DNA of 64,000 nucleotides from Candidatus Omnitrophota bacterium. GTDB taxonomy: Bacteria; Omnitrophota; Omnitrophia; Omnitrophales; Aquincolibacteriaceae. The position numbers were made by a program, and so were the translations under genes. The DNA lies in assembly GCA_018883425.1 (NCBI GenBank), contig VFQY01000001.1, positions 432-64,431 on the forward strand. Reading direction: 5' to 3'. The notes beneath the pieces were generated by a model. That model was not told the DNA's origin. It saw only the letters and a list, made by a program, of their open reading frames with translations, and did no database searches. This document shows, one piece after another, positions 1 to 64,000 of this stretch. How positions within the stretch are numbered: position 1 is the first letter of the stretch; every line of letters begins with the position of its first letter.

Positions 1-2383
1 GCTCATAACTTTCCGCAATCACAGCCCGTATACCAAGCAGCGCGGGTCCCTTGGCCGCCCAGTCACGGGACGAACCGGAACCATATTCCTTTCCGGCAAT
101 CACAAGAAGCGGTGTCTTAGACGCGGCGTACTGCACAGAAGCATCGTAGATCGCAACCTTTTCTCCATCAGGCCAATGGCGGGTCCACCATCCTTCGGCG
201 CCGGGGACAAGCAGGTTCTTGAGCCGCACATTCGCAAAAGTTCCCCGGACCATAATCTCATGATTGCCGCGCCGCGCGCCGTAGGAATTAAAATCTCGAG
301 GCGGCACTCCGAGCGACTGCAGGTATTGCCCCGCAGGACTGTCCTTGGCGATGTTTCCAGCCGGGGAAATATGATCCGTCGTGACCGAGTCTCCCGCCAT
401 GACAAGCACACGCGCTCCCGAAATGTCGCAGAGAGGAGCGGGCTCCTTGGGCATCGCATCAAAGTAAGGAGCTTTCTTGATGTAGGTTGATTTTTCATCC
501 CAGGTGTAGGTATCCCCGGCCGGTGATTGAATCGCCTGCCACAGACTGTCGCCCGCGAAAACGTTTTCGTACTGCCGTTTGAACATGGCCGACTGCACCT
601 TGCCCATCGCTTCCTGAATTTCAGCGCTGCTCGGCCAGAGATCCTTCAGGTAGACGCTTTTTCCCGCAGCATCCGTTCCTATCGGCTCAGCGGTCAAATC
701 CATGTCAGCCGAGCCGGCTAGAGCATAAGCAACCACCAAGGGAGGCGAGGCCAAATAATTCGCACGCACCTGCGGGTTGACTCGCCCTTCGAAGTTGCGG
801 TTGCCGGACAGCACCGCCGCAGCCACAATGTCCTTCTCTTTCACAGCGCGGCTTACAGGTTCGGGCAAGGGACCCGAATTGCCGATGCAGGTTGTGCAGC
901 CGAAACCCACGACATGAAATTTCAGTTTTTCGAGGAAGGGCAGAAGTCCCGTTTCCTGGAGATAATCCACAACAACTTTGGAACCCGGAGCCAAACTGGT
1001 CTTGACCCAAGGCTTCACCGAAAGCCCTTTCTCGACCGCCTTTTTCGCGACAAGCCCTGCCGCGATGAGCACGGCGGGATTCGAAGTGTTCGTGCAGCTC
1101 GTAATCGCGGCGATCACAACTGCGCCGTCTTTCACTTCATACGAAGCGTCTCCGTCGCGCACAAGCGCTGTTCCGTCATCCTGAAGCAGCGGCTGAAAAG
1201 AAGTGCGGAACGAATCCCGAACTTTGCCCAAGGCCACACGGTCTTGAGGGCGCTTGGGACCAGCCAGACAAGGCTCGACGTCGGCCAAGTTTAATTCCAG
1301 CGTATCAGAAAAGAGAGGGTCCGGACTTCCAGGCTGTCTCAGAAGCCCCTGTTCACGGCAATAGATTTCAACCCTTTGGATTTGCTCCTCGGTCCGGCCC
1401 GTAAGACGCAAATAATTCAGCGTCTCGGCATCAATCGGGAAAAAACCCATCGTGGCGCCGTATTCAGGCGCCATGTTGGCAAGTGTGGCGCGGTCGGCAA
1501 GCGAAAGCTCATCGACCCCGGGACCGAAAAATTCCACAAACTTTCCGACGACTCCTTTTTTCCTCAGCATCTGCGTGACCGTCAAAACAAGATCGGTTGC
1601 CGTAATGCCTTCGCGCAGCTTGCCCGAGAACCTGAACCCGACCACCTCGGGAATCAGCATCGAACACGGCTGACCCAGCATGGCGGCTTCGGCTTCGATT
1701 CCGCCCACACCCCATCCCAAAACTCCAAGCCCGTTAATCATGGTCGTGTGCGAATCCGTTCCGACGAGAGAATCCGGATAAATGAGCGTTTCGGGACCAT
1801 TTTTTTTCGTGAAAACAACGTGGGCCAGATATTCCAAGTTGACCTGATGGACGATACCCGTGCCCGGCGGGACGACCTGGAAATCACGGAAAGCCTGCTG
1901 ACCCCAGCGCAAAAACTGATAGCGTTCCCGGTTGCGTTCATACTCAAGCGCGACGTTTTCACGGTACGCGGAATCGCTTCCGAAAGCATCCACCTGCACC
2001 GAGTGATCGATGACAAGATCCATCGGTTCGAGAGGATTAATTTTCGCGGGATCTCCTCCCATCAGACGGATGTGGTCGCGCATCGCGGCAAGATCGACAA
2101 CGACCGGGACCCCGGTAAAATCCTGAAGCAGGACACGGGCGGGTGTAAACGAGATCTCTTTTTCGGATTTGCGGGCGGGATCCCATTGGGCCAGCGCCTG
2201 GATATCCTCTTTACGGACAGACTTGCCGTCTTCGGTTCTGAGAAGATTTTCCAGAAGAATGCGTATCGAATACGGAATACGCGCCATCTGAAACCCCGCT
2301 TTTTCGAGGGCATCCAAACGAAAGAGGGTGAAGGTTTCACTGCCGATCTTGAGGGTCGACTTGGATTGAAAGCTGTTCATGAC
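1..2383 (-). CDS. acnA: Aconitate hydratase (aconitase A), partial; C-terminus lies beyond window start
   Basis: Reverse-complement translation starting at ATG 2383-2381 reads [30 protein letters not shown]... with [25 protein letters not shown] and CTNTSNP aconitase-family motifs. This frame has no stop to position 1, so it is not listed as an M-start ORF in the track. Confidence 0.9.
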
Positions 2384-2473
2384 GCTCCGGATTTTACCGG
2401 CCCCTGGAAGAGGCCGGACGCAATTGTTGGGACGCCGCCGCGGGCGTCCCGGTTGTTGTCGGGTATGAAACGG

Positions 2474-3418
2474 CTAAGGTTTCACCTGTGTCGTGCTGAT
2501 CTTCGCGCAGTTTTCCCGCACATGCTCCGCCGACACATGAAGCGCCTTACGCTGATCCTCGGTAATCGGAAGTTCGACAACCTCCAGAATTCCGGAACGG
2601 CCCAAACGGGCCGGAACCCCGCAGTAAACATCGCGGATTCCGTATTCTCCTGTCAAGTAGGCGCAAACCGGTATCACTTCCCGCGTGTCGCCGAGCACGG
2701 CGCGGACCATACGGACCGCCGAGGATGACGGCGCGTAATAAGCGCTTCCGGTCTTGAGATATTTTACGATTTCAGCGCCGCCGTCGCGGGTTCGCTGATT
2801 GATTTGCTCAATCTTATCGGCAGGCAGCAGCTCAGTCACCGGACGGCCCTGAACAAAGGTGTGCTGAGGCACAGGCACCATTTCGTCGCCGTGTCCGCCG
2901 AGCACCATCGCCTTGACATCCGCTGGTTTGCATCCCAAAGCCTCTGCGATGAAATAGGCACAGCGGGCCGAATCGAGCTCGCCGGCCATACCGAAGACGC
3001 GGCGGGTTTCAAAACCGGATTTTTTCCAGGCCAGATACGTCATCACATCCAGCGGATTTGTGACGGTGATGATCACCGCGCTGGGCGAGTACCGCGCGCA
3101 CTGTTCAACAATCCCGCCGACAATCTCGGCATTTTTAAAGAGGAGGTCATCACGGGTCATACCGGGTTTCCGAGCTAAACCGGCCGTGATCACAATCACG
3201 TCTGAATCCTGAGTATCCTCGTAGCGGTTGGTTCCCAAGATGGCTGTCGAAAATCCCTCGACCGGAGCGGATTCCATCATATCGAGCGCTTTGCCCTGCG
3301 GCAGCCCTTCGACGACGTCGATCAGAACCACATCCGCGATTTCTTTTTCCACGAGACGCTGAGCCGTCGTCGACCCGACGAAGCCTGCGCCCACAACAGT
3401 TACCTTAGGTTTTGCCAT
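2474..3418 (-). CDS. mdh: Malate dehydrogenase (LDH-like MDH family)
   Basis: MAKPKVTVVGAGFVGSTTAQ Rossmann N-terminus; ITAGLARKPGMTRDDL and GGHGDEMVP motifs typical of NAD-MDH. Confidence 0.9.
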   Translation of the reverse strand: MAKPKVTVVGAGFVGSTTAQRLVEKEIADVVLIDVVEGLPQGKALDMMESAPVEGFSTAILGTNRYEDTQDSDVIVITAGLARKPGMTRDDLLFKNAEIVGGIVEQCARYSPSAVIITVTNPLDVMTYLAWKKSGFETRRVFGMAGELDSARCAYFIAEALGCKPADVKAMVLGGHGDEMVPVPQHTFVQGRPVTELLPADKIEQINQRTRDGGAEIVKYLKTGSAYYAPSSSAVRMVRAVLGDTREVIPVCAYLTGEYGIRDVYCGVPARLGRSGILEVVELPITEDQRKALHVSAEHVRENCAKISTTQVKP

Positions 3419-3460
3419 GTTCTTATCTCCTTAAGAAGACCGCGCCAGGCGCGGAATGTT

Positions 3461-4567
3461 TTAACGTCCAGCTTTGGAAAGTTCCATTTTGCGGATGATG
3501 GCATCTCCCATTTCACGGGTCCCCACCGCAGTCGGATCATTCCGGCTGGCTTTCATATCGTAGGTGACGTCCTTGCCCTCGCGAATCACCTCTGCCACAG
3601 CCTGCTCGAGACGATCGGCCGAATCATGCTCTTCCAGGTAGCGGAGCATGAGAACCCCGGAGAGGATCATCGCCGTCGGATTAACCTTATTCAGACCCTT
3701 GTACTTCGGCGCAGACCCGTGCGTCGCTTCAAAAAGAGCTCCGTTGGATCCGATGTTGGCTCCAGGCGCGACTCCCAGACCTCCGATGAGACCTGCGCAG
3801 AGATCAGAAAGAATATCGCCGTAAAGATTGGGAAGCACCAGCACATCGTAAAGCTCCGGCGTTTGAACAAGCTGCATGCTCATGTTATCGACGATCCGGT
3901 CATCGAATTCGATGTCGGGATACTGCTTGGCAACTTCGCGCGCCACTTCAAGAAAAAGCCCGTCTGAAAACTTCATGATGTTGGCTTTGTGAACCGCGGT
4001 GACCTTCCTGCGCTTGTACTTGCGGGCATACTCAAACGCGTAGCGGACGATGCGTTCCGTCCCGAAAACCGAGATGGGCTTGATGCTGACGCCAGAATCC
4101 GGCCGGATCTTCTTGGCCGCATACCGGTTAATAAACTCAATGACTTCCTGACATTCTTTCGTGCCTTTCTGGAATTCAATACCGGCATAGAGGTCTTCGG
4201 TGTTTTCCCTCACAATCACCAGATCGATATTCTGATAGCGTGAACGGACGCCTTCGTAGCTCTTGCAGGGGCGCACGCAGGCATACATATCGAGTTCCTT
4301 GCGGAGGGCAACGTTGACAGAGCGGAATCCCGTGCCGACCGGCGTCGTGATCGGCGACTTGATGGCAATTTTATTTTTTCTGATCGATTCCAGCACACTG
4401 TCGGGCAGCGGCGTGCCGAGCTTGGCCATTACATCCACTCCAGCTTCCTGAACATCCCAACGGAATTGAACGCCGGTAGCTTCAAGACACTTGCGTGTCA
4501 CCTCGGCGAGTTCAGGACCGATGCCGTCTCCCGGAATAAGGGTAATATCGTAAGTCTTCATGACCAT
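3461..4567 (-). CDS. icd: Isocitrate dehydrogenase, NAD-dependent homodimeric type (isocitrate/isopropylmalate dehydrogenase family)
   Basis: [12 protein letters not shown]-terminus; [27 protein letters not shown] signature. Adjacent to acnA and mdh. Confidence 0.85.
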
Positions 4568-4694
4568 CTCCTTGAAAAGTCGAGGGTAAAGTCCTCATGC
4601 TTGGGAGGGGGTCCCGAAGAGCACTTGACTTTAGGGGTTTTCATTGCAAAATAAGGCCGTCTTAATTCTTTCCTGCGAGAAGCGCGTATTTTAT

Positions 4695-5474
4695 ATGAAC
4701 ACAGAAAAAATTAAAAGCACCCTATTCGAAGCCTTGAAAAAGGCCGGATCCATCGCCCGCGAAGCGATCCACGCCCCCAAAGAAGTCCAGATTAAAGCCG
4801 AATACAGCATTGTCACCCAGACGGATATGGAATGCGACCGCGTGATCGTCGAAACAATCCGCCGGGAATTTCCGGATCACGCCTTCTTAACTGAGGAGTC
4901 CCCGGCAAGCGGCCATTCCTCATCGCGGTGGATTATCGATCCCATTGACGGCACCACCAATTTTGCTCACGGCTACCCGGTTTCCTGCGTCTCCATCGCG
5001 TTTGAATACGAGTCTCAGGTGCTCATGGGCGGGATCTTGGATCCGTTTCGGGACGAGCTTTTCTTTGCCGAGAAGAACCGAGGCGCCTTCATGAACGGCA
5101 AGCCCATCCGCGTGTCCGCAGTCTCAAAACTTACGGAAGCTCTCATCAGCACAGGCTTCCCCTACGATACCCGTCAGCACGTCGACGAATACCTTGCGGT
5201 TTTCAAACAGTTCCTGCTCGCCTCTCAGGGCGTACGCCGGGCCGGAGCTGCTGCGCTCGACCTTTGCTATGTCGCATGCGGCCGTTTCGACGCCTACTAT
5301 GAAAAAAATCTTCAGCCCTGGGATAAGGCCGCGGGTCTGCTGATCGTCGAGGAGGCCGGGGGAAGAATTTCTGACTATGCGGGAAATGCTCTCAAGCTCA
5401 CAGACCGCGCCAACCTCGCCTCGAATGGGGTCCTGCACGATTCGATGATGGCCGTCCTCCGGCCCTACGCCTGA
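4695..5474 (+). CDS. suhB: Inositol monophosphatase family protein (SuhB-like)
   Basis: FLTEES, WIIDPIDGTTNF and LDLCYVACGRFDAYYE motifs. Track ORF begins at 4644; ATG at 4695 (MNTEKIK) is the more likely start. Confidence 0.8.
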   Translation: MNTEKIKSTLFEALKKAGSIAREAIHAPKEVQIKAEYSIVTQTDMECDRVIVETIRREFPDHAFLTEESPASGHSSSRWIIDPIDGTTNFAHGYPVSCVSIAFEYESQVLMGGILDPFRDELFFAEKNRGAFMNGKPIRVSAVSKLTEALISTGFPYDTRQHVDEYLAVFKQFLLASQGVRRAGAAALDLCYVACGRFDAYYEKNLQPWDKAAGLLIVEEAGGRISDYAGNALKLTDRANLASNGVLHDSMMAVLRPYA

Positions 5475-6268
5475 GCAGAATTCTTTTTCTCAGACAATAT
5501 CTTTTCCAGAAAAGCTGCCGGTTTGTCCCAGTAATCCTCGCCAGCCTTGATGGGAAGATCGTTATGGCGCCCGTCGGCGATTGAAAAAAACTCCTTGGGA
5601 AGGGGCGCCTTTTCAAAAAGTTCTCCCGCCATGGCGTACGGGCAGATTTCATCTTCCATTCCGTGAAGAATGAACAGGGGTGCCTTGAGCCCTGCGATGT
5701 AATCTTCATTAGGGAAGGTGAAGTCACGGACGAGCGCCGAGGGCACGAAGGGATAGTGGATTTTGCCGAGATCCGCAAACGAAGTAAACGGGGCTTCGAG
5801 AATCACAGCCGCCGCGGAATGCTCAACGCCCAGGCGGATTGCCGGATGCGTCCCCAGAGATTCCCCGTAGAAAACAACTTTGGACAGAGGCCAGTTTTTT
5901 TCTTTCATGAGCCATTCAAGAGAGGCCTCAGCATCCCGCATCACATCGTCCTGATGCTCGATTCGTCCCTGGCTGGCGCCGTAGCCCCTGTAATCGACGA
6001 GACACACAGCGTATCCGCGCCGAACCCATCCGTCAGCTTTGGCAAGTCGGCCGGAAATATTTCCCGCGTTGCCGTGAAAAAAAAGCAGAACTGCTTTTGC
6101 GCCAGGAGCGGGAAGGTACCAGCCGTGCAGATCCACCCCGTCAGACGTGCGAATGAGCGCGTTCTCAAAAATCAGTCCGTAGTCGGCCGGTTTTTCATAA
6201 AAGGCCTTTTCCGGAAAAAAAATCATCGAAGCAATCATAAGTTTAAGCAATCCTTCCCAGAAATTCAT
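5465..6268 (-). CDS. Alpha/beta-hydrolase fold protein (serine hydrolase, GESLG nucleophile elbow) with N-terminal membrane anchor
   Basis: HGNAGN, YRGYGAS and GESLG motifs. Track ORF starts at 6337; start at MNFWEG (6268) is more likely. Confidence 0.7.
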   Translation of the reverse strand: MNFWEGLLKLMIASMIFFPEKAFYEKPADYGLIFENALIRTSDGVDLHGWYLPAPGAKAVLLFFHGNAGNISGRLAKADGWVRRGYAVCLVDYRGYGASQGRIEHQDDVMRDAEASLEWLMKEKNWPLSKVVFYGESLGTHPAIRLGVEHSAAAVILEAPFTSFADLGKIHYPFVPSALVRDFTFPNEDYIAGLKAPLFILHGMEDEICPYAMAGELFEKAPLPKEFFSIADGRHNDLPIKAGEDYWDKPAAFLEKILSEKKNSAQA

Positions 6269-6368
6269 CGCAAGGTCTCTCCGTGCAAGCTTAGTCAATC
6301 CGGCTTTAAAACTCAATGACAAACCCGCCCGTTGCAAAAGAACCGCGATCTTTCTAAACTAGGGGTCC

Positions 6369-7442
6369 ATGAAACCTCATTTACTTCATCCGCTGAGAAA
6401 AAAACTCCTTGCCTGGTACCGCTCGGAGGCGCGCAAACTCCCATGGAGGGAAACGCGGGATCCCTACGCAATCTGGGTTTCCGAGATTATGCTTCAGCAA
6501 ACCCAGGTCGATACCGTCATCCCGTATTACGGGCGCTGGCTTCAAAAGTTTCCGGATGTCCAAACCCTCGCAAGCGCGCCGCTCGAAGAAGTTCTGTCCG
6601 CCTGGGCCGGGCTGGGCTATTACCGCAGAGCCCGCAGCCTTCACCAGGCCGCTCAGCTCCTTGTGGAAAAACACGGCTCTAAAATGCCGCGCCAGGCCGC
6701 TCAACTCATCCTCCTGCCCGGCGTCGGCCGCTACACGGCCGGTGCCGTAGCCAGTATCGCTTTCGGAGAAAGGACTCCCCTCGTCGACGGAAATGTGATC
6801 CGGATCCTGACGAGAATTTTTGCCATTCCGCGCAGCACCGCCGAACCGGCAACCCAAAAAGAAATCTGGGCTCTTGCCGGCGCTCTGGTCCCGGACGGCA
6901 GTCCCGGCGATTTCAACCAGGCCCTGATGGAGCTGGGTGCAGTCCTCTGTACTCCCAGGAATCCGCTCTGCAGCGCTTGCCCTGTTGAGCGGCAATGCCG
7001 GGCAAGGGCTCTTGGAAATCCCACCCGCTTTCCTGTACAGCCGCGGCGCGTAAAAATTGAAAAAATCCGGAACTTTTCGCTCGTCCTGAATCAGCGCGAC
7101 AAAGTCTGGCTTCAGAAACAATCCGCAGAAGGGCGCTGGGGAGGTCTGTGGATGTTTCCTTTTTGGGATAACCTAAAATCGCTGCTGCAAGCCGCGGATG
7201 ACGCAGGAGGAGCCGCCCAAAAATGGTTCAGCCTGAAACACGGCTACACGAAATTTCAGATCCAGCTGGACGTTTATCATGCGGCGGTTTCCGCCGTTGC
7301 GCGCACATGCAAGCGCGGCACGAGCGGGCGATGGGTGCGGCTCGAGGAACTCAAGGGTTACGCACTGCCGGCGCCGCACCGTAAAATCGCGGAAAAACTA
7401 ACCGCCGGCTCTGCCCGGAAGGACCGATATGACGCAGCCTGA
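6369..7442 (+). CDS. mutY: A/G-specific adenine DNA glycosylase
   Basis: HhH-GPD superfamily: WYRSEARKLPWRETRDPYAIWVSEIMLQQTQV, LPGVGRYTAGA. 4Fe-4S cluster cysteines CTPRNPLCSACPVERQC. Confidence 0.85.
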   Translation: MKPHLLHPLRKKLLAWYRSEARKLPWRETRDPYAIWVSEIMLQQTQVDTVIPYYGRWLQKFPDVQTLASAPLEEVLSAWAGLGYYRRARSLHQAAQLLVEKHGSKMPRQAAQLILLPGVGRYTAGAVASIAFGERTPLVDGNVIRILTRIFAIPRSTAEPATQKEIWALAGALVPDGSPGDFNQALMELGAVLCTPRNPLCSACPVERQCRARALGNPTRFPVQPRRVKIEKIRNFSLVLNQRDKVWLQKQSAEGRWGGLWMFPFWDNLKSLLQAADDAGGAAQKWFSLKHGYTKFQIQLDVYHAAVSAVARTCKRGTSGRWVRLEELKGYALPAPHRKIAEKLTAGSARKDRYDAA

Positions 7443-8436
7443 TTCCTTCTCACAGGAAGAAACTCTTCTTTTTACACCGCTGCCTTGCGACGCTCTGCGC
7501 GTGCGGGGCAAAGACAGGGTAAGCGTTCTTCACCGCCTCCTCACTCAGGATATCCGCGCCCTGGCGCCGAACCTCGGAACGGAATCCGCACTCTTGAACG
7601 CCCGGGGCAAAGTGCTCGCCCTCATGAAAGTCGAAGCGTTTGGGGATTCTCTGCGCATTTCTGTCGAACAAGACTTCGGAAAAAAAACCCGTGAGGCACT
7701 TGAAAAACTCATCATCACAGAAGATGTCCAAATCGAAAGCGAGGAGAACCTCGTGCGGATCATCCTTACGGGCCGGCGGGCAAGAACGATACTCGAAACG
7801 GCTTTCTCGCTGTCCTTAGCCCCGCTGCGCTCCGAAAGGTTCTTTGACCTTGCCGAATTTTCGTGGGGCGGGAATGCCGCTGTCCTTGCGGAAATTCGGC
7901 CGGATTTTTTTGAAGTCCTCCTTCCGGCGTCCTCCGCCCCTTCCTTCGAAGAGCGTCTTGTCCAATCGGAACAGGCGGCGCAGCTCAGCTGCCGAGACCT
8001 CGGAGGCTGGGAAGTTTATCGAATCGAACACGGTCTGGCGAAGCTCGGCATCGACATCACGGAGGAAGACACACTTCCGGAAACCGGATTGGACGGAATT
8101 CTAGCGAGCGGCACCAAGGGCTGTTACCCCGGTCAAGAAGTTGTCGCAAGAACGAATACCTACAGCGGTCATGCAAAAAAGTTGCGGGTCCTCATGTTCA
8201 CATCGCAAAGGGTTCCCAACCCGGGCAGCCCGATCTTTTCAGGGGGCGGGGAAATCGGCCGAATTACAAGCTCCTGCTTTTCAGCACGGCAGCAGAAAAC
8301 CATGAGTTTTGCATATCTCAGGAGAGGGCACTTCGAAATCGGCAGCAAAACGTTTTTGACGATCAACGGCCTCGAGTCAGAGACGGCCGTGCTCGACCCG
8401 CGGGATTTGAGAAATCAATCGGGCCGCCAAGGCTGA
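7429..8436 (+). CDS. ygfZ: YgfZ/CAF17-like folate-binding protein (GcvT-domain, Fe-S cluster repair/tRNA modification family)
   Basis: GcvT-like aminomethyltransferase fold signatures, including a conserved C-terminal KGCYPGQE motif. Overlaps the mutY stop by 14 bp. Confidence 0.65.
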   Translation: MTQPDSFSQEETLLFTPLPCDALRVRGKDRVSVLHRLLTQDIRALAPNLGTESALLNARGKVLALMKVEAFGDSLRISVEQDFGKKTREALEKLIITEDVQIESEENLVRIILTGRRARTILETAFSLSLAPLRSERFFDLAEFSWGGNAAVLAEIRPDFFEVLLPASSAPSFEERLVQSEQAAQLSCRDLGGWEVYRIEHGLAKLGIDITEEDTLPETGLDGILASGTKGCYPGQEVVARTNTYSGHAKKLRVLMFTSQRVPNPGSPIFSGGGEIGRITSSCFSARQQKTMSFAYLRRGHFEIGSKTFLTINGLESETAVLDPRDLRNQSGRQG

Positions 8437-10856
8437 TAATCAGGCACGGCTGAACAAAGCGCTCTGAGAATCGCGTCCCGATCCGAGCCCAGGGATGCCT
8501 GCTTAAGAAGGAATTCCATCTTCTTGCGAAAATCAGCGTCTGTGACGGGGGCTTCCCAAATTTGAATCTTGGAGCATTCGGTCGGGATCAACCGCTCGCC
8601 TTTCATCTGGATCTCCTCTTCGAGTTTCTCGCCCGGCCTGAGACCGATGTAGCGGATGGGAATCTGATCCGGCGCGGCGCCCATGAGCTGCATAAGATTA
8701 CGGGCTAAATCGGCAATCCTCAGAGGGTCGCCCATGTCCAGAACGAAAATTCTTTTACCTCCGCCGATCCTGGAGGCCTCCAGGATCAAAAAAACCGCCT
8801 CCGAGATATCCATAAAATAGCGTTTGACGTCCGGATGCGTCACGGTGACCGGACCGCCCCTTTCAATCTGGGATCTAAAAAGCGGGACGACGCTGCCCCG
8901 GCTGTTGAAAACGTTTCCAAAACGGACTGCCATGAACTGGGTTTTTGCGGAGCTCATGGTCTGCAGATAAAGTTCTCCGATCCGCTTCGTGGCCCCCATC
9001 ACGCTCGAGGGACGAATCGCTTTATCCGTGGAAACCATCACGAATTTTTCCGATTCAAACTGGGCCGCCAAATCCGCAGCATTGCGGGTACCGAGCACAT
9101 TATTCAGGATACCCTCGGCAACATGATGCTCGAGAAGCGGCACATGTTTGTAGGCCGCGGCGTGATAGACGATCTCGGGACGATGACTGGAAAAAACTTT
9201 TTCAAGAGCGGCGCGGTCCCGAATATCCCGCAGATAAGGCACCACCCGAACCCCGGAAGCTGCCGATGCCGCAAGCTCCATTTCGATCTCATAAAGATTA
9301 CTTTCTGACTGATCGACCAAAACGATTTCATGCGGATGATGCTCGTGAATTCTGCGGGCAAGCTCCGACCCGATGGATCCGCCGGCCCCAGTAATGAGAA
9401 TTCGCTTCCCGGCCAGAAAGTTTTCAAGACGGCCCGCATCCGCTTTGACCAAACTTCTTCCGAGAAGGTCGGCGACATCGACTTCTTTGAGCTGGAGCGG
9501 CACGATCTGGGGGGGCAGAATGTTTGCCATGCGCGGCATGATGCGGCAGATCAGATCCAAGCGCCTCCCTTCGCTGAGAATGGTCTGGATCGTTTGTCCT
9601 GAGACCTCTGTCAGCGCAATGATCAAGGCCTCGGCTTTTTTGACCCGGGCAGCCTGCGTCAGGTGATTCAACCCCCCGAGAACTTTGATACCGTGAATGC
9701 GGACCCCCGCCTTGAGCGGGTCTTCATCCAGAATGCCGACCGGGCGGTAACCCAGGCCGGGCCTTTTCATCAACTCTCGGATCAAACGCTCGCCGGCGTC
9801 ACCCGCCCCGAGGATAAGCGTATTTTTCGACTTGTGTCCGGTGCGGGGAACGCGGAGACGCTCTGCCGTCACCTTAAAAAAAATACGTGAAAAGCCAAGC
9901 GCCAAAATCAGGATGAGCCAATCCAAAACCAGCGTGGATCGGGGCTGATAACCCGTCTGTGCCAAAAAACTTACGACAGGCAGGAGCAGAGAACCCGCCG
10001 TCACGGACTTGACGATCGCAATCAGTTCGGTCAGTCCCAGATATTGCCAAAGCGTCTGATAAAGTCCGAAAGAAACGTAACAAAACCCCCGGAGGATCAG
10101 CACCCAGGGCAGCATGGCCCAGAAAATGGCGAGCTGATCTTCGGGGACCTGATTTTCGAACCTCAGAAGAAAGGCAGCCGCGTAGGAGGCTGCGGCCAGC
10201 ACCAAATCAAACGCAAGAAAAGAAATTCTGCGCCGGCTTTCGAAGATATATCCCCATTTAAAAAAACCGGAAGTCAGAGCGGGCACGGCTCGGAAAACGA
10301 TTTTCAAATCCTTCAGGGGGTCCCGGCTTCGCACATAATCCAGATCGCACTGTATTTTTGCTTTCAGGATATGTTCCCGGTAAAAAGCTTCAATATCTCC
10401 GGTCTCGGGCAAAATTTTCTCTTCATCGCGCCAAAGAAGCTGCGATGAACCCAAAATGCCGGGCCTGGTTTCAAAAATTTCAGCGCGCTCGCTCTCCGCA
10501 TAAAGATCCATCATGCGGGGCACCTCGGGACGCGGCCCCACCAGGCTCATCTCGCCTAAAACCACATTGAAAAGCTGCGGAAGCTCATCCAGCTTTGACT
10601 TTCTTAGAACACGGCCGATCCTCGTAATCCGCACATCGTTCTTAGCCGTAATTTGTGCGCCGAGGGATTCAGCGTCTTCCACCATCGTACGGAATTTCCA
10701 AATCCAGAACACCTGACCTCTCCGCCCCACTCTCTCTTGCCGAAAAAAAACACTGCCCTCGGCATCAAGCTTGATGAGCAGCGCAGTCAAAATCATCAGC
10801 GGGGACAGAACCGCGAGAGCCGTCAGACTGACCGCAAAATCCAGAACTCTCTTCAT
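8415..10856 (-). CDS. Bifunctional fusion: N-terminal PglC/WbaP-type phosphoglycosyl transferase domain, a polytopic membrane segment, then a C-terminal PglF/WbpM/CapD-type UDP-sugar 4,6-dehydratase domain
   Basis: N-terminus MKRVLDFAVSLTALAVLSPLMILTALLIKLDAEGSVFFRQERVGRRGQVFWIWKFRTM...DELPQLFNVVLGEMSLVGPRP matches bacterial sugar transferases. After four predicted TM helices, RILITGAGGSIGSELARRI...VDQSESNLYEIEMEL...YHAAAYKHVPLLE matches Polysacc_synt_2 (CapD) dehydratases. Confidence 0.8.
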   Translation of the reverse strand: MKRVLDFAVSLTALAVLSPLMILTALLIKLDAEGSVFFRQERVGRRGQVFWIWKFRTMVEDAESLGAQITAKNDVRITRIGRVLRKSKLDELPQLFNVVLGEMSLVGPRPEVPRMMDLYAESERAEIFETRPGILGSSQLLWRDEEKILPETGDIEAFYREHILKAKIQCDLDYVRSRDPLKDLKIVFRAVPALTSGFFKWGYIFESRRRISFLAFDLVLAAASYAAAFLLRFENQVPEDQLAIFWAMLPWVLILRGFCYVSFGLYQTLWQYLGLTELIAIVKSVTAGSLLLPVVSFLAQTGYQPRSTLVLDWLILILALGFSRIFFKVTAERLRVPRTGHKSKNTLILGAGDAGERLIRELMKRPGLGYRPVGILDEDPLKAGVRIHGIKVLGGLNHLTQAARVKKAEALIIALTEVSGQTIQTILSEGRRLDLICRIMPRMANILPPQIVPLQLKEVDVADLLGRSLVKADAGRLENFLAGKRILITGAGGSIGSELARRIHEHHPHEIVLVDQSESNLYEIEMELAASAASGVRVVPYLRDIRDRAALEKVFSSHRPEIVYHAAAYKHVPLLEHHVAEGILNNVLGTRNAADLAAQFESEKFVMVSTDKAIRPSSVMGATKRIGELYLQTMSSAKTQFMAVRFGNVFNSRGSVVPLFRSQIERGGPVTVTHPDVKRYFMDISEAVFLILEASRIGGGKRIFVLDMGDPLRIADLARNLMQLMGAAPDQIPIRYIGLRPGEKLEEEIQMKGERLIPTECSKIQIWEAPVTDADFRKKMEFLLKQASLGSDRDAILRALCSAVPDYQPWRPD

Positions 10857-12088
10857 AACGGCCTCTTGAGGTCTGCGCTCTGCAGGATTTCGAGAACTTT
10901 CTGAGCGACGAAGCCGGCATCTTCATCCGACATCCCGGGATAGATGGGCAGAGAAACAATTCTTTTGAAGCAGTCTGAGGTGTTGGGAAAATCTTCGGGC
11001 TTGAGCCCGAGTTTTTCCTGATAATACGGGTGTTCACTGAGCGGAATAAAATGGACGCTTGTTCCGATACCGGCAGAGCGCATCTTCTCCATGAATTCGT
11101 CGCGGCTGATCGAAAGCTTCTCGATCTCAAGCTTGATCACAAACAAATGCCAGGCATGCGACTCAAAACTGCCGCAAGCCGGTGTACGGAGAAGTTCACA
11201 GCCCCGGAAGGCCTCCAAATAGCTCGCCGCGATCCTCCGCCGCCTCTCGAGGAAGCGTGCGCTTTTTCGAAGCTGCTGAAGACCAATGGCTGCCTGAATA
11301 TCGCTCATATTATATTTTCGGCCGAGCGTCACCACATCGTAGCGCCAAGCGCCTGGATTTTGATAGCGCTTCCAGGCGTCGCGCGTAATCCCATGAAGGG
11401 AAAGCAGCCGCGCCCGCTCGATCACCTCATCATGAGGCGTCACCAGCATTCCTCCTTCACCCGTGGAAAGTGTCTTGGTCGCGTAGAAACTAAAACAAGT
11501 AGCATCGCCGAAAACGCCGACTTTTTTTCCTTCGTAAAGCGTTGGAAAACTGTGCGCGGCATCTTCCACCAGCTTCAAACTGTAGCGCTCTGCGATCCTC
11601 TTGATGGGATTCAGCTCACACGCCTGCCCCGCAAAGTGGACAGGCAAAATAGCCCGGGTCCGGGCGGTGATTTTTTCCTCGATTCTGTCAGCCAGAATGT
11701 TGAAGCTCTCAGGACTGCAATCCACATAAACCGGTTTAGCCTTGCAATAGAGAATGACCTCAGAAGTGGCGACAAAAGTAAAAGGGACCGTAATCACCTC
11801 GTCGCCCTCTTTGATCCCAAGAGCCTCGAGCGCTACGTGCATCGCTGCCGTCCCGCTATTGACGGCCAACGCGTGTTTGACCCCGATCTCGGCCGCAAAG
11901 GCCCGCTCGAAATCCCGGACTTTCGGCCCCGTCGTAATCCAACCGCTGCGGATCGTCTCCGTCACTTCGCGGATTTCTTCTTCTCCATACTCCGGTTTAT
12001 GAAATGGAATCTTAAGCTCTTCCAAAGCTGTCCCCTTCGGCAAGAAATTTTTCAAGGATAGAAACAATGCGCTCCGCTGCGCCGCCAT
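10853..12088 (-). CDS. DegT/DnrJ/EryC1/StrS-family PLP-dependent sugar aminotransferase (ArnB/PglE-like)
   Basis: IPFHKPEYGEEEIREV...GWITTGPKVRDFERAF and the ATKTLSTGEGGMLV lysine region. Track ORF starts at 12166; nearest ATG is at 12088. 4-bp overlap with the downstream fusion gene. Confidence 0.85.
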   Translation of the reverse strand: MAAQRSALFLSLKNFLPKGTALEELKIPFHKPEYGEEEIREVTETIRSGWITTGPKVRDFERAFAAEIGVKHALAVNSGTAAMHVALEALGIKEGDEVITVPFTFVATSEVILYCKAKPVYVDCSPESFNILADRIEEKITARTRAILPVHFAGQACELNPIKRIAERYSLKLVEDAAHSFPTLYEGKKVGVFGDATCFSFYATKTLSTGEGGMLVTPHDEVIERARLLSLHGITRDAWKRYQNPGAWRYDVVTLGRKYNMSDIQAAIGLQQLRKSARFLERRRRIAASYLEAFRGCELLRTPACGSFESHAWHLFVIKLEIEKLSISRDEFMEKMRSAGIGTSVHFIPLSEHPYYQEKLGLKPEDFPNTSDCFKRIVSLPIYPGMSDEDAGFVAQKVLEILQSADLKRPL

Positions 12089-13109
12089 CCCAAAGAGGGA
12101 TAGCTGTCGGAACAGGCCGCGGCTCTTCCAGGATCCTGAAAGCCTGCTCAATGATTTTCTTTTCATGGACAGCGCAGAGCCGGTTTGTTCCCTGAGTCAA
12201 AGTCACCGGCCTTTCGGTATTCTTTCGCAGAGTGATGCAGGGGACAGCCAAAGCTGAAGTTTCCTCCTGCAGTCCTCCCGAGTCCGTCATCACGAAGGCG
12301 GATCCGGCCGTCAGCGAGAGAAAGTCGAGATACCCCAGCGGTTCCGTCAGCGTTACCCCCGACCATTCAGCTCCGAGGACTTCGATGCGCTGAAGTGTCC
12401 GCGGGTGAATGGGAAACACAACGGGGATCCGGGATGCAATTTGACAGACCGCACGGTTCAACTCAAGAAGCGTTGAGGGCCGATCGACATTCTCAGGACG
12501 ATGCAGAGTCAAAAGAGCGTAAGATTTCTCCCGAAAACCGTACCTCTCCCAAGCCCTTCTCGTCAGGGCTTTTTCGAGCCCCCGAATCAGGCTGTCGATC
12601 ATGGTATTGCCGCTATCGAATATCTTAGCCGCGTCAACACCTTCGCGGAGTAAATTTTTCCGCGCACTCGGCTCCGTGGCAAAGAGCAGCGACGAGAGGT
12701 GATCCGTAATAACCCGGTTGATTTCCTCCGGCATAGCTCGATCAAAAGATCTCAAACCTGACTCGATATGAGCAACAGGTACTTGCATTTTTGCCGCCGT
12801 CCAAGCACAGGCGGCTGTCGAATTCACATCGCCGGCAACAATCACAATTCGGGGCTCGGCTTGAGCGCAGACGGGTTCAAAGGCCTTCATGATCTCTGCT
12901 GTTTGAGATGCATGCGAACCCGAGCCGGCACCCAAATTCATATCCGGCTTCTGCAAATCGAGATCCCGAAAAAAAACATCCGACATCTCGGGGGAGTAAT
13001 GCTGTCCCGTATGAACAAGCATATGCGGAAGTTTCCTGCGGCTGATCTCGCGGACTACCGGGGCCATTTTGACAAAGTTGGGACGGGCACCGACAACCGA
13101 TAGGATCAT
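12012..13109 (-). CDS. wecB: UDP-N-acetylglucosamine 2-epimerase (non-hydrolysing)
   Basis: MILSVVGARPNFVKMAPV...HTGQHYS...SGSHASQTAEIM...VAGDVNSTAA...HIESGLRSFDRAMPEEINR. Confidence 0.9.
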   Translation of the reverse strand: MILSVVGARPNFVKMAPVVREISRRKLPHMLVHTGQHYSPEMSDVFFRDLDLQKPDMNLGAGSGSHASQTAEIMKAFEPVCAQAEPRIVIVAGDVNSTAACAWTAAKMQVPVAHIESGLRSFDRAMPEEINRVITDHLSSLLFATEPSARKNLLREGVDAAKIFDSGNTMIDSLIRGLEKALTRRAWERYGFREKSYALLTLHRPENVDRPSTLLELNRAVCQIASRIPVVFPIHPRTLQRIEVLGAEWSGVTLTEPLGYLDFLSLTAGSAFVMTDSGGLQEETSALAVPCITLRKNTERPVTLTQGTNRLCAVHEKKIIEQAFRILEEPRPVPTAIPLWDGGAAERIVSILEKFLAEGDSFGRA

Positions 13110-14335
13110 GACGGCACCGGACTGATCAGCATATGGATGAATTCTTCCTGGATCTTTCTTCGGTCATAACGTTTTTTAACTTCAGCTTTGCCGGCATCAC
13201 CCATGGTCTTACGCAATCCTGCATCGCGGGACAAGACCTCCACGGCCTCGACAAACTGCTCGGTATCTTTGGGTTTGACCACAATACCGCAGCCGCAGCC
13301 TCTGACAATACCTGCAGCTTCCCCCTCTGCCGCCAAAATGACGGGTTTAGCCGCAGCCATCGCTTCATAGAGCTTGGATGGAACAGCTCCTGGTAGAGTT
13401 CCAAGCAGGGGAACCATGAGAATATCGGCCGCCGCGAGCATTTCAGGAACTCTGTCGTACGGTCTTCCATCAAAAAAAGACACATTTTTAAGGTCTCTAT
13501 CTTTCGCCAGCTTTATCAATGCCGATTTTGCGGGCCCGTCACCGGCAAGAACATAATGGACCGGAAGATGCCGGGTTCGGGATGCCGACTCCAGTATTTG
13601 TTCCAACCCCTGCGCCAGACCGTGAAGGCCGGCGTAAAGAGCAAGACACGGTTTTTGAGGATGGTTCGGGATTCCCGGAAAGACCTCTTGGCGCCGGGCC
13701 GCCGGGAGAAGATCGAACTTTTCGAGATCCGCCCCATTAGAGAAAAGTGCTGTTCTCACTCCGGGAAACCTCGATGAGATGTCAGCAATAATCTCCCGCG
13801 ACTGTCCTGTCACCAGCCAGGCCCTTTGGTAGAAAAAGGCTTCCATCAGACTGCATGCATGAAAAACAGGACCGCCCGCGCGGAGCTTACCGAGCCGAAC
13901 GGCGGAGTCCGGCCAAAGGTCTGACACATTGAAAATCCAGCGGGCACGCTTCCATCGGCTGAGAAGAAATCCGCTGATTCCAAGGAAAAGAGGCGGACTT
14001 TCTGTAAAAAAATAATCGGCTTTCGGCAGGAAAAAAATGCCGTAGACAAACGACGCCAAAACAAACGAGAAATAATTGAAAAGTCTTTTCAGCAGACCCT
14101 CGCTCTGTGCAGGATAAATAGGCGTTCGAATCACCTGAACACCCCGAACATCCTCCTTGCGGAAAAACCCGCCGTAGCCCGGATAAATCCTTCCCTCCGG
14201 ATAGCTCGGCATCGCTGTCAGCACAGTCACCGAATGGCCGCGCAGAACGAAGGCCTCCGCCAAGCTCGAAAGTCTGGCCTGCGGGGCCCCTTTCTCCGGC
14301 GGATAATACTGTGTGTGAAGGATAATCTTCATCAT
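13106..14335 (-). CDS. GT4-family glycosyltransferase (WcaI-like, N-terminal GT4 domain)
   Basis: IILHTQYYPPEKGAPQARL N-terminus; C-terminal GT-B catalytic half. Preceded by a good RBS (AAGGAGAGAGG). Confidence 0.8.
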   Translation of the reverse strand: MMKIILHTQYYPPEKGAPQARLSSLAEAFVLRGHSVTVLTAMPSYPEGRIYPGYGGFFRKEDVRGVQVIRTPIYPAQSEGLLKRLFNYFSFVLASFVYGIFFLPKADYFFTESPPLFLGISGFLLSRWKRARWIFNVSDLWPDSAVRLGKLRAGGPVFHACSLMEAFFYQRAWLVTGQSREIIADISSRFPGVRTALFSNGADLEKFDLLPAARRQEVFPGIPNHPQKPCLALYAGLHGLAQGLEQILESASRTRHLPVHYVLAGDGPAKSALIKLAKDRDLKNVSFFDGRPYDRVPEMLAAADILMVPLLGTLPGAVPSKLYEAMAAAKPVILAAEGEAAGIVRGCGCGIVVKPKDTEQFVEAVEVLSRDAGLRKTMGDAGKAEVKKRYDRRKIQEEFIHMLISPVPS

Positions 14336-14450
14336 CGAGTGCGCCTCTCTCCTTCTTTTTAGTGCGCGAAAATAGACATTTCTTAATGACGAGCCTTGAT
14401 CAAACTGTCCCCCCCTGAAAATGACCGTAAATCCCGCGAGGCGAAAAATA

Positions 14451-14510
14451 GCATCCGGGAGCAGACCCCCCGAAGGTTCCGCATGCGCCCCCGGATGGGA
14501 GTTTTTTCTC
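14451..14510. promoter_or_regulatory. Stem-loop (CATCCGGG / CCCGGATG arms, about 30-nt loop with CGCATGCG palindrome) plus T-run, inside a 287-bp ORF-free gap in the glycan operon. Possible attenuator or internal terminator, or protecting hairpin
   Basis: Inverted repeat at 14451-14458 and 14489-14496. T-runs on both strands (TTTTTT on plus after the stem, TATTTTT on minus). Confidence 0.25.
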
Positions 14511-14622
14511 CACTCCTTTCCGGAAAGCTTAGGCTTTCATCGACTCAGGGAACAGCCGCCTTGATTTCCGGGCGTTTCGCAAGCTGTCACGATTCAGAAG
14601 ATCCCCGGAGGACCTAAACACT

Positions 14623-15252
14623 TCATAACTTCTTCGTCATCAAAAGACCCTGGCCGCCGTCGTCGACGGCGCCGCTCAAGACCCACCCGAGCTTTCTATG
14701 AAAAAATAACGCCTGATGATTATTCTTATCCACAGACAGGTGCATCTGTTTTTTTCCCCTGTGCCTAGCCTCTTTCGCAAGCTCACCCATAAGACGCCGG
14801 CCCAAACCTGTGCGCTGAAACTCAGGATCCACCGCAAGCACTAGGACGCCGAAACTGTCTTCGCATATAGAAAACCGAGGTTTCGTATCACGTTTCCCCA
14901 ACAGCCGTATCAAAGGGGCAAGGACCTTCCGTAAAAATCGAGCCTGAACCCATGCGCGGGGACTTACGAGCAAGCGGCAAAAAAGAAATCGTCGATTTTT
15001 TTTGACGAAACCGCTCACTGCGCCTTTAAAAGCGCCTCCCATGGCATATGCGGCTAATTTTCCGTCCGACGAAATTCCCACCGAAAAACATTCATGCGGT
15101 CCCGTCAGAAGCCAACGATAATAACGCCGCACGGCCTCAACGCCCAAGAGAGTCAGAAAGCTGTCCGGAAAAGCCCTCCTATGGAGACGCGCCGCTTTGT
15201 CCGCATCTTCACCACCCAGTCGGAATAAGGAGAGAGAGGTCTGTGGAGTCAT
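14623..15252 (-). CDS. GNAT-family N-acetyltransferase
   Basis: C-terminal LAVDPEFQRTGLGRRLMGELAKEA acetyl-CoA binding motif. ATGA overlap with the upstream CapK-like gene. Confidence 0.7.
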   Translation of the reverse strand: MTPQTSLSLFRLGGEDADKAARLHRRAFPDSFLTLLGVEAVRRYYRWLLTGPHECFSVGISSDGKLAAYAMGGAFKGAVSGFVKKNRRFLFCRLLVSPRAWVQARFLRKVLAPLIRLLGKRDTKPRFSICEDSFGVLVLAVDPEFQRTGLGRRLMGELAKEARHRGKKQMHLSVDKNNHQALFFHRKLGWVLSGAVDDGGQGLLMTKKL

Positions 15253-16658
15253 AACTTGTCTGAAGGAGCCTCATCCTTTGACATGCGGCTGATCACTGCG
15301 CGGAATTTGCCGTTCGAACCGCGGGGAATAAGCCGGCTGTATTGGATCTGGATCAGAGCCGGTCCGGTGAGGTTCTTCATGCGTTGAATCACGGCTTGTT
15401 CCTCCTCTGCAGAAAGGGGTCTCGAACAATTCATAACAACGCTGAAGACATCCAATTTTTCCTGAACAATCTGAGATTCCCGGACAGGGAGACCGGAAAA
15501 AACGGGGTTGAAATACCAGACCTTGCGGCCGTCCCTGAGGCTGAGAACATCGTGTTTGCGGCCATCGAAAGCTCGTATTGCTGGAAGCTTTCTACCGCAG
15601 GCGCAGGGCGGGGCATCTTCCGGGGCCAGACTCAGCCTATCGCCCGTTTCATAGCGAATCAACGGCATGTCGCGATGAATAAAACCTGTTGTGATCAGCT
15701 CGCCGATCTGACCTGCTGGCACATGGACCCCTTGTTCCAAGACTTCCAGATAACCCGTTTCGGGCCACAGATGCAAAACACCCTTCTCGCATTCTCCCGC
15801 GGCGGCGCCCATTTCTGACATCCCGTAGGTTTCCCGGACAGGGCATCGGAAAGCTTTTTCCATAGCCGCCTTTTGCGACGGACTGACAGGCTCTGCGTTG
15901 GTTATCACAACCTTCAGCGGAGGCACCGTCAAATTGCGCTCAAGAATTTCACAGGCTAAAAAATGCAATGCTGAGGTATAACCCAGCAGATAAACAGCCC
16001 GGCATTTGCGGACCGCTTCCAGACATTCCGGGATGAATTCAGGAAATAGGTGATAACAGGAGATATAGAGCTGATTCGAGCCGGCGTTCCAAACCCAGAA
16101 AGGAGGCTTTCGAGCAGCGGGCCCAACGATCTTCTGGGCTCCTATAATCGCCCATCGATCATGACGCGAGACTCCGTACCACCTCCTCCAGCGCGCCTCA
16201 AACAAAGCATACCACTCCCGCAAGGTATCGCGGCTTTGCCAAAGTTTGAGGGGAGTCCCTGTCGTTCCGCCGGTCGACTCAAGATAAAGTGTTTCTCTCC
16301 GGCCGGATTCTCTGAGAAAAGCCTGAGGATTTGAGCGCACCTCCTCTTTCGAAAGGGTGGGCCAGTTCTGCAAATCTCTCCAATCCGACAGATCTCCCTG
16401 TTTTCTTCTCGACTCCCACATCGCTCGGTAGTAGGGTACTTTCCTGGCCGCATCCTCCAAAAAATCGGGAAGTTTCTCATCCCTCCAAGCTTTCCATTGC
16501 GACGCATCCCAAAACTCTCTCTCAAGCGCTTCAGCAACCAACCTCTCGGTTTCCGGCCCGTAACGAAGCATCCTGAGATGGTATCCCCAAAGACTCGCGC
16601 CAAGGCATCGGAAAGTATACGGCAGCGCTTGATAAATACAGGTCACCCGAGAATTCAT
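15249..16658 (-). CDS. CapK/PaaK-like adenylate-forming enzyme (phenylacetate-CoA ligase / F390 synthetase family)
   Basis: STGGTTGTPLK P-loop-like AMP-binding motif of the PaaK family. Track ORF starts at 16721; ATG at 16658 makes an ATGA overlap with the upstream GT. Confidence 0.75.
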   Translation of the reverse strand: MNSRVTCIYQALPYTFRCLGASLWGYHLRMLRYGPETERLVAEALEREFWDASQWKAWRDEKLPDFLEDAARKVPYYRAMWESRRKQGDLSDWRDLQNWPTLSKEEVRSNPQAFLRESGRRETLYLESTGGTTGTPLKLWQSRDTLREWYALFEARWRRWYGVSRHDRWAIIGAQKIVGPAARKPPFWVWNAGSNQLYISCYHLFPEFIPECLEAVRKCRAVYLLGYTSALHFLACEILERNLTVPPLKVVITNAEPVSPSQKAAMEKAFRCPVRETYGMSEMGAAAGECEKGVLHLWPETGYLEVLEQGVHVPAGQIGELITTGFIHRDMPLIRYETGDRLSLAPEDAPPCACGRKLPAIRAFDGRKHDVLSLRDGRKVWYFNPVFSGLPVRESQIVQEKLDVFSVVMNCSRPLSAEEEQAVIQRMKNLTGPALIQIQYSRLIPRGSNGKFRAVISRMSKDEAPSDKL

Positions 16659-17746
16659 CGTTCCATACCCTCTTTCCCCGTGAGAAGAATTTTTTCCCAT
16701 TCCGGAAGAATAGAATCCCAACCGAATCGTTCAGCGTTAACTCTCGCTTCACGCGAAAACCGGACTGCAAGCTCCGGCTGACACAGCAGCTGCTTGACAG
16801 CTTCTGCAGCCCCTTTCGGATCTCCCGGGTTAAATAAAAGCGCGTTCTTTCCTGCCTCCCAGATTCTAGGGATTTCCCCCGCGTTCGAGCTAACGATGCA
16901 AAGACCGCTCGCCGCAGCTTCCATGACAGAAACGCCGAAGCTTTCAAGGGTTGTGGTATTGAGAAAAATGTCATGCTCTTGGAAGAGTTCGGGAAGTTTT
17001 GCATTAGGGATTCCTCCGCAAAGACGGACCGCCTTCTCTAGCCCAAGCTCGCGAATCGTCTGAAGAACTTTCCGGAACGTTCCATCTCCGGTGTCCGGAC
17101 CCGCCATGGTGAGCACTGCTTCAGGGAAGTCCTGGAGAATCAGCGCCAGAGTAGTCAAAGCAGTTTGAGGATCATAAATTTTATGGAAAGCTCGAACCCA
17201 ACAAAGCCGGGGACGCGGGCTCCGCCTTGAATGAAAAAAAAACTTTTTTAAATCGATGCCGTTCGGCAGGTACTCGATTTCGATCCCCGGGCAGCTCAGA
17301 GAATCCCTAAGATGGTAGGATGGACAAATTACCCGCTCTGCTTGGATTAGAAACCGTTTGAATTTTTTTTCAAAATGCCCTGCAAACGCAGGCAGATCCC
17401 CTCCATGCAGAGCTGCGACATAGGGTTTTCGAAGCACCCTCAGAAGAAAACCAGCTGCCTCGGCCCAATAAAAGGCTCTTCCGCTGTACACCAGAATGAC
17501 CGCTTTGTCATAAGCACCGCGGGAAAACACAATAGCGCACGCCATGCTAAGTGCGCGGATCCACCGAGTTTTGAAAACAGAGGCTCGGGAAACTCTCCAA
17601 CCCCGGGAGGACAGCCGCGACAAGAGATCTTCATAGGGGGATTTGATGGGCGATGCCTTGATGAAATTCCCGATAAAGAGCACCCGCTTTCCACTTTCTC
17701 GTTCCCCGAGAGTTTTGTCAGGCATATCTGCCTTCTTCCCTATCAA
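16655..17746 (-). CDS. GT4-family glycosyltransferase
   Basis: C-terminal GT-B motif FLNTTTLESFGVSVMEAAASGLCIVSSNAGEIP. Confidence 0.8.
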   Translation of the reverse strand: MIGKKADMPDKTLGERESGKRVLFIGNFIKASPIKSPYEDLLSRLSSRGWRVSRASVFKTRWIRALSMACAIVFSRGAYDKAVILVYSGRAFYWAEAAGFLLRVLRKPYVAALHGGDLPAFAGHFEKKFKRFLIQAERVICPSYHLRDSLSCPGIEIEYLPNGIDLKKFFFHSRRSPRPRLCWVRAFHKIYDPQTALTTLALILQDFPEAVLTMAGPDTGDGTFRKVLQTIRELGLEKAVRLCGGIPNAKLPELFQEHDIFLNTTTLESFGVSVMEAAASGLCIVSSNAGEIPRIWEAGKNALLFNPGDPKGAAEAVKQLLCQPELAVRFSREARVNAERFGWDSILPEWEKILLTGKEGMER

Positions 17747-18288
17747 GGTTCGTCATCGTGAACTTCCTTCACGGCCCTGGCTGAAACGCCGGCATCGAGC
17801 GTATTATCAGGACTCTTGCCGGCAGTTGCGCAGGAATTTTCGGCCAAAATGCATCCGGCCCCAATAACCGCCCCATCGAGAACAGAGGCATGAGTCCCAA
17901 CCCATGTACCGCGTCCGATACGAATGGGCCGGGCAATAACCTTCCCTTTTCGGAACGAACCGCTTTTTCGTGTGTGCCTCCCGCTCGCCACGACAGCATA
18001 AGGCGAGATCATCACGTCATCTTCGATACACACGTCATGATTTGCAAGGATCACCACCCCATAGGCAAGATAAACGTCCTGGCCCAGATGAATTCGAGAG
18101 GGTTGATAAAATGATACATACCGCCCCAAAACGAGCCGGGGCCCGAATTCAGCAGAAAAGAAAGATGCCAACCAACCCCGAAAACGCATCAAGGAAGCTC
18201 GGTCCGGCATCCATGCGCAAAGAAAAAGAACCGTACGAAGCGGCCAATCATGACGTAATTGAATCCGAAAATTACGCACCCTGTTCAC
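17743..18288 (-). CDS. Hexapeptide-repeat (left-handed beta-helix) sugar O-/N-acetyltransferase (WcaF/PglD-like)
   Basis: Repeating [LIV]G..x..[LIV] hexads: IRIGRGTWVGTHASVLDGAVIGAGCILAENS. Confidence 0.8.
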   Translation of the reverse strand: MNRVRNFRIQLRHDWPLRTVLFLCAWMPDRASLMRFRGWLASFFSAEFGPRLVLGRYVSFYQPSRIHLGQDVYLAYGVVILANHDVCIEDDVMISPYAVVASGRHTRKSGSFRKGKVIARPIRIGRGTWVGTHASVLDGAVIGAGCILAENSCATAGKSPDNTLDAGVSARAVKEVHDDEP

Positions 18289-19447
18289 CTCTCCAAAGCT
18301 GAAGATGTTCGGCCATCATCTCAACTTGACGATCAATCACAACGCTGCGCGCCAAATCGAAACCCGATCGGATCATCTGCATTCTGCTCTCAGAATCACC
18401 CATGAGGTCGAGCAGCGCCTCTGCAATATCGTGAGGCATCTGAGGGGGGACGATCCTTAAGGCCTTTGCGGCATATTCAGAAATCGACCCCACGTCTGTC
18501 GCAATCACAGGAAGCCCTTGCGAGAACGCCTCACTGATTGCACGGGGGAAACCTTCCGAAGAACGTGAAGCGGTCACAAAAAAATCCGCCTCCCGATAAT
18601 AGTTCCAAAGCTGCGGCCCAAGGGGAACATACCCGTGATAAAAAACCCGCTCTGAAACACCTGCATCTCGGGCTCTTCCAAAGACCCTCTCCAAAACCCT
18701 ATCCCGAGGATCTAGCGGGCCAACGAGATCCCATCGAACAGAAACACCTTTATTCGAGAGAAGAATCACCGCTTCGAGAACATCCTCGAGGCCTTTTGCG
18801 CTATCCATGCGGCCGGTATAGAGAAGCCTGATAACTTGCCCCCGGCAAGTGTCTTCCCGGTAAAAAAAATCGTTTTCCCCAAACGTGCTCGTCCGAACTT
18901 CTACTAATTTCGCAGCGACACCTTCCAACTGATGAAAGAGCGGACGATTGTTCACAAACGTTAAGGCCCGGCGGCAAAGTTTATTTTGCTGACTTCGGTT
19001 CCATCGGCTCCACATTGAAATCCCTAGCCGTTTTAATCCCGAACAGGCAAGGCTTGAGATCCCTTTTTCGTAATCCCCAACAAGCAGCAAGGCCAGCGGG
19101 ATGTGAGGGGCTCGGCTTGCAAGGGCTTTTAAAAGCGGGGAGGGGCCCCGGAGCAGCAATAAGTCAACCTCTCGGAGCTGCTGCCTGACCCTCCCCGCGA
19201 TTTGATGGCCGAAAAGAATCTGAAGGATTGCGCGCTGATGCTCCCCCAGGCTGCACAAGCTCACATTCCGAGCCTTGATTCTGCAATCCATCATCGCCGC
19301 CTCCCCGGACGCAGGCGAGGGCATAAAGCAGACGATCCTCTCGAAATGTCTCGCAAGCCTTTCCACAAAAACCGCCTGATAACCCGGCATATAGAGGCCG
19401 TCCTGTTTCCTCAGAGCCGGCAGATGGTAGTAATAACCCAGCTTCAT
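18272..19447 (-). CDS. GT4-family glycosyltransferase
   Basis: C-terminal EGFPRAISEAFSQGLPVIATDVGSISEY. Track ORF extends to 19642; ATG at 19447 gives an ATGA overlap with the upstream Wzy-like gene. Confidence 0.75.
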   Translation of the reverse strand: MKLGYYYHLPALRKQDGLYMPGYQAVFVERLARHFERIVCFMPSPASGEAAMMDCRIKARNVSLCSLGEHQRAILQILFGHQIAGRVRQQLREVDLLLLRGPSPLLKALASRAPHIPLALLLVGDYEKGISSLACSGLKRLGISMWSRWNRSQQNKLCRRALTFVNNRPLFHQLEGVAAKLVEVRTSTFGENDFFYREDTCRGQVIRLLYTGRMDSAKGLEDVLEAVILLSNKGVSVRWDLVGPLDPRDRVLERVFGRARDAGVSERVFYHGYVPLGPQLWNYYREADFFVTASRSSEGFPRAISEAFSQGLPVIATDVGSISEYAAKALRIVPPQMPHDIAEALLDLMGDSESRMQMIRSGFDLARSVVIDRQVEMMAEHLQLWRGEQGA

Positions 19448-20799
19448 AGGACAACCGCTCTTTCGGTTACTTGCCCCTCGGAGCTTCTCTGCGTCCTGAG
19501 AAATCGGCGGATATTTGCAGAGGTTACGATCATGCCCGCAACAAGACCGTACTTGAGCCAGGGCATTGTCCCGGTCAAACCCGCGAGCGACCAGAGATGA
19601 ATCGACATTGCGATAAAACTGGCATAAAGGGCTGCTGCCCAATAGTGCTTGCGGCGAGTCATGAAAACCGCTGCGCTATACCCCCTCCCTAAGAACAGCA
19701 CAAGAAGTGTGAGGTAGGGAAGGCCCCCAGCCAACCCTGTTTCGGCAAAAAATTGCATGTAAGCGTTATGCGAGGATTTGCTCTCAAACTTCTGCGATGA
19801 AAAATGACGAAGCGCCCTCGGCATTTCAAGCTCAACTCTCGTGAAGCGAAAGCGGCCGGGTCCACACCCCCACAAGGGATGTTTCTGCATAATCTTTATC
19901 GCTTTCTGGATCATCACCTTTCTAATTTGATACGACTTGTCCTGATCCAGGCTTTCGAGAGTCGAAAATCGCGAGACAAAACGCTCACGAACCTCCTGCG
20001 GCGCAGCTCTTGAAAAAATCCCCATCAAACCGCCAAGCAGCACAAGAAATAGAGCTGCTTTGAAGATGCCCCTTCCCTTTTTGGGATCTGCTGCGGCGCA
20101 AATCCATCCAAACACCGCAAACGATGCCGCAATAGCAATCCAGGAGGACCGGGAACCATTCATGAGAACGACAGCCAAAACAATGCCTAGCCCTAAAATC
20201 GCGAGCATCCTTTTTCGCGCTTCAGCTTGCATGAGAAATCCCGCGATGAAAACCGTATTGGCCGAAAAAATAAACGCGTACTCATTTTGAGTCATAAACT
20301 TCAATTCCATCCAAGCCCCGTAACTTCCGTATCGGATAGCCTCATAGAGCCTCACGAGTGCCAGCAGGAAAACGCTGAGCGAAAAAACTCCAGCCGTCAG
20401 CGGAAAAATCCAGGGTCGAAGAGACGCGAACAAAAGCGTCGTCACAAAAACAATCAGCCAGTAGGTGCAGCGGATGAGAACGATCATTTCGGTTTTTCCA
20501 AAGGAACTGCCGCTGCTGGATAACCCATTCACGAGAGCGCTGAAAAAGAAACCAGCACCCAGCCAGAGCGCCAGCCTGATCCATCCGCCCGCACGGATAT
20601 CTACCCGGCGGCGAGCCTTCAAAAAAACGTCCATAAAAAGGAGATAAAAAAGAATGGCTGACAGCGAGAGCCCTACAAAAGGAAGCTCAAGGAAAGGCAG
20701 CACCGTGTAGCCTGCGGCCAAAGCAAAAACTTTGGCTGACCAAGGAATTTTTTTAGACTCTCTAAAACAAGGGTCGAAACCCGGGGCAGCCCTCATCAC
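19444..20799 (-). CDS. O-antigen ligase / Wzy_C-family polytopic membrane protein (Wzy polymerase, WaaL ligase or PglL-type O-oligosaccharyltransferase; cannot distinguish)
   Basis: About 10-12 hydrophobic helices with a large loop containing ESKSSHNAYMQFFAETGL (Wzy_C-like H...N/AY motif region). Confidence 0.7.
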   Translation of the reverse strand: MMRAAPGFDPCFRESKKIPWSAKVFALAAGYTVLPFLELPFVGLSLSAILFYLLFMDVFLKARRRVDIRAGGWIRLALWLGAGFFFSALVNGLSSSGSSFGKTEMIVLIRCTYWLIVFVTTLLFASLRPWIFPLTAGVFSLSVFLLALVRLYEAIRYGSYGAWMELKFMTQNEYAFIFSANTVFIAGFLMQAEARKRMLAILGLGIVLAVVLMNGSRSSWIAIAASFAVFGWICAAADPKKGRGIFKAALFLVLLGGLMGIFSRAAPQEVRERFVSRFSTLESLDQDKSYQIRKVMIQKAIKIMQKHPLWGCGPGRFRFTRVELEMPRALRHFSSQKFESKSSHNAYMQFFAETGLAGGLPYLTLLVLFLGRGYSAAVFMTRRKHYWAAALYASFIAMSIHLWSLAGLTGTMPWLKYGLVAGMIVTSANIRRFLRTQRSSEGQVTERAVVL

Positions 20800-21914
20800 T
20801 CGGCCCCTCCGAGATATTCACTCTGCAGGTTTTTCCGCCGGGTCAAGTCCCGCTGAGCATCCCCTCGCCAATCCACCCTGGGAGCCAGCAGCCAGGACCT
20901 TGGGGGCACAATCAGCCCGAGGACCGCACCTGCTCCGTATCCCAGAAACCCTTGGAGTCTCGCTAGACTGGGCGCAGCGAACAACCTGGTGAGGAAAACG
21001 AGTGCTCCTCCGGCATAAGATTTCAGAAGGTTGAGGCGGTCACAAAATGAAGGCCGCCGATCCCCGCGGTAATGATCATTGAGAAAACGGCGGCTGTAGG
21101 CAGACGCGAAGCCGAAGCGGAAGGGTCTGATGGGATATGCGCAGGGAAGAGCTTCGCCAGGATGTTCAATGCCCTCGCTTTCCAGCAAAAGCAACTTCCC
21201 GGCTCGTCCCGCCCGGCGGGAAAGATAAGTATCCTCTCCTAAACCGCAACCGCGAGCAGTTAATGCGAACAGGTCATCCGAATAGCAACTCTCATTCAAG
21301 ACGCTCATGCGGTAAAACATCACACCGCCTCGAAGCCACTGAGTCTCATAGATCATTTGACCAGGAATTTGACGAAGAGGCAAACGATGCCCAGCAGCGC
21401 TAAGCCCGCCGGGCGAGGCTGTGCGCGAAGACTGGAAAAGTTTTAGGAAAACCGAATTCGTCCAAGGGGTTTTTGTTTTTTTTTGATCCGACAAAACATC
21501 GTGACCGCTCAGCTTTCCGCTATCCGTGAACTTGAGGGAAACAGTAAGTCCCGCTGCGCATGTTTTTGTTTTCATGATCCCCAGCATGTCTCGAACAATC
21601 GCGGAATTTCGGAGCCGAAGATCGTCATCGAAATAAAGCAAATATTCTACGGACATTCGTGCAGCGTTCAGCCAGGCCAAGTACCTCTGATACGCAAGAT
21701 TAGCATGCTGAGAGGGCTGATAGACCGCTTGTTTTTGGGTCCTCATCGCCCAATCTTCCAAGAGCCTGGAGATCTCCGGATCTTCGGGGGCGCCGTCGAC
21801 AACAATCAAGACATCCGGCACCGTCTCCTGAAGAGCAAGATCATCCAGAAGTTTTTCCAAAAGACGCGGTCTTTTATACGTACAGACAGCCGCAGCAAAA
21901 CGGACTTCAGACAT
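20796..21914 (-). CDS. GT2-family glycosyltransferase with about 150-aa hydrophobic C-terminal extension
   Basis: AAAVCTYKRPRLLEKLLDDLALQ...VLIVVDGAPED...YFDDD GT-A motifs. Start at MSEVRF (21914) preferred over the track start 21971. Confidence 0.7.
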   Translation of the reverse strand: MSEVRFAAAVCTYKRPRLLEKLLDDLALQETVPDVLIVVDGAPEDPEISRLLEDWAMRTQKQAVYQPSQHANLAYQRYLAWLNAARMSVEYLLYFDDDLRLRNSAIVRDMLGIMKTKTCAAGLTVSLKFTDSGKLSGHDVLSDQKKTKTPWTNSVFLKLFQSSRTASPGGLSAAGHRLPLRQIPGQMIYETQWLRGGVMFYRMSVLNESCYSDDLFALTARGCGLGEDTYLSRRAGRAGKLLLLESEGIEHPGEALPCAYPIRPFRFGFASAYSRRFLNDHYRGDRRPSFCDRLNLLKSYAGGALVFLTRLFAAPSLARLQGFLGYGAGAVLGLIVPPRSWLLAPRVDWRGDAQRDLTRRKNLQSEYLGGAE

Positions 21915-22974
21915 TCGCTCCCCCTTCGGATGCTGTCTTGAGAAGATCTTCGAGGGCGGCCAAAACCGCATCGACCGAGTAAAACTTCACAGCGCGCTCC
22001 CTCCCAGCCCGACCCATCTGAGCGAGCTTATCCCGGTTCTGCACAGCCCAGGTCAGACTCGCTCTCCATTGATCAAAAGTGCTGCAGTGAAATCCCGTTT
22101 TGTCATGATTTACAATTTCTCGATTCACGCCGACAGGCGAGACCAGCGCCGGAATTCCGCACGCCATGTATTGGACCGCTTTCAAACCGCACTTTCCTCT
22201 CTCAAAAGGACTGTCTTCGAGCGGCATCAAACCCACGTCAAAATCTTGAATGAGCTCAACCTCACTGCGTTCCGTCCAGCGGCGGTAAATGACTCTGCGC
22301 CCCCCCCAGTTGACCCTCGGATCCTTTTCAAGGACCAGCACGAATTCGGCTTCCTGATCAACCTCAGTGAGGCACTCAGAAATCTTTTTTAAAAGCGGTG
22401 CAGCCAGTGAGAAAGAACCGACTGATCCTGACCAGCCCGCACGAAAGGGTCCAGCCCGCCTCTCTTTTTGAGGCACCCAGCGCAGCGTATCCGCCACCGT
22501 GGGGATCACCGCGCATCGTCGGGGCTGAAAGGCCCGCGCAAAGGCAGCCAGCGTATCATTTCCCGCAGCGGCGCCTTGAGATAACTTCAAGATGCCTTCG
22601 ATTTTTTCCCTGCGGGGGCCGAGATGAATGGCATCGTCAAAATCAAAAACGATCTTGGCTTTCCGGGAATACATCCAAGGCTCGAGAAAACGCACTTTCA
22701 CTTCCGGAACAAGATCTCGGTTCATCATGACCACATCAAATTTTTCAAGATCACGGATGCGCCACACGGCATTGATCAGACGGCCGGCAGCACCCAGACC
22801 CGAGTGCATCCGGCGAAACACACCGTCAGGAAGTGCACTCTTCCATTGCCTTGAGGGCACCGAGGCTCGCACAGCCACCTCATGACCTCGAGCTCTCAAG
22901 GGCTCGGCAAATTGAAGGATGCGGAAGCGCGAGGCAGGGTCGGTCATCGAACCGCTGAGCATAAGAATTCTCAC
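21907..22974 (-). CDS. GT4-family glycosyltransferase
   Basis: MRILMLSGSMTDPASRFRILQFAEPLRARGHEV N-terminal GT4 domain; C-terminal GLKAVQYMACGIPALVSPVGVNREIV. Confidence 0.75.
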   Translation of the reverse strand: MRILMLSGSMTDPASRFRILQFAEPLRARGHEVAVRASVPSRQWKSALPDGVFRRMHSGLGAAGRLINAVWRIRDLEKFDVVMMNRDLVPEVKVRFLEPWMYSRKAKIVFDFDDAIHLGPRREKIEGILKLSQGAAAGNDTLAAFARAFQPRRCAVIPTVADTLRWVPQKERRAGPFRAGWSGSVGSFSLAAPLLKKISECLTEVDQEAEFVLVLEKDPRVNWGGRRVIYRRWTERSEVELIQDFDVGLMPLEDSPFERGKCGLKAVQYMACGIPALVSPVGVNREIVNHDKTGFHCSTFDQWRASLTWAVQNRDKLAQMGRAGRERAVKFYSVDAVLAALEDLLKTASEGGANV

Positions 22975-24215
22975 GCTTCATTCCCTCTCTTCGAACGAAA
23001 TTCTCTTACCCAATAATTTCCAAGAAGTTCCATCCAGTAACCGAGGCTTCGCGACCGCAGCCTCCGTTTCAGCATCTCATTCTCTTTGACGGCCGCGGCA
23101 AGACGTGATTGAAGCCTGGTCGGGTTTGCTTCAGAAAAAATTTGATGGCCTGGGTAGAGCGCTGCAAGCAGAGGCAGGTAACTGACGAAAATCGGCGTCG
23201 AATCCAGCATTGCCGGCGGCAGAGCTACAGACTGACGCTTGCGCAGCTGGTCCCGGAACTCTTCGACCATCTTCAGGATCAAATCAAAAACACGGCTTGC
23301 CGAGGGCTCAGTGTTTTGAAGAACATCGTTCAGGATGTCATTCTGATAAGCCATTTTGGCAGCTCCGGGATTCAAAAGGTCCGCAACGGCAGTACTCAAA
23401 TGACTCTTCGCTGAGATCTGCCAAACGGCCGGAAAAAAACGGGGTGAATTTGTGTAATCTAGAAAAGCGACCGGCCGGGAAAGCATCATGCTTTCAATCG
23501 CGGCCGTGCTCGGAGTCGTTATCACTGCATCCGCGGACTCGATCAAACGGATGAGCCCCGCTTGGCCCTTATCGGTTTCATGATTCTCGACGCCGAGAAT
23601 GCCGGGAATATCCCGCGTTAATCTCCAAAGGACTTGAATCTCAGGCTTGCTGGACAGAAACTCCTTAAGATCCCGAAGGGATTGCAAAACGAGATTTCTC
23701 TGTTTGTCATCGAACCATGGTTTCTGGGCGGTCATGACAAGAAGCGTTTTCCCCGGCCTGGCCGGCGGCCTCCAGGTTTGACTCTGCAGAATCCGATCAA
23801 GTCTCGGCATACCTGTGACCTCAACCTTGGCGGCATTTCCCCATGCGGCCATCTGACGGGCGCTCTGATGACCCAGACAGCCTATTTTGTCCGCCATGAC
23901 GGGCTGATGCTGGGGCGGTCCGCCCCCGCTGCCGAAAAGTGGGTTTTCATACTGGCACCGCCATTCAAGAATTCCGTCCTGAAGAGCCAGCGAAGGGATG
24001 TTTTGATGACGGGCCTCTTCGATAAACCGCATTTCTTCATGAAGGACTCCGCTGGTAATCAGCACCAAATCAGGTTTGATCTTGGAAAAGACCTCAGCAT
24101 CAAACTCCTTTAGAAAAAAAAATTGTGCCTTCTCTCCAGCCGCCTTGCGGACAGCCTCCGCCTGAGGATCATCTTCACCGCCGACAGCGAGAATTTTCAG
24201 AGGAATAAATTCCAC
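22971..24215 (-). CDS. Hypothetical surface-carbohydrate biosynthesis protein, possibly GT-B-like (KpsS/TagF-like); function uncertain
   Basis: No firm motif. Embedded in the operon with a 4-bp overlap to its neighbour; mixed alpha/beta composition compatible with a GT-B fold. Confidence 0.35.
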   Translation of the reverse strand: MEFIPLKILAVGGEDDPQAEAVRKAAGEKAQFFFLKEFDAEVFSKIKPDLVLITSGVLHEEMRFIEEARHQNIPSLALQDGILEWRCQYENPLFGSGGGPPQHQPVMADKIGCLGHQSARQMAAWGNAAKVEVTGMPRLDRILQSQTWRPPARPGKTLLVMTAQKPWFDDKQRNLVLQSLRDLKEFLSSKPEIQVLWRLTRDIPGILGVENHETDKGQAGLIRLIESADAVITTPSTAAIESMMLSRPVAFLDYTNSPRFFPAVWQISAKSHLSTAVADLLNPGAAKMAYQNDILNDVLQNTEPSASRVFDLILKMVEEFRDQLRKRQSVALPPAMLDSTPIFVSYLPLLAALYPGHQIFSEANPTRLQSRLAAAVKENEMLKRRLRSRSLGYWMELLGNYWVREFRSKRGNEA

Positions 24216-24308
24216 TCAAAGACTCCGGACTTCTCGATTTATTTCCGATTCGAACAGCAAAAAAACCGGCTCATTTGCCTTGCGCCGATGCAGCCATGAT
24301 TTGCGGCT

Positions 24309-25343
24309 TTACCGAGACCCATGATCCGGTCTTTGGACTGCCTGTCCGCCTTCATTCCAGCTCGGGGGCATATTTTTCAAAATTTCAATGTTCTTGAACG
24401 GCCGGCTCTGACGGACGCCGGTCTTTTGGGCCCAAGCCGCCATTTTTTCAATGCCGCGCTCCAACTCCACTGAGCCCTGATATCCAAACAGGCTTTTGGC
24501 CTTGTGATGTTGCGCAAAAGCATGCTGAACTTCCAGGCGGGGTGGTAAATAGTTCACTTGCGGGTTCTTTCCAAAAACCTGCCCAATCACTCTCGCCAAC
24601 TCCTTGATGCTGTAGGGCTGATCCGCTCCGATATTGATCACCTGGCCTCGAGCCTCCGGTATTCCCGGGCTTTCGGCAATGTGCGGGGCAACGTCATCAA
24701 TGTAACTGAAAGCCCGGGTCTGGGAGCCGTCTCCAAAAACAGTCAGCGGTTTATCCTGCATGATCTGATTCATAAAAATACCGATCACATTCCGGTAACG
24801 GTCACCAAGATTCTGGTGCTCTCCATAAACGTTGTGCGGCCGGAAAATAATGTAAGGCAAACCGAACATCTGATGAGCTGCCCGGAGATCCAGCTCTACG
24901 GCAAACTTGGCAATGCCGTAAGGATCCTCCGGACGGGGATTCGTCTCTTCGCTGACGGGAGGCGGCGCGCTCCCGTAAACAGCAATTGAGGAAGTAAAAA
25001 CAAAACACTTCACCTCATGCCTGACCGAAGCATTGATCAGATTGATGCTTCCAAGAACGTTGTTTGTATAATTAAAATGCCTTATGAAATGCGAAAGTCC
25101 TTCCGCCGCGTACGCTGCAAGGTGATACACGTAATCAAATCTGTACTCTTGAAAAAGCCGCTCAACGAGCTCCCCATCGGTCACGCTGCCCTGGACAAAA
25201 ACAGCTCCAGCAGGAACCTGATCCCGGAATCCTCCGCTCAAGTCGTCCAGAACCACAACCTGATGCCCCTCATGCTCGATACAATGCCTCGCCACATGGG
25301 ATCCGATGAAACCTGCCCCTCCCGTCACCAACGATCTTGCCAC
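24309..25343 (-). CDS. NAD-dependent nucleotide-sugar epimerase/dehydratase (SDR family)
   Basis: VTGGAGFIGSHV Rossmann motif; catalytic S...YGIAK (YxxxK). Confidence 0.85.
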   Translation of the reverse strand: MARSLVTGGAGFIGSHVARHCIEHEGHQVVVLDDLSGGFRDQVPAGAVFVQGSVTDGELVERLFQEYRFDYVYHLAAYAAEGLSHFIRHFNYTNNVLGSINLINASVRHEVKCFVFTSSIAVYGSAPPPVSEETNPRPEDPYGIAKFAVELDLRAAHQMFGLPYIIFRPHNVYGEHQNLGDRYRNVIGIFMNQIMQDKPLTVFGDGSQTRAFSYIDDVAPHIAESPGIPEARGQVINIGADQPYSIKELARVIGQVFGKNPQVNYLPPRLEVQHAFAQHHKAKSLFGYQGSVELERGIEKMAAWAQKTGVRQSRPFKNIEILKNMPPSWNEGGQAVQRPDHGSR

Positions 25344-25361
25344 AGCTCCCCCTGCAGTATC

Positions 25362-27200
25362 TTAGGCGTCCGCAAAACTTTGTTCAGTCCAGTAACGGTA
25401 AAAAAAATCTTTCTTACTGAGAAGCTCTCCGAAAGCGCCTTGTTCAACAACCCGGCCTTTCTCCAGGACAATAATCTTATCGGCTTTCTTTACCGTAGAA
25501 AACCGATGGGCGATAACGATCAGAGTTTTTTCTGCAGCCGCCTCTTCAATCGCCTCCTGTATTTTCTTTTCGGTAACTGAATCGAGTGCGCTCGTGGCTT
25601 CATCAAAAATCAGAATAGGCGAACCCCGAAGAATGGCTCTCGCAATGGCCAACCGCTGTCTCTCTCCTCCGGATAAACGCACGCCCTTGTCGCCGATAAC
25701 GGTCTCAAGACCCTGAGGCAGGGTTTGAATGAGATCTTCAAGCCTGGATTTCAGGATCACGTTTGCCAAATCTTTCTCAGAAACACTTTTATCGGCTCCA
25801 TAAAGGATGTTGCTTCGTATCGTGTCATTAAAAAGAAGCGTCTCTTGGCTGACGATAGCGAAACATTTTCTCAAAGCATCCAGCGTCAAAGTCCGGATAT
25901 CCCGGCCGTCCATCAGAATACTTCCCGCCTGGGGCTCATACAGCCTGAGGAGCAGATTCACAACGCTTGTTTTTCCGGCGCCTGAACTTCCGACAAGGGC
26001 GGTCATGCGGCCTTTTTCGAACTTCAGATCAATCCCGGCTAAAGCCTTTTTCCCGCCTTTGTAGGTCAACTCGACCCCCCGCAGCTCAAGGGCATGTTGA
26101 AAGTCAACGGCATCAACGGATCCCTGTACTTCACCCCATGCTGACTCTTGGGACAGGATTTCTTCAACCTCGCTCATAGGTCCCATCATTCTGGAAATAT
26201 GGGCCCGGATGTGTCCCAAGGCACCGAAATTGCTCAACGCTCTTCGAAGCGTAAAGAAAAAAATCAGCAATTTTGCAATATCCTGCTCGGCCTTCGTCTG
26301 AAGAAACAGCGCCGCCAGACACATCATGACAAGAAGGGCAAACAGCGCTCCCAGCTCGTAGATCACAGGAACAAGCTCCTGCTTCTTTTCCATGCTGAAT
26401 CGAGCCCTGGCAGATTGAAGACTGCCCGCTTCAAATCTTTTCTCCTCTGCGTCCTCAGTTCTAAAAGCTTTGACCAGCCCAAGATTCATGAGCACATTGG
26501 ATGTCCGGCTGACCCAATCTGCGTTCATCTTAGAGTAAACCTTCGAGCGTTCCTTGATCCTCCGTATCAAACCCGAAATTGTCCTCATAAAGAGCGGCGC
26601 CATGAAAAGCGTCAAAAGCGTCAGGGGCAGCGAAATATAAATCATGACGGCCAGGTAAGGAAAAATCAGCAGACCCGAACAAAGGCTTCGGAATAACGCT
26701 TTCATCGAAACAGCCGTCTCTAGTACCGCCGATGAGATCGTATTGAGGAGGGTGCCCTGGTTTAGCTCATCAAGGCGGCTTTTCGAAGAATGAATAATAC
26801 GGCTGAACAATTTAAGGCGAATGCGGTGGATCGAATCGCAGAGAATGCGGTCCGCAAGGACCAGGGATGCATATTGGAGTAAATTTTTCAACACCGCAGT
26901 AAGAAACACTGCTGACACGAGGAAAATCATCAGCACACTCTGCGGTGTCTTATCTATCGAAAAGCCGAAAAGCACCTTCGCCGCACTGAAAACACGGCTC
27001 TCGAACAGAAAGCCGAAATCGCTCTCGAGAATGCCCTTCAGGAGCGGCATGAGGAGCCCCAAAGTAACCCCCTCGAACAAGACGGCTCCCGCAGAAAGCA
27101 CACAAGCGGCGAAAAACTGATGCCCTCTCAATTCAGCAATTCTGCACAACCGCTGCAGCAAGCGCCATTCAAGAAGCGGCAGCCTGCCTCCTTTATTCAT
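25362..27200 (-). CDS. ABC exporter, fused permease plus ATPase (MsbA/PglK/Wzk-like; candidate lipid-linked oligosaccharide flippase)
   Basis: N-terminal 6-TM domain. Walker A GSSGAGKTS, signature LSGGERQRLAIARA, Walker B ILIFDEATSALD. Confidence 0.85.
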   Translation of the reverse strand: MNKGGRLPLLEWRLLQRLCRIAELRGHQFFAACVLSAGAVLFEGVTLGLLMPLLKGILESDFGFLFESRVFSAAKVLFGFSIDKTPQSVLMIFLVSAVFLTAVLKNLLQYASLVLADRILCDSIHRIRLKLFSRIIHSSKSRLDELNQGTLLNTISSAVLETAVSMKALFRSLCSGLLIFPYLAVMIYISLPLTLLTLFMAPLFMRTISGLIRRIKERSKVYSKMNADWVSRTSNVLMNLGLVKAFRTEDAEEKRFEAGSLQSARARFSMEKKQELVPVIYELGALFALLVMMCLAALFLQTKAEQDIAKLLIFFFTLRRALSNFGALGHIRAHISRMMGPMSEVEEILSQESAWGEVQGSVDAVDFQHALELRGVELTYKGGKKALAGIDLKFEKGRMTALVGSSGAGKTSVVNLLLRLYEPQAGSILMDGRDIRTLTLDALRKCFAIVSQETLLFNDTIRSNILYGADKSVSEKDLANVILKSRLEDLIQTLPQGLETVIGDKGVRLSGGERQRLAIARAILRGSPILIFDEATSALDSVTEKKIQEAIEEAAAEKTLIVIAHRFSTVKKADKIIVLEKGRVVEQGAFGELLSKKDFFYRYWTEQSFADA

Positions 27201-27316
27201 ACGCTATCCTTGCGCAGGTTTTATGCCCTGCTGTTAAGCGGCAGGCGGAAGAAGTCCTTGTTATGACTGTGTCCCCCGCCCGCTCTCTGACCTTTTCTGA
27301 TGCGGTGAATGAAAAG

Positions 27317-27523
27317 CTATTTGCTCATCCGGCTCATGAGCCAGGCATCCAGGACATCTTTCTTGAACCGCCATTGACCGCCGATTTTTGTCGCAGGGAT
27401 CTCTTGTTTTTTGAGGAGTCGGTAGATTGTGACCAGATGAAACCCTAAATACTTCGCAGCTTCCTTTGGAGTCATGATTTGAGTTCTCTCGGGACGTTTC
27501 GGTGTATTCTTAGATTCTTCCAT
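27317..27523 (-). CDS. Small HTH DNA-binding protein, excisionase-family (HTH_17/MerR-like). Copy A, first gene of the main glycan operon
   Basis: MTPKEAAKYLGFHLVTIYRLLKKQEIPATKIGGQWRFKKDVLDAWL matches the excisionase-family HTH. Its paralog is at 30425-30682. Confidence 0.75.
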   Translation of the reverse strand: MEESKNTPKRPERTQIMTPKEAAKYLGFHLVTIYRLLKKQEIPATKIGGQWRFKKDVLDAWLMSRMSK

Positions 27524-27577
27524 GAATGGACCCCTTGATTTACTGTTTTTGCTTGTTTTAGTTATAATCTATTTCAA

Positions 27578-27606
27578 ATATTAATGTCATAATTATAAAT
27601 AGTCAA
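27578..27606 (-). promoter_or_regulatory. Putative sigma70 promoter of HTH copy A (minus strand TTGACT-N17-TAATAT)
   Basis: Read on the minus strand: TTGACT at 27606-27601, 17-nt spacer, TAATAT at 27583-27578. About 55 nt upstream of ATG 27523 with an AAGGGG RBS. Confidence 0.4.
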
Positions 27607-27609
27607 CTC

Positions 27610-27633
27610 TTGCTATTTATTTTTATATAGCAA
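27610..27633. promoter_or_regulatory. Perfect inverted repeat TTGCTAT-N10-ATAGCAA immediately upstream of the -35 of the HTH-A promoter (candidate operator/activator site). The spacer carries the shared TATTTATTTTTA motif
   Basis: 7-bp arms at 27610-27616 and 27627-27633, read directly from the sequence. Confidence 0.45.
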
Positions 27634-27681
27634 AAACGCCTTATTTCCTTTTCCTGCCAACATTTCCTAATAATCAATAAA

Positions 27682-27713
27682 ATCCTTTTCTCGACCGCTT
27701 TTAGTGCTATAAT
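27682..27713 (+). promoter_or_regulatory. Putative extended -10 promoter (TGcTATAAT) for the secreted repeat-protein gene
   Basis: TGCTATAAT at 27705-27713, about 75 nt upstream of ATG 27790 (RBS AAAAGGAG). Confidence 0.4.
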
Positions 27714-27789
27714 ACGGCCTTTGTTTTTATCACCTAAGCATCCTCGATCAGTTTTCTACCTAGATTCTGGAACCAAAAGGAGTGTTGAA

Positions 27790-28353
27790 ATGAAACTTCG
27801 TTCTGCCTTACTCGCTGTCATGCTTTGCATGACGCTCACGACCCCCCGCCTCCTGGCATCTGAGGATGTCTGGGATCTTGCTGAATCCGAGCAATATGGT
27901 AAGAAAAGCGCCGGCATGGTCGGCCGCGGTCTGATCAATGCCGCAACAAGCCCCGTTGACCTTGTCGTTCAGACTGTAGAAAGCACTCAGGAAGGACCTC
28001 CTTTTTTTGGAACCCTCACGGGGCTCTCTTCAGGCCTTGGCTGCACGGCGCTGCGTGCCTCTTCAGGCATTATGGATGTGGCGACTTTCTGGGTCCCTGG
28101 ATTTAACGGGTTCAAGGTGTCCCGCTCCTACTCGAACTGTCTGGAAGCCGAATACACGAAAGCCCGCTACACACCGGTTCGTGAACCGCAAACCCAAGTG
28201 ATTGAGCAGCCTCAGGTCGTGGTTGTTCAAGAGCCTGCCAAACCCGTTGTGGTGCAGGCTCCGAACCCTATGGACTATGTGAAGAAAGGCGATGCGCCTG
28301 ATCCGATGGCGTACGTTAAGAAGGGCTCCAACGAGAATTCTTACGTAAAATAG
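27790..28353 (+). CDS. Secreted hypothetical protein with signal peptide and C-terminal Pro/Val/Gln-rich region ending in YVKKG repeats
   Basis: MKLRSALLAVMLCMTLTTPRLLASEDV signal peptide. PQTQVIEQPQVVVVQEPAKPVVVQAPNPMDYVKKGDAPDPMAYVKKGSNENSYVK. RBS AAAAGGAGTG. Track ORF 27721 includes an upstream in-frame extension. Confidence 0.6.
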   Translation: MKLRSALLAVMLCMTLTTPRLLASEDVWDLAESEQYGKKSAGMVGRGLINAATSPVDLVVQTVESTQEGPPFFGTLTGLSSGLGCTALRASSGIMDVATFWVPGFNGFKVSRSYSNCLEAEYTKARYTPVREPQTQVIEQPQVVVVQEPAKPVVVQAPNPMDYVKKGDAPDPMAYVKKGSNENSYVK

Positions 28354-28380
28354 TTCCTGGCAAGTTTTTTTCAAAAAAAT

Positions 28381-28412
28381 AAAGCCGCTTGGACCTCATC
28401 CAAGCGGCTTTA
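28381..28412. terminator. Bidirectional Rho-independent terminator (AAAGCCGCTTGG-loop-CCAAGCGGCTTT flanked by A-run and T-run)
   Basis: 12-bp perfect stem followed by TATTTTTG on plus and preceded by TTTTTTTCAAAAAAAT. Sits between convergent genes. Confidence 0.7.
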
Positions 28413-28427
28413 TTTTTGCCTGCAAAC

Positions 28428-29207
28428 TTAAACTTTAACGATATACGCCCTATCCGGAAATTTAGGAACAATCGGTTTTTCAGCTTTATCCAGAAAGAAT
28501 TCATCTACAGCCTTTCGGGCTCCGGGCCATGCGGGGTCATCGTATTCATCAAAAACCATCACCGCTCCAGGATTCATTCTCGGATAAAAAAACTCCAGGC
28601 AAATCTGATAGGATTCGTACAAATCACAATCGAGAAAGACAAAGGCAAACCGCTCACTCGGCAAATGCCGGAGCGATTCCTCAAAAAAACCGGGGATCAC
28701 CTGGACGTCCTTCTCCAAGCCGAAGGCCCTGAGTTTACTCCTCACAAGGGCGATCGAGGTATTGCCGAATCCGCCGATGCTTTTCCTTGAGGACTTCTCT
28801 CCGGATTGATCAATTGCACTCATCACTGAATCATCAAAACCCGCAAAAGAATCAAACGCATAAATTCTTTTTGAGGGCATGATTTTTTTTGCCTGATAGG
28901 CAATAGGTATCAAAGAAGCGCCCTGGTAAACTCCGCATTCGGCGGCTGCTCCAGGCACGTTTCCCACGCGCCTCAGTTTTTCTAGAATGTGCGCCATTCT
29001 CCCCGGTTGCCCTGAAGGAAAAGGGACGTCGATTCCGCAAAGCTCACCGAACCAGCAAGGCCAATCGTGAACATCCTGAACACCCAAACAACGCAGAATC
29101 AATCGGCCCGCCCGCCAAAAAAAAGGGGCGAGCCCTGATTTACGGTAAATATATCGAACCTTGGGAGGGTTCATCTGGGGGGCACTATCGGGTTTTAAAG
29201 AAATCAT
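28428..29207 (-). CDS. TylF/MycF/NovP-family SAM-dependent sugar O-methyltransferase
   Basis: ECGVYQGASL, DSFAGF, FLDCDLYESY and VFDEYDDPAWPG motifs characteristic of macrocin-O-methyltransferase-like enzymes. Confidence 0.75.
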   Translation of the reverse strand: MISLKPDSAPQMNPPKVRYIYRKSGLAPFFWRAGRLILRCLGVQDVHDWPCWFGELCGIDVPFPSGQPGRMAHILEKLRRVGNVPGAAAECGVYQGASLIPIAYQAKKIMPSKRIYAFDSFAGFDDSVMSAIDQSGEKSSRKSIGGFGNTSIALVRSKLRAFGLEKDVQVIPGFFEESLRHLPSERFAFVFLDCDLYESYQICLEFFYPRMNPGAVMVFDEYDDPAWPGARKAVDEFFLDKAEKPIVPKFPDRAYIVKV

Positions 29208-30315
29208 CTAGCACGGAGCAGACATATTCCTGATCCGTTCTGCTAAGCTCAGGGTAGATGGGGAGAGCTAAGGTTTCACGGCTCGCTTTCTCGCTTTCCG
29301 GAAAGTCTCCCTCGCGATAGCCCAGAAACGCAAAACACTCCTGTAGATGAAGGGGCCTAGGGTAATACACTTCGGTGCCCACGCCGCGTTCGGCCAGATA
29401 GGCCATAAGATCATCGCGCCGCTGAACCCGAATCACATACTGGTTGTAAACATGCCTGCCGGCTTTCTTCCTCGGCGGGATAACGCGCCCAGAATCAGCC
29501 AGACCGCTCTGCTTGAAAAATTGGTCGTAGAACGCTGCATTGCTTTGACGCTGCCGGGTCCAGGCGTCTAAATATTTCAGTTTCACAATCAAAACGGCCG
29601 CTTGCAGCGCATCAAGCCTGAAGTTGCCGCCGACGGTTTTATAGTAATACTTTTTTTCGGATCCGTGATTGCGCAGAACTTTGATTTTCTTGATGATCGA
29701 TTCATCATGACTCACGACCATTCCGCCGTCACCGAAGCAGCCCAAATTCTTTGAAGGAAAAAACGACAAGCATCCATAGAGCCCCATCGATCCGGCGCGG
29801 CGCCCTTCATCCTCAGCTCCAATAGCCTGAGCAGCGTCTTCGATCACAGAAATTTTGAAGCGTTCGGCCAACTCCAGCACAGGATCCATGTCCGCGGTCT
29901 GCCCGTAAAGATGAACGGGCATCAGCGCCTTGGTTTTCGGGGTGATCCGGCTCTCGAGCTGCAAAGTATTCCAATTGTAGGTTTCCGGATCAATGTCGGC
30001 AAAAACCGGTCTTGCCCCTAAACGCACAATGGATCCTGCAGTCGCAAAAAACGTGTAGGGCGTGGTCAAGACTTCATCCCCGGGACCGATCCCTTCACTC
30101 ATGAGCGCCGCCAGCAGAGCATCGGTTCCCGATGACACTCCGCATCCGTAAGCCACGCCGCAATAGCGCGCTAAAGCGGATTCACACTCCTCAACACGAG
30201 CACCGAGAATGAATTGCTGCTGCTCAAAAAGCTCTGCCATCACCCGGTCGATCTCGGGTTTGATGGTTTGGTATTGAGCCTTGAGATCTAGAAGAGGAAC
30301 CTTCATTAAATTCAC
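29185..30315 (-). CDS. DegT/DnrJ/EryC1-family PLP-dependent sugar aminotransferase (second copy, WecE/PseC-like)
   Basis: LLDLKAQYQ, GVSSGTDAL, and FFPSKNLGCFGDGG lysine region. Confidence 0.85.
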   Translation of the reverse strand: MNLMKVPLLDLKAQYQTIKPEIDRVMAELFEQQQFILGARVEECESALARYCGVAYGCGVSSGTDALLAALMSEGIGPGDEVLTTPYTFFATAGSIVRLGARPVFADIDPETYNWNTLQLESRITPKTKALMPVHLYGQTADMDPVLELAERFKISVIEDAAQAIGAEDEGRRAGSMGLYGCLSFFPSKNLGCFGDGGMVVSHDESIIKKIKVLRNHGSEKKYYYKTVGGNFRLDALQAAVLIVKLKYLDAWTRQRQSNAAFYDQFFKQSGLADSGRVIPPRKKAGRHVYNQYVIRVQRRDDLMAYLAERGVGTEVYYPRPLHLQECFAFLGYREGDFPESEKASRETLALPIYPELSRTDQEYVCSVLDDFFKTR

Positions 30316-30424
30316 TCAGTTTGAAAGGTTAGCGGTTTAATAGGAGCGGCTATTCTACTCGGAAACTGCGGGAAAGTCTTGCGGAGGAATGTTACGGCTG
30401 GTAATCCGTTCAACCCAGTCTGCT

Positions 30425-30682
30425 TTACTGATTCATCCGGTTCATGAGCCAGGCATCCAGGACATCTTTCTTAAAACGCCATTGTCCGCCGATTTTCGTA
30501 GCGGGAATCTCCTGCTTCTTGAGAAGACGGTAGATGGTCACGAGGTGAAACCCGAGATATTTCGCAGCTTCCTTAGGCGTCATGATCTGGGTGCGCTGCC
30601 GCTGCTGCTGAGGCTGCTGTGAATCAGATTTATTCGTTTCCATAGTCTCTCGCCTGTTTAGAGTGGCTGGTTTTTTCCCCAA
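30425..30682 (-). CDS. Small HTH DNA-binding protein, excisionase-family (HTH_17). Copy B, first gene of the HTH-DegT-TylF sub-operon
   Basis: 50-aa core identical to copy A (TQIMTPKEAAKYLGFHLVTIYRLLKKQEIPATKIGGQWRFKKDVLDAWLM); distinct Gln-rich N-terminus. Confidence 0.75.
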   Translation of the reverse strand: MGKKPATLNRRETMETNKSDSQQPQQQRQRTQIMTPKEAAKYLGFHLVTIYRLLKKQEIPATKIGGQWRFKKDVLDAWLMNRMNQ

Positions 30683-30702
30683 GTCGACAGCAAATGAGGG
30701 AA

Positions 30703-30731
30703 ATCCTAGGCTTTTGACTATATCTTGTCAA
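30703..30731 (-). promoter_or_regulatory. Putative sigma70 promoter of HTH copy B (minus strand TTGACA-N17-TAGGAT). The -35 is part of inverted repeat TTGAC-N8-GTCAA (30714-30731)
   Basis: Read on the minus strand. The shared TATTTATTTTTA motif lies at about 30738-30750, just upstream. Confidence 0.4.
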
Positions 30732-30793
30732 GAATTGTTATTTATTTTTAGTCCGGAGCTCTTTTTAGTTGAATCCTGCAGAAATTTCCAATG

Positions 30794-31360
30794 CTAGACC
30801 TTGGAGGGGAATTCCCCCGCCAGAACATCTTGAACCGAAAAAATAGGTGAATAATTGTATCCTGCTAAAACCTGATCGGCGCCTTCGGCCCGATCCACAA
30901 GACACACAACCTTCACAACCTTAGCTTTGAGCTTTTCAACTTCGTGAATGGCCTTAAGAACAGACCCGCCCGTCGTGATCACATCCTCAACCATGACCAC
31001 CCGATCCCCCTCTTCAATCGCCGGCCCTTCAATCATCCTCTGCATGCCGTGATCCTTCGACTCTTTTCGGACAATAAAAGCTTTGAGGGGGTGACCGGAC
31101 TGCGAGCTGAGAAGGGAAACCGCCGCAGCAATCGGATCGGCGCCGAGCGTCGGACCGCCTACCGCAGAAGCGCCTGTTCCGTGCAGCATATTCAAAATAA
31201 CTTTCCCAGTGAGAAAGAGACCCTGGGGATCGAGCGTTACTTGCTTGCCGTCGATGTAAAAATTCGAGGTTTTTCCCGAAGCAAGAGTCCGGCTGCCTTT
31301 CATCAAGGCTTTCTGTTTCAAGAGGGCAAGCAGTTCTTCTTTCAACTTAGCTTCATCCAT
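30794..31360 (-). CDS. pyrE: Orotate phosphoribosyltransferase
   Basis: PRPP-binding motif VVMVEDVITTGGS. Start at MDEAKLKEELL (RBS AAGGAGACG) rather than the track start, which reads through the G/C repeat as MPPPARAR. Confidence 0.8.
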   Translation of the reverse strand: MDEAKLKEELLALLKQKALMKGSRTLASGKTSNFYIDGKQVTLDPQGLFLTGKVILNMLHGTGASAVGGPTLGADPIAAAVSLLSSQSGHPLKAFIVRKESKDHGMQRMIEGPAIEEGDRVVMVEDVITTGGSVLKAIHEVEKLKAKVVKVVCLVDRAEGADQVLAGYNYSPIFSVQDVLAGEFPSKV

Positions 31361-31427
31361 AGAGCATCGTCTCCTTAAGTGAGATTCCCATGATACGTTC
31401 AAGCGATTCAAATTGCAATGATCAGGC

Positions 31428-31452
31428 CCGCGCGCGCGCGCGGGGGGGGGCA
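31428..31452. repeat. Simple-sequence repeat: (CG)7 followed directly by a G9 homopolymer, in the pyrE/trmJ intergenic region
   Basis: Sequence cccgcgcgcgcgcgcgggggggggc read directly; coordinates plus or minus 1. Confidence 0.6.
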
Positions 31453-32172
31453 TCAGGAATTTTTGGGATATTTCTGAACGGCCCTTTCGACGATACGGCG
31501 CGACAAGCCTTTAATCATTTCCCCTTCACTCCTAAGAAGGCCCTGGCGCTTGAGAAGCGCGCGAAAAGTCGAATCAATTCTCCGGGCAATTGCGGGTTTG
31601 TATTCAAGAGACTCCACCGCCCTCATGAAGCTGGCCATCACAGACTCAAATTCCTCTTTTGAAACCTGATCCCACTTTTCATACCCCTCAGCTTTGACCG
31701 TCCCTTGAAAGAGCGAGAAACAGACAATCATCACGGCCTGCGCCAGGTTAATCGAGGGATATTCGTCACCTGTGGGAATCGTGGTAAACCAGTCACAGAC
31801 ATGAAGGTCTTCGTTCGAAAGCCCCTTGGATTCCTTCCCGAAAATGATCGCTGCTGTTTTTTCGCGGCTGACGTCACGAAGTTTCCGAACCGCTGCATGG
31901 TATTCCAGGAACGCCCGCCGCCGTCCGCCCTGGCGGCGCGTTGTCCCTATAACCCAAACCGTGTCGCGGACGGCTGACTTCAAATCGTCATAGATTTTGG
32001 CCTGGTCTAAAAAGGGATCTGCTCCCACCGCCAGTTTGCGGGCTTTCTCACGCCAGCCTCCCGGCGGCTTTACAAGCCTGAGATCGTTCAAACCCATATT
32101 TTTCATGGCTCGGGCGACAGCCCCGATATTGTCGGGAATTTCAGGTTCGACGAGAACAATCGCGACAGACAA
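31453..32172 (-). CDS. trmJ: SpoU/TrmH-class RNA 2'-O-methyltransferase, TrmJ-like
   Basis: IVLVEPEIPDNIGAVARAMKNMGL, IFGKESKGLSNEDL, SINLAQAVMIV. Confidence 0.7.
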   Translation of the reverse strand: MSVAIVLVEPEIPDNIGAVARAMKNMGLNDLRLVKPPGGWREKARKLAVGADPFLDQAKIYDDLKSAVRDTVWVIGTTRRQGGRRRAFLEYHAAVRKLRDVSREKTAAIIFGKESKGLSNEDLHVCDWFTTIPTGDEYPSINLAQAVMIVCFSLFQGTVKAEGYEKWDQVSKEEFESVMASFMRAVESLEYKPAIARRIDSTFRALLKRQGLLRSEGEMIKGLSRRIVERAVQKYPKNS

Positions 32173-32196
32173 GGTACTCTCCTTTTAAGTTACTGC

Positions 32197-33018
32197 TTGA
32201 ATCCTCTGGAGCGCATCCCTCATAATCTTCTTATGAGTTCAAAAATCCCTTGGGTGATTGGTCACCGGGGCGCCTCAGCCCTGCTTCCCGAAAACACACT
32301 GGAATCCTTCCGCCTGGCTTTCGGTGAGCATGCGGCGGACATGATCGAATTTGATGTCCATCTTTCAGCCGACGGCGTCCCTGTCGTCATTCATGATGAG
32401 ACCCTTGAAAGGACTACCGACGGACAAGGTCCTGTCGTAGACCGGACACTTGCGGAACTTCAAAAGTTCGACGCAGGATTCCGGTTCGACCCCGGGGGCC
32501 TGGCTTCCTTTCCTTGCCGCGGCAAGGGGATCAGAATTCCATCGCTGGAAGAAGTCCTCCGAGAGTTTCAAGGCCGCCGCCTAGCCGTGGAAATCAAGGC
32601 AACGGACCCATCTCTCGTTGCTAAGGTGCTTCAGCTGATCAAAACATACGGCGCCGAAAAAAACTGCATTGTCGGTTCCCTGGAGGATACGGTTTTTCAA
32701 AATATCCTGCGGGCTGATGCACCGACCCGCGTGTTCACTTCAAAAAAAGCTGTTTTCCGCCTGCTCGCCGAATCCTTTTTTCATCCTTTGAACCCCCGAA
32801 AAACACCCAAGCTCGTTGCTTCGCTCCCGGCCGAAAGCCGTTTCCCGGATCTGAAGAAAAAAAATTGGATCGATTGGCTTCACCGCAAGGACATTGAGGT
32901 CTATTATTGGACCGTGAATGACCCGGAAAAAATGCGTCTGCTGGCAGACAGAAAAGCCGACGGCATCATGTCCGACAATCCCGGGCTTATCCGCAAAAGC
33001 CTTCTCCAGGCTTCCTGA
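32197..33018 (+). CDS. Glycerophosphodiester phosphodiesterase (GDPD/UgpQ family)
   Basis: IGHRGASALLPENTLESF, EFDVHLSADGVPVVIHDETLERTTDG. Confidence 0.8.
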   Translation: MNPLERIPHNLLMSSKIPWVIGHRGASALLPENTLESFRLAFGEHAADMIEFDVHLSADGVPVVIHDETLERTTDGQGPVVDRTLAELQKFDAGFRFDPGGLASFPCRGKGIRIPSLEEVLREFQGRRLAVEIKATDPSLVAKVLQLIKTYGAEKNCIVGSLEDTVFQNILRADAPTRVFTSKKAVFRLLAESFFHPLNPRKTPKLVASLPAESRFPDLKKKNWIDWLHRKDIEVYYWTVNDPEKMRLLADRKADGIMSDNPGLIRKSLLQAS

Positions 33019-33364
33019 ACTGCTCCCTTAAGCGCAGAAACCGGGCTTCATAAATCATGCGGTAGGTTTCCATCTTATCAGGAAAGAACCCTGCGGCTTT
33101 CTCCCTCAGCTTGTCCTGCGCAATCTGAATATCGACATCCTCAAACCGGTCGTCAAGAATCATGCGGCAGATCTCTTCCGCATCGCTTTGAATTTCGAGG
33201 GCTTTGACACGTTCATCTTCACTTTCAAAAAACCGCAGGAAATCCTCAACCGTTTCTAACCCGAGAACATCCAGCTCACGCCCGCAAACACATCGTATTT
33301 TACGGTCCCCCTCGAACTCCGTCACATCATGCTTGCGGCCGCAGCCGGGACATTGAACGGGCAT
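32987..33364 (-). CDS. Hypothetical zinc-ribbon protein
   Basis: CPGCGRKH...CVCGRE four-Cys ribbon at the N-terminus; no other recognisable domain. Confidence 0.4.
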   Translation of the reverse strand: MPVQCPGCGRKHDVTEFEGDRKIRCVCGRELDVLGLETVEDFLRFFESEDERVKALEIQSDAEEICRMILDDRFEDVDIQIAQDKLREKAAGFFPDKMETYRMIYEARFLRLREQFRKPGEGFCG

Positions 33365-33379
33365 AAGATCTGCCTCTTC

Positions 33380-33754
33380 TTAGGCGCGGCTTTCGCTGAT
33401 TTGCCAGGGATAATCGCTTAGACCCATAGCATCGGTCAGCGGAGAGAGATCGGCGCTAAAGGGCTGCACAAAAGGCGTCAGCACGATGTCATAGACTGCT
33501 GAAATGGCCCTTGTAAAAATATTCGTCACGGTTCTGGGAACGGCCGTAACAGGCCAAAGGCGGGGGTGAATCGCGGACTCCTCTGCGGGTGTGCGTACAA
33601 GCTCCGCGGGCATGCCCAAAACATTCAAAAAACCTCTAGCCTCCGCTTGCGCCATGCGGTCGAAAACTCCGGCCTCGCTGCGGCCCGTGTCGTAGGCGAA
33701 GGCCGGAAAAATTGGAAGAAGAACACAAAGAAAAAAAAGGCTCACTTTTTTCAT
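33380..33754 (-). CDS. Hypothetical secreted protein (signal peptide)
   Basis: MKKVSLFFLCVLLPIFPAFA signal peptide; 4-bp overlap with rsmB. Confidence 0.4.
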   Translation of the reverse strand: MKKVSLFFLCVLLPIFPAFAYDTGRSEAGVFDRMAQAEARGFLNVLGMPAELVRTPAEESAIHPRLWPVTAVPRTVTNIFTRAISAVYDIVLTPFVQPFSADLSPLTDAMGLSDYPWQISESRA

Positions 33755-35106
33755 ATGCTTGATGTCTCCATGTCTGTAGTTGCTTCTATCTTTTCGGCTG
33801 CAGCTGCAAAAAATCCATCGTTTTCATCGGAAGGCCAGAGTCTGGAACCCCAGGCTGAGACAGTCCCAAATCCGCTCAGAGGGATCAGGCGGAAGTCTTT
33901 ACGGTTCGAAAAAACCTTCTCGATCACGGCTTCATTTTCTTCTTTCTCCAGCGAACACGTCACATAGAAAACACGGCCGCCCTTACGCAATCTCGGGAGA
34001 ACCCCTTCGAGTATTTTAACCTGCTCACTTTGCTGCCTCAAAAAAAGATCCTCGGTGAGTTTCCACTTTGCGTCGGGATTGCGCCTCAACGTTCCGGTTC
34101 CCGAGCACGGCGCATCCACGAGAATACAGTCAAAGCCTTGACGGGCTGAGCGGATTTCATCCATGCGGTTCAGGTCCGCAGGAAAAACATTGAAAAGCCC
34201 CGCCCGCTTAGCCCTTTTTTTAAGATCCTGAAGCTTCTGAGGGCGGATATCGGTTGCCACAATACGTCCTTTATTCTCAAGGATCGCCCCCATCAGCAGA
34301 CTTTTACCGCCGCCCCCCGCGCAGGCATCCCAAACAAGCTGACCGGGCTTGAGACCCAAAACCTCGCAAACCTTTTGACTGCCGGCATCCTGCACTTCAA
34401 AAAGTCCCTGTTTAAATTCCTCGAGATCAAAAACAGCCGCTCTCTCCTCAAAGACAATAGCCCAGGGAGTCAGGCCGCAAGTGCGCACAGAAAATCCCGC
34501 CTTTTTAAACTTCTGCATCAGGTCATGGCGGCTGATTTTAACGGGGTTGACCCGTACGGTGAGCGGCGGCCGTTTTTCGTAAATTTCCAGCAAGGGACGC
34601 ACGCGCCCGGATCCGAAATCCCGGAGCCAGCGGGCGACCATCCACTCGGGAAAAGAAAATCTCAAGGCCAGAGCCGGAGATCCTGAAGCCGGCTCCAGGA
34701 CTGGAAACTTGAAGGCCAGAAACGATGCGCATTTTTTAGAAACGAAAGCCGTTTGCTTTTCATTCAGCGGAGAAGCCTCCGCCCATTGCGCGCCGGTAAT
34801 CTGGCCGTCGAGGAGCGCCCCGAGACTGGCCCACAGCAGAGCGTCATGGGGTCCGCCCAGAAAGTCGGCCCATGCCGCAATGTAACTGCGGTGACGAAAA
34901 AGCGAGTAAATGGTTTGCGATAAAAATCTGCGGTCCTGAGAACCCAGCTTTTTTCTGTTCCTAAAAAAATAGTTTCCAAGCCATCGGTCCGCCGGCGCCG
35001 ATGCGATCCGGATTTCCTCCCAAAGGGAGGCCGCATGACAGAGCCGGGCATGCTGTCTTCTCGAGGACACAGGATCGCTTCCCTCGGCGCGCAGCGGAGT
35101 GCTCAA
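33751..35106 (-). CDS. rsmB: 16S rRNA (cytosine-C5)-methyltransferase RsmB/Sun family
   Basis: NusB-like N-terminus; DACAGGGGKS SAM motif; DAPCSGTGTLRRNPD catalytic motif. Confidence 0.85.
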   Translation of the reverse strand: MSTPLRAEGSDPVSSRRQHARLCHAASLWEEIRIASAPADRWLGNYFFRNRKKLGSQDRRFLSQTIYSLFRHRSYIAAWADFLGGPHDALLWASLGALLDGQITGAQWAEASPLNEKQTAFVSKKCASFLAFKFPVLEPASGSPALALRFSFPEWMVARWLRDFGSGRVRPLLEIYEKRPPLTVRVNPVKISRHDLMQKFKKAGFSVRTCGLTPWAIVFEERAAVFDLEEFKQGLFEVQDAGSQKVCEVLGLKPGQLVWDACAGGGGKSLLMGAILENKGRIVATDIRPQKLQDLKKRAKRAGLFNVFPADLNRMDEIRSARQGFDCILVDAPCSGTGTLRRNPDAKWKLTEDLFLRQQSEQVKILEGVLPRLRKGGRVFYVTCSLEKEENEAVIEKVFSNRKDFRLIPLSGFGTVSAWGSRLWPSDENDGFFAAAAEKIEATTDMETSSI

Positions 35107-36248
35107 GCTCCGCCTCCCCGAGCTGCTTCATCGCCCTGCGGAAACTCGGCAAAGGGCTCCCTCGGCGCAAGCTGCTCAATGCGGGCGAACAAACTGCGGA
35201 ACCCGAGCTTCTCCTTGGCTGAAATAAGAATCCCTGCCGGCCACTCTCCCTGAATCCGGTCCTGAGCTTCACGGGTCATAAGATCGGCTTTGTTAAGGGC
35301 GAGAATGACGGGTTTAGAACCCGCCCCGATTTCTCCGAGAACTTTCTCAACGGCCGCCTTCGTGTCCTGAGGACTCGGAGCGGATGCATCCAAGACATGG
35401 ACAAGAACATCAGCTTCGGAAACTTCTTCAAGCGTCGCATGGAAGGCGCGAATGAGCCCGTGAGGAAGATCGCGCAGAAAGCCGACAGTGTCCACAAAAA
35501 GAAGATCCTTTCTGCCGCTCATTTTGGGAGCGCGGGTCGTGGTGTCGAGCGTCGCAAAAAGCTTGTCTTCCACATACGTCGAGGCTCCGGTCAAAGCATT
35601 CAGCAAGGTCGATTTGCCCGCATTGGTATAGCCCACAAGAGCGACCGTCGTCAAACGCCTCCGCCGGCGTCCAGCCCTGAGAAGTTCGCGGTGCTTCTTA
35701 ACCTTCTTGAGCTCTTCTTTAACGCTTTGAATCCGTTTACGAAATTTGCGGCGATCCGTCTCAAGTTCCGTTTCTCCAGGGCCCCTCGTTCCGATACCGC
35801 CTCCGAGACGCGAAAAAACGACTCCTAAACCGCCTAATCTTGGGAGCATGTATTCCAGCCGCGCGAGCTCTACCTGAAGCTTACCTTCACTGGTCTTCGC
35901 GCGGCGGCCGAAGATGTCGAGGATCAGTCCCGTTCTATCGACGGCGGGAATCTTGGTAAACTTCTCGATGTTGCGAACCTGCGCAGGCGTCAAATCGACG
36001 TTAAAAAAAAGAGTATTCGCTCCCGCTGCTTTAGCTTGCTGACGAATTTCCTCGAGTTTACCTTCTCTGAGAAAATGGCTTGGGCTAGGGTGCGGCAGAT
36101 GGGCTTGGGTCACTCCCGTCACCTCGACGAGACAGGATCGGGTAAGCTCCATCATCTCCTGCGTGCTCTCCTCAAGAAATGATTTCGATCGCTGCCAGGT
36201 CTGGAGAATTACGAGGTACGCTCTGCTGCGCCCTTTTTGATAGATCAC
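35103..36248 (-). CDS. hflX: GTPase HflX
   Basis: G1 VALVGYTNAGKSTLLNALTG; DTVGF. HflX N-terminal domain. Track ORF extends to 36389 across yciH; GTG at 36248 is more plausible. Confidence 0.85.
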   Translation of the reverse strand: MIYQKGRSRAYLVILQTWQRSKSFLEESTQEMMELTRSCLVEVTGVTQAHLPHPSPSHFLREGKLEEIRQQAKAAGANTLFFNVDLTPAQVRNIEKFTKIPAVDRTGLILDIFGRRAKTSEGKLQVELARLEYMLPRLGGLGVVFSRLGGGIGTRGPGETELETDRRKFRKRIQSVKEELKKVKKHRELLRAGRRRRRLTTVALVGYTNAGKSTLLNALTGASTYVEDKLFATLDTTTRAPKMSGRKDLLFVDTVGFLRDLPHGLIRAFHATLEEVSEADVLVHVLDASAPSPQDTKAAVEKVLGEIGAGSKPVILALNKADLMTREAQDRIQGEWPAGILISAKEKLGFRSLFARIEQLAPREPFAEFPQGDEAARGGGA

Positions 36249-36252
36249 GCTT

Positions 36253-36611
36253 TTATCCTTTGCAGACAATTCCCTGGGACGCCAAAATTTTTCGAATATT
36301 CTCTCTTTTGTCTCCCTGGATCTCGATGAAACCGAACTTGTCCCCGTAGCCGAAAGTTCCTCCGGCGCCGCAGCGGTTCTTGAGTTCACGCGAGAGTTTC
36401 AGCAAGAGGGATTCCGCCCTAGGAAAACCGTCAATCACCGTGACTATCTTTCCGCCCCGCCCGGATTTCTCAAGCCGCAGACTAACGCGCAGGGACGTTC
36501 AGCAGATTCCTCCGGCCGGCACACACAGGATTCCTTCAGTTCACGGCATTGGGGACATTTTTTATTTTTTTCCGGATCCGTGGAATACACCAGACGGGAC
36601 TCGCTCACGCG
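36253..36611 (-). pseudogene. yciH: Translation initiation factor SUI1/YciH family with apparent -1 frameshift at a CCC run (plus coords about 36492-36494). Pseudogene, sequencing error or programmed shift
   Basis: N-terminal part (SRLVYSTDPEKNKKCPQCRELKESCVCRPEESAERP) is in one frame. C-terminal part (LRVSLRLEKSGRGGKIVTVIDGF...CGAGGTFGYGDKFGFIEIQGDKRENIRKILASQG) is in the adjacent frame. Inserting one C restores ...ESAERPLRVSLRLEKSG..., which matches the family alignment. Confidence 0.6.
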
Positions 36612-36697
36612 AAAACTCCGAGGGCGGGGTGCCCGCGGCGTGAACACCGGGCAGCTCTGAGGATACAATAAACTTCGGCTGAGGGTCGCATGAAATC

Positions 36698-36913
36698 TCA
36701 GCCGCTTACTTTTTTGAAAGCGTAGCGTTCCCGGATGTTCTCGCGGAAGAAACACCCGTGAGATTCCGCTTTCAAGAAGGCCCGGTAGACATCCGGCGGG
36801 ACCTGTTCATAGTGATAAACACCTCCTGCCCTAAAGGCGACTTCGAGGGAAGCTTTTGACTCATCATATCCGATGACGGCAATATCACGCGACCGCACTG
36901 CGATTCTTTCCAT
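36698..36913 (-). CDS. KTSC-domain protein
   Basis: IAVIGYDESKASLEVAFRAGGVYHYEQVPPDVYRAFLKAESHGCFF matches the KTSC domain. Start at MERIAV with RBS AGGAGAAG. Confidence 0.6.
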   Translation of the reverse strand: MERIAVRSRDIAVIGYDESKASLEVAFRAGGVYHYEQVPPDVYRAFLKAESHGCFFRENIRERYAFKKVSG

Positions 36914-37001
36914 GTCACTTCTCCTGAGGGCGTCTTTTTGATTTGCGCTTATTATATTCAGCCTCGATTGGGATTGCCAGACATCCAAAAATATATTTAT
37001 T

Positions 37002-37424
37002 TTAAAAAAATTTCCCCGCGGCGTCCTCGGCCAGCCCATGGATTCTTTCTACCTCGCCGGCCCTTCTCGTTAGACCCCTGAGCGAGAGCTCGGCAAGCAG
37101 GACCCTTCGGACCAGCTCAGCAGCCTTCTGACGATTCGTTTTAAGCACGTCCTGGCGAGCCATAAAATCCTCGCAGCTGCAACGGATCAGCGTCACTAAG
37201 CTTTCTAAATCGGGCCCCGAATACTTCCGGCTTCTTAAGTAAGCTTCCGCGGTTTTTTCCCACCGCCCTTCTTCAGAATGCTCCGTTTGGGAGTATTGAA
37301 CATAGAGGCCGCAGATTTTTCGAGCGTGTTTTTTCGCGATCCGGTGAGGACGAACGGCGCGCCCAATGAGGACGGCGGCAAGCAGCAGGAGAAAGAATAC
37401 AGCTGTAAAGAAAAAAATGCTCAC
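37002..37424 (-). CDS. Hypothetical membrane-anchored protein
   Basis: N-terminal TM helix FFFTAVFFLLLLAAVLIG; no recognisable domain. Confidence 0.4.
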   Translation of the reverse strand: MSIFFFTAVFFLLLLAAVLIGRAVRPHRIAKKHARKICGLYVQYSQTEHSEEGRWEKTAEAYLRSRKYSGPDLESLVTLIRCSCEDFMARQDVLKTNRQKAAELVRRVLLAELSLRGLTRRAGEVERIHGLAEDAAGKFF

Positions 37425-37431
37425 TTCAAAA

Positions 37432-38109
37432 CTAGACTTTCTGGAATGACGCAGGCATCAGATCGGGAACGGGCAGCGTGTCCTGCTGCCGTAAATCCTG
37501 AAGATTTTGCTTGAGCGCCGACACGTCAAGCTCCAAAGCTCCTTTGATTCTCCGTGACCCGAGCTGATCCAAGAGCATTTCGAGTTTAGCCGCTGTGACA
37601 GCTTTAGCTTCAAGCTGATGCATAAAATTCCGCCGAAGTGCTTGAATCTCATCTCCCGAGTTTTTCAGTTCCAGGGATAAACTCTCGGCTCTGGCTTCGG
37701 CCACCCGAGCCCGAATCTCAAACTCGCGGGTCGCTTTGAGAACCTGAACCTCCGTGCGCAGATTCGAGCCCCACGAAATTAACAGGCTGCCCGCTCCGAG
37801 CCCGGCACAAAGGGCGAGGGCGCTCAGACGCATCGTTTTCAGGCTATAGCTCGCCGCAAGATTCAGGCGGTATTGGTTCTGCTCAGCCCGCTCTGAGTTT
37901 AAAGAGGTTTGGAGCTCAGAAACACTCGCTTTGAGCCTCGACACCTCCCGGCGCGCCGTCTCGGCATAAGCCTCAGCCGACTGAGCTTTTTTCAAGGCCT
38001 TGCTGAGTTCCTTGCGGGAACGGAACTTCTCAGCCCAAAACCCGGTCCATGCCGCCGTCAAAACGCCTAAGGTTATAAGACCCAGCTCGATCAGCTCTTT
38101 TTCCGCCAT
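37432..38109 (-). CDS. Hypothetical coiled-coil membrane protein
   Basis: N-terminal TM, central TM, and heptad-rich segments (SRLKASVSELQTSLNSERAEQ...). Confidence 0.4.
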   Translation of the reverse strand: MAEKELIELGLITLGVLTAAWTGFWAEKFRSRKELSKALKKAQSAEAYAETARREVSRLKASVSELQTSLNSERAEQNQYRLNLAASYSLKTMRLSALALCAGLGAGSLLISWGSNLRTEVQVLKATREFEIRARVAEARAESLSLELKNSGDEIQALRRNFMHQLEAKAVTAAKLEMLLDQLGSRRIKGALELDVSALKQNLQDLRQQDTLPVPDLMPASFQKV

Positions 38110-38187
38110 GACCCGCTCCTTTGTTGGATTCGACCGTTACATTATCGGCCTAGGCGTGCTTTTTCATGCGCGAAAAATCGAACATCA

Positions 38188-39003
38188 TCAGAGCTGCGTT
38201 CCAAAAGCTGGGGAACGTTTCGATTGAGTTCTTTTTTCGAGAAGGTCCTGAATCTCAAGGTCGGAGTGACCGCTTTCGCGTTTCAATTCGACAAGAAGAC
38301 CCCGCCGCTGTTCTTCATCCAGAGTCTCTGAGATTCGATCCAGAGCGGCCTCCGTCAGCTTTGAATCGCGGACATAGTCCACCGACCACCGTCCGCGGTG
38401 AAGGACAAGATGGGCCTCTCCCGGAGTTAATCCGTCCGGGCGCAGGATTTTGATTTCGAACCTCGCCCTTCTTGCGGTTTTCTCGATTTCATTCATGCCC
38501 GAGGGCTTCCCAGGAAGAACCGCTTTGACCGTGGGGCTGCCGATCAGCGGCTGGCGCCGGGTCTGGGCATAAACTTGGGGAGACGCGTAATGCCTTTTTC
38601 GCTCGGGACTGAGCAGATCAAACTGCTTGTCAAATTGTGAAAGGCTCTCCAGACGCAGATAATCCTCCAAAATTTTGACGGGAGTTTTCTCTGCCACGGG
38701 CGGCTTCACGAAGTGAAAAACGATCGGGATACCGCACAGGGCGATCACAGCGGCAGCCAAGGGCATCCCGTAACTCAAAAACTCCTGTAACTTGGCAGAT
38801 CTCTTAGCGCTTGAGCGCCTTGCCTCGAGAGGGGGGCCCGCAGTTCGCGAGGAAGCCTCTGCATCTTCCTCAATCTCCAAGACTTCGAGCCGGCGGCGTT
38901 CGAGTTCAGCACGGGCGGCCTCTTCTGTGTCAGCTTTGAGGCTTCCCGCACACGTGAAGCCCCGAATGTCCCTTGCCTGATATTTAAAATATCGCATACT
39001 CAT
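38188..39003 (-). CDS. Hypothetical protein with GspF/PilC-like N-terminal motif, one TM helix and a C-terminal soluble domain
   Basis: RYFKYQARDIRGFTCAGSLKADTEEAARAELERRRLEVLEIEE resembles the N-terminal domain of type II secretion/pilus F proteins. Unconfirmed. Confidence 0.35.
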   Translation of the reverse strand: MSMRYFKYQARDIRGFTCAGSLKADTEEAARAELERRRLEVLEIEEDAEASSRTAGPPLEARRSSAKRSAKLQEFLSYGMPLAAAVIALCGIPIVFHFVKPPVAEKTPVKILEDYLRLESLSQFDKQFDLLSPERKRHYASPQVYAQTRRQPLIGSPTVKAVLPGKPSGMNEIEKTARRARFEIKILRPDGLTPGEAHLVLHRGRWSVDYVRDSKLTEAALDRISETLDEEQRRGLLVELKRESGHSDLEIQDLLEKRTQSKRSPAFGTQL

Positions 39004-39009
39004 TCCCCC

Positions 39010-39894
39010 TTAAACTCCCAAGAGAGCGGCTCCTAGAACTCCGGCCGAATCTCCAAGCCGGTTTTTGACGATAGGCGTACCGCTCTCGCCGCCGAAAATC
39101 CGGCACCGCGTCTGACGCAGTCCTTGCGTGTAAAGTTCCCGGACGTTGGAAACTCCTCCCCCTAAAACCACGATATCGGGATCAAGAATGTGGATCAGGT
39201 TCGCCATCGCCCGGCCGAAGTCTTTAAAAAAAATCTTCATGATGCTTTTGGCTCGAGGTTCCCCTCTCCGGAACCCCTCGACGATCCCGGTCAGCTGCAG
39301 GCTGTGCCCGTAAAGCCTGCGGTATTTTTTTTCCAGCCCTCCGCCGCTGATGAGAGTTTCCACACATCCTCGTGAACCGCAATAACAGCGGGGGCCGTAA
39401 GGATCGATGGCCATGTGTCCCCACTCACCGGCGAGCCCCTGCCGACCCCGCAGCAGCCGTCCGCCTTCCACAATTCCGCCGCCGCACCCAGTCCCAAGAA
39501 TAACACCAAAGACTCTCGCCTGGCCGCGCCCGGCTCCCAATAAAGCTTCGGCGAGGGCAAAACAATTGGCGTCGTTTTCAAGGGTCAACGGCCTTCTGAA
39601 GACGCGCTTTAACTCCGCCAGACTAAGACGGCCGTTCAGGCAAAGGGTATTCGAGTTTTTCAGCTTACCGGTCTTCGACGAAAGTGTGCCCGGCGTTCCG
39701 ATGCCCAGAGTGTGCGGGCGGTTTTGTGCCGCGGTTTTCATGGAATTGTAGAGACGGGCTAGATTGCCGAGGATTGCGCGGTAGCCTTTTTTCTGCTCGG
39801 TCGGAATGCGTTCACGAAAAAGGACCCGCCCGCGCTGATCGAGCACAGCTCCCTCGATTTTAGTCCCTCCCAGGTCAAGCCCGAAACGAAGCAT
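39010..39894 (-). CDS. ROK-family sugar kinase (glucokinase/GlcNAc kinase-like)
   Basis: [14 protein letters not shown]; zinc motif [10 protein letters not shown]. Start at MLRFGL (39894). Confidence 0.75.
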
Positions 39895-39997
39895 TACCCG
39901 CTTCTCCCAAAATGCTTTTTTACGTTCATTGATACACCCCGGCAGATCCGTTATTATACTCCTGTTAGCGCACAACACCCAAGACTGGAATCAACCG

Positions 39998-40651
39998 ATG
40001 AACGAACGCAAGATTGCTCCTCCCGGGGGCGAAAAAAAAGTACTCCTTCACTCCTGCTGCGCTCCCTGCTCCGGCTCGGTGATCGAAGACATGCACCAAG
40101 CAGGCCTGGAACTCACGGTTTATTTTTACAATCCCAATATTCATCCCCGCGAGGAATACGAGATACGCAAGGAAGAAAATATCCGGTACGCCCAGAAACT
40201 CGGCATACCTTTCATCGACGCGGACTATGACGCCGAGCGCTGGTTCCAAGAAATGAAGGGCCATGAGCTCGACGAAGAGCGCGGTGAGCGCTGCTCCATG
40301 TGTTTTGAAATGCGCTTCGTTAAAACCGCCGAATACGCCTCTAAGAACGGTTTCAAAATTATCACAAGCTGCCTCGGAATTTCGAGGTGGAAAGACTTCG
40401 ATCAGGTCACCCGGGCAGGCGCTGCCGCGGCTGCGCTTTTCCCGGGTATCCATTATTGGGACTATAACTGGCGCAAAGACAACGGCTCCCAGAGAATGAT
40501 CCAGATCGCAAGAAATGAGTCTTTTTATCAGCAGCAATACTGCGGCTGCGCCTATTCGCTCAGGGACACGAATCAATGGCGCTTGTCTCAGGGCCGGGAA
40601 AAAATTGAGTTTGGGAAAGATTACTACGGTCCGAAGTCCGCAAACTCCTGA
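39998..40651 (+). CDS. queH: Epoxyqueuosine reductase QueH (DUF208)
   Basis: HSCCAPCSG...CSMCFEMRF...QQYCGCAYS cysteine pattern of QueH. Confidence 0.8.
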
Positions 40652-40676
40652 ACCAAAAGCTTTCGGACAAAAAAAA

Positions 40677-40706
40677 AGCCCCTCCGGAATACCCGGAAGG
40701 GCTTTT
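40677..40706. terminator. Bidirectional Rho-independent terminator between convergent queH and hypothetical gene
   Basis: AAAAAAAAA-GCCCCTCCGG-aatac-CCGGAAGGGC-TTTTTTTA. Confidence 0.6.
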
Positions 40707-40717
40707 TTTATTGGGCG

Positions 40718-41182
40718 TTATGAGGCGTAACCAAGTTCCGCGGCTTGGCGCATACGGTCGCGGAGGTCGCTGCGCTGAGCTTGTTCCCGGTCAAAACGGC
40801 GCTGGCGGGAATACTCGAGAGTACGCTGAGCATCGTCCACCTGCGTCTGCATCATGGGCTCCTGCTGGGGATTTCGGCGCGCGACTTTATAGGCGTCCGA
40901 GGCGCTCCAAACACGGTTGGCAAGCATCGGTCCGAGGCCGATCCACACCAGTCCGCCGCTCACCGTCGTGCCGAGAACAACAGCCGTCGTCACACTGGCA
41001 ACTTCAATCGCACCCATGACTTTCGTCTTGCGGGATCGGATCTCACCATTAAGAGCCTGACCCGTTGTCGGAAGAAGCAGAGAGGCGCCTGCTTCACGAA
41101 GTCCTTGAGCTTGGGCTGTCTGCGGCTGTACGGAAACTGCCATGGTAAGAGCGAGTATCAGTGCTGGAAATTTTATTCTCAT
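40718..41182 (-). CDS. Hypothetical secreted protein
   Basis: MRIKFPALILALTMAVSVQPQTAQA signal peptide; Gln/Arg-rich C-terminus. Confidence 0.4.
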   Translation of the reverse strand: MRIKFPALILALTMAVSVQPQTAQAQGLREAGASLLLPTTGQALNGEIRSRKTKVMGAIEVASVTTAVVLGTTVSGGLVWIGLGPMLANRVWSASDAYKVARRNPQQEPMMQTQVDDAQRTLEYSRQRRFDREQAQRSDLRDRMRQAAELGYAS

Positions 41183-41284
41183 AGGGTCCTCCGAATCAAG
41201 GGTGTTCAAAAAAATCAGGTTTGAATGCGTGATTGCGAATGTTAACGGTTTTAGAAATCGATGTCAACGGATCGAAAATCTAAC

Positions 41285-42808
41285 TTAGTCTTTTTGACTC
41301 AGAAGTTTCAAAAAGAGACGGACACCGACCCCTGTCGATCCAAAAAGACAATCATGACGCGCTGTTTCGCACCAGGCAGTGCCCGCAATGTCCAGATGAG
41401 CCCAGGGGGTTTTAGCAGGCACGAATTCCTTGAGAAACATACCCGCCGTGATCGTACCGCCGTTGGAACCGCCTATATTTTTTAAATCAGACTGTTTACC
41501 TTGGATGAGCGGCCTGTATTCGTCCCAAAGAGGCAGCTCCCAACAGCGTTCACCGGACTCTTGACCTGCAGCCTTCACTTTTTCTACGAGGTCAGAATCT
41601 GTCCCCATCAGACCAATCGCTTGGTCGGCAAAAGTTGCCGCGCACATCCCGGTGAGCGTCGCAATATCGACAATCATTCCGGGCTTGAAACGCTCCGAGA
41701 AAGCGAGGGCATCTGCGAGAATTAGCCTGCCTTCGGCATCCGTATTCAACACCTCAACCGTCTTGCCGTTGAACATGCGGATGATGTCGCCTGGACGCTG
41801 CGGATTATTTGAGATGTTGTTTTCCACGGCGGGTACGAGTCCGACAATGTGCCGTTTGAGTCCGAGGGATGCCGAAGCCTTGAGAGCGCCGAGAACTGCG
41901 GCTGAACCCGCCATATCGTATTTCATCTTTTCCATACCGCCGGCAGGTTTGAGCGACAAGCCGCCGGTATCAAAAGTGACGCCTTTGCCAATCAGGCAAA
42001 CGGTCCCGCGCGAAGCAAACTTCTTTCCGTACTCCATCAGAATCAAAGCGGGGGGCGTCAAGCTTCCCTGGCTGACCCCGAGAATGCCTCCCATTTTGAG
42101 CTTTTCCATCTCTTTGATTCCAAGAACGCGGCATTGAATACCCTCTGCCTTGCACATCTTGCGGGCGGCAGCGGCCAGGGTCTGCGGATTGACCACATTG
42201 GCCGGTTCGTTGACCAAATCTCTTGCAAAAATGACTCCGTCGGCGGTTTTGCGGGCTTTTTCTGAAATCCTCTTAAGCGGAGCGCAATCACGTTCCCGGG
42301 AAACCATAAACTCGAAGATGATCGGCTGCTGGGGCTCAGCGTCAGCGGATCGCTTATACTTGCGGAAATCATAAGTACCCAAAAGAATCGTCTCTGTAAA
42401 AAGGTCTGCCAACGATTCTTTGGACACTTCCGGGCTGACGAAGGACTCCAGCAGGATTCTGACACGTCCGGCTTTTCTTTCACGCACGGCTTTGACAAGG
42501 TTGCCGGCGGTTTTCCGGGCGCAGAGTTTGAAAAATTTATCCCGCGGGCCAAGCCCTAAAAGCATCGCTTCCGAGGCCTCTCTGAATTTCAGCCCAAAAC
42601 TCGCCAGAGTTTCTCCAAATTTCCCCGAGAAGCGGTGGCGTTTTACTGCTGTTTTGGCGCCCATGGAAAACTCGGGCTCTAAAGCTAACAGCGCCCGGTC
42701 AAGGTCCTGACCGCTGAAACATCCCGTTATGAGCAAATCCGCCTTGGTTCGGCGCTCTGAAGAACCAACAAAGACAATCTTGACCATGGATCTTCTCCCC
42801 TTCAACAT
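41285..42808 (-). CDS. pepA: Leucyl aminopeptidase (M17 family)
   Basis: NTDAEGRLILADAL and related metal-binding site motifs. Confidence 0.9.
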   Translation of the reverse strand: MLKGRRSMVKIVFVGSSERRTKADLLITGCFSGQDLDRALLALEPEFSMGAKTAVKRHRFSGKFGETLASFGLKFREASEAMLLGLGPRDKFFKLCARKTAGNLVKAVRERKAGRVRILLESFVSPEVSKESLADLFTETILLGTYDFRKYKRSADAEPQQPIIFEFMVSRERDCAPLKRISEKARKTADGVIFARDLVNEPANVVNPQTLAAAARKMCKAEGIQCRVLGIKEMEKLKMGGILGVSQGSLTPPALILMEYGKKFASRGTVCLIGKGVTFDTGGLSLKPAGGMEKMKYDMAGSAAVLGALKASASLGLKRHIVGLVPAVENNISNNPQRPGDIIRMFNGKTVEVLNTDAEGRLILADALAFSERFKPGMIVDIATLTGMCAATFADQAIGLMGTDSDLVEKVKAAGQESGERCWELPLWDEYRPLIQGKQSDLKNIGGSNGGTITAGMFLKEFVPAKTPWAHLDIAGTAWCETARHDCLFGSTGVGVRLFLKLLSQKD

Positions 42809-43089
42809 CGCGATGATTTCTTTGAATAAGTGCTGCTCTTAATTTTCGGCTTCTGGAAGGAAAACATTACCCCTTAAAAAAAGTCCGGCGGGGACGAGCA
42901 CCTCTCCGGGTATGGGATGAGACTCTTAGGGATCAAGCGCATCTCCCTCGCCCAGCACGGAGCTTACGGAGTCTTCTCAGCAGTTTTTTCCTCTAAAACC
43001 CTCTCGAAAAAAATCTTGTATTTATCCCTTCAAAAACCTAAGCATTTATCGGAATATGACTTTGACACTCTCGGGGGAATTGGCATAAG

Positions 43090-43749
43090 ATGTCATCCAT
43101 GCACACAAACCGACGGCGGCATTTCCTCATCAATAAACCCCTCCAGCTTCGATTCATGCTTTACATCTCACTTCCCCTGTTCACGGCAACCACCGTGATT
43201 CTGCTGGGACTTTACATCGGTATCTGGGGCAGCATTCTGGGGGCCTTCACCCAAGAGGATCTGCGCAACGACCTGCTCACCGCTTCGCGCCTGACGGACT
43301 ACGAAGAAGCCCGGCAAGGATCTGCTTCGTCCGGCTCATCAGAGCTGAGTTTTTTCAAACAAGCCGAAAAACTCAGCGTAAGACAGAGAGAGGTCTTCAA
43401 ACAGATTCTCGACGAGTCCAATAAAGATCTTTTTCCCAAAGCGTTGCTGCTTCTCGTGCTCATCGCCTGGGGTTCGATTTTTATTTCTCACAAAGTGGCT
43501 GGGCCTTTTTACCGCTTCTGCCGTTCCCTGGAGGATGTGCAGAAGGGAGATCTTCGTGCGCGGATGCAATTGAGAAAATTTGACGAGGGCCAGGGTCTGG
43601 CGAAAACCTTCAACGCTTCTGTAGCGACCGTCGACGAGACGCTCTCTAAAGTAAAAACTATCATCCGGCAAAATGAGGCTGACCCGGCCCGAGCCCTGAC
43701 CCTTCTTAAAGCTGAACTTTCGCGGCTCAAAACCAGTGCGGATAACTAG
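43090..43749 (+). CDS. Membrane protein with two TM helices and a HAMP domain, no output domain
   Basis: TM1 FMLYISLPLFTATTVILLGLYI; TM2 ALLLLVLIAWGSIFI followed by HAMP-like SHKVAGPFYRF...DLRARMQL. Confidence 0.55.
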   Translation: MSSMHTNRRRHFLINKPLQLRFMLYISLPLFTATTVILLGLYIGIWGSILGAFTQEDLRNDLLTASRLTDYEEARQGSASSGSSELSFFKQAEKLSVRQREVFKQILDESNKDLFPKALLLLVLIAWGSIFISHKVAGPFYRFCRSLEDVQKGDLRARMQLRKFDEGQGLAKTFNASVATVDETLSKVKTIIRQNEADPARALTLLKAELSRLKTSADN

Positions 43750-45016
43750 GCTTCTCCGCTCAATTTCTTTCAGCGTCCTGTGTTTCTCTCTCCCGGCCTC
43801 TGTGCTCTCAGCCGAAGCTCTGAGCGTCAAAGACCTTGACCTCTTAAAGAAAATCCAACGCGATTCCTTCCAGTACTTCCCTCGCTTATCGGATAAAAAT
43901 ACCGGCTTCACCAGGGATACTTCAAAGCCGGGATCCCCTGCATCGATTGCCGCAACGGGGTTTTCGCTGGCCTCGACTGCCATTGCAGCCTCCCATCAGT
44001 GGATACCCTCAGAATGGGCTGAAGCCGCGCTGCGCAAAACCATGAAAAGCCTGCTGACCAAAGCCCAGCATGAACGCGGTTTTTTTTATCACTTCTTGGA
44101 TGCCCAAAGCGGCCGGAGGGTGTGGGCCTCAGAAGCCTCATCTATCGACACGGCTCTCCTTGTGGCCGGCGCTCTGGTGGCAGCACAATACTATCCGGGA
44201 ACAGAGATCGAACGGATGGCGCATGCTCTTTATGAACGCGTCGACTGGCCGTGGATGCTCAACGGAACCGATTTGATGTCCATGGGATGGACACCGGAAT
44301 CGGGGTTCCTCCCTTACTATTGGGATACGTACAACGAACACCTGATTCTGCAGGCCCTGGCTCTGGGATCACCCTCCAAGCCTGTGACCAAGGATGCATG
44401 GAACGCCTGGGAGCGCCGCGAGGACGAATTTAACGGGCGTAAAATCGTCTATGCGCACTCCGGGAGCCTTTTCACTTACCAATATCCCCACGCCTTCATC
44501 GATTTCAGAGACCTTGACGATGTGGGCATCAACTATTTTGAAAACTCAAAACAGGCCGTACTCGCAAACCGGGAATACACGCTGGGATTCCGGCATCTTT
44601 ACCGGTCTTATTCTGAAAACTCCTGGGGTGTTTCGGCGTCCGCGGGACCGGGCGGCTACAAAGCATACGGCGCTAAACCGGGAGAGGGACTTCATGACGG
44701 TACCATCACGCCCTATGCGGCTCTTGCATCCATTGTTTTCACACCGGAAGAATCCATGGCAGCTGCTCGATTTTTCTTTGAGCAGCATAACAAGAAACTC
44801 TATGGACATTTTGGCTTTAAAGACGCTTTCAACATCGACAAGGACTGGTGGGCCGACGAATACATCGGAATTGACCAAGGAATCATCGTCCTGATGCTGG
44901 AGAATTTCCTCAATCAGGGAGCCGTTTGGCAGAAGTTCATGGCCTTAAATGCCGTCCGGCAATGGATCAGAGTGTGCTCGCTTCAAAAGAAAGAGAAAAT
45001 CACTCCTTCGTCATAA
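43736..45016 (+). CDS. Secreted glucoamylase-like (six-hairpin, DUF3131-type) glycoside hydrolase-like protein
   Basis: Signal peptide. (alpha/alpha)6-barrel-like aromatic-rich composition resembling bacterial glucoamylase-related and beta-1,2-glucan-active proteins. No search was run. Confidence 0.45.
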   Translation: MRITRLLRSISFSVLCFSLPASVLSAEALSVKDLDLLKKIQRDSFQYFPRLSDKNTGFTRDTSKPGSPASIAATGFSLASTAIAASHQWIPSEWAEAALRKTMKSLLTKAQHERGFFYHFLDAQSGRRVWASEASSIDTALLVAGALVAAQYYPGTEIERMAHALYERVDWPWMLNGTDLMSMGWTPESGFLPYYWDTYNEHLILQALALGSPSKPVTKDAWNAWERREDEFNGRKIVYAHSGSLFTYQYPHAFIDFRDLDDVGINYFENSKQAVLANREYTLGFRHLYRSYSENSWGVSASAGPGGYKAYGAKPGEGLHDGTITPYAALASIVFTPEESMAAARFFFEQHNKKLYGHFGFKDAFNIDKDWWADEYIGIDQGIIVLMLENFLNQGAVWQKFMALNAVRQWIRVCSLQKKEKITPSS

Positions 45017-45272
45017 AGCGTATGGCAAGGCGGGCAGCTGTCTCTTCGATCATCTCGCGGGTAAAGTAAGTGCCTTTTTTGAGTTCTTCCTTGATTTCAC
45101 GAACTCTTCCGAAGTTCGGATCCGGTTCCGAGGGAATCAAATCAGCGAACTTCTTGACCTCACCCCACAAAATCTCATCTTCATGATTCTGAACAACAGG
45201 TCCTGTAATCCGGACCCGTTTAAATGATGACGAGGGATTCTGGCCGGGGTGCTCACGTCTAGGTAGATTCAT
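45000..45272 (-). CDS. flgM: Anti-sigma-28 factor FlgM-like
   Basis: C-terminal RVREIKEELKKGTYFTREMIEETAARL resembles the FlgM sigma-28-binding helix region. Lies directly downstream of fliA. Confidence 0.55.
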   Translation of the reverse strand: MNLPRREHPGQNPSSSFKRVRITGPVVQNHEDEILWGEVKKFADLIPSEPDPNFGRVREIKEELKKGTYFTREMIEETAARLAIRFMTKE

Positions 45273-45391
45273 ATCGCCCTTTAAATCGAAAAGAATAACG
45301 CTGTTTCGCTGCGGCCAGTTAGAAGCCGCGATCTTTTCGTTTATCGGCCCATCCCACCTTGAACTTAAGGCGCCCTTTGAAAACTGCTGCT

Positions 45392-46171
45392 TCAGGCATC
45401 CAAGGTCAGCTCGCCCACCCTCCTCGTCAGATGAGAGCGAAGCCTGGTAACAACCTTGGTGTGAATCTGACAGACTCTCGATTCGGAAACATCAAGGATC
45501 TCGCCGATTTCACGGAGCGTCAGGTTTTCATAGTAATACAGAACAACGACGAGCTTTTCCTTCTCCGGAAGATCGTCGATCGAGTGCGCCAGAATCTCCT
45601 TCACCTCATTCTGATGCACATAGCTGAACTGATTGGTGATCAGCGAGTCTTCGATGGTCTGAAGTCTTGAAATCGGCTTATTTCCGTCATCATTCTGCCA
45701 GACTTCGTCGAGGGAAAGAAAGGTCGTTGAGTTGAGATCGCTGTAGATGCCGTTCAGTTCATCGGTTGAAATGTTGAGGGCCTCGGCCAATTCATCATCG
45801 CTCACCGATCTGCCGTTTTTTTCTTCCAGTTCTTTGCACTTCTTTTCGATTTCCCGAGCCTTTTTACGGAGCAGGCGCGGAGCCCAGTCCAGTTTACGGA
45901 GCTCGTCCATGATCGACCCCCGGATTCGGGAAACCGCGTAGGTTTCGAACTTGTTGCCCTGAGAAACATCGTATTTCGTAATCGCATCGAAAAGACCCAG
46001 GATTCCGTAACTGACCAGATCGTTGAACTCAACGTTCGGGGGAAGACCAATCGCGACTCGGCCCGCCACATATTTCACCAAATACAGATACTTTTTAACG
46101 ATTTCTTCCCGCAACGCCTGGCTTTTCGTCCTCTTGAACTTTTTCCACATCCTGACTTCTTCTTCGCGCAT
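45392..46171 (-). CDS. fliA: RNA polymerase sigma-28 factor (FliA/WhiG)
   Basis: Region 2 YAVSRIRGSIMDELR; region 4 LTLREIGEILDVSESRVCQIHTKVVTRLR. Confidence 0.85.
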   Translation of the reverse strand: MREEEVRMWKKFKRTKSQALREEIVKKYLYLVKYVAGRVAIGLPPNVEFNDLVSYGILGLFDAITKYDVSQGNKFETYAVSRIRGSIMDELRKLDWAPRLLRKKAREIEKKCKELEEKNGRSVSDDELAEALNISTDELNGIYSDLNSTTFLSLDEVWQNDDGNKPISRLQTIEDSLITNQFSYVHQNEVKEILAHSIDDLPEKEKLVVVLYYYENLTLREIGEILDVSESRVCQIHTKVVTRLRSHLTRRVGELTLDA

Positions 46172-46203
46172 AGGGGACTCCTCCGGTTATAAAGAACGAT
46201 GAA

Positions 46204-46444
46204 TTACTTTTTTTCTTTCTGCTGCTCTAAAATTTTTTTTATCTGAAGCAAGGTATAGTTTTTGGTCTGAAGAATCTTGATTTGCTCGAGACGGTCAAAA
46301 ACGCCCTCGTCGTAAAGGCGATGCCCCGAGGCTGTTCTCCGCGCCTCCTGAATGAGACCCGTGAGGGTGTAGTTGTGAAGCGTCTGGCGGGAAAGCCCCG
46401 TGTACTGCATCACTTCGCCGATCTTGAAGAGTTTTTCTCTTTTC
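46204..46444 (-). CDS. MerR-family transcriptional regulator (short)
   Basis: LFKIGEVMQYTGLSRQTLHNYTLTGLIQEARRTASGHRLYDE HTH. GTG start likely near 46444. Confidence 0.6.
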
Positions 46445-47102
46445 ACGAGTTCAGCGCCTCTCTTTGTTTGATCTGTTCGTACTGTCTCGTAGCATCCTTG
46501 TCGCCCGGAGCGAGGAGCAGGATTTTTTCGACTGTCAGCTTTGCCGCGCCCCACTGCCCTGAATCCATCAGCTGTCCGGCTTTTTTCCGGTAACGCACGA
46601 TTCTTTCTCTGGCCTCATCGCGGTACATGCCCTTGAGAAAAACCTCATTCTGTTTGCCTTCCGCAAAGACTTGTTTGCGGATCTCATCCACTAACTCGGA
46701 GGCTTGCCGGTTCTCCGCGTCATAGGCAAAAACTTTTTCGGCAGTCACCATGGCCTCTTCGTACTGCTTTGCCCGGAACATTTCCCGGGAGCGTTCCAAC
46801 AGCGTTTTGATTTCTTCCTCGGATTCCGCCTGCGATTTTTCGAAGGGCCTCTCTTCGAAAGCTTCTTTCTGTTGAGCGATTTCCCGTTCAAGAATCGACG
46901 CCATGAGCTTCGACGCTTCTTCTTCCTGGGGAGATTGACGAAGGACTTGTTCGGTCAGCTTGCGGGCCTTGAAGTACTCGCCCTGGCGCATCGCGTCCTG
47001 TGCCTGCTGCCTGAGCTCAACAGGATCAGCAGCCCTCTGCCTGGAAACCGTCTGGCATCCGACCATCATGAACACAACTCCAAGGCTTATCGTTTTTTTC
47101 AT
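46443..47102 (-). CDS. Lipoprotein with TPR-like/coiled helical repeats
   Basis: Lipobox LGVVFMMVGC; Glu/Gln/Arg-rich helical repeats. Confidence 0.5.
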   Translation of the reverse strand: MKKTISLGVVFMMVGCQTVSRQRAADPVELRQQAQDAMRQGEYFKARKLTEQVLRQSPQEEEASKLMASILEREIAQQKEAFEERPFEKSQAESEEEIKTLLERSREMFRAKQYEEAMVTAEKVFAYDAENRQASELVDEIRKQVFAEGKQNEVFLKGMYRDEARERIVRYRKKAGQLMDSGQWGAAKLTVEKILLLAPGDKDATRQYEQIKQREALNS

Positions 47103-47319
47103 TTTATAATTTGTAGTTTACATTTTATAAATTACAATCTATAAAAAGTAATCGTACATGGTCAACATTTATTTACAACTTTTTTTAGCAAAATGTAGCA
47201 ATTGTGTATTTTTTTTAGGCGGGCACAATTAGTAGGGGGGCTTGCATCAAAAAAAAGTCTAAAGTTGAGGCTTGCGGTTTAAGAAATGGCGAGAGTTTTG
47301 GAAGGCTTTTCGAGTTTGG

Positions 47320-47351
47320 AGAAAAAAAAGCGCTCGATCACTCGAGCGCTT
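47320..47351 (-). terminator. Rho-independent terminator of accA (minus strand AGCGCTCGA-GTGA-TCGAGCGCT followed by TTTTTTTTCTC)
   Basis: 9-bp perfect stem read directly, with T-run on the minus strand. Confidence 0.6.
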
Positions 47352-47381
47352 GGAAAGCAAACTTAGGGTTTTTTTCGAAGT

Positions 47382-48440
47382 TTATCGGACGGTAAAGACC
47401 CCCATTTTCCGGAATTTTTCATACCTCTCCCCAGGGAGGTCCTTCCGGGGGATTTCAGCGAGTTCTTGAAACGCCGAATTGACTGTCGCCCGGATATTCT
47501 CGGCCGTGGCCTCAAAATCCCGATGAGCACCCCCCAGCGGCTCCCGAATCATGTCGTCAATGACGCCCAGTTCTTTGAGGTCGCGGGCTGTGAGCTTCAA
47601 GGCTCGGGCCGCGTCCTCTGAGCGGGAAGAATCCTTCCAGAGAATGGCCGCACAGCCTTCCGGCGAAATCACGGAGTAATACGCATTTTCCATGACGTAA
47701 ACCCGGTCGCCGACACCAATACCCAGCGCCCCTCCGCTTCCGCCCTCTCCAATGACAATCACCACGATGGGCACAGTCAAATCACCCATCTCGCGGAGGT
47801 TATAGGCGATCGCCTCAGCTTGTCCGCGCTCCTCTGCCCCGACGCCGGGGTAAGCCCCCGGAGTATCGACAAAACAGAGGATGGGCGTTGCGAACTTTTC
47901 CGCCAAACGCATGATGCGCATCGCTTTGCGGTAACCTTCGGGATGCGCACTTCCAAAGCTGCGCATAAGATTTTCTTTTGTGTCGCGTCCTTTCTGGTGA
48001 CCGATAACACAAATGGGCTTTCCCTGCCACTTCGCAAAACCGGCAACGATCGCGCGGTCGTCACTAAAGTGCCGGTCGCCGTGGAGCTCAACAAAATCTG
48101 TGGTGAGATACTGAATATAGTCCATCGTGTAGGGGCGCAGAGGGTGCCTTGCCACCTGAACTCTTTGCCAGGGCGTCAGGTTGTCGAAAATGTCTTTGAG
48201 CGCCTTCTCCATTTTCTTTTCCGCACTGCTGATCTCTCCGGAAAGATCGATGCCTTGAGCCGCAGAGGCACGCAGCTCATCAATTTTCTTCTCGAGTTCG
48301 ATCACGGGCCTTTCAAAAGAAAGACATGCCTCGGCCAGTTTGCGCGTGCCGAGCGTTCTGGGTTTTCGAACCGGCAGGACTTCGGTTTCTTGATTTTGTT
48401 TCTTTTTTTTACTCATGAGATCGGGATCCTTTTCGTTCAA
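47382..48440 (-). CDS. accA: Acetyl-CoA carboxylase carboxyltransferase alpha subunit
   Basis: VVIVIGEGGSGGALGIGVGDRVYVMENAYYSVISPEGCAAILWKD. Confidence 0.9.
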   Translation of the reverse strand: MNEKDPDLMSKKKKQNQETEVLPVRKPRTLGTRKLAEACLSFERPVIELEKKIDELRASAAQGIDLSGEISSAEKKMEKALKDIFDNLTPWQRVQVARHPLRPYTMDYIQYLTTDFVELHGDRHFSDDRAIVAGFAKWQGKPICVIGHQKGRDTKENLMRSFGSAHPEGYRKAMRIMRLAEKFATPILCFVDTPGAYPGVGAEERGQAEAIAYNLREMGDLTVPIVVIVIGEGGSGGALGIGVGDRVYVMENAYYSVISPEGCAAILWKDSSRSEDAARALKLTARDLKELGVIDDMIREPLGGAHRDFEATAENIRATVNSAFQELAEIPRKDLPGERYEKFRKMGVFTVR

Positions 48441-48460
48441 AAATCCGATGACAAAACCGA

Positions 48461-49270
48461 TTAATTTTTGATCCTGACGCTCGTGCCGACAGGCACAAGG
48501 TCATAGAGCTCTTCCACATCCTTATTGAGCAGTCTCACACAGCCGAGACTCTCCTGCTTGCCGATCGACTCCGGAAAGGTCGTACCATGGATGCCGTAAC
48601 CTTTCAGATCAAAACCCATCCAACGCGTCCCTAAGTAGTTGTCGGGACTTCCGGGCGGAACTACGGCGCCGGCATAGTACCAGGTCGGGTTTTCCAGCTT
48701 CATGTTGATTTTGAAATTCCCCACGGGTGTTGAATTGTTTTTTCCCGTTGAAACTCGGTAACTTTTGAAAAACCGCCCCCCCAGCTGAAGAGTCAAAATG
48801 TTGTCTGACTTGTCCACCCGCATCGAAAAGGGCGCGTTCAAGACTTTAAGTTTTGCCCCGGGAACGATCACGTCTGACTTGATGCCGTTGCTTCGCTTTA
48901 AAAGCGCCACCGTGGTACCGAACCGCTGAGCAATCTTGTAGAGACTATCGCCCGCGGCAACTTCGTAGAGATCACTTTCGGGGGTTTCCAGTTTTGAGTG
49001 AACGATTTTGACGTTCAGCTGGCCGATTTTCTTCCTGGCCGCTTCTTTCAGGCCCGGAACTTCTTTTTTGCTGGCCAGGATATTTTCGTAAACTTTTCTC
49101 GCCTGCAGAAACTTCCCGTTTTTTTCCAGCTGTCTAGCCTGTTCAAGCTGAGCGTGGTAAACACCGCTTGGCTCGGAGGCTCGAAGCCCCTGCCCCTCTT
49201 CTATCCCCGCGAAGAGGACAACAAGAATCGACACCAGTCCGGCTTTCCAGCGCATCAGCGCATTCCGCAA
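48461..49270 (-). CDS. LysM-domain L,D-transpeptidase (YkuD family)
   Basis: LysM: YEVAAGDSLYKIAQRFGTTVALLKRSNG. YkuD catalytic region: GIHGTTFPESIGKQESLGCVRL. Confidence 0.8.
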   Translation of the reverse strand: MRNALMRWKAGLVSILVVLFAGIEEGQGLRASEPSGVYHAQLEQARQLEKNGKFLQARKVYENILASKKEVPGLKEAARKKIGQLNVKIVHSKLETPESDLYEVAAGDSLYKIAQRFGTTVALLKRSNGIKSDVIVPGAKLKVLNAPFSMRVDKSDNILTLQLGGRFFKSYRVSTGKNNSTPVGNFKINMKLENPTWYYAGAVVPPGSPDNYLGTRWMGFDLKGYGIHGTTFPESIGKQESLGCVRLLNKDVEELYDLVPVGTSVRIKN

Positions 49271-49710
49271 AAGAGGAACGAGATTAAAATTCCGAGGAAA
49301 GCTCCCGCAAAAACCTCTACAGGAGTGTGCCCCAGCAATTCTTTGACTCGCTCCTCGGCGAACTGCCCTTTCTGATAAAGCTCGTCGAGCATTTTGTTGA
49401 GAACCTGTGCCTGCCTTCCGGCACTGCGCCTCACACCAGCGGCATCGAACATCGTAATAATCGTGAAAACCAGCGTCATCAAGAAAGGCATGGATAGGAA
49501 TCCGTAATACAGCCCCATCGAGGTCGCGAGACTGGCCACAGAGGCGGAGTGAGAACTCGGCATTCCTCCGGTATCAAAGATCCAGCGGAAGTTGAAGCGC
49601 CTTTCCCGAATCATCCCGCGGATCACTTTGGCGAGTTGGGAGAGAGCCCAGCTGAGAAAGACCGCCCAGGCGGCAAGGACAGGCTCAAAAGGCTGATCTA
49701 AAGGTGTCAC
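49255..49710 (-). CDS. Divergent PAP2-family membrane protein (DUF212)
   Basis: GGMPSSHSA motif plus hydrophobic helices. Confidence 0.7.
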   Translation of the reverse strand: MTPLDQPFEPVLAAWAVFLSWALSQLAKVIRGMIRERRFNFRWIFDTGGMPSSHSASVASLATSMGLYYGFLSMPFLMTLVFTIITMFDAAGVRRSAGRQAQVLNKMLDELYQKGQFAEERVKELLGHTPVEVFAGAFLGILISFLFCGMR

Positions 49711-49862
49711 GGGCGTAAAGTTCTCTCGGAAGGATTGACTCGATACTTGAAATATGATTTAATATAAAAAAATTATTCATATTATTAATAATCATACTCC
49801 CATCGAAGCAGGGATGGGGGGCATTATAGGTAGCGAACCCTTGAAATGCAAGGAGGTTTTGG

Positions 49863-51389
49863 TTGATCGCCATCACAGAAAGTGCCGTCTGCTCAGGCAT
49901 TCAAGCCTGTCCCGTTCAAGTCGAAGTAGACGTAACTACGGGCCTGCCGCAAATGATTGTGGTTGGTCTTCCTGACACCGGGGTGAAGGAATCCCGAGAG
50001 CGCGTCCGCTCTGCCATCAAAAACTCGGGCTTCAGCTTTCCGCCCGATAAGATCACGATCAATCTGGCGCCCGCAGATCTTCGCAAAGAAGGTTCAGCGT
50101 TCGATCTGCCCATGGCCCTGGGTATTCTGGCTGCATCCGAGCAGATCCCTCAGGAGAAAGTAACCCCGTACATTTTTTTAGGCGAACTCGCTCTGGACGG
50201 CAGTCTTCGCCCAATCAAAGGGGCGATCGTCATCGCCGAGAGTCTCAAACAGCAGCGCGCTCTTGTTCTACCTGAGGAGAACGCGCGCGAAGCAGCTCTG
50301 GAAAAAAGGGCCCGGATTTACGGCGCTCGAAATCTCCGGGATGTTGTGGATTTCCTCAAGGGAGATAAGCCCCTTTCGCGCACCCTATCTCCGGAGCAAG
50401 ATTCAAATCTCGGCACACCTTCCGGGGTGCCTGATTTTAATGAGGTGAAGGGTCAGTTCATGGCAAGACGCGCTGCAGAAATCGCTGCCGCCGGCGGACA
50501 CAACCTTCTCATGCTGGGCTCACCGGGGTCCGGTAAAACTATGCTGGCAAGACGCATTCCCGGCATTCTGCCTCCGCTGGATTTCGAACAAGCCCTCGAG
50601 ATCACGAAAATCTACAGCATCGCCGGACTGGGGCGAGGGTCCTATGAGACGCTGGTCAAAACGCGCCCCTTCCGGGATCCTCACCATTCGGTATCCGCGG
50701 CGGCCATGGCCGGCGGCGGGTCTTGGCCGAAACCGGGAGAAATTTCATTCGCTCATGGGGGAGTTCTATTTCTGGATGAACTTCCGGAATACCGCCGCGA
50801 CGTGATCGAAACTTTGCGCGCACCCCTGGAGGAAGGCAGCGTGTCGATTTCCCGCGCCAAATCCCAGGCGGTTTACCCGTGCCGTTTCATGCTGGTTGCT
50901 GCCATGAATCCCTGTCCGTGCGGCTTCCTGACGGATCCGGGAAGGAAATGCCGATGTTCGCTGATGCAGATTAAAAAATATCAGTCGCGCGTTTCGGGTC
51001 CGATTCTGGACAGGATCGATCTCCATGTGGAAGTGCCTGCCCTGACCTATCAAATGATCACGGACGAAACCAAAGCCGAGAGTTCCGAGGTGATCCGGGC
51101 CCGGGTTATCGCTTGCCGGGCAATTCAGCAGGAGCGCTTCTCCAAGAAGTCCAGACTGCTGAACGCTTTCATGCGGCCCCGGGATATCAAACTCTTCGCG
51201 TCTCCGGACCAGGCGGGTAAAAAGTTACTGGAAAGCGCCATGCGTGATCTGCACCTGTCGGCACGCGGCTATTTCAAAATTCTCAAGATCGCCCGAACGA
51301 TCAGCGATCTCGCGGGCTGTGAAGAGATACGAAGTGAGCATATCGCAGAGGCCATCCAATACCGCTCCCTGGACCGTCAATGGGGTTGA
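49863..51389 (+). CDS. comM: Mg-chelatase-like AAA+ ATPase YifB/ComM
   Basis: Lon-like N-domain; Walker A GSPGSGKTM; FLDELPEY; C-terminal Mg-chelatase subunit ChlI domain. Confidence 0.85.
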   Translation: MIAITESAVCSGIQACPVQVEVDVTTGLPQMIVVGLPDTGVKESRERVRSAIKNSGFSFPPDKITINLAPADLRKEGSAFDLPMALGILAASEQIPQEKVTPYIFLGELALDGSLRPIKGAIVIAESLKQQRALVLPEENAREAALEKRARIYGARNLRDVVDFLKGDKPLSRTLSPEQDSNLGTPSGVPDFNEVKGQFMARRAAEIAAAGGHNLLMLGSPGSGKTMLARRIPGILPPLDFEQALEITKIYSIAGLGRGSYETLVKTRPFRDPHHSVSAAAMAGGGSWPKPGEISFAHGGVLFLDELPEYRRDVIETLRAPLEEGSVSISRAKSQAVYPCRFMLVAAMNPCPCGFLTDPGRKCRCSLMQIKKYQSRVSGPILDRIDLHVEVPALTYQMITDETKAESSEVIRARVIACRAIQQERFSKKSRLLNAFMRPRDIKLFASPDQAGKKLLESAMRDLHLSARGYFKILKIARTISDLAGCEEIRSEHIAEAIQYRSLDRQWG

Positions 51390-51532
51390 GACCTCTCAGG
51401 ACTGAATCGGGAAATGTTCAAAATAATCCATGGGGATACAACATACGGACTCGTGCTGAGCGTTCAGAGGAAAGCTTCACAAGCCGGGAATATGAACGCC
51501 GGCTGGAATGAAGCTCGCAGGGGGCCACGCGT

Positions 51533-52027
51533 TCATGAGGGTTCCGGAGTTTCCGTCAGTGACCCGCCGAGAATTTCCTCGAATCGGCGGTTTTCCTGGC
51601 TCCATCCAAAAACACGGAAATGATTCGCTCGTCCCGCCCGTACGCTGACAACGAGATGAAGAACCCCGGGATACGCAGGATGCCCGTTCATCAGGGCCGC
51701 CCTCTCGTCTTCCTCAGAAAAATAGGCATCGGCATCGATGTGGGAGTGATAAATAACCGCTGTGAAACGGCCGGACTCCCTGTTTTTTTTTTCGGTATCA
51801 AGCAGCTCCCGCGGCTCCATAAAAAAGGCATCACGGGCGGTCCGCTGAAAAAGGCTGGGGTTCTCCCGATGAAGGCGGTCTTGAGCATTCGTGACAGGAA
51901 GGACGACAAGAGGCCCCAGCAGGCCTGACGATAACGGTGCTGTTAAAAAACCGCAGCATTCCTGGGGATATTCGCGCTCGGCGTGCCATCGTATAGCCCG
52001 TTTATTTTCGGGTGAGAGCAGCAGCAT
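51533..52027 (-). CDS. JAB/MPN (Mov34) domain metalloprotease-like protein
   Basis: JAMM motif E...ECCGFL...HSHIDADAYFSEED. Confidence 0.7.
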   Translation of the reverse strand: MLLLSPENKRAIRWHAEREYPQECCGFLTAPLSSGLLGPLVVLPVTNAQDRLHRENPSLFQRTARDAFFMEPRELLDTEKKNRESGRFTAVIYHSHIDADAYFSEEDERAALMNGHPAYPGVLHLVVSVRAGRANHFRVFGWSQENRRFEEILGGSLTETPEPS

Positions 52028-52055
52028 AGAGACACCGATACGTCAGAAGGCAGGC

Positions 52056-53702
52056 TTAATTTTCGTGGACAATTCCGAGAATACTTTTCGCGTCGAGTTC
52101 CACCCTGACGACGGGCGAAAGCTGAGTCATACCGGGACGCCGTGTCCGTATAAGAACATGGACTTGAGAAGCTGAGGTAAACCAAGCCGCATCGAGCCGA
52201 AGGTTCGTCTGCGCAGACTCGAGCGAAGCGATGCTGCGGGCACGTCCGTTTTCGACAGCTAGAACTTCAAAAGTATAGGAAGTGCCTTCAGCAGGTAAAA
52301 ACCCCTCATCAACAGCCAGATCCTTGAAGGTTAGCACCGAACCGTCGCTCTCAAAATTATCTAAAGGGTTAGCCTCACGGAACCAGTGCCGGGCAAGAAT
52401 GTCGCGCCGATCCGCGAGAATCTTCGTCAGCGTTTGAGCGTCCGCCGGATTGGAATAGGCTCCTGCTTCCACCAAAGCGCGAAGGTCTTCATCAGAAAAC
52501 GTGCGGATGATTTTAGCGGCCCAGAAACCGTCAGCACGGGTGACATCCTTGAAAGCATAATTCTGAAGCTGCGTCTTGAATTGCCCGGGATCAAAGTAGC
52601 GGTTATCAAAATAGCCCACGGCGGGAGAGGCCGACACTTTTTCACCTACTTCGCGCCAGCGCCGCTGCCAGGGTTTTTCCCACAGCCCCAACGTGAGGAA
52701 CGCTTTGGCAACTTCACGAAAATCAAAAAGCGATTCATGTCCATGCATCGGGGGCTTGGGGCCTTTCGATGCCGCTCCGAGCGCTGAAGAGAAAGAAACC
52801 AGGTAGTGTTTCAGCACCTCTTGGCCATTCTCGTTCACGAGCACATCCTCAGTCGTACCAGGGCGCACGTCGGTGTTGTTCAGCCAGGAGGAAAAAACTT
52901 GGAGGGCCCTCAGGGAGCGGCGTCTTTCCTGATCGACAGCGTCTTGGGGGTCACCGCGCCGTTTGCCGAGAAAATCAAAAGATCCCTTGTCCTGACCCGT
53001 AATGATTTTAGTTGCCGAAGCACGGTAGTTGCCCTGATCGTCCGTAGGAAGAAAAAGCAGGTATTCTTCGAGTTTTTCCTGTGTGAGATCTTTGGCGAAA
53101 CCAGTGTCGTCGGTGACTTTCGCGCCGGGAGCGGCCGCAAGCGATCCTGAGGGAATGGACACAATCGTCATTTGCGGGACGTTATACCCCAAGGCATAGT
53201 AGAAACGGCTCGCAATAACTTCCGCGCCCGTCACCAACTCGAAACTGTCGGAAGGGTCGAAGCGCAGGAGGTAGCGGTCCCCGGCGCTGTCCTTGATTTC
53301 ATAGACCGGCTGCAGACCTTCGAATACCCCGCCCACAACTTGAATGGCCCCTGAAATTTGAGGACCCTGATTCTCACGAAAACCCTGCTTTAATTGATCT
53401 GACGTAAGACGGGACCTAGAATGCCGATTTGTAAAAAACGATGAGTCCGGCACTTCATCGTAAACATTGACGTCCTCGGCGGGTGCGGCCTTACCAAAGA
53501 GGGCTCTATAAAGCCGATCCAGTCTCAGGAAGGAAGTGCCTTCATAGTAACCGGCCTGCTCAAAAAGATCCTGGTAGTAAGAGGTCTCCTGAGCTTTGAT
53601 CTCGAGCGCACCTTGCGCAAGACCGCCCCCCAAAGGGGCGCTGAGCAAAACGGCCAAGAGTGACAGCCTGAGCAGCTTAGAAAGGCGTACTTGTTCTGAC
53701 AT
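52056..53702 (-). CDS. Large hypothetical secreted protein
   Basis: Signal peptide MSEQVRLSKLLRLSLLAVLLSAPLGGGLA (start chosen at 53702; track ORF extends to 53852). No recognisable catalytic motif. Confidence 0.4.
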   Translation of the reverse strand: MSEQVRLSKLLRLSLLAVLLSAPLGGGLAQGALEIKAQETSYYQDLFEQAGYYEGTSFLRLDRLYRALFGKAAPAEDVNVYDEVPDSSFFTNRHSRSRLTSDQLKQGFRENQGPQISGAIQVVGGVFEGLQPVYEIKDSAGDRYLLRFDPSDSFELVTGAEVIASRFYYALGYNVPQMTIVSIPSGSLAAAPGAKVTDDTGFAKDLTQEKLEEYLLFLPTDDQGNYRASATKIITGQDKGSFDFLGKRRGDPQDAVDQERRRSLRALQVFSSWLNNTDVRPGTTEDVLVNENGQEVLKHYLVSFSSALGAASKGPKPPMHGHESLFDFREVAKAFLTLGLWEKPWQRRWREVGEKVSASPAVGYFDNRYFDPGQFKTQLQNYAFKDVTRADGFWAAKIIRTFSDEDLRALVEAGAYSNPADAQTLTKILADRRDILARHWFREANPLDNFESDGSVLTFKDLAVDEGFLPAEGTSYTFEVLAVENGRARSIASLESAQTNLRLDAAWFTSASQVHVLIRTRRPGMTQLSPVVRVELDAKSILGIVHEN

Positions 53703-55041
53703 ATAAATTAGTTCCTTCATCTCCATGCGCGACTTCGATTCCAAGGAGCATGTGGTTGGCGACACTGAATCGGAAGCCGCCTCCGTAAGATTCACGGAAA
53801 TTATCCATTTCAAATTCATGGAATTCAGCAAAGACCTGACCGAGATCCGCAAACGTCACGGTATCCATCCGGAAGTTTTTACTCTCCCAAACCGTGTAGC
53901 GGTATTCCAAGTTCATAAGAAAACTGCTTTCGTCGGAAAATCGGTTTACGTCATAGCCGCGAAGCGTGCGGCTAAGCCAGGGACCTAAACCATGCCCGCC
54001 AAGGCGGGCCATCTGATGAAAGGGTACAACGCCGGAGTCCCCGAGCTCATCGTTGTGCTCGCCATAGGCGTGATAGGCCAAAACTCGGCGGGGTGAACCT
54101 AGAGCAAAATACTGACTGAATTCGGCCTGGTATTTGAGAAATTGCGCATCGGATCCTGAAATGCCGTCGTTGAGGGCCAACCCCAAGCGCCGCAATCCCC
54201 CCGAGGTGGACAGCTCTCGCTGATTGCGGGTATCGTGCTGAATCTCACCGCCGTAAACAAGAAGTTCGTCGCCAGCCAGCCCGGGGATGGAGCCTGCTGG
54301 GAAAATTTCGTCAATGATGCCCCGGCCTCCGTCTTCGCCGTTAGTGATATTGACGTTTTTATAATGAAAGTACAGATCGCCCTTGAGGGTAGGGCGCGGA
54401 TCGTAATTGAGCTTCACGCCCGCCGTTGTCGTTTCCATTTTGTAGGAAGTGCCGTTGCCGGCGCTTGTTTCGGGACCCAGGCCATAAAAATGTTCTTCTG
54501 GCCGGCTTTCGTAGTCCACAAAGACCGCGCTGCCGACACCCGTTCCGGAGATATCCTGCCAGCCGAGTTCAGAGCCCGCGTCAAAACGCACACTGTTGGA
54601 ATATTCAACCCAGCTTTTGGCGACCAGATCCGGCAGATCCGTTTTACGCCGGAAAAGACGGACATAATCCACGTCCAGCCCGCCCGATCCCCCCGTCACG
54701 CTGAAAAGTCCGACCTTGGGGGTCAAACCGTTTTCAGTGAGTTTGTCATAGGCCCACTTGGCTTTATTGTCCAAGTGATACTTTTCGGTCAGGTAAAGCG
54801 ACTTACTTGCGGGAATTCTGAGAAGTTCGAGCGGGTAGGTCAAAAAATCACTCGAAACTTTGGAGGCCGAACTGCGGGGTTCGGAGACTCGGGGCAGTGA
54901 AGCATACCGGTCATAACTCGCTTCAGCCGCTTGGAGCAGGCCGTATCCAAGAGTCAACCCTGCTGCCAACACCGCAATGAACGGATAGATTCGGCTTTTT
55001 ATTTTAATCACGGATTCTTCTATCTTTCTTTTGAACAGCAT
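53677..55041 (-). CDS. Putative outer-membrane beta-barrel protein
   Basis: N-terminal signal/anchor; alternating amphipathic beta-strand pattern; C-terminal ...NLYVRTSTPF aromatic terminus typical of OMPs. Confidence 0.45.
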   Translation of the reverse strand: MLFKRKIEESVIKIKSRIYPFIAVLAAGLTLGYGLLQAAEASYDRYASLPRVSEPRSSASKVSSDFLTYPLELLRIPASKSLYLTEKYHLDNKAKWAYDKLTENGLTPKVGLFSVTGGSGGLDVDYVRLFRRKTDLPDLVAKSWVEYSNSVRFDAGSELGWQDISGTGVGSAVFVDYESRPEEHFYGLGPETSAGNGTSYKMETTTAGVKLNYDPRPTLKGDLYFHYKNVNITNGEDGGRGIIDEIFPAGSIPGLAGDELLVYGGEIQHDTRNQRELSTSGGLRRLGLALNDGISGSDAQFLKYQAEFSQYFALGSPRRVLAYHAYGEHNDELGDSGVVPFHQMARLGGHGLGPWLSRTLRGYDVNRFSDESSFLMNLEYRYTVWESKNFRMDTVTFADLGQVFAEFHEFEMDNFRESYGGGFRFSVANHMLLGIEVAHGDEGTNLYVRTSTPF

Positions 55042-55102
55042 GGTGACTCGAAAGTGGGGTTATTATACCCAGAGACTTTCCGGGATCAAGCGATTCCTGA
55101 AC

Positions 55103-55504
55103 TTAGTCTCCGGAGAGATCAAAGGCATCCTGAATCAGGCGGAATTCCGGCCCGGAAGCTTTGTTCCAGGTAAGAGCCAGCACATCAAAGGAAATCTTTT
55201 CGGGTAAGTTTTCATGATCACGCAAATACGATTGCGCTAATCGGACTAACTTCTCCTGTTTGCGCGCATGAACAGCCTCCTCAGGCGCCCCTCGGGCGTG
55301 GTCGCGGCGGGTCTTAATCTCAATAAAGGCGAGACGGTCTCCGCGCACCGCGATCACATCCACCTCTCCCAAACGGCAGCGGTAATTCGTTTCAAGAATC
55401 CGGTATCCCGAGCGCACGAGAAAAGCAGCTCCCGCCATCTCTCCCCGTTCTCCCAAAGTCAGCCGGAAGGGTTTTTTGTTTTTAATCGAAAAAATTCTTT
55501 TCAT
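55103..55504 (-). CDS. yraN: YraN-family (UPF0102) endonuclease-like protein
   Basis: GERGEMAGAAFLVRSGYRILETNYRCRLGEVDVIAVRGDRLAFIEIKTRR. Confidence 0.75.
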   Translation of the reverse strand: MKRIFSIKNKKPFRLTLGERGEMAGAAFLVRSGYRILETNYRCRLGEVDVIAVRGDRLAFIEIKTRRDHARGAPEEAVHARKQEKLVRLAQSYLRDHENLPEKISFDVLALTWNKASGPEFRLIQDAFDLSGD

Positions 55505-56135
55505 GCGGTCCTTTTTTTTCAGAGGCCTCTACGGGAGAGAAAGAGCGGCGGTGTACCGGACAAGGGCCTAGGGCATCCAACCGCTCCAGATGAACCCGGG
55601 TGCCGTAGCCTTTGTGCCGGGAAAAAAAATAGCCCGGATAAATTTCATCCAGGCCGGACATGAGAGCATCCCGATAGACCTTCGCCAAAATGGATGCAGC
55701 CGCAATCGAGGCCGAAAGCGTATCGCCTTTGACGACTGCCTGCTGAGAAATCGGAAGATCCAGGGACATGGTGCCGTCTATGAGGAGAAATGCAGGCGTC
55801 AATCCGAGATTCAGCACGGCTCGCCGCATCGCCAGGCGAGTCGCCTGATAGATATTTAGTTGGTCGATTTCTGAGCTCGTGGCCGAGCCGATTCCCGTCA
55901 GGCCATTCTGGAGAATTTTAAAGAAAAGAGACTTGCGGCGGACTGCTGACAGCTGTTTGCTGTCATTGAGATAGGGGTCCTCGAGCGGGCGCTTAAGAAC
56001 AACAGCGGCGGCAACCACAGGGCCCGCAAGGGGGCCTCTGCCGGCTTCGTCCACACCGGCAAGAAAACCCGGCGAACACCTCGTCTGGTACGGTTCGTCG
56101 AAAGCTCTGAGCTTCTCTGAAAGACCCGGTTTCAT
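55482..56135 (-). CDS. rnhB: Ribonuclease HII
   Basis: AGVDEAGRGPLAGPVV, DSKQLS. Confidence 0.9.
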   Translation of the reverse strand: MKPGLSEKLRAFDEPYQTRCSPGFLAGVDEAGRGPLAGPVVAAAVVLKRPLEDPYLNDSKQLSAVRRKSLFFKILQNGLTGIGSATSSEIDQLNIYQATRLAMRRAVLNLGLTPAFLLIDGTMSLDLPISQQAVVKGDTLSASIAAASILAKVYRDALMSGLDEIYPGYFFSRHKGYGTRVHLERLDALGPCPVHRRSFSPVEASEKKGPHEKNFFD

Positions 56136-56229
56136 AAGGCTCGCGGCCTTCCGCCTGGGCCTGCGCGCCGAGGCGCGAGGCCGGGCTCTATGCCGTTTTA
56201 ATCCGTGCGGCCCGCTTCAAAAAAGGGCC

Positions 56230-56544
56230 TTAGGCCTTCTTCTTGCGCAGATGATACATGCGGGCGCGGCGGGTTTTCCCTTCCTTAACAACCTGAATCT
56301 TCTCGATTGTCGGAGAGTAGAGAGGGAAGATTTTTTCGACGACGTCGCCGTGCGTTTCCTTCAAAACAGAAAAGCTGGCATTGATGGAACTCCCGCGTTT
56401 ACGGATGCAGGTTCCTTCAAAGATCTGAATTCGGGTTTTATCGCCTTCCTTGACGCGGATGTGAATCTTGAGTGTATCGCCCACGCGGAACGGAGGCACT
56501 TCTTTCTTGATCGCTTCTTTTTCAACTTTTTCGATGGCTTTCAT
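56230..56544 (-). CDS. rplS: 50S ribosomal protein L19
   Basis: FRVGDTLKIHIRVKEGDKTRIQIFEGTCI...RARMYHLR. Confidence 0.9.
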   Translation of the reverse strand: MKAIEKVEKEAIKKEVPPFRVGDTLKIHIRVKEGDKTRIQIFEGTCIRKRGSSINASFSVLKETHGDVVEKIFPLYSPTIEKIQVVKEGKTRRARMYHLRKKKA

Positions 56545-57227
56545 TTTTCGCTCCTTTTAATCAAATCCGGTCTCTTTTCGCGCGTCAACTTGCGCGCCTG
56601 GCGCTTTCGCCAGTCTTCTACTTCACGATGATTGCCCGAAACAAGAACCTCAGGCACTTTCCAGCCTTTAAAATCTCTCGGACGAGTGTACTGCGGGTAT
56701 TCCAGGTGTCCCGAGTGAAAGCTTTCATGCTTCAAGGATTCACTGTTGCCTAAAACACCGGGCAGCAAGCGCACCACAGCCTCGATCACGCAGACCGCCG
56801 GAGCCTCACCGCCCATGGTGACAAAATCGCCGATGGAAACTTCTTCATCCACCAGATGCTCATGGATTCTGTAATCCAGACCTTCGTAGTGTCCCGCAAT
56901 CAGCACAATCTGTTTTCGGCCCGCAAGTTCCGCGGCCTTCTCCTGCCGAAAGGGCTGACCATGAGGCGAAAGGAGAACTACCCAGCTCTCCTCACCGCAA
57001 ATGTCCTCGAGGCACTCAAAAACCGGTTCGGGTTTAATCACCATACCGGCCCCGCCCCCGAAGGGTTTGTCATCGACGGTCCGATGACGGTCGTGGGTGT
57101 AGTCCCGAAGGTCGTGAACCTTGATTTCAACCTGTTTTTTTTCCTGGGCCCGTTTGAGGATAGACTCGCTCAAAGGACCCTGAAAAAATTTAGGAAACAG
57201 GCTGACCACGTCAATCCGAAGCGCCAC
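56541..57227 (-). CDS. trmD: tRNA (guanine37-N1)-methyltransferase
   Basis: IDVVSLFPKFF, GGGAGMV, IAGHYEGLDYRI, SIGDFVTMGGE. Confidence 0.9.
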   Translation of the reverse strand: MALRIDVVSLFPKFFQGPLSESILKRAQEKKQVEIKVHDLRDYTHDRHRTVDDKPFGGGAGMVIKPEPVFECLEDICGEESWVVLLSPHGQPFRQEKAAELAGRKQIVLIAGHYEGLDYRIHEHLVDEEVSIGDFVTMGGEAPAVCVIEAVVRLLPGVLGNSESLKHESFHSGHLEYPQYTRPRDFKGWKVPEVLVSGNHREVEDWRKRQARKLTREKRPDLIKRSEK

Positions 57228-57242
57228 GTCCGCGCCCGCCCC

Positions 57243-57536
57243 TTACTTCTTCTTTTTTTCGGGAGCTGCTGCTTTCTTGGCTTTCTTCTCGACCCGCTTG
57301 ACCAGGCTCTTCACCGAAGGTGAAACCTGCGCGCCCTTTTCGACCCAGTATTTGAAGCGGTCGGATTTAACGACAATCACTTCATTAGCGGGAAGCGGAT
57401 CATAATGACCGATTTCCTCAATGAAACGGCCGTCGCGGGGCATCTTCGCCTCCGCCACAACAATGCGCCATTGATCGCGGTTCTTTGTTCCAAAACGTTT
57501 AAGTCTGATCTTGACTGCCAAGGTATCCTCCTCCAA
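57243..57536 (-). CDS. rpsP: 30S ribosomal protein S16
   Basis: AVKIRLKRFGTKNRDQWRIVVAEAKMPRDGRFIEEIGHYDP; Lys/Ala-rich C-terminal tail. Confidence 0.85.
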   Translation of the reverse strand: MEEDTLAVKIRLKRFGTKNRDQWRIVVAEAKMPRDGRFIEEIGHYDPLPANEVIVVKSDRFKYWVEKGAQVSPSVKSLVKRVEKKAKKAAAPEKKKK

Positions 57537-57563
57537 TGCCTCTCCGGAAACTCCGGAAAGGGT

Positions 57564-58829
57564 TTACTCCTTCTCCCGGTGAATCGATGCGCCGAGAGAA
57601 GAAAATTTTGTTTCCAGCCGCTCATACCCGCGGTCCAGGTGATAAACGCGGTGGACTTCCGTTGTGCCTTCGGCCACAAGGCCGGCGATCACGAGCGCCG
57701 CGCTGGCGCGCAAGTCGGACGCCATCACCGGAGCCCCGCTGAGCTTTTTCACGCCGTGTATAATGGCCGTCGGCCCCTCGAGAAAAATATTCGCACCCAT
57801 ACGGTTCAGCTCGCTGACGTGCATAAAACGATCCGGATAAATTTTTTCTGTGATCACACTGATGCCCGGCGCCGCGGCCATCAGGGCCATCATCTGAGCC
57901 TGAAGGTCTGTGGGAAAAGCCGGATACGGAAGCGTCGTCACATTGACAGGCTTTAATTTGGCCGTCCCCCGTACTCGGAGAGTTGATTTTCCCTTATCGA
58001 TGCGCACACCCGCCTGGCGCAATTTATCGATGACGACATTCTGATGGGAAGGATCCGCCTTTTTAATCAGAACATCCCCGGCTGTCATGGCCGCAGCAAA
58101 CATGTACGTTCCCGTTTCAATCCGGTCAGGGATGATCGCATGACGGGCTCCGTGCAGTTTTGTGACGCCGGTAATTTCGATGCAGGGTGATCCTATCCCC
58201 TCGATTTTAGCACCCATTTTCTGAAGAAAACGGGCCAAATCGACGATTTCGGGTTCGCAGGCGGCGTTCTCAAGAACCGTTCTTCCCTTGGCCATCGTGG
58301 CCGCCATCATCACGTTCGCCGTCGCAAGAACGGAGGAACCAAAGGCCCCGCCGAGATAAATCTCGGCTCCGCTCAGACGCTTGGCAACACGCGAAGTCAC
58401 GTAGCCGTGCTGAATTTCGTTTTTCGCGCCCAAGGCTTCCAGACCTTTGAGGTGAAGATCAATCGGCCTGGGTCCAATCACGCAGCCGCCCGGAAGAGAG
58501 ACTTCGGCATGTCCGATACGGGCCAGCAGGGGCCCCATCACGCAGACCGATGCCCGCATCGTGCTGACCAGCTTGTAGGGAGCGAGCGGCTGAAGACTGT
58601 TTCCCGGCTTAACCTTGACCGTTCCCTTCTCGAAAACAGCTTTGGCACCCAAGGACCGCAGAAGGCGGATCATCGTATGAATGTCGCGCAGGTCCGGAAC
58701 GTTTTCAATGATAGACTCTCCGTCCGCGAGAAGCGCCGCTGCCATAATCGGAAGAGCCGCGTTTTTCGCGCCGGAAATTTCAACTTCCCCTTTGAGCTTT
58801 CGTCCGCCTGTAATAACGATCTTATCCAT
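57564..58829 (-). CDS. murA: UDP-N-acetylglucosamine 1-carboxyvinyltransferase
   Basis: MDKIVITGGRKLKGEVEISGAKNAALPI; catalytic Cys region LPGGCVIGPRPID. Confidence 0.9.
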   Translation of the reverse strand: MDKIVITGGRKLKGEVEISGAKNAALPIMAAALLADGESIIENVPDLRDIHTMIRLLRSLGAKAVFEKGTVKVKPGNSLQPLAPYKLVSTMRASVCVMGPLLARIGHAEVSLPGGCVIGPRPIDLHLKGLEALGAKNEIQHGYVTSRVAKRLSGAEIYLGGAFGSSVLATANVMMAATMAKGRTVLENAACEPEIVDLARFLQKMGAKIEGIGSPCIEITGVTKLHGARHAIIPDRIETGTYMFAAAMTAGDVLIKKADPSHQNVVIDKLRQAGVRIDKGKSTLRVRGTAKLKPVNVTTLPYPAFPTDLQAQMMALMAAAPGISVITEKIYPDRFMHVSELNRMGANIFLEGPTAIIHGVKKLSGAPVMASDLRASAALVIAGLVAEGTTEVHRVYHLDRGYERLETKFSSLGASIHREKE

Positions 58830-59682
58830 GAGATCCCGCGCGGGCCATCACGACCCTTTCAACGTTGATGTCGTCTTTAAAAATTTTGATATCGGTGAAG
58901 TTTTTCCGGACTAAAAGATCCCGCACCTCGGGCGCTTGACCCCGTCCGACTTCTAAAAAAAAGGGCGCTGAAGGATACAGCCTTTCAGAGACCGATTCAG
59001 CGATGTTCCGGTAAAAAAAAAGTCCGTCTTGACCGCCATCAAGAGCTTCGCGGGGTTCCTGAAGAACTTCCGCATCCGCTTCAGCCCAATCGCTTTCTTT
59101 AAAATACGGCGGATTGGATACAAGAGCGTCCCAACGGTCTTTGCCGCAAGCCCCGAAAAGATCGGTTTTCACAAGACGGCATCTTTCACCGAGAGCATAC
59201 TTCTCGACATTCTTCGCCGCCAGCTCAAGCGCTTTTTCCGAACAATCGAGAAAAACACAGCGGGCTTTTTCGAAATGTCTCAGCAGAGCGATCCCAATCG
59301 CGCCGCTTCCGGCTCCAAGATCCGCGAAGGTAAATGCACTGGTTTGGGAAAACCCCGAAGCATCGACAAACGCCTTCACGAGCGTTTCGGTCTCAGGCCG
59401 GGGCACCAAACAACCCGGCCCTACAATCAGCGTTTCGTTCCAGAAGTAAGCGGTCCCTGTCAAATAAGCGGTAGGTATCCGTTGCTTGCGGCCGGCGATC
59501 CAGGTCCGATAATGCCGGGATTCTTTTTCCGGCACTTCCCGACGGGCCTCTAAATATAAAGAGGTTCTGGAAAGACTCAGAACCTCCGATAAAAGAACTC
59601 GTGCGCTCGCTTCAGCTTCTTCGGCGCCCAGATCCGCAAGTTCTTTGCGGCCCCACTCTAACAGCTCACGAACGGTCGTCAT
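58822..59682 (-). CDS. prmC: Release factor glutamine N5-methyltransferase PrmC/HemK
   Basis: DLGAGSGAIGIAL and VSNPPY motifs. Confidence 0.85.
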   Translation of the reverse strand: MTTVRELLEWGRKELADLGAEEAEASARVLLSEVLSLSRTSLYLEARREVPEKESRHYRTWIAGRKQRIPTAYLTGTAYFWNETLIVGPGCLVPRPETETLVKAFVDASGFSQTSAFTFADLGAGSGAIGIALLRHFEKARCVFLDCSEKALELAAKNVEKYALGERCRLVKTDLFGACGKDRWDALVSNPPYFKESDWAEADAEVLQEPREALDGGQDGLFFYRNIAESVSERLYPSAPFFLEVGRGQAPEVRDLLVRKNFTDIKIFKDDINVERVVMARAGSHG

Positions 59683-59729
59683 TCAAGCACATGGGATGCG
59701 GCGCTTTGCAAAAACGCTCTTCGCCTTTT

Positions 59730-60809
59730 TCAGGCCGCGCTCATCAGTTTGCGGTTGCGCTCGTCCCTCTCCAAAGCTCCGACCATTTCGTCCAAATGGC
59801 CGTTTAAAATATCATTCAGACTATGCAAAGTCAAACCGATTCGATGATCCGTAACCCTCTGATCCGGGTAATTGTAGGTTCGGATCTTGCCCGAACGGTC
59901 CCCGCTTCCGATCTGAGCTTTGCGTTCACGGGACTGCTCAAGCTGACGGCGCTCCTGCTCGGCTTCATAAAGCCGGGCTCTTAAGACGCGCATGGCGCGG
60001 GCCTTATTCTTGTGCTGGGAGCGCTCGTCCTGGCATTGAACAATGACGCCGCTAGGCAAGTGGGTGATTCGGACGGCCGACTCCGTCTTGTTGACGTGCT
60101 GACCCCCTGCACCCGAAGCCCGGTAAACGTCGATTTTGAGGTCCGCCGGGTCGATGTTAATTTCCGTTTCATCCGCCTCAGCCATAATCGCTACCGTGAC
60201 GGCCGAGGTGTGAACCCGTCCGCTGGCCTCTGTCGCAGGCACCCTTTGAACGCGGTGGATCCCGCTTTCGTATTTGAATTTAGCGTAAGCTCCCGAGCCG
60301 CTGACGGCAAAAATAACTTCCTTGAAGCCGCCGATCCCCGTCGGGTTGGAATCCATGACTTCAAGCCTCAGCCCAAGAGAGGAAGCATAGCGGGAATACA
60401 TCCTGAAAAGATCCGCAACAAAAAGCGCAGCTTCCTCTCCGCCCGTTCCGGCCCGAATTTCAGCGATCACATCTCGGCCGGAGCGCGGATCATCATCGCG
60501 GATCAGCATAGTCTCGATCTGCTCGAGAAGCGCGTCTTTTTTTTGTTTCAGCGACTTTTCTTCCTCGCGGTACAGATCGCGCATTTCCGCATCAAGCTTT
60601 TTGGAATTCAGCTCTTCGGACAGAGCGGCAAGTTCCTCTTCGGCTCTGCGGTATTCCGCGTAAGCGCCGACCAAGGGGCGGATTTCCGCCATTTCCTTGG
60701 TCAGCTTTTGGTACTTCGCCTGGTCCTTGACGACTTCCGGCTGGCTGATTTCATGTTCGATCTGAGCCAGCCTTTTTTCGGTTTTCTGAAGCTTGTCTGC
60801 GTAAATCAC
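59730..60809 (-). CDS. prfA: Peptide chain release factor 1
   Basis: [21 protein letters not shown] (GGQ motif); PxT-region RF1 features. Confidence 0.9.
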
Positions 60810-60830
60810 GTCTGGGCTGAAATCGTCGGC

Positions 60831-61178
60831 TTATTCAGCCTTCGGGGCTTCCGCGCCAGGCTTCTGCTGAGCAGCCTGCTTGAGCTTGTCCTTGATAGAC
60901 AGCTTGGAAGAAGAAGCCTGGGCCGCGGGGCGAACCGCAGCGGGGGCAATTTTCTTCACGGGAGCAGCGGCAATTTTGTTGCCGAACTTTTTCTTCAGAC
61001 GGTCAATGCGGCCGGCCGTATCCATCAGCTTCTGCTTGCCGGTGAAAAACGGGTGGCACGCTGAACACACGTCCGTCTGAATTACGTTGTCCTTGGCGGC
61101 GCTGCGCGTCTCGAACGAACTGCCGCAAGCGCACTGAACGGTAACGGTTTGGTACTGGGGATGAATATCTTGTTTCAT
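60831..61178 (-). CDS. rpmE: 50S ribosomal protein L31 (type A, Zn-ribbon) with about 45-aa Ala/Lys/Pro-rich C-terminal extension
   Basis: MKQDIHPQY...CACGSSF...[13 protein letters not shown] followed by [26 protein letters not shown]... Confidence 0.8.
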
Positions 61179-61179
61179 T

Positions 61180-62568
61180 TTATTTCTCCGCTTTATTCAT
61201 GCTGATAAGAAACTCAGCATTGGTTTTCGTTTTCTTAAGCCGATCCGTGAGTAGTTCCATGGCCTCGGCAGGGTTTAATTCGTTGAGAACCTTTCGAAGC
61301 ATCCAGACGCGGCTAAGCTCATCGGGGTGCATGATCAGATCCTCTTTACGAGTATTGGATTTCTTCACATCAATAGCCGGGTAAATGCGCTTCTGGAACA
61401 GGTTGCGGTCCAGCTGCAGTTCCATGTTGCCCGTGCCCTTGAATTCTTCAAAAATGACTTCGTCCATACGCGAGCCTGTATCGACAAGCGCCGTTGCAAT
61501 GATCGTCAGACTGCCGCCTTCCTCGATATTGCGGGCCGCTCCGAAAAACCGCTTCGGGCGATGGAGAGCGTTGGAGTCCACACCGCCGGACAAAATCTTA
61601 CCGGAATGCGGAACCACCGTGTTGTAGGCGCGCGCCAGACGCGTGATGCTGTCCAGCAGAATGATAACATCGCGCCGGTGCTCCACAAGACGCTTCGCCT
61701 TTTCGAGAACGATTTCCGCGACTTGCACATGACGCTCAGCAGGCTCGTCAAAAGTCGACGAGACGACTTCCCCGCACACCGAACGCTGCATGTCGGTCAC
61801 TTCTTCCGGACGTTCGTCAATGAGAAGCACGATGAGGTACGCTTCCGGAAAATTGGTCGTGATCGCGTTGGCGATCTTCTGCAGCAGGATCGTTTTACCG
61901 CTGTACGGCGGGGCGACGATGAGTCCGCGCTGACCGAAACCGATCGGCGTTAAGAGATCCATGACGCGCATGGAAACCTCTTCGGTATTCGTCTCCATGA
62001 AAAGCCTTTTGAGCGGGTAGAGCGGCGTCAGGTTATCAAAGGGAATCTTGTCCTTGATAGACTCCGGATCTTCGAAATTGACCACTTCGACTTTGAGAAG
62101 CGCAAAGTACCGCTCACCCTCTTTAGGCGGCCGGATTTGACCGCTCACGCAGTCGCCGGTGCGCAAATTGAAGCGGCGGATCTGGCTCGGGCTGACGTAA
62201 ATGTCGTCGGGTGAAGGTAGGTAGTTGTAATTGGGAGAACGCAGGAAACCGAACCCGTCTTCCAGGATCTCCAGAACACCTTCCCCGTACATGAGACCCG
62301 ACTGCTCAGCCTGGCCCTGCAGAATCTTGAAAATCAGATCCTGTTTTTTCATGCCGGTCGTGGGACCGATATTAAATTTTTTACCAAGTTCGTGGAGATC
62401 GCCCATCTTCATTTCCTTGAGCGTCGCCACGTCCATGACTTTTTCACCGGCAGCATTCACGGTTTCCGGTTCGTTCTCCCTTTCATGGTCGCCCGCGGGG
62501 GCACCTTGTCCGGGTCTTTTGGGCGGGAAATTAGTCCGTCTCGGGTGGTGGGTTCTTTCTTTAGGCAT
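61180..62568 (-). CDS. rho: Transcription termination factor Rho (with about 45-aa basic/Pro-rich N-terminal extension)
   Basis: Walker [11 protein letters not shown]; Q- and R-loops; OB-fold NTD FGFLRS. Confidence 0.9.
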
Positions 62569-63196
62569 AATGCGATACGTCTCCTTTCGAGGCGTTGTTG
62601 AGGGTCTTCCAGATTTTTTCCACTTGTTTGCGTACTCCTTCTAAATCTCCGCTGTTGTCGATCACATAAGCGGCTCGTTTGAGTTTTTCCTCCGGGGACA
62701 TCTGCGCCTTCTGACGGCGGCGGATTTCTTCGGGACCGAAACCTCGTTCAGCCAGGCGCTTCTCAATAATATCCTGAGGCGCTTGGACAACCACGCAGAC
62801 ATCGCAGCTGCGGTCAAAGCCCGTTTCAAAAAGAAGCGGGATTTCCAGCACAATCACGCGCGCGTCTGCCTCCGCAATTTCCGCAGCGAGCCGCTGAAAC
62901 ACATACGGATGAATGATGCTTTCCAATTCCTTCCGGGCTTCGCCGTCGCTGAAAACACACGCGGCCAGCTTCACTCGGTCCATCCCCCCCGTCCCTAGCG
63001 CTTCAGGGAAACGCTTCGTGAGGGCGGGGTAAACCGCACTGCCTTCCAGAAGAGCCTCGTGGGCTATCCGGTCCGCATCAAGAACCTCCGCACCCAGAGG
63101 TTCAAAGAACCTCGCGGCAGTACTTTTGCCCGAACCGAAGGTTCCCGTCAGACCGACCAGAGTTCGTCCGGCTTTTGTTTTTAGTTCTTGTACCAT
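62561..63196 (-). CDS. coaE: Dephospho-CoA kinase
   Basis: [13 protein letters not shown]-loop; IHPYV. Confidence 0.85.
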
Positions 63197-64000
63197 GAGT
63201 CCCCAATAAAGAAATCCGCGCGAAGCGGCACGCGGAGCTCGTAAGCTTTTTCCATGCCCTCGCGGACCATCCCCTCGAGTGCTTTCATTTCATCTTCGGG
63301 TCCGTCGAAAACCAGCTCGTCATGAACCTGCATGATCATTCGGGATTCGAGCCCGCGCTTGACGAGCTCGCCCTCGATGCGGATCATCGCGAGCTTGATC
63401 AGATCAGCCGCCGAACCTTGAATCGGCGCATTGATCGCCGCCCGTTCTGCAAATTGCCGGAGCGGCACGTTTTTGGAATTGATATCAGGAAAATAAGCTC
63501 GTCTTCCGAGAAGTGTCGTCAGGAATCCTTGTTCGCGGGCTCTTTCCTTCTGCGATTCGAGATAGGCGCGGATACCGCTGTAACGGTCAAAATAATTCCG
63601 GATAAATTGATCGGCCTCTCCGACAGGAATATGAAGATCCTGAGACAGACCAAACGCTGTCTTCCCGTAAATAATACTGAAATTGATCGTCTTGGCGACA
63701 CCGCGCATTTCGCGCGTCACCTCTTTTTCACTCACGCCGTAGAGCAGCGTTGCCGTGAATGTGTGAATGTCGCGCTCCTCACGGAACGCCTTGAGCAGCT
63801 GCTCGTCGGATGAAAAATGCGCCAGAATTCTCAGCTCAATCTGAGAATAGTCTGCCGACAGAATCCGGCCTCTTCCCGAAGTTCTAGGCCGCGCAACAAA
63901 AGCCTTGCGTACCAGCCTCCCGGCCTGAGTTTTGATCGGAATATTCTGAAGATTCGGATCCGAGCTGGAAAGACGCCCCGTGACCGTTGTCGTCTGGTGA
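63181..64000 (-). CDS. polA: DNA polymerase I, C-terminal polymerase domain (partial; N-terminus beyond window end)
   Basis: KTINFSIIYGKTAFGL (motif B) and QVHDELVF (motif C). Reading frame stays open to the window edge. Confidence 0.85.
   Translation of the reverse strand, partial: HQTTTVTGRLSSSDPNLQNIPIKTQAGRLVRKAFVARPRTSGRGRILSADYSQIELRILAHFSSDEQLLKAFREERDIHTFTATLLYGVSEKEVTREMRGVAKTINFSIIYGKTAFGLSQDLHIPVGEADQFIRNYFDRYSGIRAYLESQKERAREQGFLTTLLGRRAYFPDINSKNVPLRQFAERAAINAPIQGSAADLIKLAMIRIEGELVKRGLESRMIMQVHDELVFDGPEDEMKALEGMVREGMEKAYELRVPLRADFFIGDSWYKN

What the first reader, a model, noticed from the sequence alone, without database searches (positions are those of the whole stretch)
19444..20799. 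Wzy_C-family membrane protein of ambiguous role (polymerase, WaaL ligase or PglL-like O-oligosaccharyltransferase) as the only candidate transferase of the pathway
With an ABC flippase rather than Wzx, a Wzy polymerase is not expected. So this 451-aa protein is more likely a ligase (WaaL) or a protein O-OTase. These classes share the Wzy_C domain and cannot be separated by eye. Which one it is determines whether the locus modifies LPS or proteins.
Basis: partly seen in the sequence, partly recalled or inferred. Interest (0 to 1): 0.5.

Follow-up and report, generated by a model that had tools for sequence, protein, structure and literature searches.

The report
WaaL-fold glycan ligase, acceptor unresolved
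The gene is real and encodes a membrane enzyme that most likely moves a finished sugar chain from its lipid carrier onto a final acceptor; whether that acceptor is lipopolysaccharide, another lipid or a protein cannot be settled from sequence.

The parts
19444..20799 (-). Wzy_C-family gene, 451 aa (450 aa from the ATG at 20796). Twelve transmembrane helices, with N- and C-termini in the cytoplasm.
   Evidence: ORF. Identity to P0001. AlphaFold2 model pLDDT 88.2, pTM 0.90. Hydropathy and positive-inside pattern.
19714..20190 (-). Wzy_C domain (residues 204-362). It spans TM7-TM9, the large periplasmic loop (residues 266-345) and the start of TM10.
   Evidence: Pfam PF04932, E 1.1e-18. Helices.
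20149..20151 (-). Codon for R217 in the motif NGSRSSW. Equivalent to CmWaaL R191, EcWaaL R215 and NmPglL R224.
   Evidence: Invariant in 28 family members. Aligned to R191 of 7tpg. Residue equivalences from PMC3643930.
19921..19923 (-). Codon for R293. Equivalent to CmWaaL R265, EcWaaL R288 and NmPglL R298.
   Evidence: Invariant. Aligned to CmWaaL and to EcWaaL R288.
19768..19770 (-). Codon for H344, the first residue of H-N-x9-G-xx-G. Equivalent to EcWaaL H338 and NmPglL H349, the essential histidine.
   Evidence: Invariant. Aligned. Essentiality from PMC2932511 and PMC3643930.
20796..21971 (-). GT2-like glycosyltransferase (391 aa), a cassette member. Its stop overlaps the Wzy_C start.
   Evidence: No Pfam hit in the window copy. 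Orthologues carry Glycos_transf_2. Conserved next to Wzy_C in many loci.
18272..19447 (-). GT4 glycosyltransferase, a cassette member. The true start is the ATG at 19447, which overlaps the Wzy_C stop.
   Evidence: Glycos_transf_1. Overlap read. Found immediately downstream of Wzy_C, at 280-330 bits, in nearly all loci.
17743..18288 (-). Hexapeptide acetyltransferase (WcaF-like), an optional cassette member.
16655..17746 (-). GT1/GT4 glycosyltransferase, a cassette member. It is fused to the preceding GT4 in L004/L008 and L025.
15249..16721 (-). CapK/PaaK-like adenylate-forming enzyme, a cassette member.
   Evidence: AMP-binding domain. Orthologues carry CapK_C. Also.
25362..27200 (-). Half-size ABC exporter (TMD plus NBD) of the HepA/MsbA/PglK type. 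It is the presumed exporter or flippase of the Und-PP-glycan.
   Evidence: Syntenic in L001, L022 and L025.
8415..10856 (-). Fusion of a monotopic phosphoglycosyl transferase (Bac_transf, PglC-like) with a PglF-like 4,6-dehydratase (Polysacc_synt_2). This is the initiating enzyme.
10853..12166 (-). DegT/PglE/PseC-type aminotransferase, which supplies a 4-amino-4,6-dideoxy-HexNAc, probably the reducing-end sugar.

Best explanation
The protein is the terminal, periplasm-facing en bloc glycan ligase of an ABC-exporter-dependent pathway. The pathway inferred from the gene content runs as follows. The PglC-PglF fusion and the aminotransferases start an undecaprenyl-pyrophosphate-linked glycan on a 2-acetamido-4-amino-trideoxyhexose. 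Five or six cytoplasmic glycosyltransferases, an acetyltransferase and a CapK-like enzyme complete it. The HepA/MsbA/PglK-like ABC protein moves it across the inner membrane. The Wzy_C protein then binds the Und-PP head group through R217 and R293. With H344 it transfers the whole glycan from Und-PP to an acceptor hydroxyl and releases Und-PP. Shown here: the WaaL fold, the topology, the invariant triad, the operon position, and the association of the family with ABC exporters. Inferred: the chemistry and the acceptor. My best single guess is a membrane lipid acceptor, which in this outer-membrane-bearing Omnitrophota bacterium would be lipid A-core, that is WaaL function. The monoderm Anaerolineae relatives would then use a glycolipid, as TacL does. 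I give 'ligase rather than polymerase' about 0.8, and the specific lipid-acceptor reading 0.45.
Against: Full-length relatives at 36-40% identity, in the same cassette, occur in Anaerolineaceae, including cultured Levilinea saccharolytica. That group lacks lpxB, lpxC, kdsA and bamA (PMC5826079; PMC5481317). Lipid A-core therefore cannot be the acceptor for the family as a whole. The profile matches a solved O-oligosaccharyltransferase (9rmk) nearly as well as WaaL. A PglC/PglE/PglF-type start and a PglK-like exporter are typical of protein glycosylation systems. waaL genes usually lie with core-oligosaccharide genes, and none is present in the window. The tight cross-phylum linkage of the membrane protein to specific GTs is also what a repeat-unit-specific polymerase would show.
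Confidence: 0.45

Rival explanations
1. The protein is a protein O-oligosaccharyltransferase. It would transfer the ABC-exported Und-PP-glycan en bloc to Ser, Thr or Tyr of secreted or surface proteins, as WsaB/WsfB do for S-layer proteins in Geobacillus and Paenibacillus, or PglL in Neisseria.
For: The family occurs in LPS-free Anaerolineae alongside Wzm/Wzt. That combination of PGT, Wzm/Wzt and a Wzy_C O-OTase is exactly the S-layer glycan pathway (PMC2943079). Those loci also carry Asn-synthase and glycerophosphotransferase homologues, as the P. alvei slg locus does. The profile hits the solved O-OTase 9rmk at E 9.1e-8. The window locus has a bacillosamine-type start and a PglK-like exporter. 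An OTase with a relaxed protein acceptor would explain how the cassette functions in three phyla. The family has Q171/N172 46 and 45 residues before R217, similar to PglL Q178/N180 before R224, and a P-xx-G-x-G motif.
Against: There is no PglL_A (PF15864) or Wzy_C_2 hit even at E<=1. The protein lacks the C-terminal periplasmic or TPR domain found in PglL, PglS and WsfB, and no TPR partner lies in the cluster. No pilin or S-layer gene is adjacent. P-xx-G-x-G is also present in CmWaaL, so it does not discriminate.
Confidence: 0.3
2. The protein is a Wzy-type polymerase. The conserved cassette would build a conserved repeat unit, an exporter would flip it, and this protein would polymerise it on Und-PP. 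A separate enzyme encoded elsewhere would do the final transfer.
For: The gene is embedded among, and overlaps, specific GT genes, and it travels with them across three phyla. This is how wzy genes behave, and a self-contained unit would be easy to transfer horizontally. PF04932 and the HX10G motif are reported for polymerases as well as ligases (PMC2932511). Weak Wzx-like proteins occur in L016 (Polysacc_synt 23.7 bits, below cut-off) and L004/L008.
Against: No Wzz/PCP or OPX protein appears in any of the eight loci with precomputed Pfam tables. E. coli Wzz, Wzc and Wza queries found nothing in the other loci, though that single-sequence search is insensitive. Wzm/Wzt with Wzt_C export finished, capped polymers. 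Fused bifunctional GTs point to cytoplasmic polymerisation. The protein shows no similarity to E. coli WbbH or WzyE, and TIGR04370 scores 12.8 bits against a cut-off of 40. The loci would also lack any terminal transferase.
Confidence: 0.15
3. The protein is a ligase for another acceptor. It could join the cassette glycan to a second glycan or polymer, or to peptidoglycan. Alternatively it could be an IctB-like Wzy_C protein of unknown role.
For: Several relatives' loci carry genes suggesting a second polymer or extra decoration: a glycerophosphotransferase, PMT_2-like GT-C proteins, and Kdo or NulO synthesis genes. The best NCBIfam hit is IctB at 44.5 bits.
Against: The IctB score is far below its cut-off of 366. 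No precedent for a glycan-to-glycan Wzy_C ligase was found here. The window locus has only one exporter and one initiating enzyme.
Confidence: 0.1

Closest known systems
WaaL O-antigen ligase (C. metallidurans 7TPG/7TPJ; E. coli K-12 WaaL)
   Different: About 15% identity. The gene lies inside the glycan cluster rather than with core-oligosaccharide genes. The closest relatives live in LPS-free Anaerolineae, so the family is not tied to lipid A-core.
TacL, the lipoteichoic acid ligase of Streptococcus pneumoniae
   Same: A compact Wzy_C protein in a monoderm that moves an Und-PP-linked polymer onto a membrane glycolipid. It shows that WaaL-like ligases work without LPS.
   Different: The pneumococcal teichoic acid pathway is not a Wzm/Wzt pathway.
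WsaB/WsfB S-layer O-oligosaccharyltransferases (Geobacillus stearothermophilus, Paenibacillus alvei)
   Same: A Wzy_C protein in one cluster with a Bac_transf initiating enzyme and a Wzm/Wzt ABC exporter in a monoderm, doing the terminal en bloc transfer.
   Different: WsfB has a C-terminal TPR and WsaB has a TPR neighbour. There is no TPR and no S-layer gene here.
PglL / PglS / TfpO / TfpM O-oligosaccharyltransferases
   Same: Wzy_C domain and the R/R/H triad. The profile hit to the solved OTase 9rmk (E 9.1e-8) is nearly as good as the hit to WaaL. Neisseria PglL also uses a bacillosamine-type reducing end (own knowledge).
   Different: No PglL_A motif and no C-terminal periplasmic domain (PglL and PglS are 520-620 aa). 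No adjacent pilin, which TfpO and TfpM have.
Helicobacter pylori Wzk + WaaL, and Campylobacter jejuni PglK pathways (from my own knowledge, not tested here)
   Same: A half-size ABC flippase replaces Wzx for an Und-PP-glycan, and en bloc transfer follows.
   Different: The ABC protein here scores closer to HepA and MsbA (448 and 396 bits) than to PglK (238 bits). No PglB is present.
Wzy O-antigen / EPS polymerases
   Same: The same GT-C(B) superfamily. The gene is embedded among the GT genes of the cluster.
   Different: No Wzx or Wzz partners. The association is with ABC exporters. There is no detectable similarity to E. coli WbbH or WzyE.

Membership tests
Wzy_C superfamily (PF04932) | Pfam score above the gathering threshold | tested here: met
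   67.8 bits against a cut-off of 31.7, residues 204-362.
WaaL O-antigen ligase | 12-TM WaaL fold with a large periplasmic loop between TM9 and TM10 | tested here: met
WaaL O-antigen ligase | Conserved periplasmic Arg, Arg and His (Ec R215, R288, H338) | tested here: met
   R217, R293 and H344 are invariant and aligned. The triad is shared with PglL, so it does not discriminate.
WaaL O-antigen ligase | The acceptor lipid A-core exists in the host and in the hosts of close relatives | tested here: not met
   The host probably has an outer membrane and LPS (Omp85; phylum-level report). Relatives at 36-40% identity are in Anaerolineae, which lack lpx, kds and bamA genes.
WaaL O-antigen ligase | Transfer of O-antigen to lipid A-core | not testable with these tools
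   Needs an LPS profile of a mutant or of a heterologous host.
PglL / PglS general O-OTase | PglL_A motif (PF15864), with Wzy_C_2 | tested here: not met
   Only Wzy_C was reported at E<=1. The motif is defined in PMC3643930.
PglL / PglS general O-OTase | Length 520-620 aa with a C-terminal periplasmic domain | tested here: not met
   451 aa. The model ends with TM12 and a cytoplasmic helix. The whole subfamily is about 400-517 aa. Criteria.
TfpO / TfpM pilin O-OTase | Gene adjacent to its cognate pilin gene | tested here: not met
   No prepilin motif anywhere in the window. The neighbours are GTs.
WsaB / WsfB S-layer O-OTase | Clustered with an initiating PGT and an ABC exporter | tested here: met
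   Window. Relatives with Wzm/Wzt.
WsaB / WsfB S-layer O-OTase | C-terminal TPR or a TPR partner, and an S-layer protein gene in the locus | tested here: not met
   No TPR or S-layer gene in 8-31 kb. The only TPR protein is at 46443-47102.
TacL-type glycolipid ligase | Compact Wzy_C ligase acting in an LPS-free organism | tested here: inconclusive
   The Anaerolineae relatives fit by size and domain. No sequence comparison or acceptor data were available.
Wzy polymerase | Works with a Wzx flippase and a Wzz/PCP co-polymerase | tested here: not met
   None in the window. None in the eight relatives' loci with Pfam tables. Only weak Wzx-like hits in L016 and L004/L008. The rest of the genome was not examined.
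Wzy polymerase | Similarity to characterised polymerases or to polymerase models | tested here: not met
   hhalign to WbbH 0.4% and to WzyE 1.3%. TIGR04370 scores 12.8 bits against a cut-off of 40.
IctB family (TIGR00947) | NCBIfam score above the cut-off | tested here: not met
   44.5 bits against a cut-off of 366.4.

The most novel reading that the evidence does not exclude
The subfamily (about 175 clusters at 50% identity) could be a previously unrecognised class of en bloc glycan transferase. It would travel between phyla inside a portable cassette (GT2-like / Wzy_C / GT4 / AcT / GT1 / CapK-like). It would attach ABC-exported glycans to an acceptor that is not lipid A-core: a protein, which would make it a further class of compact, pilin-independent O-oligosaccharyltransferase, or a membrane glycolipid. 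That acceptor would be shared by monoderm Chloroflexota and by diderm Omnitrophota and Acidobacteriota.
Probability: 0.3. Interest if true: 0.6.

Novelty: new member of a known kind. Interest (0 to 1): 0.4.

Why it matters
The class of this enzyme decides what the whole 22-kb locus decorates: LPS, another lipid or proteins. The organism belongs to an uncultured, largely nanobacterial phylum whose cell surface is essentially unknown. The comparative result is a tightly conserved cassette shared with LPS-free Anaerolineae and nearly always paired with ABC exporters. It offers a testable handle, because Levilinea saccharolytica is cultured and carries the cassette. If the acceptor proves to be a protein, the enzyme would be a compact O-OTase of possible use in glycoengineering. 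If it is WaaL or TacL-like, the finding is ordinary surface-glycan biology.

Tried and rejected
1. I first meant to use the HX10G motif (H344...G355) as a ligase-versus-polymerase discriminator, from memory. Islam et al. 2010 describe it in both polymerases and ligases, so I dropped it.
2. P-xx-G-x-G (P308, G311, G313) is listed as PglL-specific by Schulz 2013, but CmWaaL has it too. It does not discriminate.
3. A single-sequence search of the PDB found nothing. Only the family profile did.
4. A second homologous-protein search with the alignment returned the same 30 proteins and added nothing.
5. The solved O-OTase 9rmk is in neither fold library, so no structural comparison with an O-OTase was possible. 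AFDB50 was unavailable.
6. The WaaL structure paper (Ashraf 2022) is not held, so lipid-A-site residues could not be checked.
7. The literature search on HepA was swamped by unrelated 'hepa...' words.
8. The unknown 414-aa protein has no Pfam, NCBIfam or PDB sequence match.
9. Polytopic membrane proteins in relatives' loci were checked as possible Wzx. Most are PMT_2-like or have no family.
10. An exosortase/PEP-CTERM type of locus was considered because of the TIGR04073-like neighbour and weak stp1/2/3 and EpsB_2 hits. No exosortase, no TIGR03097 hit and no PCP/OPX are present, so I rejected membership.
Full report
**Observation.** The window has an ORF at exactly 19444..20799 on the minus strand, 451 aa from a GTG start. 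It is 100% identical to a 450-aa GenBank protein named 'MAG: O-antigen ligase family protein [Candidatus Omnitrophica bacterium]'. That protein starts at the ATG one codon downstream. Pfam assigns Wzy_C (PF04932) to residues 204-362 with E 1.1e-18. NCBIfam gives no hit above any cut-off: IctB 44.5 bits against 366, and the repeat-unit polymerase model TIGR04370 12.8 bits against 40. The start codon overlaps the stop of the upstream gene (GTGA), and the stop overlaps the start of the downstream gene (ATGA). The three genes therefore belong to one tightly packed operon.

**Surroundings.** All genes from 8415 to 30315 lie on the minus strand and form one glycan cluster. In order of transcription they are:
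- a DegT aminotransferase and a TylF-like methyltransferase;
- a half-size ABC exporter (25362-27200) and an SDR epimerase/dehydratase;
- a 414-aa protein with no family, a GT1 and a GT2-like protein;
- the Wzy_C protein, a GT4, a WcaF-like hexapeptide acetyltransferase and a GT1;
- a CapK/PaaK-like adenylating enzyme, a GNAT, a WcaI-like GT4 and a UDP-GlcNAc 2-epimerase;
- a PglE/PseC-like aminotransferase, and a fusion of a PglC-like phosphoglycosyl transferase with a PglF-like dehydratase.

The ABC protein scores best against HepA-family (448 bits), MsbA (396) and PglK (238), all below their cut-offs. The rest of the window is housekeeping and includes an Omp85 protein. No Wzx, Wzz, Wza/Wzc, PglB/STT3 or LCP protein is present. 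A hydropathy scan finds only the PGT fusion, the ABC exporter and the Wzy_C protein as multi-helix membrane proteins of 400 aa or more.

- R217 with Cm R191, Ec R215 and Nm R224;
- R293 with Cm R265, Ec R288 and Nm R298;
- H344 with Ec H338 and Nm H349.

All three lie on the periplasmic side. The catalytic apparatus of an Und-PP-glycan transferase is therefore intact.

**WaaL versus O-OTase by sequence.** The family profile hits the solved WaaL at E 5.7e-9 and a solved 610-aa 'oligosaccharyltransferase' (9rmk) at E 9.1e-8. This is a tie. hhalign gives 43% probability to E. coli WaaL, 0.4% to the O16 polymerase WbbH and 1.3% to the ECA polymerase WzyE. The PglL-specific PglL_A model (PF15864) does not hit. 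The protein also lacks the large C-terminal periplasmic domain of PglL and PglS. The compact O-OTases TfpO and TfpM sit next to their pilin gene, and no prepilin motif exists in the window. Two motifs I considered do not discriminate. HX10G occurs in both polymerases and ligases, and P-xx-G-x-G is also present in CmWaaL.

**Relatives and their context.** An exhaustive profile search of 1.84 billion representatives found 34,278 Wzy_C-type proteins at E<=1e-3 but only 175 at E<=1e-30. All of the listed top hits are 517 aa or shorter. This is a small, discrete subfamily. I obtained DNA for about 40 distinct loci. Organism names are available only for the GTDB set: mostly Anaerolineaceae and Anaerolineae (including cultured Levilinea saccharolytica KIBI-1), one Ardenticatenia, and Bryobacterales of the Acidobacteriota. 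I annotated the loci with phmmer using the window proteins as queries.

The Wzy_C gene is almost always followed by orthologues of the same GT4 (280-330 bits), the same GT1 (270-300 bits) and the same CapK-like enzyme (215-630 bits). An acetyltransferase often lies between them, and the GT2-like protein often lies in front. The two GTs are fused into one protein of about 734-750 aa in L004/L008 and L025.

Around this core the initiating enzyme varies. It is PglC-like with PglD/PglE in some loci and WecA-like in L003 and L023. The exporter also varies. It is a HepA-like ABC protein in the four Omnitrophota-type loci (window, L001, L022, L025). It is Wzm/Wzt, commonly with the cap-binding Wzt_C domain, in eleven others (L003, L004, L006, L010, L011, L013, L023, L028, L029/31, L033, L045). 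In all of these except L003, where Wzm/Wzt is divergently oriented, the exporter is upstream on the same strand.

Eight loci show no exporter within the available flank. None of the eight loci with precomputed Pfam tables has Wzz, a PCP or an OPX protein. Only L016 (Polysacc_synt 23.7 bits, below cut-off) and L004/L008 (a 348-aa Polysacc_synt on the other strand) have anything Wzx-like. L023 places Kdo synthesis genes and a polysialyltransferase-like gene between Wzm/Wzt and the cassette. I read that as a possible chain-terminating cap of the kind Wzt_C domains recognise.

**What this implies.** Glycans exported by Wzm/Wzt are finished in the cytoplasm and need a terminal transferase, not a periplasmic polymerase. 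In every locus the Wzy_C protein is the only candidate for that step. I therefore put 'en bloc ligase' at about 0.8 and 'polymerase' at about 0.15. The polymerase reading is not zero. A membrane protein that stays glued to specific GTs across three phyla is what a repeat-unit-specific Wzy would look like, and Wzx or Wzz could lie outside the flanks I could see.

**The acceptor.** Chloroflexota, including Anaerolineae, lack lpxB, lpxC, kdsA and bamA and are monoderm. The Anaerolineae members cannot therefore be lipid A-core ligases. Two precedents exist for Wzy_C ligases without LPS. One is the S-layer O-OTases WsaB and WsfB, which work with a Bac_transf initiator and Wzm/Wzt. The other is TacL, which puts teichoic acid chains on a glycolipid.

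The Omnitrophota host probably has an outer membrane and LPS, so WaaL function is possible there. The compact WaaL/TacL-like architecture, the slightly better match to WaaL, and the absence of every O-OTase accessory feature (PglL_A, C-terminal domain, TPR, pilin neighbour) make me favour a lipid acceptor (0.45) over a protein acceptor (0.30). The bacillosamine-type start, the PglK-like exporter and the cross-phylum portability pull the other way. Sequence and structure prediction cannot settle this.

**Comparison with known systems and novelty.** The protein is a new member of the WaaL-fold Wzy_C ligase kind. It fails membership tests for PglL/PglS, TfpO/TfpM, IctB and the characterised polymerases. 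It passes the fold and catalytic tests for WaaL, but the family fails the test that the acceptor be present in all hosts. The conserved portable cassette and its presence in LPS-free bacteria are the only unusual aspects. They define a testable subfamily and do not amount to a new mechanism.

**Verdict.** Interest is moderate (0.4). The gene is an ordinary type of enzyme whose acceptor is unknown. A cultured relative (Levilinea saccharolytica) and a standard glyco-competent E. coli assay would resolve it.

Noticed in passing
window 27721-28353 (+): A secreted protein of about 185-210 aa is encoded on the opposite strand inside the glycan cluster. It has a signal peptide and a C-terminal Pro/Gln/Val-rich tail with repeated PMDYVKKG. 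It is conserved at the same position in L001 (91% identity) and L022 (59%). It scores 46.8 bits against TIGR04073 'exosortase system-associated protein' (cut-off 50). It could be an acceptor or an accessory protein.
   Followed up: partly
window 27317-27523 (-) and 30425-30682 (-): Two paralogous small excisionase/HTH_17-type DNA-binding genes form a 165-nt direct repeat at 84% identity. Each sits at the head of a sub-operon: one before the ABC exporter and one before DegT-TylF. The same arrangement occurs in L001. L022 adds a NusG paralogue at L022 1622-2179. They are probably dedicated regulators or antiterminators of the cluster.
   Followed up: partly
window 8415-10856 (-): One 813-aa protein fuses a PglC-like monotopic phosphoglycosyl transferase (residues 2-193) with a PglF-like UDP-GlcNAc 4,6-dehydratase (CoA_binding_3 plus Polysacc_synt_2). 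It is conserved in L001 and L025.
   Followed up: no
window 22971-24215 (-): A soluble 414-aa protein has no Pfam, NCBIfam or PDB sequence match. It is conserved at 240-480 bits in the same position in L001, L005, L016, L022 and L025. Its role in the pathway is unknown.
   Followed up: partly
L004 11341-13545, L025 11329-13578: The two cassette glycosyltransferases that follow Wzy_C are fused into one protein of about 734-750 aa. This resembles the bifunctional cytoplasmic co-polymerases of ABC-transporter-dependent pathways.
   Followed up: no
L023 1298-7802: Wzm/Wzt are followed by a complete CMP-Kdo supply set (kdsB-, kpsF/kdsD-, kdsA- and kdsC-like genes) and a polysialyltransferase-like gene, directly upstream of the cassette. 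This could provide a Kdo-type chain-terminating cap.
   Followed up: no
L003 2-1018, L010 17821-19233, L045 17199-18509, L046 18017-19327: Weak PMT_2-like (ArnT/PMT-type GT-C) membrane proteins recur in relatives' loci. They may decorate the exported glycan from a polyprenyl-phosphate sugar.
   Followed up: partly
L004 1773-3440, L029/L031 1526-3232: A 556-569-aa membrane protein with 9-11 predicted helices and no Pfam family lies immediately upstream of the Wzt gene, between Wzm and Wzt in L004.
   Followed up: no
window 52056-55041 (-): A 454-aa Omp85-domain ORF (53677-55041) overlaps a 598-aa ORF with no family (52056-53852). This may be one BamA-like gene with a different start or frame. 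It is evidence that the organism has an outer membrane.
   Followed up: no

What the first reader, a model, noticed from the sequence alone, without database searches (positions are those of the whole stretch)
27317..30682. Two paralogous excisionase-family HTH (HTH_17) mini-proteins, each the first gene of a glycan sub-operon, with identical 50-aa cores but diverged synonymous sites
The 68-aa (27317-27523) and 85-aa (30425-30682) proteins share an identical stretch TQIMTPKEAAKYLGFHLVTIYRLLKKQEIPATKIGGQWRFKKDVLDAWLM. Their N-termini are unrelated (one Gln-rich). At the DNA level the gene 3' ends are nearly identical, but the middle of the core differs at roughly one position in four, all synonymous. 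This indicates an old duplication under strong purifying selection rather than a recent repeat. Both sit directly upstream of biosynthetic genes with no terminator in between: HTH-A before the ABC exporter and 18 downstream genes, HTH-B before DegT and TylF. This suggests dedicated, possibly autoregulatory, transcription factors for the glycan locus. No integrase or recombinase is nearby, so they do not appear to be working prophage excisionases.
Basis: seen in the sequence. Interest (0 to 1): 0.7.

Follow-up and report, generated by a model that had tools for sequence, protein, structure and literature searches.

The report
Ultra-conserved small Omnitrophota DNA-binding protein pair
The two mini-genes are real, ancient duplicates of a tiny DNA-binding protein that is almost invariant across the uncultured phylum Omnitrophota and sits at a fixed chromosomal spot at the head of a variable surface-sugar gene island, so it is most likely a chromosomal gene regulator and not a phage or mobile-element excisionase.

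Summary
Two minus-strand genes (27317-27523, 68 aa; 30425-30643, 72 aa from the ATG) share an identical 50-aa core. Their synonymous sites are near saturation and there are no amino-acid changes. Both match HTH_17/TIGR01764.

The identity is a family property, not a local one. In 80 related loci, almost all Omnitrophota MAGs, the core is a median 92% identical to the window's. The neighbouring pyrE is 72% and the SpoU methylase 49%.

The ancestral copy (A) holds a fixed slot: SpoU, pyrE, a divergent TIGR04073-like secreted protein, the HTH, often a UpxY-type NusG paralog, a variable glycan island, then GCV_T/MutY. Copy B is an old tandem duplicate that kept its promoter. It heads a DegT(-TylF) cassette that ends at a perfect bidirectional terminator.

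Both promoters sit in a conserved block (TAnCAA-N3-TTGAC-N4-5-TATA) found nowhere else in the window or in 0.9 Mb of related loci. This suggests autoregulation.

The predicted fold is a stand-alone MerR-like winged helix, closest to RdfS and BldC. I found no recombinase, att repeat, tRNA or viral relative.

About 34 genomes keep the gene although the glycan island is missing. "Dedicated glycan regulator" is therefore only partly supported. I rate it a new member of a known kind, of moderate interest.

The parts
27317..27523 (-). HTH-A: 68-aa stand-alone winged-helix protein. It is the ancestral copy in the fixed chromosomal slot.
   Evidence: ORF. PF12728 at 66.3 bits and TIGR01764 at 64 bits. 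AF2 model with mean pLDDT 81.7 and a beta-alpha-alpha-beta-beta-alpha fold. Orthologues occupy the same synteny in 80 loci.
27578..27625 (-). HTH-A promoter and operator-like block: TAGCAA (27615-27610), -35 TTGACT (27606-27601), conserved spacer TATTTATAAT, -10 TAATAT (27583-27578), upstream A-tract.
   Evidence: Promoter scan. TADCAANNNTTGAC has 2 hits in the window against 0.03 expected. Repeat D2 is shared with copy B. The block is conserved across about 60 loci although synonymous sites are saturated.
27524..27577 (-). HTH-A 5' leader, A-rich and unstructured, ending in the AAGGGG ribosome-binding site.
   Evidence: MFE is 0 kcal/mol and all 200 shuffles fold at least as well. Leader sequences aligned.
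27790..28353 (+). Divergent partner gene: secreted 187-aa TIGR04073-like protein (ORF open from TTG 27721).
   Evidence: TIGR04073 at 46.8 bits, just under the cut-off of 50. No Pfam hit. A divergent homologue lies within 900 nt upstream of 49 of 79 HTH copies. The source record calls it at 187 aa.
27241..27283 (-). Strong GC-rich hairpin without a U-tail, between HTH-A and the ABC exporter.
   Evidence: Spacer MFE -41.5 kcal/mol, z = -4.26, no shuffle of 200 as stable. Not conserved in relatives.
8415..27200 (-). Variable glycan island downstream of HTH-A: ABC exporter, epimerase, glycosyltransferases, Wzy_C, acetyltransferases, AMP-binding enzyme, UDP-GlcNAc 2-epimerase, DegT, and a Bac_transf + Polysacc_synt_2 fusion.
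   Evidence: Pfam. The island lies exactly between HTH-A and GCV_T/MutY. It is absent from that position in about 34 related genomes.
30425..30643 (-). HTH-B: 72-aa paralogue (ORF open to TTG 30682), an old tandem duplicate.
   Evidence: The source record calls it at 72 aa. B-type orthologues have the same tails and promoter in L001, L019, L017 and L084-L087.
30703..30750 (-). HTH-B promoter and operator-like block: TAACAA (30740-30735), -35 TTGACA (30731-30726), spacer with GTCAA forming an inverted repeat with the -35 element, -10 TAGGAT (30708-30703).
   Evidence: Best promoter match in the region, 10 of 12. Motif hit, repeat D2, B-type consensus.
28428..30315 (-). DegT aminotransferase (29185-30315) and TylF-like methyltransferase (28428-29207), the cassette headed by HTH-B.
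   Evidence: PF01041 E = 2.6e-114 and PF05711 E = 3.5e-26. The HTH-B + DegT unit recurs in other genomes.
28375..28417 (.). Perfect 19-nt inverted repeat flanked by A and T runs. It is a bidirectional terminator closing both the HTH-B/DegT/TylF unit and the TIGR04073-like gene.
   Evidence: I3, 100% complementary with a 5-nt loop.
30794..32172 (-). Conserved upstream flank: pyrE (30794-31360) and SpoU-type methyltransferase (31453-32172).
   Evidence: TIGR00336 at 139.5 bits and PF00588. Synteny holds in most loci.
6369..8436 (+). Conserved downstream flank: MutY-like glycosylase (6369-7442) and GCV_T folate-binding protein (7429-8436), convergent with the island.
   Evidence: PF00730 + PF14815 and PF01571. 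The same genes directly follow the HTH in genomes that lack the island.

Best explanation
HTH-A and HTH-B are paralogues of an Omnitrophota-specific, almost invariant, roughly 70-aa stand-alone MerR-like winged-helix protein. It belongs to the HTH_17/TIGR01764 family and has a BldC/RdfS/Xis-type fold.

**Shown**
- They are chromosomal genes, not part of a mobile element.
- Copy A is the orthologue of a gene fixed in the slot SpoU, pyrE, (divergent TIGR04073-like gene), HTH. That slot is the 5' boundary of a variable surface-glycan island, which is bounded on its far side by GCV_T/MutY.
- In many relatives the HTH is followed, sometimes with overlapping or near-touching coding sequences, by a UpxY-type NusG antiterminator.
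- Copy B is an old duplicate that took its promoter with it. It heads a DegT(-TylF) amino-sugar cassette that ends at a bidirectional terminator.

**Inferred**
- The protein binds the conserved block around its own sigma-70-type promoter (TAnCAA-N3-TTGAC-N4-5-TATA, overlapping the -35 element and the spacer). It therefore autoregulates, most simply as a repressor that competes with RNA polymerase.
- From the same intergenic region it controls the divergent TIGR04073-like envelope gene.
- Where the downstream genes are co-transcribed, it sets expression of the UpxY/glycan operon.
- By analogy with its closest structural relatives, several monomers probably assemble side by side on the DNA.

Because the two paralogues have identical DNA-reading cores and similar promoter blocks, each can probably act on both promoters. 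That would couple the DegT cassette to the main island.
For: - **Family and fold.** PF12728 and TIGR01764 score well above cut-off. The AF2 model is a winged helix with pLDDT of about 90 over residues 20-60. The top PDB folds are RdfS, BldC, Pukovnik Xis, the RacA DNA-binding domain and the SoxR N-terminus.
- **Conservation.** 43 of 50 core positions are invariant in 68 sequences while synonymous sites vary freely. Median identity to the window is 92%, against 72% for pyrE and 49% for SpoU in the same loci.
- **Synteny.**
- **UpxY link.** The neighbour scores NF033644 at 113 bits against a cut-off of 100. It follows the HTH in 27 of 80 loci, with spacings of -4 to 26 nt in divergent clades.
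- **TIGR04073-like partner.** Present divergently for 49 of 79 copies.
- **Promoter block.** Conserved across clades and in both paralogue types (D2). All 59 occurrences of TA[GAT]CAA-N3-TTGA[CT] in about 0.89 Mb of loci lie at HTH promoters. The window has 2 hits against 0.03 expected.
- **Direct repeats.** TAGCAA-like hexamers in one orientation cluster at about -195, -100 and -30 from the start codon: 110 forward against 14 reverse.
- **Not mobile.** No recombinase, tRNA or att repeat, and no viral relative.
Against: - No binding data exist. The conserved block could be the site of another factor, or simply an unusually constrained strong promoter.
- The -195 hexamer cluster may be only the -35 element of the divergent gene read on the other strand.
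- Within the window and the loci, no copy of the block lies upstream of the glycan genes, UpxY or any other gene. The only cis target suggested by sequence is therefore the gene's own promoter.
- About 34 genomes keep the HTH without an adjacent island, so the glycan link is not obligatory.
- The window has no UpxY gene at all.
- A strong hairpin separates HTH-A from the ABC exporter, so co-transcription is uncertain.
- Conservation higher than that of housekeeping neighbours is more than a local regulator usually shows.
Confidence: 0.55

Rival explanations
1. It is a global or architectural regulator. The protein would be a BldC-like pleiotropic factor or nucleoid-associated protein that binds many AT-rich sites genome-wide. 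Its position next to the glycan island would then be historical rather than functional.
For: - The core is more conserved than pyrE or the SpoU methylase in the same loci: 92% against 72% and 49%. 43 of 50 positions are invariant.
- The gene, its promoter and its sequence are retained in about 34 genomes without an adjacent island.
- Signals of high expression are present: a consensus -35 element, an A-tract upstream, a strong RBS (AAGGAG in most loci) and an unstructured leader.
- BldC, one of the closest folds, is a pleiotropic regulator that binds variable numbers of AT-rich direct repeats (PMC5859096).
Against: - The specific conserved block occurs only at its own promoters in 0.89 Mb of related loci and in the 64-kb window.
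- The strong positional linkage to UpxY and glycan genes, including overlapping coding sequences in divergent clades, argues for a local functional tie.
- No whole genome could be scanned for sites.
Confidence: 0.25
2. It is a promoter-loaded partner of processive antitermination. The HTH would bind within the promoter, between -35 and -10 as Q or AlpA binding elements do. It would help RNA polymerase, or the UpxY-like NusG paralogue, read through the long glycan operon.
For: - Conserved sequence lies inside the promoter spacer, directly after the -35 element.
- The HTH is the immediate upstream neighbour of a UpxY-family antiterminator in 27 of 80 loci.
- The island is about 19 kb long, and the genome encodes Rho.
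Against: - P. aeruginosa AlpA and the Q proteins need a large N-terminal ring-forming segment that enters the RNA exit channel (PMC9371919). This protein has only a 13-17-aa disordered tail.
- The promoter block is best conserved in genomes where the HTH is monocistronic and followed by a convergent gene.
- UpxY homologues from other lineages lack such an HTH: only 5 of 65 loci carry one.
- The window has no UpxY gene.
Confidence: 0.05
3. It is a recombination directionality factor (excisionase) or another mobile-element or defence HTH, for example MAD1 of the MADS system.
For: - The family names PF12728/TIGR01764 are "excisionase family".
- The top fold hit is the RdfS excisionase.
- There is sub-threshold similarity to MAD1: 54 bits against a cut-off of 80, and PADLOC mad1 at E = 1e-8.
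Against: - No integrase, recombinase or transposase was found among the window ORFs.
- There is no tRNA and no att-like repeat.
- The chromosomal slot is fixed between housekeeping genes across a phylum.
- There is essentially no relative in viral contigs.
- No other mad genes are present.
- GC content is continuous with the surroundings.
Confidence: 0.03

Closest known systems
BldC of Streptomyces (68-aa MerR-like regulator; PDB 6AMA/6AMK)
   Same: Both are about 68 aa. Both are stand-alone MerR-type winged helices with no coiled coil or effector domain. BldC is among the top fold matches (TM 0.59-0.74). Both are chromosomal, non-mobile and highly conserved within their phylum. Candidate AT-rich direct repeats lie around this protein's target promoter, and BldC binds 9-bp AATTxxxxC direct repeats head-to-tail (PMC5859096).
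   Different: No detectable sequence homology. Profile and single-sequence PDB searches did not find BldC. Foldseek identity is about 24%. The phylum and genomic context differ (glycan island and UpxY rather than developmental genes). DNA binding here is untested.
RdfS, Xis and other wHTH recombination directionality factors (PDB 8DGL, 4J2N)
   Same: They share the HTH_17-type fold, and RdfS is the best Foldseek hit. They are small and act by oligomerising on DNA. RdfS also regulates transcription (PMC11963761, abstract seen).
   Different: There is no partner recombinase, no att sites and no mobile element. The locus is fixed and vertically inherited.
Bacteroides UpxY/UpxZ control of capsule loci, and RfaH/ops control of O-antigen loci
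   Same: A regulatory module sits at the 5' edge of a variable surface-polysaccharide locus flanked by conserved housekeeping genes. Relatives carry a genuine UpxY-family gene right after the HTH (NF033644 above cut-off).
   Different: Those systems are not described with an HTH_17 partner; none is mentioned in the NusG review I searched. UpxZ is not an HTH protein (my own knowledge). The window itself lacks UpxY. The pairing is restricted to Omnitrophota-like sequences.
Classical MerR-family regulators (SoxR, CadR, NmlR)
   Same: The N-terminal winged-helix fold is shared. Binding inside or over the promoter spacer is a MerR hallmark (my own knowledge).
   Different: This protein has no dimerisation coiled coil and no effector domain. 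The promoter spacer is a normal 17 bp, not the 19-20 bp typical of MerR targets.

Membership tests
HTH_17 / TIGR01764 'excisionase-family' DNA-binding domain | Profile match above the curated cut-off | tested here: met
   PF12728 scores 66.3 and 65.9 bits against a cut-off of 27. TIGR01764 scores 64 and 63.7 bits against a cut-off of 28.8.
HTH_17 / TIGR01764 'excisionase-family' DNA-binding domain | MerR-like winged-helix fold (beta-alpha-alpha-beta-beta-alpha) | tested here: met
   The AF2 model has helices at 19-26 and 30-38, strands at 45-47 and 50-54, and a helix at 55-67. pLDDT is about 90 in the core.
Recombination directionality factor (working excisionase) | Partner tyrosine or serine recombinase encoded nearby | tested here: not met
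   No recombinase domain was found in the window ORFs scanned or in the Pfam-annotated related contigs.
Recombination directionality factor (working excisionase) | att-like direct repeats, a tRNA target and a mobile-element context | tested here: not met
   No tRNA. No flanking direct repeats apart from the gene and promoter duplication. The housekeeping synteny is fixed. Viral contigs gave 1 weak partial hit.
BldC family | Stand-alone wHTH of about 70 aa without a coiled coil or effector domain | tested here: met
   Length is 68 or 72 aa. BldC chains appear at ranks 2-12 in Foldseek.
BldC family | Sequence homology to BldC | tested here: not met
BldC family | Head-to-tail oligomerisation on AT-rich direct repeats | not testable with these tools
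   The evidence is only suggestive. Same-orientation A-tract + TAGCAA elements lie at about -100 and -30.
Classical MerR family | C-terminal coiled-coil dimerisation helix and effector-binding domain | tested here: not met
   The protein ends 5-6 residues after the wHTH C-terminal helix.
MADS defence system (MAD1 HTH) | Equivalog score above cut-off, with other mad genes adjacent | tested here: not met
   NF047737 scores 54 bits against a cut-off of 80. The neighbours are glycan and housekeeping genes.
Q / AlpA-type promoter-loaded antiterminators | N-terminal ring-forming segment that enters the RNA exit channel | tested here: not met
   Only a 13-17-aa low-confidence tail precedes the wHTH. 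The AlpA architecture is taken from PMC9371919.
UpxY-headed polysaccharide locus | UpxY-family NusG paralogue at the 5' end of the locus | tested here: inconclusive
   Met in 27 of 80 related loci and in L084-L087. Not met in the window, where tblastn found no hit below E = 5.

The most novel reading that the evidence does not exclude
The family is an Omnitrophota-wide master regulator or architectural protein of the cell envelope programme. It would be a functional counterpart of BldC that arose independently at the sequence level. In this reading it evolved together with a UpxY-type antiterminator as a two-gene control module (HTH at the promoter, NusG paralogue on the elongating polymerase) for hypervariable surface glycans. 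Its near-invariance would reflect simultaneous constraints from many DNA sites and a protein partner such as RNA polymerase or UpxY.
Probability: 0.2. Interest if true: 0.7.

Novelty: new member of a known kind. Interest (0 to 1): 0.45.

Why it matters
Omnitrophota are uncultured, mostly ultra-small and possibly host-dependent bacteria (PMC10066038, abstract seen). As far as I could find, nothing is known about their gene regulation.

This family offers a concrete handle. The protein is tiny and almost invariant. Its promoter and candidate operator are conserved and easy to recognise. It occupies a fixed position at the edge of the variable surface-glycan island.

- It marks the glycan island in any Omnitrophota MAG.
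- It is small enough for cell-free expression and DAP-seq on metagenomic DNA.
- It would show whether the HTH_17 "excisionase" label hides a class of chromosomal BldC-like regulators outside Actinobacteria.
- It corrects an annotation ("excisionase family") that would wrongly suggest a prophage.

Tried and rejected
1. **Nucleotide-level element in the identical 3' ends.** Rejected. Synonymous codons vary freely there across 68 family members, and the L001 A and B copies do not share the identity.
2. **RNA element.** Rfam at gathering threshold found nothing in the whole window. The HTH-B spacer and both leaders show no significant structure. Only the A-to-ABC spacer hairpin is significant, and it is not conserved.
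3. **Sequence-level link to solved structures.** None. BLASTP to BldC gave nothing.
4. **Phage or mobile origin.** Viral contigs gave one 22-residue partial hit. No recombinases, tRNA or att repeats were found.
5. **MADS defence (MAD1).** The score is sub-threshold and no partner genes are present.
6. **MamR similarity.** E = 0.001 at 19 bits against a cut-off of 100, which is generic HTH_17 similarity.
7. **Q/AlpA-like mechanism.** The protein lacks the required N-terminal domain.
8. **TAGCAA upstream of the -35 element as the -35 of a divergent promoter.** No conserved -10 lies at the right distance on the other strand (my inspection).
9. **Search for the operator-like block at other genes.** None found in the window or the loci.
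10. **Reciprocal test from the UpxY side.** Most UpxY homologues in metagenomes have no such HTH, so the pairing is lineage-specific and not a general UpxY feature.
11. **Literature.** I found no paper linking Omnitrophota with this protein.
12. **Phylogeny of the A/B split.** Not attempted, because the protein is invariant and synonymous sites are saturated. Only the tails and promoter signatures separate the A and B types.

Full report
**Observation.** Both ORFs are on the minus strand at the stated coordinates. The 50-aa stretch TQIMTPKEAAKYLGFHLVTIYRLLKKQEIPATKIGGQWRFKKDVLDAWLM is identical in both and occurs only twice in the window (tblastn). Within it there are 25 nucleotide differences in 24 codons, all synonymous, and the last 31 nt or so are identical. 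The repeat finder reports a 165-nt repeat at 84% identity (D1). Nei-Gojobori pS is 0.67 overall and 0.80 in codons 1-42, which is saturated, with no amino-acid change. Both proteins match PF12728 (about 66 bits, cut-off 27) and TIGR01764 (64 bits, cut-off 28.8).

The 85-aa reading of copy B starts at a TTG. The ATG at 30643 gives 72 aa (METNKS...). That start is used in the source record and by orthologues. The N-terminal tails are not unrelated: both follow the family pattern of ME-x-x-K, a polar low-complexity stretch, then R/K-x-x-R.

**Origin of the window.** The exact HTH-A protein is encoded on ENA ERZ27292242 contig k141_290328 (173,442 bp), with the same gene order. Named homologues come from Candidatus Omnitrophica/Omnitrophota MAGs.

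**The identity is a family property.**
- A scan of one genome per species found 137 relatives, of which 80 loci were kept. Nearly all are Omnitrophota MAGs.
- The 50-aa core is 88-100% identical to the window's in 68 of the copies and 68-78% in the deepest clades.
- Among those 68 copies, 43 of 50 positions are invariant, while synonymous codons vary freely at every position, including the 3' end.
- In the same loci, median identity to the window is 92% for the HTH core, 72% for pyrE and 49% for the SpoU methylase.
- A profile search found more than 5,600 distinct 90%-identity clusters at E <= 1e-6 in public metagenomes.

The two window copies are therefore identical because the whole family is nearly frozen. 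Nothing special about this genome is needed to explain it. The locally identical 3' ends are not shared by the A and B copies of the close relative L001. That fits chance or a short gene-conversion patch.

**Genomic anatomy.** I called ORFs crudely and clustered them by BLAST across the 80 loci. I then annotated representatives with HMMs. The recurring order is:

RsmB, small secreted proteins, GDPD (opposite strand), SpoU methylase, pyrE, a divergent TIGR04073-like secreted protein, the HTH, then one of three continuations:
- **(i) Glycan locus.** A UpxY-family NusG paralogue (NF033644 at 113 bits, cut-off 100), followed by epimerase, ABC-2 or ABC exporter, and glycosyltransferase genes. This occurs in 27 of 80 loci.
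- **(ii) No island.** Convergent GCV_T and/or MutY directly, followed by inositol monophosphatase, isocitrate dehydrogenase, malate dehydrogenase and aconitase. This occurs in about 34 loci.
- **(iii) Giant protein.** In a marine clade, a protein of about 1,950-1,990 aa.

The window has the same outer flanks. On one side are pyrE at 30794-31360 and SpoU at 31453-32172. On the other are GCV_T at 7429-8436, MutY at 6369-7442, then IMPase, IDH and MDH. The 19-kb glycan island at 8415-27200 therefore lies exactly between HTH-A and GCV_T/MutY. This is a variable island at a fixed chromosomal site, and the HTH marks its 5' edge. A divergent TIGR04073-like gene lies within 900 nt upstream of 49 of 79 HTH copies. 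In the window it is 27790-28353 (46.8 bits, cut-off 50).

**The duplication.** HTH-B plus DegT lies between pyrE and the TIGR04073-like gene in the window and in L001, L017 and L084-L087; L019 also carries a B-type copy next to pyrE. The window and L001 add a TylF-like methyltransferase. B-type copies share their own tail signature (METNK...QQPQ.QR and NRMN at the C-terminus) and their own promoter signature (TTCATAACAAT.CTTGACA). The A/B split therefore predates the divergence of these species. The B unit ends at a perfect 19-nt inverted repeat at 28375-28417, flanked by A and T runs. This is a bidirectional terminator shared with the convergent TIGR04073-like gene (I3).

**Promoters and candidate operator.** Both copies have good sigma-70-type promoters:
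- A: TTGACT-17-TAATAT, 27606-27578.
- B: TTGACA-17-TAGGAT, 30731-30703. This is the best match in the region.

Alignments anchored on the -35 element show conservation beyond what a promoter needs. TA[GAT]CAA lies three bases upstream of the -35 element, and (A)TTTATAG lies immediately downstream in the spacer. This holds in the clade-1, clade-2 and B-type promoters, even though synonymous sites in the adjacent gene are saturated.
- All 59 occurrences of TA[GAT]CAA-N3-TTGA[CT] in about 0.89 Mb of loci lie at HTH promoters.
- The window has 2 hits, both at the HTH promoters, against 0.03 expected.
- A-tract + TAGCAA elements recur in one orientation at about -195, -100 and -30 from the start codon, 110 forward against 14 reverse.
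- The block is also picked up as a direct repeat between the two window promoters (D2, 78%).
- No copy lies upstream of the glycan genes, UpxY or any other gene examined.

The only cis target that the sequence points to is the gene's own promoter region, which it shares with the divergent TIGR04073-like gene.

**Operon status.** No canonical intrinsic terminator lies between either HTH and its downstream gene. In the divergent clades the HTH and UpxY coding sequences are -4 to 26 nt apart, which means an operon. In the window the spacers are 116 nt (A) and 109 nt (B). The A spacer folds into a very stable GC hairpin at 27241-27283 without a U-tail (z = -4.3). That hairpin is not conserved in relatives. 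The B spacer is unstructured. Co-transcription is plausible for B and uncertain for A.

**Fold.** AlphaFold2 on a 28-sequence alignment gives a confident winged helix, beta-alpha-alpha-beta-beta-alpha, preceded by a disordered tail (mean pLDDT 81.7). The best PDB folds are RdfS excisionase, BldC bound to DNA, small-terminase DNA-binding domains, SoxR/NmlR N-termini, RacA and Pukovnik Xis. No solved structure is related at sequence level. BldC, RdfS and Xis work as stand-alone winged helices that oligomerise on DNA. BldC binds 9-bp AT-rich direct repeats head-to-tail (PMC5859096).

**Not an excisionase.** The window ORFs scanned contain no integrase, recombinase or transposase. There is no tRNA and no att-like repeat. 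Base composition is continuous. In 2.9 M viral contigs there is only a 22-residue partial hit. Similarity to the MAD1 defence HTH is sub-threshold and no partner genes are present.

**Mechanism.**
- *Shown:* a chromosomal, vertically inherited, near-invariant winged-helix protein, with a conserved promoter block, at the head of a variable glycan island.
- *Inferred:* it binds that block, which overlaps the -35 element and the spacer, and so autoregulates, most simply by repression. It controls the divergent envelope-protein gene. Where genes are co-transcribed, it sets expression of the UpxY/glycan genes. Because the two paralogues have identical cores and similar blocks, they probably cross-regulate, which would couple the DegT(-TylF) cassette to the main island. 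I give this reading a confidence of 0.55.

**Rivals.**
- *Global or architectural role.* This is supported by conservation above that of housekeeping neighbours and by retention of the gene in the roughly 34 genomes where the island is absent. Confidence 0.25.
- *Q/AlpA-like loading role with UpxY.* This is attractive because of the gene's position. It is unlikely because the protein lacks the ring-forming N-terminal domain (PMC9371919). Also, UpxY homologues elsewhere lack such an HTH: only 5 of 65 loci carry one.
- *Mobile-element or defence role.* Contradicted by the evidence above.

**Verdict.** Two points need correcting. The conservation is phylum-wide, not locus-specific. And the protein is not strictly tied to the glycan locus. 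This is an uncharacterised subfamily of a known kind, the stand-alone MerR-like/HTH_17 regulators. Its context is new: a fixed slot, a TIGR04073-like partner and a UpxY neighbour. I found no literature on it. Interest is moderate.

Noticed in passing
window 27241-27283 (-): A very stable GC-rich hairpin without a U-tail lies in the 116-nt spacer between HTH-A and the ABC exporter (spacer MFE -41.5 kcal/mol, z = -4.3). It could be an attenuator, a processing site or an mRNA stabiliser. It is not conserved in L001, L002 or the UpxY-type loci.
   Followed up: partly
window 28375-28417: A perfect 19-nt inverted repeat (AAAAATAAAGCCGCTTGGA / TCCAAGCGGCTTTATTTTT) lies between the convergent TIGR04073-like gene and the TylF-like gene. 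It looks like a textbook bidirectional terminator.
   Followed up: partly
L071, L072, L075, L079, L080 (about 6,200 onwards in each): In a marine or SAG clade, the HTH is followed within 6-115 nt by a giant ORF of about 1,950-1,990 aa with a signal peptide and repetitive Ig-like segments. Omnitrophota are noted for very long proteins (title of bioRxiv 10.64898/2026.06.07.730766, seen).
   Followed up: no
window 33380-33754 (-), 40718-41209 (-); clusters c5 and c7 in the loci: Two more small secreted proteins are conserved in synteny across many loci but hit no Pfam or NCBIfam family. One carries an RG..N......E motif reminiscent of TIGR04073. Many island-less genomes also carry a second TIGR04073-like paralogue just beyond MutY.
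   Followed up: partly
L166 1-944: This metagenome contig has HTH, then UpxY-like, then a second HTH (75% core identity) in a row, so the NusG paralogue is sandwiched between two family members.
   Followed up: no
L001 about 6,260-6,320 and L002 about 330-390 (spacer between HTH-A and the ABC exporter): A conserved stretch of about 45 nt (AGGAGGGCRTATGCGGGTMAGCCGTRAGTCCRCCGTGGGGGCAT) is shared by the two closest relatives but absent from the window. It could be a tiny ORF with its own RBS or an RNA element.
   Followed up: no
window 8415-10856 (-): The last gene of the island is an 813-aa fusion of an initiating sugar transferase (Bac_transf), a CoA-binding domain and a Polysacc_synt_2 dehydratase (PglF/CapD-like).
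   Followed up: no
window 61180-62568 (-) and 45392-46171 (-): The window encodes Rho and a group-3/4-like sigma factor with regions 2, 3 and 4. Rho is relevant because NusG paralogues such as UpxY and RfaH counter Rho within long glycan operons (my own knowledge).
   Followed up: no
L021 about 5,900 and L044 about 1,680: In two loci the block upstream of the HTH reads TATCAA-CTA-TTGCTA, a near-palindrome of the TAGCAA half-site, in place of TAGCAA-N3-TTGACA. The site may therefore be read as an inverted repeat T-n-n-CAA-N3-TTG-n-n-A and not as direct repeats.
   Followed up: partly

What the first reader, a model, noticed from the sequence alone, without database searches (positions are those of the whole stretch)
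27578..27633. HTH-A promoter region: sigma70-like TTGACT-N17-TAATAT preceded by a perfect 7-bp inverted repeat (TTGCTAT-N10-ATAGCAA) whose spacer is a 12-nt motif shared with the HTH-B promoter
Both HTH genes are preceded by unusually AT-rich intergenic DNA in a GC-rich genome. Upstream of HTH-A the inverted repeat sits where a class-I activator or repressor would bind. The same TATTTATTTTTA 12-mer recurs upstream of HTH-B (about 30738-30750), pointing to a common regulatory input to both operon heads.
Basis: seen in the sequence. Interest (0 to 1): 0.5.

Follow-up and report, generated by a model that had tools for sequence, protein, structure and literature searches.

The report
Conserved promoter of small Omnitrophota regulator

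Summary
From 5' to 3' they are: TTGCTAT (27633..27627), N10, ATAGCAA (27616..27610), GAG, TTGACT (27606..27601), N17, TAATAT (27583..27578). The ATG of a 68-aa HTH_17 gene follows at 27523.

Comparison with 80 Omnitrophota loci supports the promoter. The -35, the -10, the first 10 nt of the spacer and the promoter-proximal box TA(G/T/A)CAA, 3 nt upstream of the -35, keep the same register in about 50 species.

The 7-bp inverted repeat is neither significant nor conserved. Such a repeat appears in 47% of shuffles, and the distal arm is kept in 1 of 52 loci.

The shared 12-mer is the A-tract plus the first two bases of the box. It lies 7 nt from the -35 in both paralogous promoters.

Boxes are strongly orientation-specific (139 sense, 12 antisense, about 27 expected). 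They recur in the 5' leader and form 10-bp-period tandem arrays in distant relatives.

The protein folds as a stand-alone winged helix, closest to BldC, which binds direct repeats head-to-tail. In relatives it precedes a UpxY-type antiterminator and glycan genes.

Best reading: an autoregulated promoter with a direct-repeat operator. Binding and the transcription start are inferred, not shown.

The parts
27578..27583 (-). -10 hexamer TAATAT of the HTH-A promoter
   Evidence: TAnnnT occupies this register in 51 of 52 related promoters. This count is partly circular, because the hexamers were used to anchor the alignment.
27584..27600 (-). 17-nt spacer. Its 5' half (ATTTATAATT, 27600..27591) matches the family-conserved aTTTATAgTA element.
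   Evidence: Mean pairwise identity is 0.75 for the first 10 spacer nt and 0.36 for the rest.
27601..27606 (-). -35 hexamer TTGACT
   Evidence: TTGAC is present in 50 of 52 related promoters.
27610..27616 (-). Promoter-proximal box ATAGCAA (about -45..-39).
   Evidence: TA[GTA]CAA sits at this register in 46 of 52 loci, and mean identity is 0.85. The composite box-N3-TTGA[CT] occurs 52 times upstream of HTH genes and 4 times elsewhere in 446 kb.
27614..27625 (-). It is the A-tract (about -54..-45) plus the first two bases of the box.
   Evidence: The near clade has the consensus TATAaaAATaaaTA.CAA. Matches of 10/12 or better occur in 10 of 52 loci.
27627..27633 (+). It is lineage-specific.
   Evidence: Kept in 1 of 52 loci. 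Identity at this position is 0.35, which is background.
27524..27571 (-). Predicted 5' leader. The start is inferred near 27570-27574. It carries box-like ATAACTA (27565..27559) and AAGCAA (27554..27549), and the RBS AAGGGG.
   Evidence: The -10 to ATG distance is 54-62 nt in most loci. A leader box TAGCAA lies at a fixed position in 25 of 54 loci. No consensus RNA structure was found.
27317..27523 (-). HTH-A gene: a 68-aa stand-alone winged helix (HTH_17)
   Evidence: Pfam PF12728 at 66 bits and TIGR01764 at 64 bits. The AF2 model has pLDDT 83. The best PDB fold matches are BldC and RdfS.
30703..30750 (-). Paralogous HTH-B promoter: 12-mer 30750..30739, box TAACAA 30740..30735, -35 TTGACA 30731..30726, -10 TAGGAT 30708..30703
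   Evidence: It has the same register as HTH-A.
30425..30642 (-). HTH-B gene (72 aa). Its C-terminal 53 residues are 94% identical to HTH-A.

Best explanation
The interval is the core of a sigma70-type promoter for a 68-aa stand-alone winged-helix protein (HTH_17, of the BldC/Xis type). The gene heads a surface-glycan gene cluster in an Omnitrophota bacterium.

On the gene strand the order is:
- A-tract TAAAAATAAA (about -54..-45)
- box TAGCAA (-44..-39)
- GAG
- TTGACT (-35)
- a 17-nt spacer that begins ATTTATAA
- TAATAT (-10)
- a start near 27570-27574
- an unstructured A/C-rich leader of about 50 nt
- the ATG at 27523

The A-tract plus TAGCAA unit is an orientation-specific operator. It abuts the -35 and has weaker box-like copies in the spacer and the leader. 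In relatives it recurs in the leader, and in distant relatives it forms tandem copies 10 bp apart.

The most likely binder is the winged-helix protein itself or its paralogue, binding head-to-tail on one face of the helix as BldC does. The wing would sit in the A-tract minor groove and a conserved arginine would read the TpG step opposite CAA. Occupying the -35, spacer and leader would repress both paralogous promoters, giving negative autoregulation and a common input to HTH-A and HTH-B.

Shown: the sequence features, their conservation, the orientation bias, the phasing and the fold similarity. Inferred: the transcription start, who binds, and the sign of regulation.
For: Promoter:
- The hexamers and the 17-nt spacing are present.
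- The same register holds in about 50 species: TTGAC in 50 of 52 and TAnnnT in 51 of 52.
- The footprint is sharp. Mean pairwise identity is 0.93 for the -35, 0.85 for the box, 0.75 for the 5' spacer and 0.68 for the -10, against 0.35-0.40 for the flanks.

Box specificity:
- TAGCAA occurs 8 times in the 64-kb window, with about 17 expected. Four of those lie in the two lowest-GC intergenic regions.
- In 446 kb of related loci, 91 of 165 same-strand TAGCAA copies lie within 200 nt upstream of the HTH start.
- TA[GT]CAA is found 139 times in sense and 12 times in antisense, against 27 +/- 5 expected.
- Density is 7.1 per kb upstream and 0.45 per kb elsewhere. Spacings peak at 10, 20, 30, 60 and 72 bp.
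- Tandem arrays with a 10-bp period occur in L068, L069, L072, L074, L077 and L078.
- Box 1 and the leader box share the extended consensus AAAA(a/c)TAGCAA.
- The leader has no consensus RNA structure, and Rfam has no match in the promoter region.

Protein:
- The AF2 model is a winged helix with pLDDT 83.
- The top Foldseek PDB matches are BldC-DNA complexes 6ama and 6amk and the excisionase RdfS 8dgl.
- hhalign against BldC gives probability 89.6% and E 1.9e-6. BldC R30, K33, L43 and R48 align to R35, K38, I47 and R52.
- BldC binds direct repeats AATTxxxx(C) head-to-tail, using Arg30 on a YpG step and its wing in the AT-rich minor groove (PMC5859096).
- All box variants (TAGCAA, TATCAA, TAACAA) keep CAA, so the opposite strand keeps a TpG step. 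This is read directly from the sequences.
Against: - There are no transcription-start or binding data.
- The similarity to BldC is remote: 24% identity, Foldseek E 0.012, and no significant hit in sequence searches of the PDB.
- The A-tract may be a generic UP-like element. AAATAAAT occurs five times in the window, always on the minus strand in intergenic DNA, including three promoters unrelated to the HTH genes.
- A different factor that reads direct repeats could bind the boxes.
- In some syntenic relatives the box is degenerate (ATAACT in L083).
- HTH-A itself has one strong box. Its spacer and leader copies are weak.
- A metagenome scan for triple arrays returned 120 stretches, none next to an HTH_17 or UpxY gene.
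- Many of the 80 loci are related, so the counts are not independent events.
Confidence: 0.5

Rival explanations
1. One reading: a symmetric dimeric activator or repressor binds the palindrome TTGCTAT-N10-ATAGCAA, centred near -50.
For: The 7-bp repeat is perfect. The nearest relative keeps a 5-bp core, TGCTA...TAGCA (L003). The DNA hairpin is slightly better than shuffles: -4.6 kcal/mol, z -2.2.
Against: Such a repeat arises in 47% of shuffles of this AT-rich region. The distal arm is conserved in 1 of 52 loci, and any inverted partner of the box is found in 1 of 52. Identity at the distal position is background. The antisense box is not enriched: 12 against 139. HTH-B has no second arm.
Confidence: 0.08
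2. No dedicated regulator is involved. The A-tract is an UP element contacted by the RNA polymerase alpha subunit, and the TAGCAA and spacer motifs are promoter-strength elements of a very strong constitutive promoter for an abundant, nucleoid-protein-like factor.
For: The A-rich tract lies at about -54..-45, where UP elements lie (established knowledge of rrnB P1). AAATAAAT recurs upstream of other minus-strand genes in the window. The -35 is near-consensus and the protein is almost invariant across the phylum, as expected for a highly expressed core factor.
Against: The best-conserved positions of the upstream element are the G and C of TAGCAA, not the A/T run: identity is 0.85 for the box and 0.52 for the A-tract. 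The same box recurs downstream of the predicted start, and as 10-bp tandem arrays far upstream of the -35 in distant relatives. UP elements do not show these patterns. The box-N3-TTGA composite is essentially restricted to HTH gene promoters.
Confidence: 0.17
3. A different transcription factor that reads direct repeats binds the TAGCAA boxes and controls the HTH genes. One candidate is an OmpR/PhoB-type response regulator, whose sites are 6-7-bp direct repeats about 10-11 bp apart next to the -35.
For: Direct repeats with a 10-bp period adjacent to the -35 are the classical architecture of OmpR/PhoB-family sites (established knowledge). The arrays are seen. A TAGCAA-N4-TAGCAA pair also lies upstream of an unrelated operon at 47186-47201.
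Against: Within about 450 kb of neighbourhoods, box clusters occur almost only at HTH gene promoters. This is the signature of autoregulation rather than of a regulon-wide factor. No response-regulator gene is conserved next to the loci. The HTH protein has the fold and key residues of a known direct-repeat binder.
Confidence: 0.17
4. Chance low-complexity similarity in AT-rich intergenic DNA with no function.
For: The inverted repeat alone is not significant. AT-rich DNA readily yields repeats, and five imperfect inverted pairs are present in 800 nt.
Against: The footprint is conserved in register across about 50 species. The 12-mer sits in the same register in both paralogous promoters.
Confidence: 0.03

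Closest known systems
BldC and its target promoters (whiI, smeA-ssfA) in Streptomyces
   Same: Both are 68-residue stand-alone MerR-like winged helices. BldC is the best structural match. The key Arg, Lys, hydrophobic and wing Arg residues align. BldC sites are same-orientation repeats, each made of an AT-rich segment and a C/G 4 bp downstream. The Omnitrophota unit AAAA-nTAG-C fits this pattern.
   Different: Identity is only 24%. The phylum differs. The repeat period here is 10 bp (and 20, 72 bp), against 9 bp for AATTxxxxC. Binding is untested here. The gene sits at glycan loci, often with a UpxY antiterminator, rather than in a developmental regulon.
Excisionases / recombination directionality factors (lambda Xis, Pukovnik Xis, RdfS)
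   Same: The fold and domain models are the same (TIGR01764 at 64 bits; 8dgl and 4j2n). These proteins also oligomerise on direct repeats.
   Different: There is no integrase or mobile element nearby. The chromosomal synteny RsmB, SpoU, PRTase, HTH-B, sugar enzyme, HTH-A, glycan genes is conserved across species.
Bacteroides capsule loci controlled by UpxY/UpxZ and invertible promoters
   Same: In 26 of 80 relatives the HTH gene is immediately followed by a UpxY-family NusG paralogue (NF033644 at 154 bits, cutoff 100) and then glycan genes. UpxY function is described in PMC11685472.
   Different: No UpxZ is present. No long inverted repeats flank the promoter and there is no invertase. A small HTH occupies the first position. 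The window's own locus lacks UpxY.
UP element of strong sigma70 promoters (rrnB P1)
   Same: An A-rich tract lies at about -54..-45, immediately upstream of the -35.
   Different: The most conserved positions are the G and C of TAGCAA. The element recurs downstream of the start and in phased arrays.
OmpR/PhoB-type direct-repeat operators
   Same: Hexamer direct repeats about 10 bp apart lie next to the -35.
   Different: The -35 is intact and near-consensus. No response regulator is linked to the loci. The boxes are largely confined to the HTH genes' own promoters.

Membership tests
sigma70-type promoter | -35 and -10 hexamers close to TTGACA/TATAAT, 17 +/- 1 nt apart, upstream of a gene | tested here: met
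   TTGACT-N17-TAATAT matches 9 of 12 positions and lies 54 nt from the ATG.
sigma70-type promoter | Conservation of the hexamers in register in orthologous and paralogous loci | tested here: met
   TTGAC in 50 of 52 and TAnnnT in 51 of 52 loci. Identity is 0.93 and 0.68 against 0.36 for the flanks. This is partly circular, because the hexamers were used for anchoring.
sigma70-type promoter | Mapped transcription start 6-8 nt downstream of the -10 | not testable with these tools
   No transcript data. The organism is an uncultured metagenomic Omnitrophota bacterium.
BldC-like stand-alone winged-helix regulators | Small protein consisting only of a MerR-type winged helix, with no coiled coil or effector domain | tested here: met
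   68 aa. The topology is beta, H19-26, H30-38, beta-hairpin 45-54, H55-67. HTH_17 is the only Pfam domain.
BldC-like stand-alone winged-helix regulators | Structural similarity to BldC | tested here: met
   Foldseek rank 1 is 6ama_Y (probability 1.00, TM 0.59/0.67, rmsd 2.5). 6amk also matches. E is only 0.012 because the domain is small.
BldC-like stand-alone winged-helix regulators | Recognition-helix Arg (BldC R30) and the hydrophobic head-to-tail contact residue (BldC L43) conserved | tested here: met
   hhalign gives probability 89.6%. R30 aligns to invariant R35, L43 to I47 and R48 to invariant R52.
BldC-like stand-alone winged-helix regulators | Targets are same-orientation repeats, not palindromes | tested here: inconclusive
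   The candidate sites are direct and phased: 139 sense against 12 antisense, with a spacing peak at 10 bp. That this protein binds them is not shown.
Classical MerR regulator and MerR-type promoter | C-terminal coiled-coil dimerisation and effector domain, and a palindromic operator inside a 19-20-bp spacer | tested here: not met
   The protein ends at residue 68. The spacer is 17 nt.
Excisionase / recombination directionality factor | Domain match to excisionase models | tested here: met
   TIGR01764 at 64 bits, cutoff 28.8.
Excisionase / recombination directionality factor | Encoded in a mobile element next to an integrase | tested here: not met
   The neighbours are an ABC exporter, an epimerase, glycosyltransferases, a DegT aminotransferase, a TylF methyltransferase and a PRTase. 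The same synteny is found in other species.
   Present in 47% of shuffles. The distal arm is kept in 1 of 52 loci.
UP element | A/T-rich tract between -40 and -60 that needs no specific G/C | tested here: inconclusive
   The A-tract is present and modestly conserved (0.52). The strongest conservation is at the G/C of the box (0.85). An effect on RNA polymerase cannot be tested here.
Bacteroides-type invertible capsule promoter | Long inverted repeats flanking the promoter, plus a UpxY/UpxZ pair | tested here: not met
   Only short imperfect AT-rich inverted pairs occur near the promoter (I1, I4 and I5, 10-14 nt). No UpxY is present in the window, though UpxY follows the HTH gene in 26 of 80 relatives.

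The most novel reading that the evidence does not exclude
Omnitrophota may have a phylum-wide, almost invariant BldC-like winged-helix protein, in two or more paralogues per genome. It would autoregulate through helically phased direct repeats. Together with a UpxY-type antiterminator encoded right after it, it would act as the master switch of surface-glycan loci. That would be an undescribed control module, analogous to but built differently from the Bacteroides UpxY/UpxZ invertible-promoter system.
Probability: 0.25. Interest if true: 0.6.

Novelty: new member of a known kind. Interest (0 to 1): 0.42.

Why it matters
Omnitrophota are uncultured, often ultra-small and possibly host-dependent bacteria, and almost nothing is known about their gene regulation.

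This analysis supplies three things:
- a comparative picture of an Omnitrophota sigma70-type promoter;
- a candidate operator motif, A-tract plus TA(G/T)CAA, in direct orientation and 10-bp phased;
- a candidate regulator, a BldC-like 68-aa winged helix that sits at the head of cell-surface glycan clusters, usually with a UpxY antiterminator.

If the protein binds these boxes, BldC-type head-to-tail recognition of direct repeats would extend well outside actinomycetes. It would also give a concrete handle on how these bacteria control their surface. The claim can be tested with a synthetic gene and a 100-bp probe, without culturing the organism.

Tried and rejected
- Sequence searches of the PDB with the single protein and with a profile gave nothing significant. 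The best hit was the Pukovnik Xis at E 0.86, so fold comparison was needed.
- Rfam at a permissive threshold gave no match in either promoter. The only weak hits lie at 28307-28496, between convergent genes.
- RNAalifold on 21 leaders predicted zero pairs, so an RNA element was rejected.
- The inverted repeat as a hairpin or terminator is weak (-4.6 kcal/mol, AT-rich stem, no T-run) and was rejected.
- An invertible promoter was rejected, because no long flanking inverted repeats exist.
None encodes an HTH_17 or UpxY relative, so the scan is uninformative about a regulon.
- The exact-sequence look-up of the 219-aa lipoprotein next to the second TAGCAA pair found nothing.
- Two antisense box-plus-(-35) composites in L023 and L046 have no convincing gene downstream.
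- The window has no tRNA genes that could serve as reference promoters.
- Literature searches found no description of an HTH_17-UpxY module or of Omnitrophota promoters.

Full report
**Observation**

HTH-A is 27523..27317 (68 aa). HTH-B is 30642..30425 (72 aa), and its last 53 residues are 94% identical to HTH-A. Both are single-domain HTH_17 proteins (PF12728, 66 bits each).

Read on the gene strand, the flagged interval contains, in order:
- TTGCTAT (27633..27627)
- ATAAAAATAA
- ATAGCAA (27616..27610)
- GAG
- TTGACT (27606..27601)
- a 17-nt spacer
- TAATAT (27583..27578)

The ATG lies 54 nt further on. The 12-mer is exact at 27614-27625 and 30739-30750, and these are the only two copies in the window.

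- The window is 53% G+C, not GC-rich. The HTH-A intergenic region is nevertheless one of the two lowest-GC spots (24%).
- The 12-mer overlaps the proximal arm. It is not simply the spacer of the repeat.
- A perfect 7-bp inverted repeat is expected in 47% of shuffles of this AT-rich region.

The shared 12-mer is less likely by chance (P about 0.01). It lies exactly 7 nt upstream of a TTGAC(T/A) hexamer in both promoters. HTH-B has TTGACA-N17-TAGGAT at 30731..30703.

**Source and relatives**

The exact HTH-A protein is encoded on a 173-kb metagenome contig, and its close homologues carry Candidatus Omnitrophica/Omnitrophota labels. The protein family is remarkably conserved. There were 420 database hits. 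Eighty genome loci from species-level representatives share 59-96% identity with HTH-A. The core RTQIMTPKEAAKYLGFHLVTIYRLLKK.EIPATKIGGQWRFKKDVLDAWL is nearly invariant among the closer relatives, and 24 columns are invariant even in a sample that includes the distant ones. Several genomes carry two or more copies.

**Phylogenetic footprint**

I anchored the 200 nt upstream of each gene on its best -35/-10 pair. Fifty-four promoters, including the two in the window, then share the same architecture.

Among the 52 loci from other genomes:

| Feature | Loci with the feature |
|---|---|
| TTGAC at the -35 | 50 of 52 |
| TAnnnT at the -10 | 51 of 52 |
| TA[GTA]CAA exactly 3 nt upstream of the -35 | 46 of 52 |
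| ATAGCAA at 6/7 or better | 44 of 52 |
| Any inverted partner of the box | 1 of 52 |
| 12-mer at 10/12 or better (near clade only) | 10 of 52 |

Mean pairwise identity over 43 non-redundant promoters:

| Segment | Mean identity |
|---|---|
| -35 | 0.93 |
| Box | 0.85 |
| First 10 spacer nt (aTTTATAgTA) | 0.75 |
| -10 | 0.68 |
| A-tract | 0.52 |
| Position of the distal arm | 0.35 |
| Flanks | about 0.36 |

The promoter call and the proximal arm are therefore strongly supported. The palindrome is not.

The exact 12/12 identity between the two paralogous promoters is specific to this lineage. In the closest other species the two tracts are TAAAAATAACTA and TAATAATTCATA.

**The box is directional, repeated and phased**

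- TAGCAA is under-represented in the window: 8 copies on both strands, about 17 expected. Four of the eight lie in the two lowest-GC intergenic regions.
- In 446 kb of related loci, 91 of 165 same-strand copies fall within the 200 nt upstream of the HTH start. Only 6 opposite-strand copies fall there.
- For TA[GT]CAA in 78 upstream regions there are 139 sense and 12 antisense copies, with 27 +/- 5 expected.
- 69 of 78 loci have at least one box, 48 have at least two and 20 have at least three.
- The composite box-N3-TTGA[CT] occurs 52 times upstream of HTH genes and 4 times elsewhere. Two of those four are promoters of further HTH paralogues.
- Boxes sit at fixed positions. They lie at -9 and +63 relative to the first base of the -35 (30 and 25 of 54 loci). 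TAGC also lies at +42, and TAG at +11, +23 and +35.
- The upstream box and the leader box share the extended consensus AAAA(a/c)TAGCAA.
- Box-to-box spacings peak at 10, 20, 30, 60 and 72 bp.
- Distant relatives carry tandem arrays such as TAGCAAtttaTAGCAAtataTAGCAA (L078), TATCAAtactTATCAAtagcTATCAA (L074) and TATCAAtcttTAGCAAtcttTATCAA (L077).
- The leader has no consensus RNA structure and Rfam has no match in the promoter region. The conservation is best read at the DNA level.

**The protein**

The AlphaFold2 model (pLDDT 83) is a three-helix winged helix with a beta-hairpin wing. The best PDB matches are the BldC-DNA complexes 6ama and 6amk and the excisionase RdfS. The DNA-binding domains of SoxR, NmlR, RacA and Xis follow.

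A profile of the family aligns to BldC with 89.6% probability. The alignment puts invariant R35 on BldC R30, K38 on K33, I47 on L43 and R52 on R48.

BldC has no dimerisation or effector domain. It binds direct repeats AATTxxxx(C) head-to-tail. Its wing sits in the narrowed AT-rich minor groove, and Arg30 reads a YpG step (PMC5859096).

The Omnitrophota unit is an A-tract with a conserved C four to five bases after it. All variants keep CAA, and therefore a TpG step on the other strand. This fits that mode of recognition. It is a resemblance, not a demonstration.

The protein is not a classical MerR. It has no coiled coil and the promoter spacer is 17 nt. It is also not an excisionase in context. 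There is no integrase nearby, and the synteny RsmB, SpoU methylase, PRTase, HTH-B, sugar-modifying enzyme, exosortase-associated-like gene on the opposite strand, HTH-A, glycan genes is conserved in other species.

**Genomic role**

In the window, HTH-A precedes an ABC exporter, an NAD-dependent epimerase and glycosyltransferases. HTH-B precedes a DegT aminotransferase and a TylF-type methyltransferase.

In 26 of 80 relatives, including the syntenic loci L083 and L085, the HTH gene is followed immediately by a NusG paralogue. This paralogue passes the NCBIfam UpxY antiterminator model (154 bits, cutoff 100). The window has no UpxY.

UpxY proteins head capsule operons in Bacteroides (PMC11685472). 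The long flanking inverted repeats that invertible Bacteroides promoters have are absent here.

**Most likely mechanism**

This is a sigma70-type promoter whose -35 region, spacer and leader carry same-orientation, helically phased A-tract plus TA(G/T)CAA units. The parsimonious binder is the HTH protein itself or its paralogue, for three reasons:
- Box clusters in about 450 kb of neighbourhoods are almost confined to the HTH genes' own promoters.
- The protein has the fold and key residues of a direct-repeat binder.
- Both paralogous promoters carry the element in the same register.

Because the sites overlap the -35, the spacer and the early transcribed region, repression is the more likely sign. 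This step is inferred.

I rate the promoter at about 0.85, the box as a protein-binding site at about 0.65, and autoregulation by the HTH at about 0.45-0.5.

**Rivals**

- The A-tract may be a generic UP-like element. AAATAAAT occurs five times in the window, all intergenic and all on the minus strand.
- Another factor that reads direct repeats may bind the boxes. A second TAGCAA-N4-TAGCAA pair lies upstream of an unrelated operon at 47186-47201.

**Verdict**

The finding is real and functional as a promoter. The shared 12-mer is the visible tip of a family-wide promoter and operator design.

It is a new member of a known kind: an autoregulated small winged-helix regulator with a direct-repeat operator. 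It has some added interest because of its phylum-wide conservation and its pairing with UpxY at glycan loci.

Noticed in passing
window 47103-47381 (boxes at 47186-47191 and 47196-47201, + strand): This is the other lowest-GC spot of the window (24%). It carries TAGCAA-aatg-TAGCAA, a direct pair with a 10-bp period. The pair lies about 20 nt upstream of a TTGACC-N18-TAGATT promoter-like site for the minus-strand operon lipoprotein (46443-47102), MerR-like protein, FliA-type sigma factor. The boxes are inverted relative to that operon. It may be a second target of the same factor.
   Followed up: partly
window 27201-27316, compared with L083 10900-11454 and L085 9176-9739: Syntenic relatives have a UpxY-family NusG paralogue between HTH-A and the glycan genes. 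The window has only a 115-nt gap and no UpxY anywhere in its 64 kb, so the gene was apparently lost cleanly.
   Followed up: partly
window 27790-28353 (+), promoter-like TGcTATAAT at 27705-27713: The divergent gene encodes a secreted 187-aa protein. It resembles the exosortase-system-associated TIGR04073 family (47 bits, just under the cutoff of 50). It has an extended -10 without a recognisable -35.
   Followed up: no
It is made of the box region and the conserved 5' spacer element, and it is only partly kept in the near clade.
   Followed up: partly
window 24244, 27622, 30747, 37002, 47174 (minus strand): AAATAAAT occurs five times in 64 kb, always on the minus strand in intergenic DNA upstream of minus-strand genes. 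It may be a generic UP-like A-tract of this organism's promoters.
   Followed up: partly
L003-L082 (HTH_17 genes): The 50-residue core of this small protein is nearly invariant among the closer relatives, and 24 positions stay invariant across the phylum sample (59-96% identity overall). Two or more paralogues per genome are common. That degree of conservation is unusual for a transcription factor and resembles that of a nucleoid-associated protein.
   Followed up: partly
window 28307-28496: Weak sub-threshold Rfam hits (trpB motif, Qrr, RcsR1, Thr leader) pile up between the convergent genes 27790-28353 (+) and 28428-29207 (-). This is most likely a bidirectional terminator hairpin, not an sRNA.
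   Followed up: no
window 47316-47350: GCGCTCGA-tcac-TCGAGCGC is preceded by A8 on the + strand. On the minus strand this reads as a textbook intrinsic terminator with a T8 tail, placed after accA (47382-48440).
   Followed up: no
L083 10400-10584 and 7840-8001: In this relative both paralogous promoters carry ATAACT instead of TAGCAA/TAACAA at the box position, while the HTH proteins keep the same recognition helix. This is within-genome co-variation of the two boxes, from gene conversion or a shared constraint.
   Followed up: no
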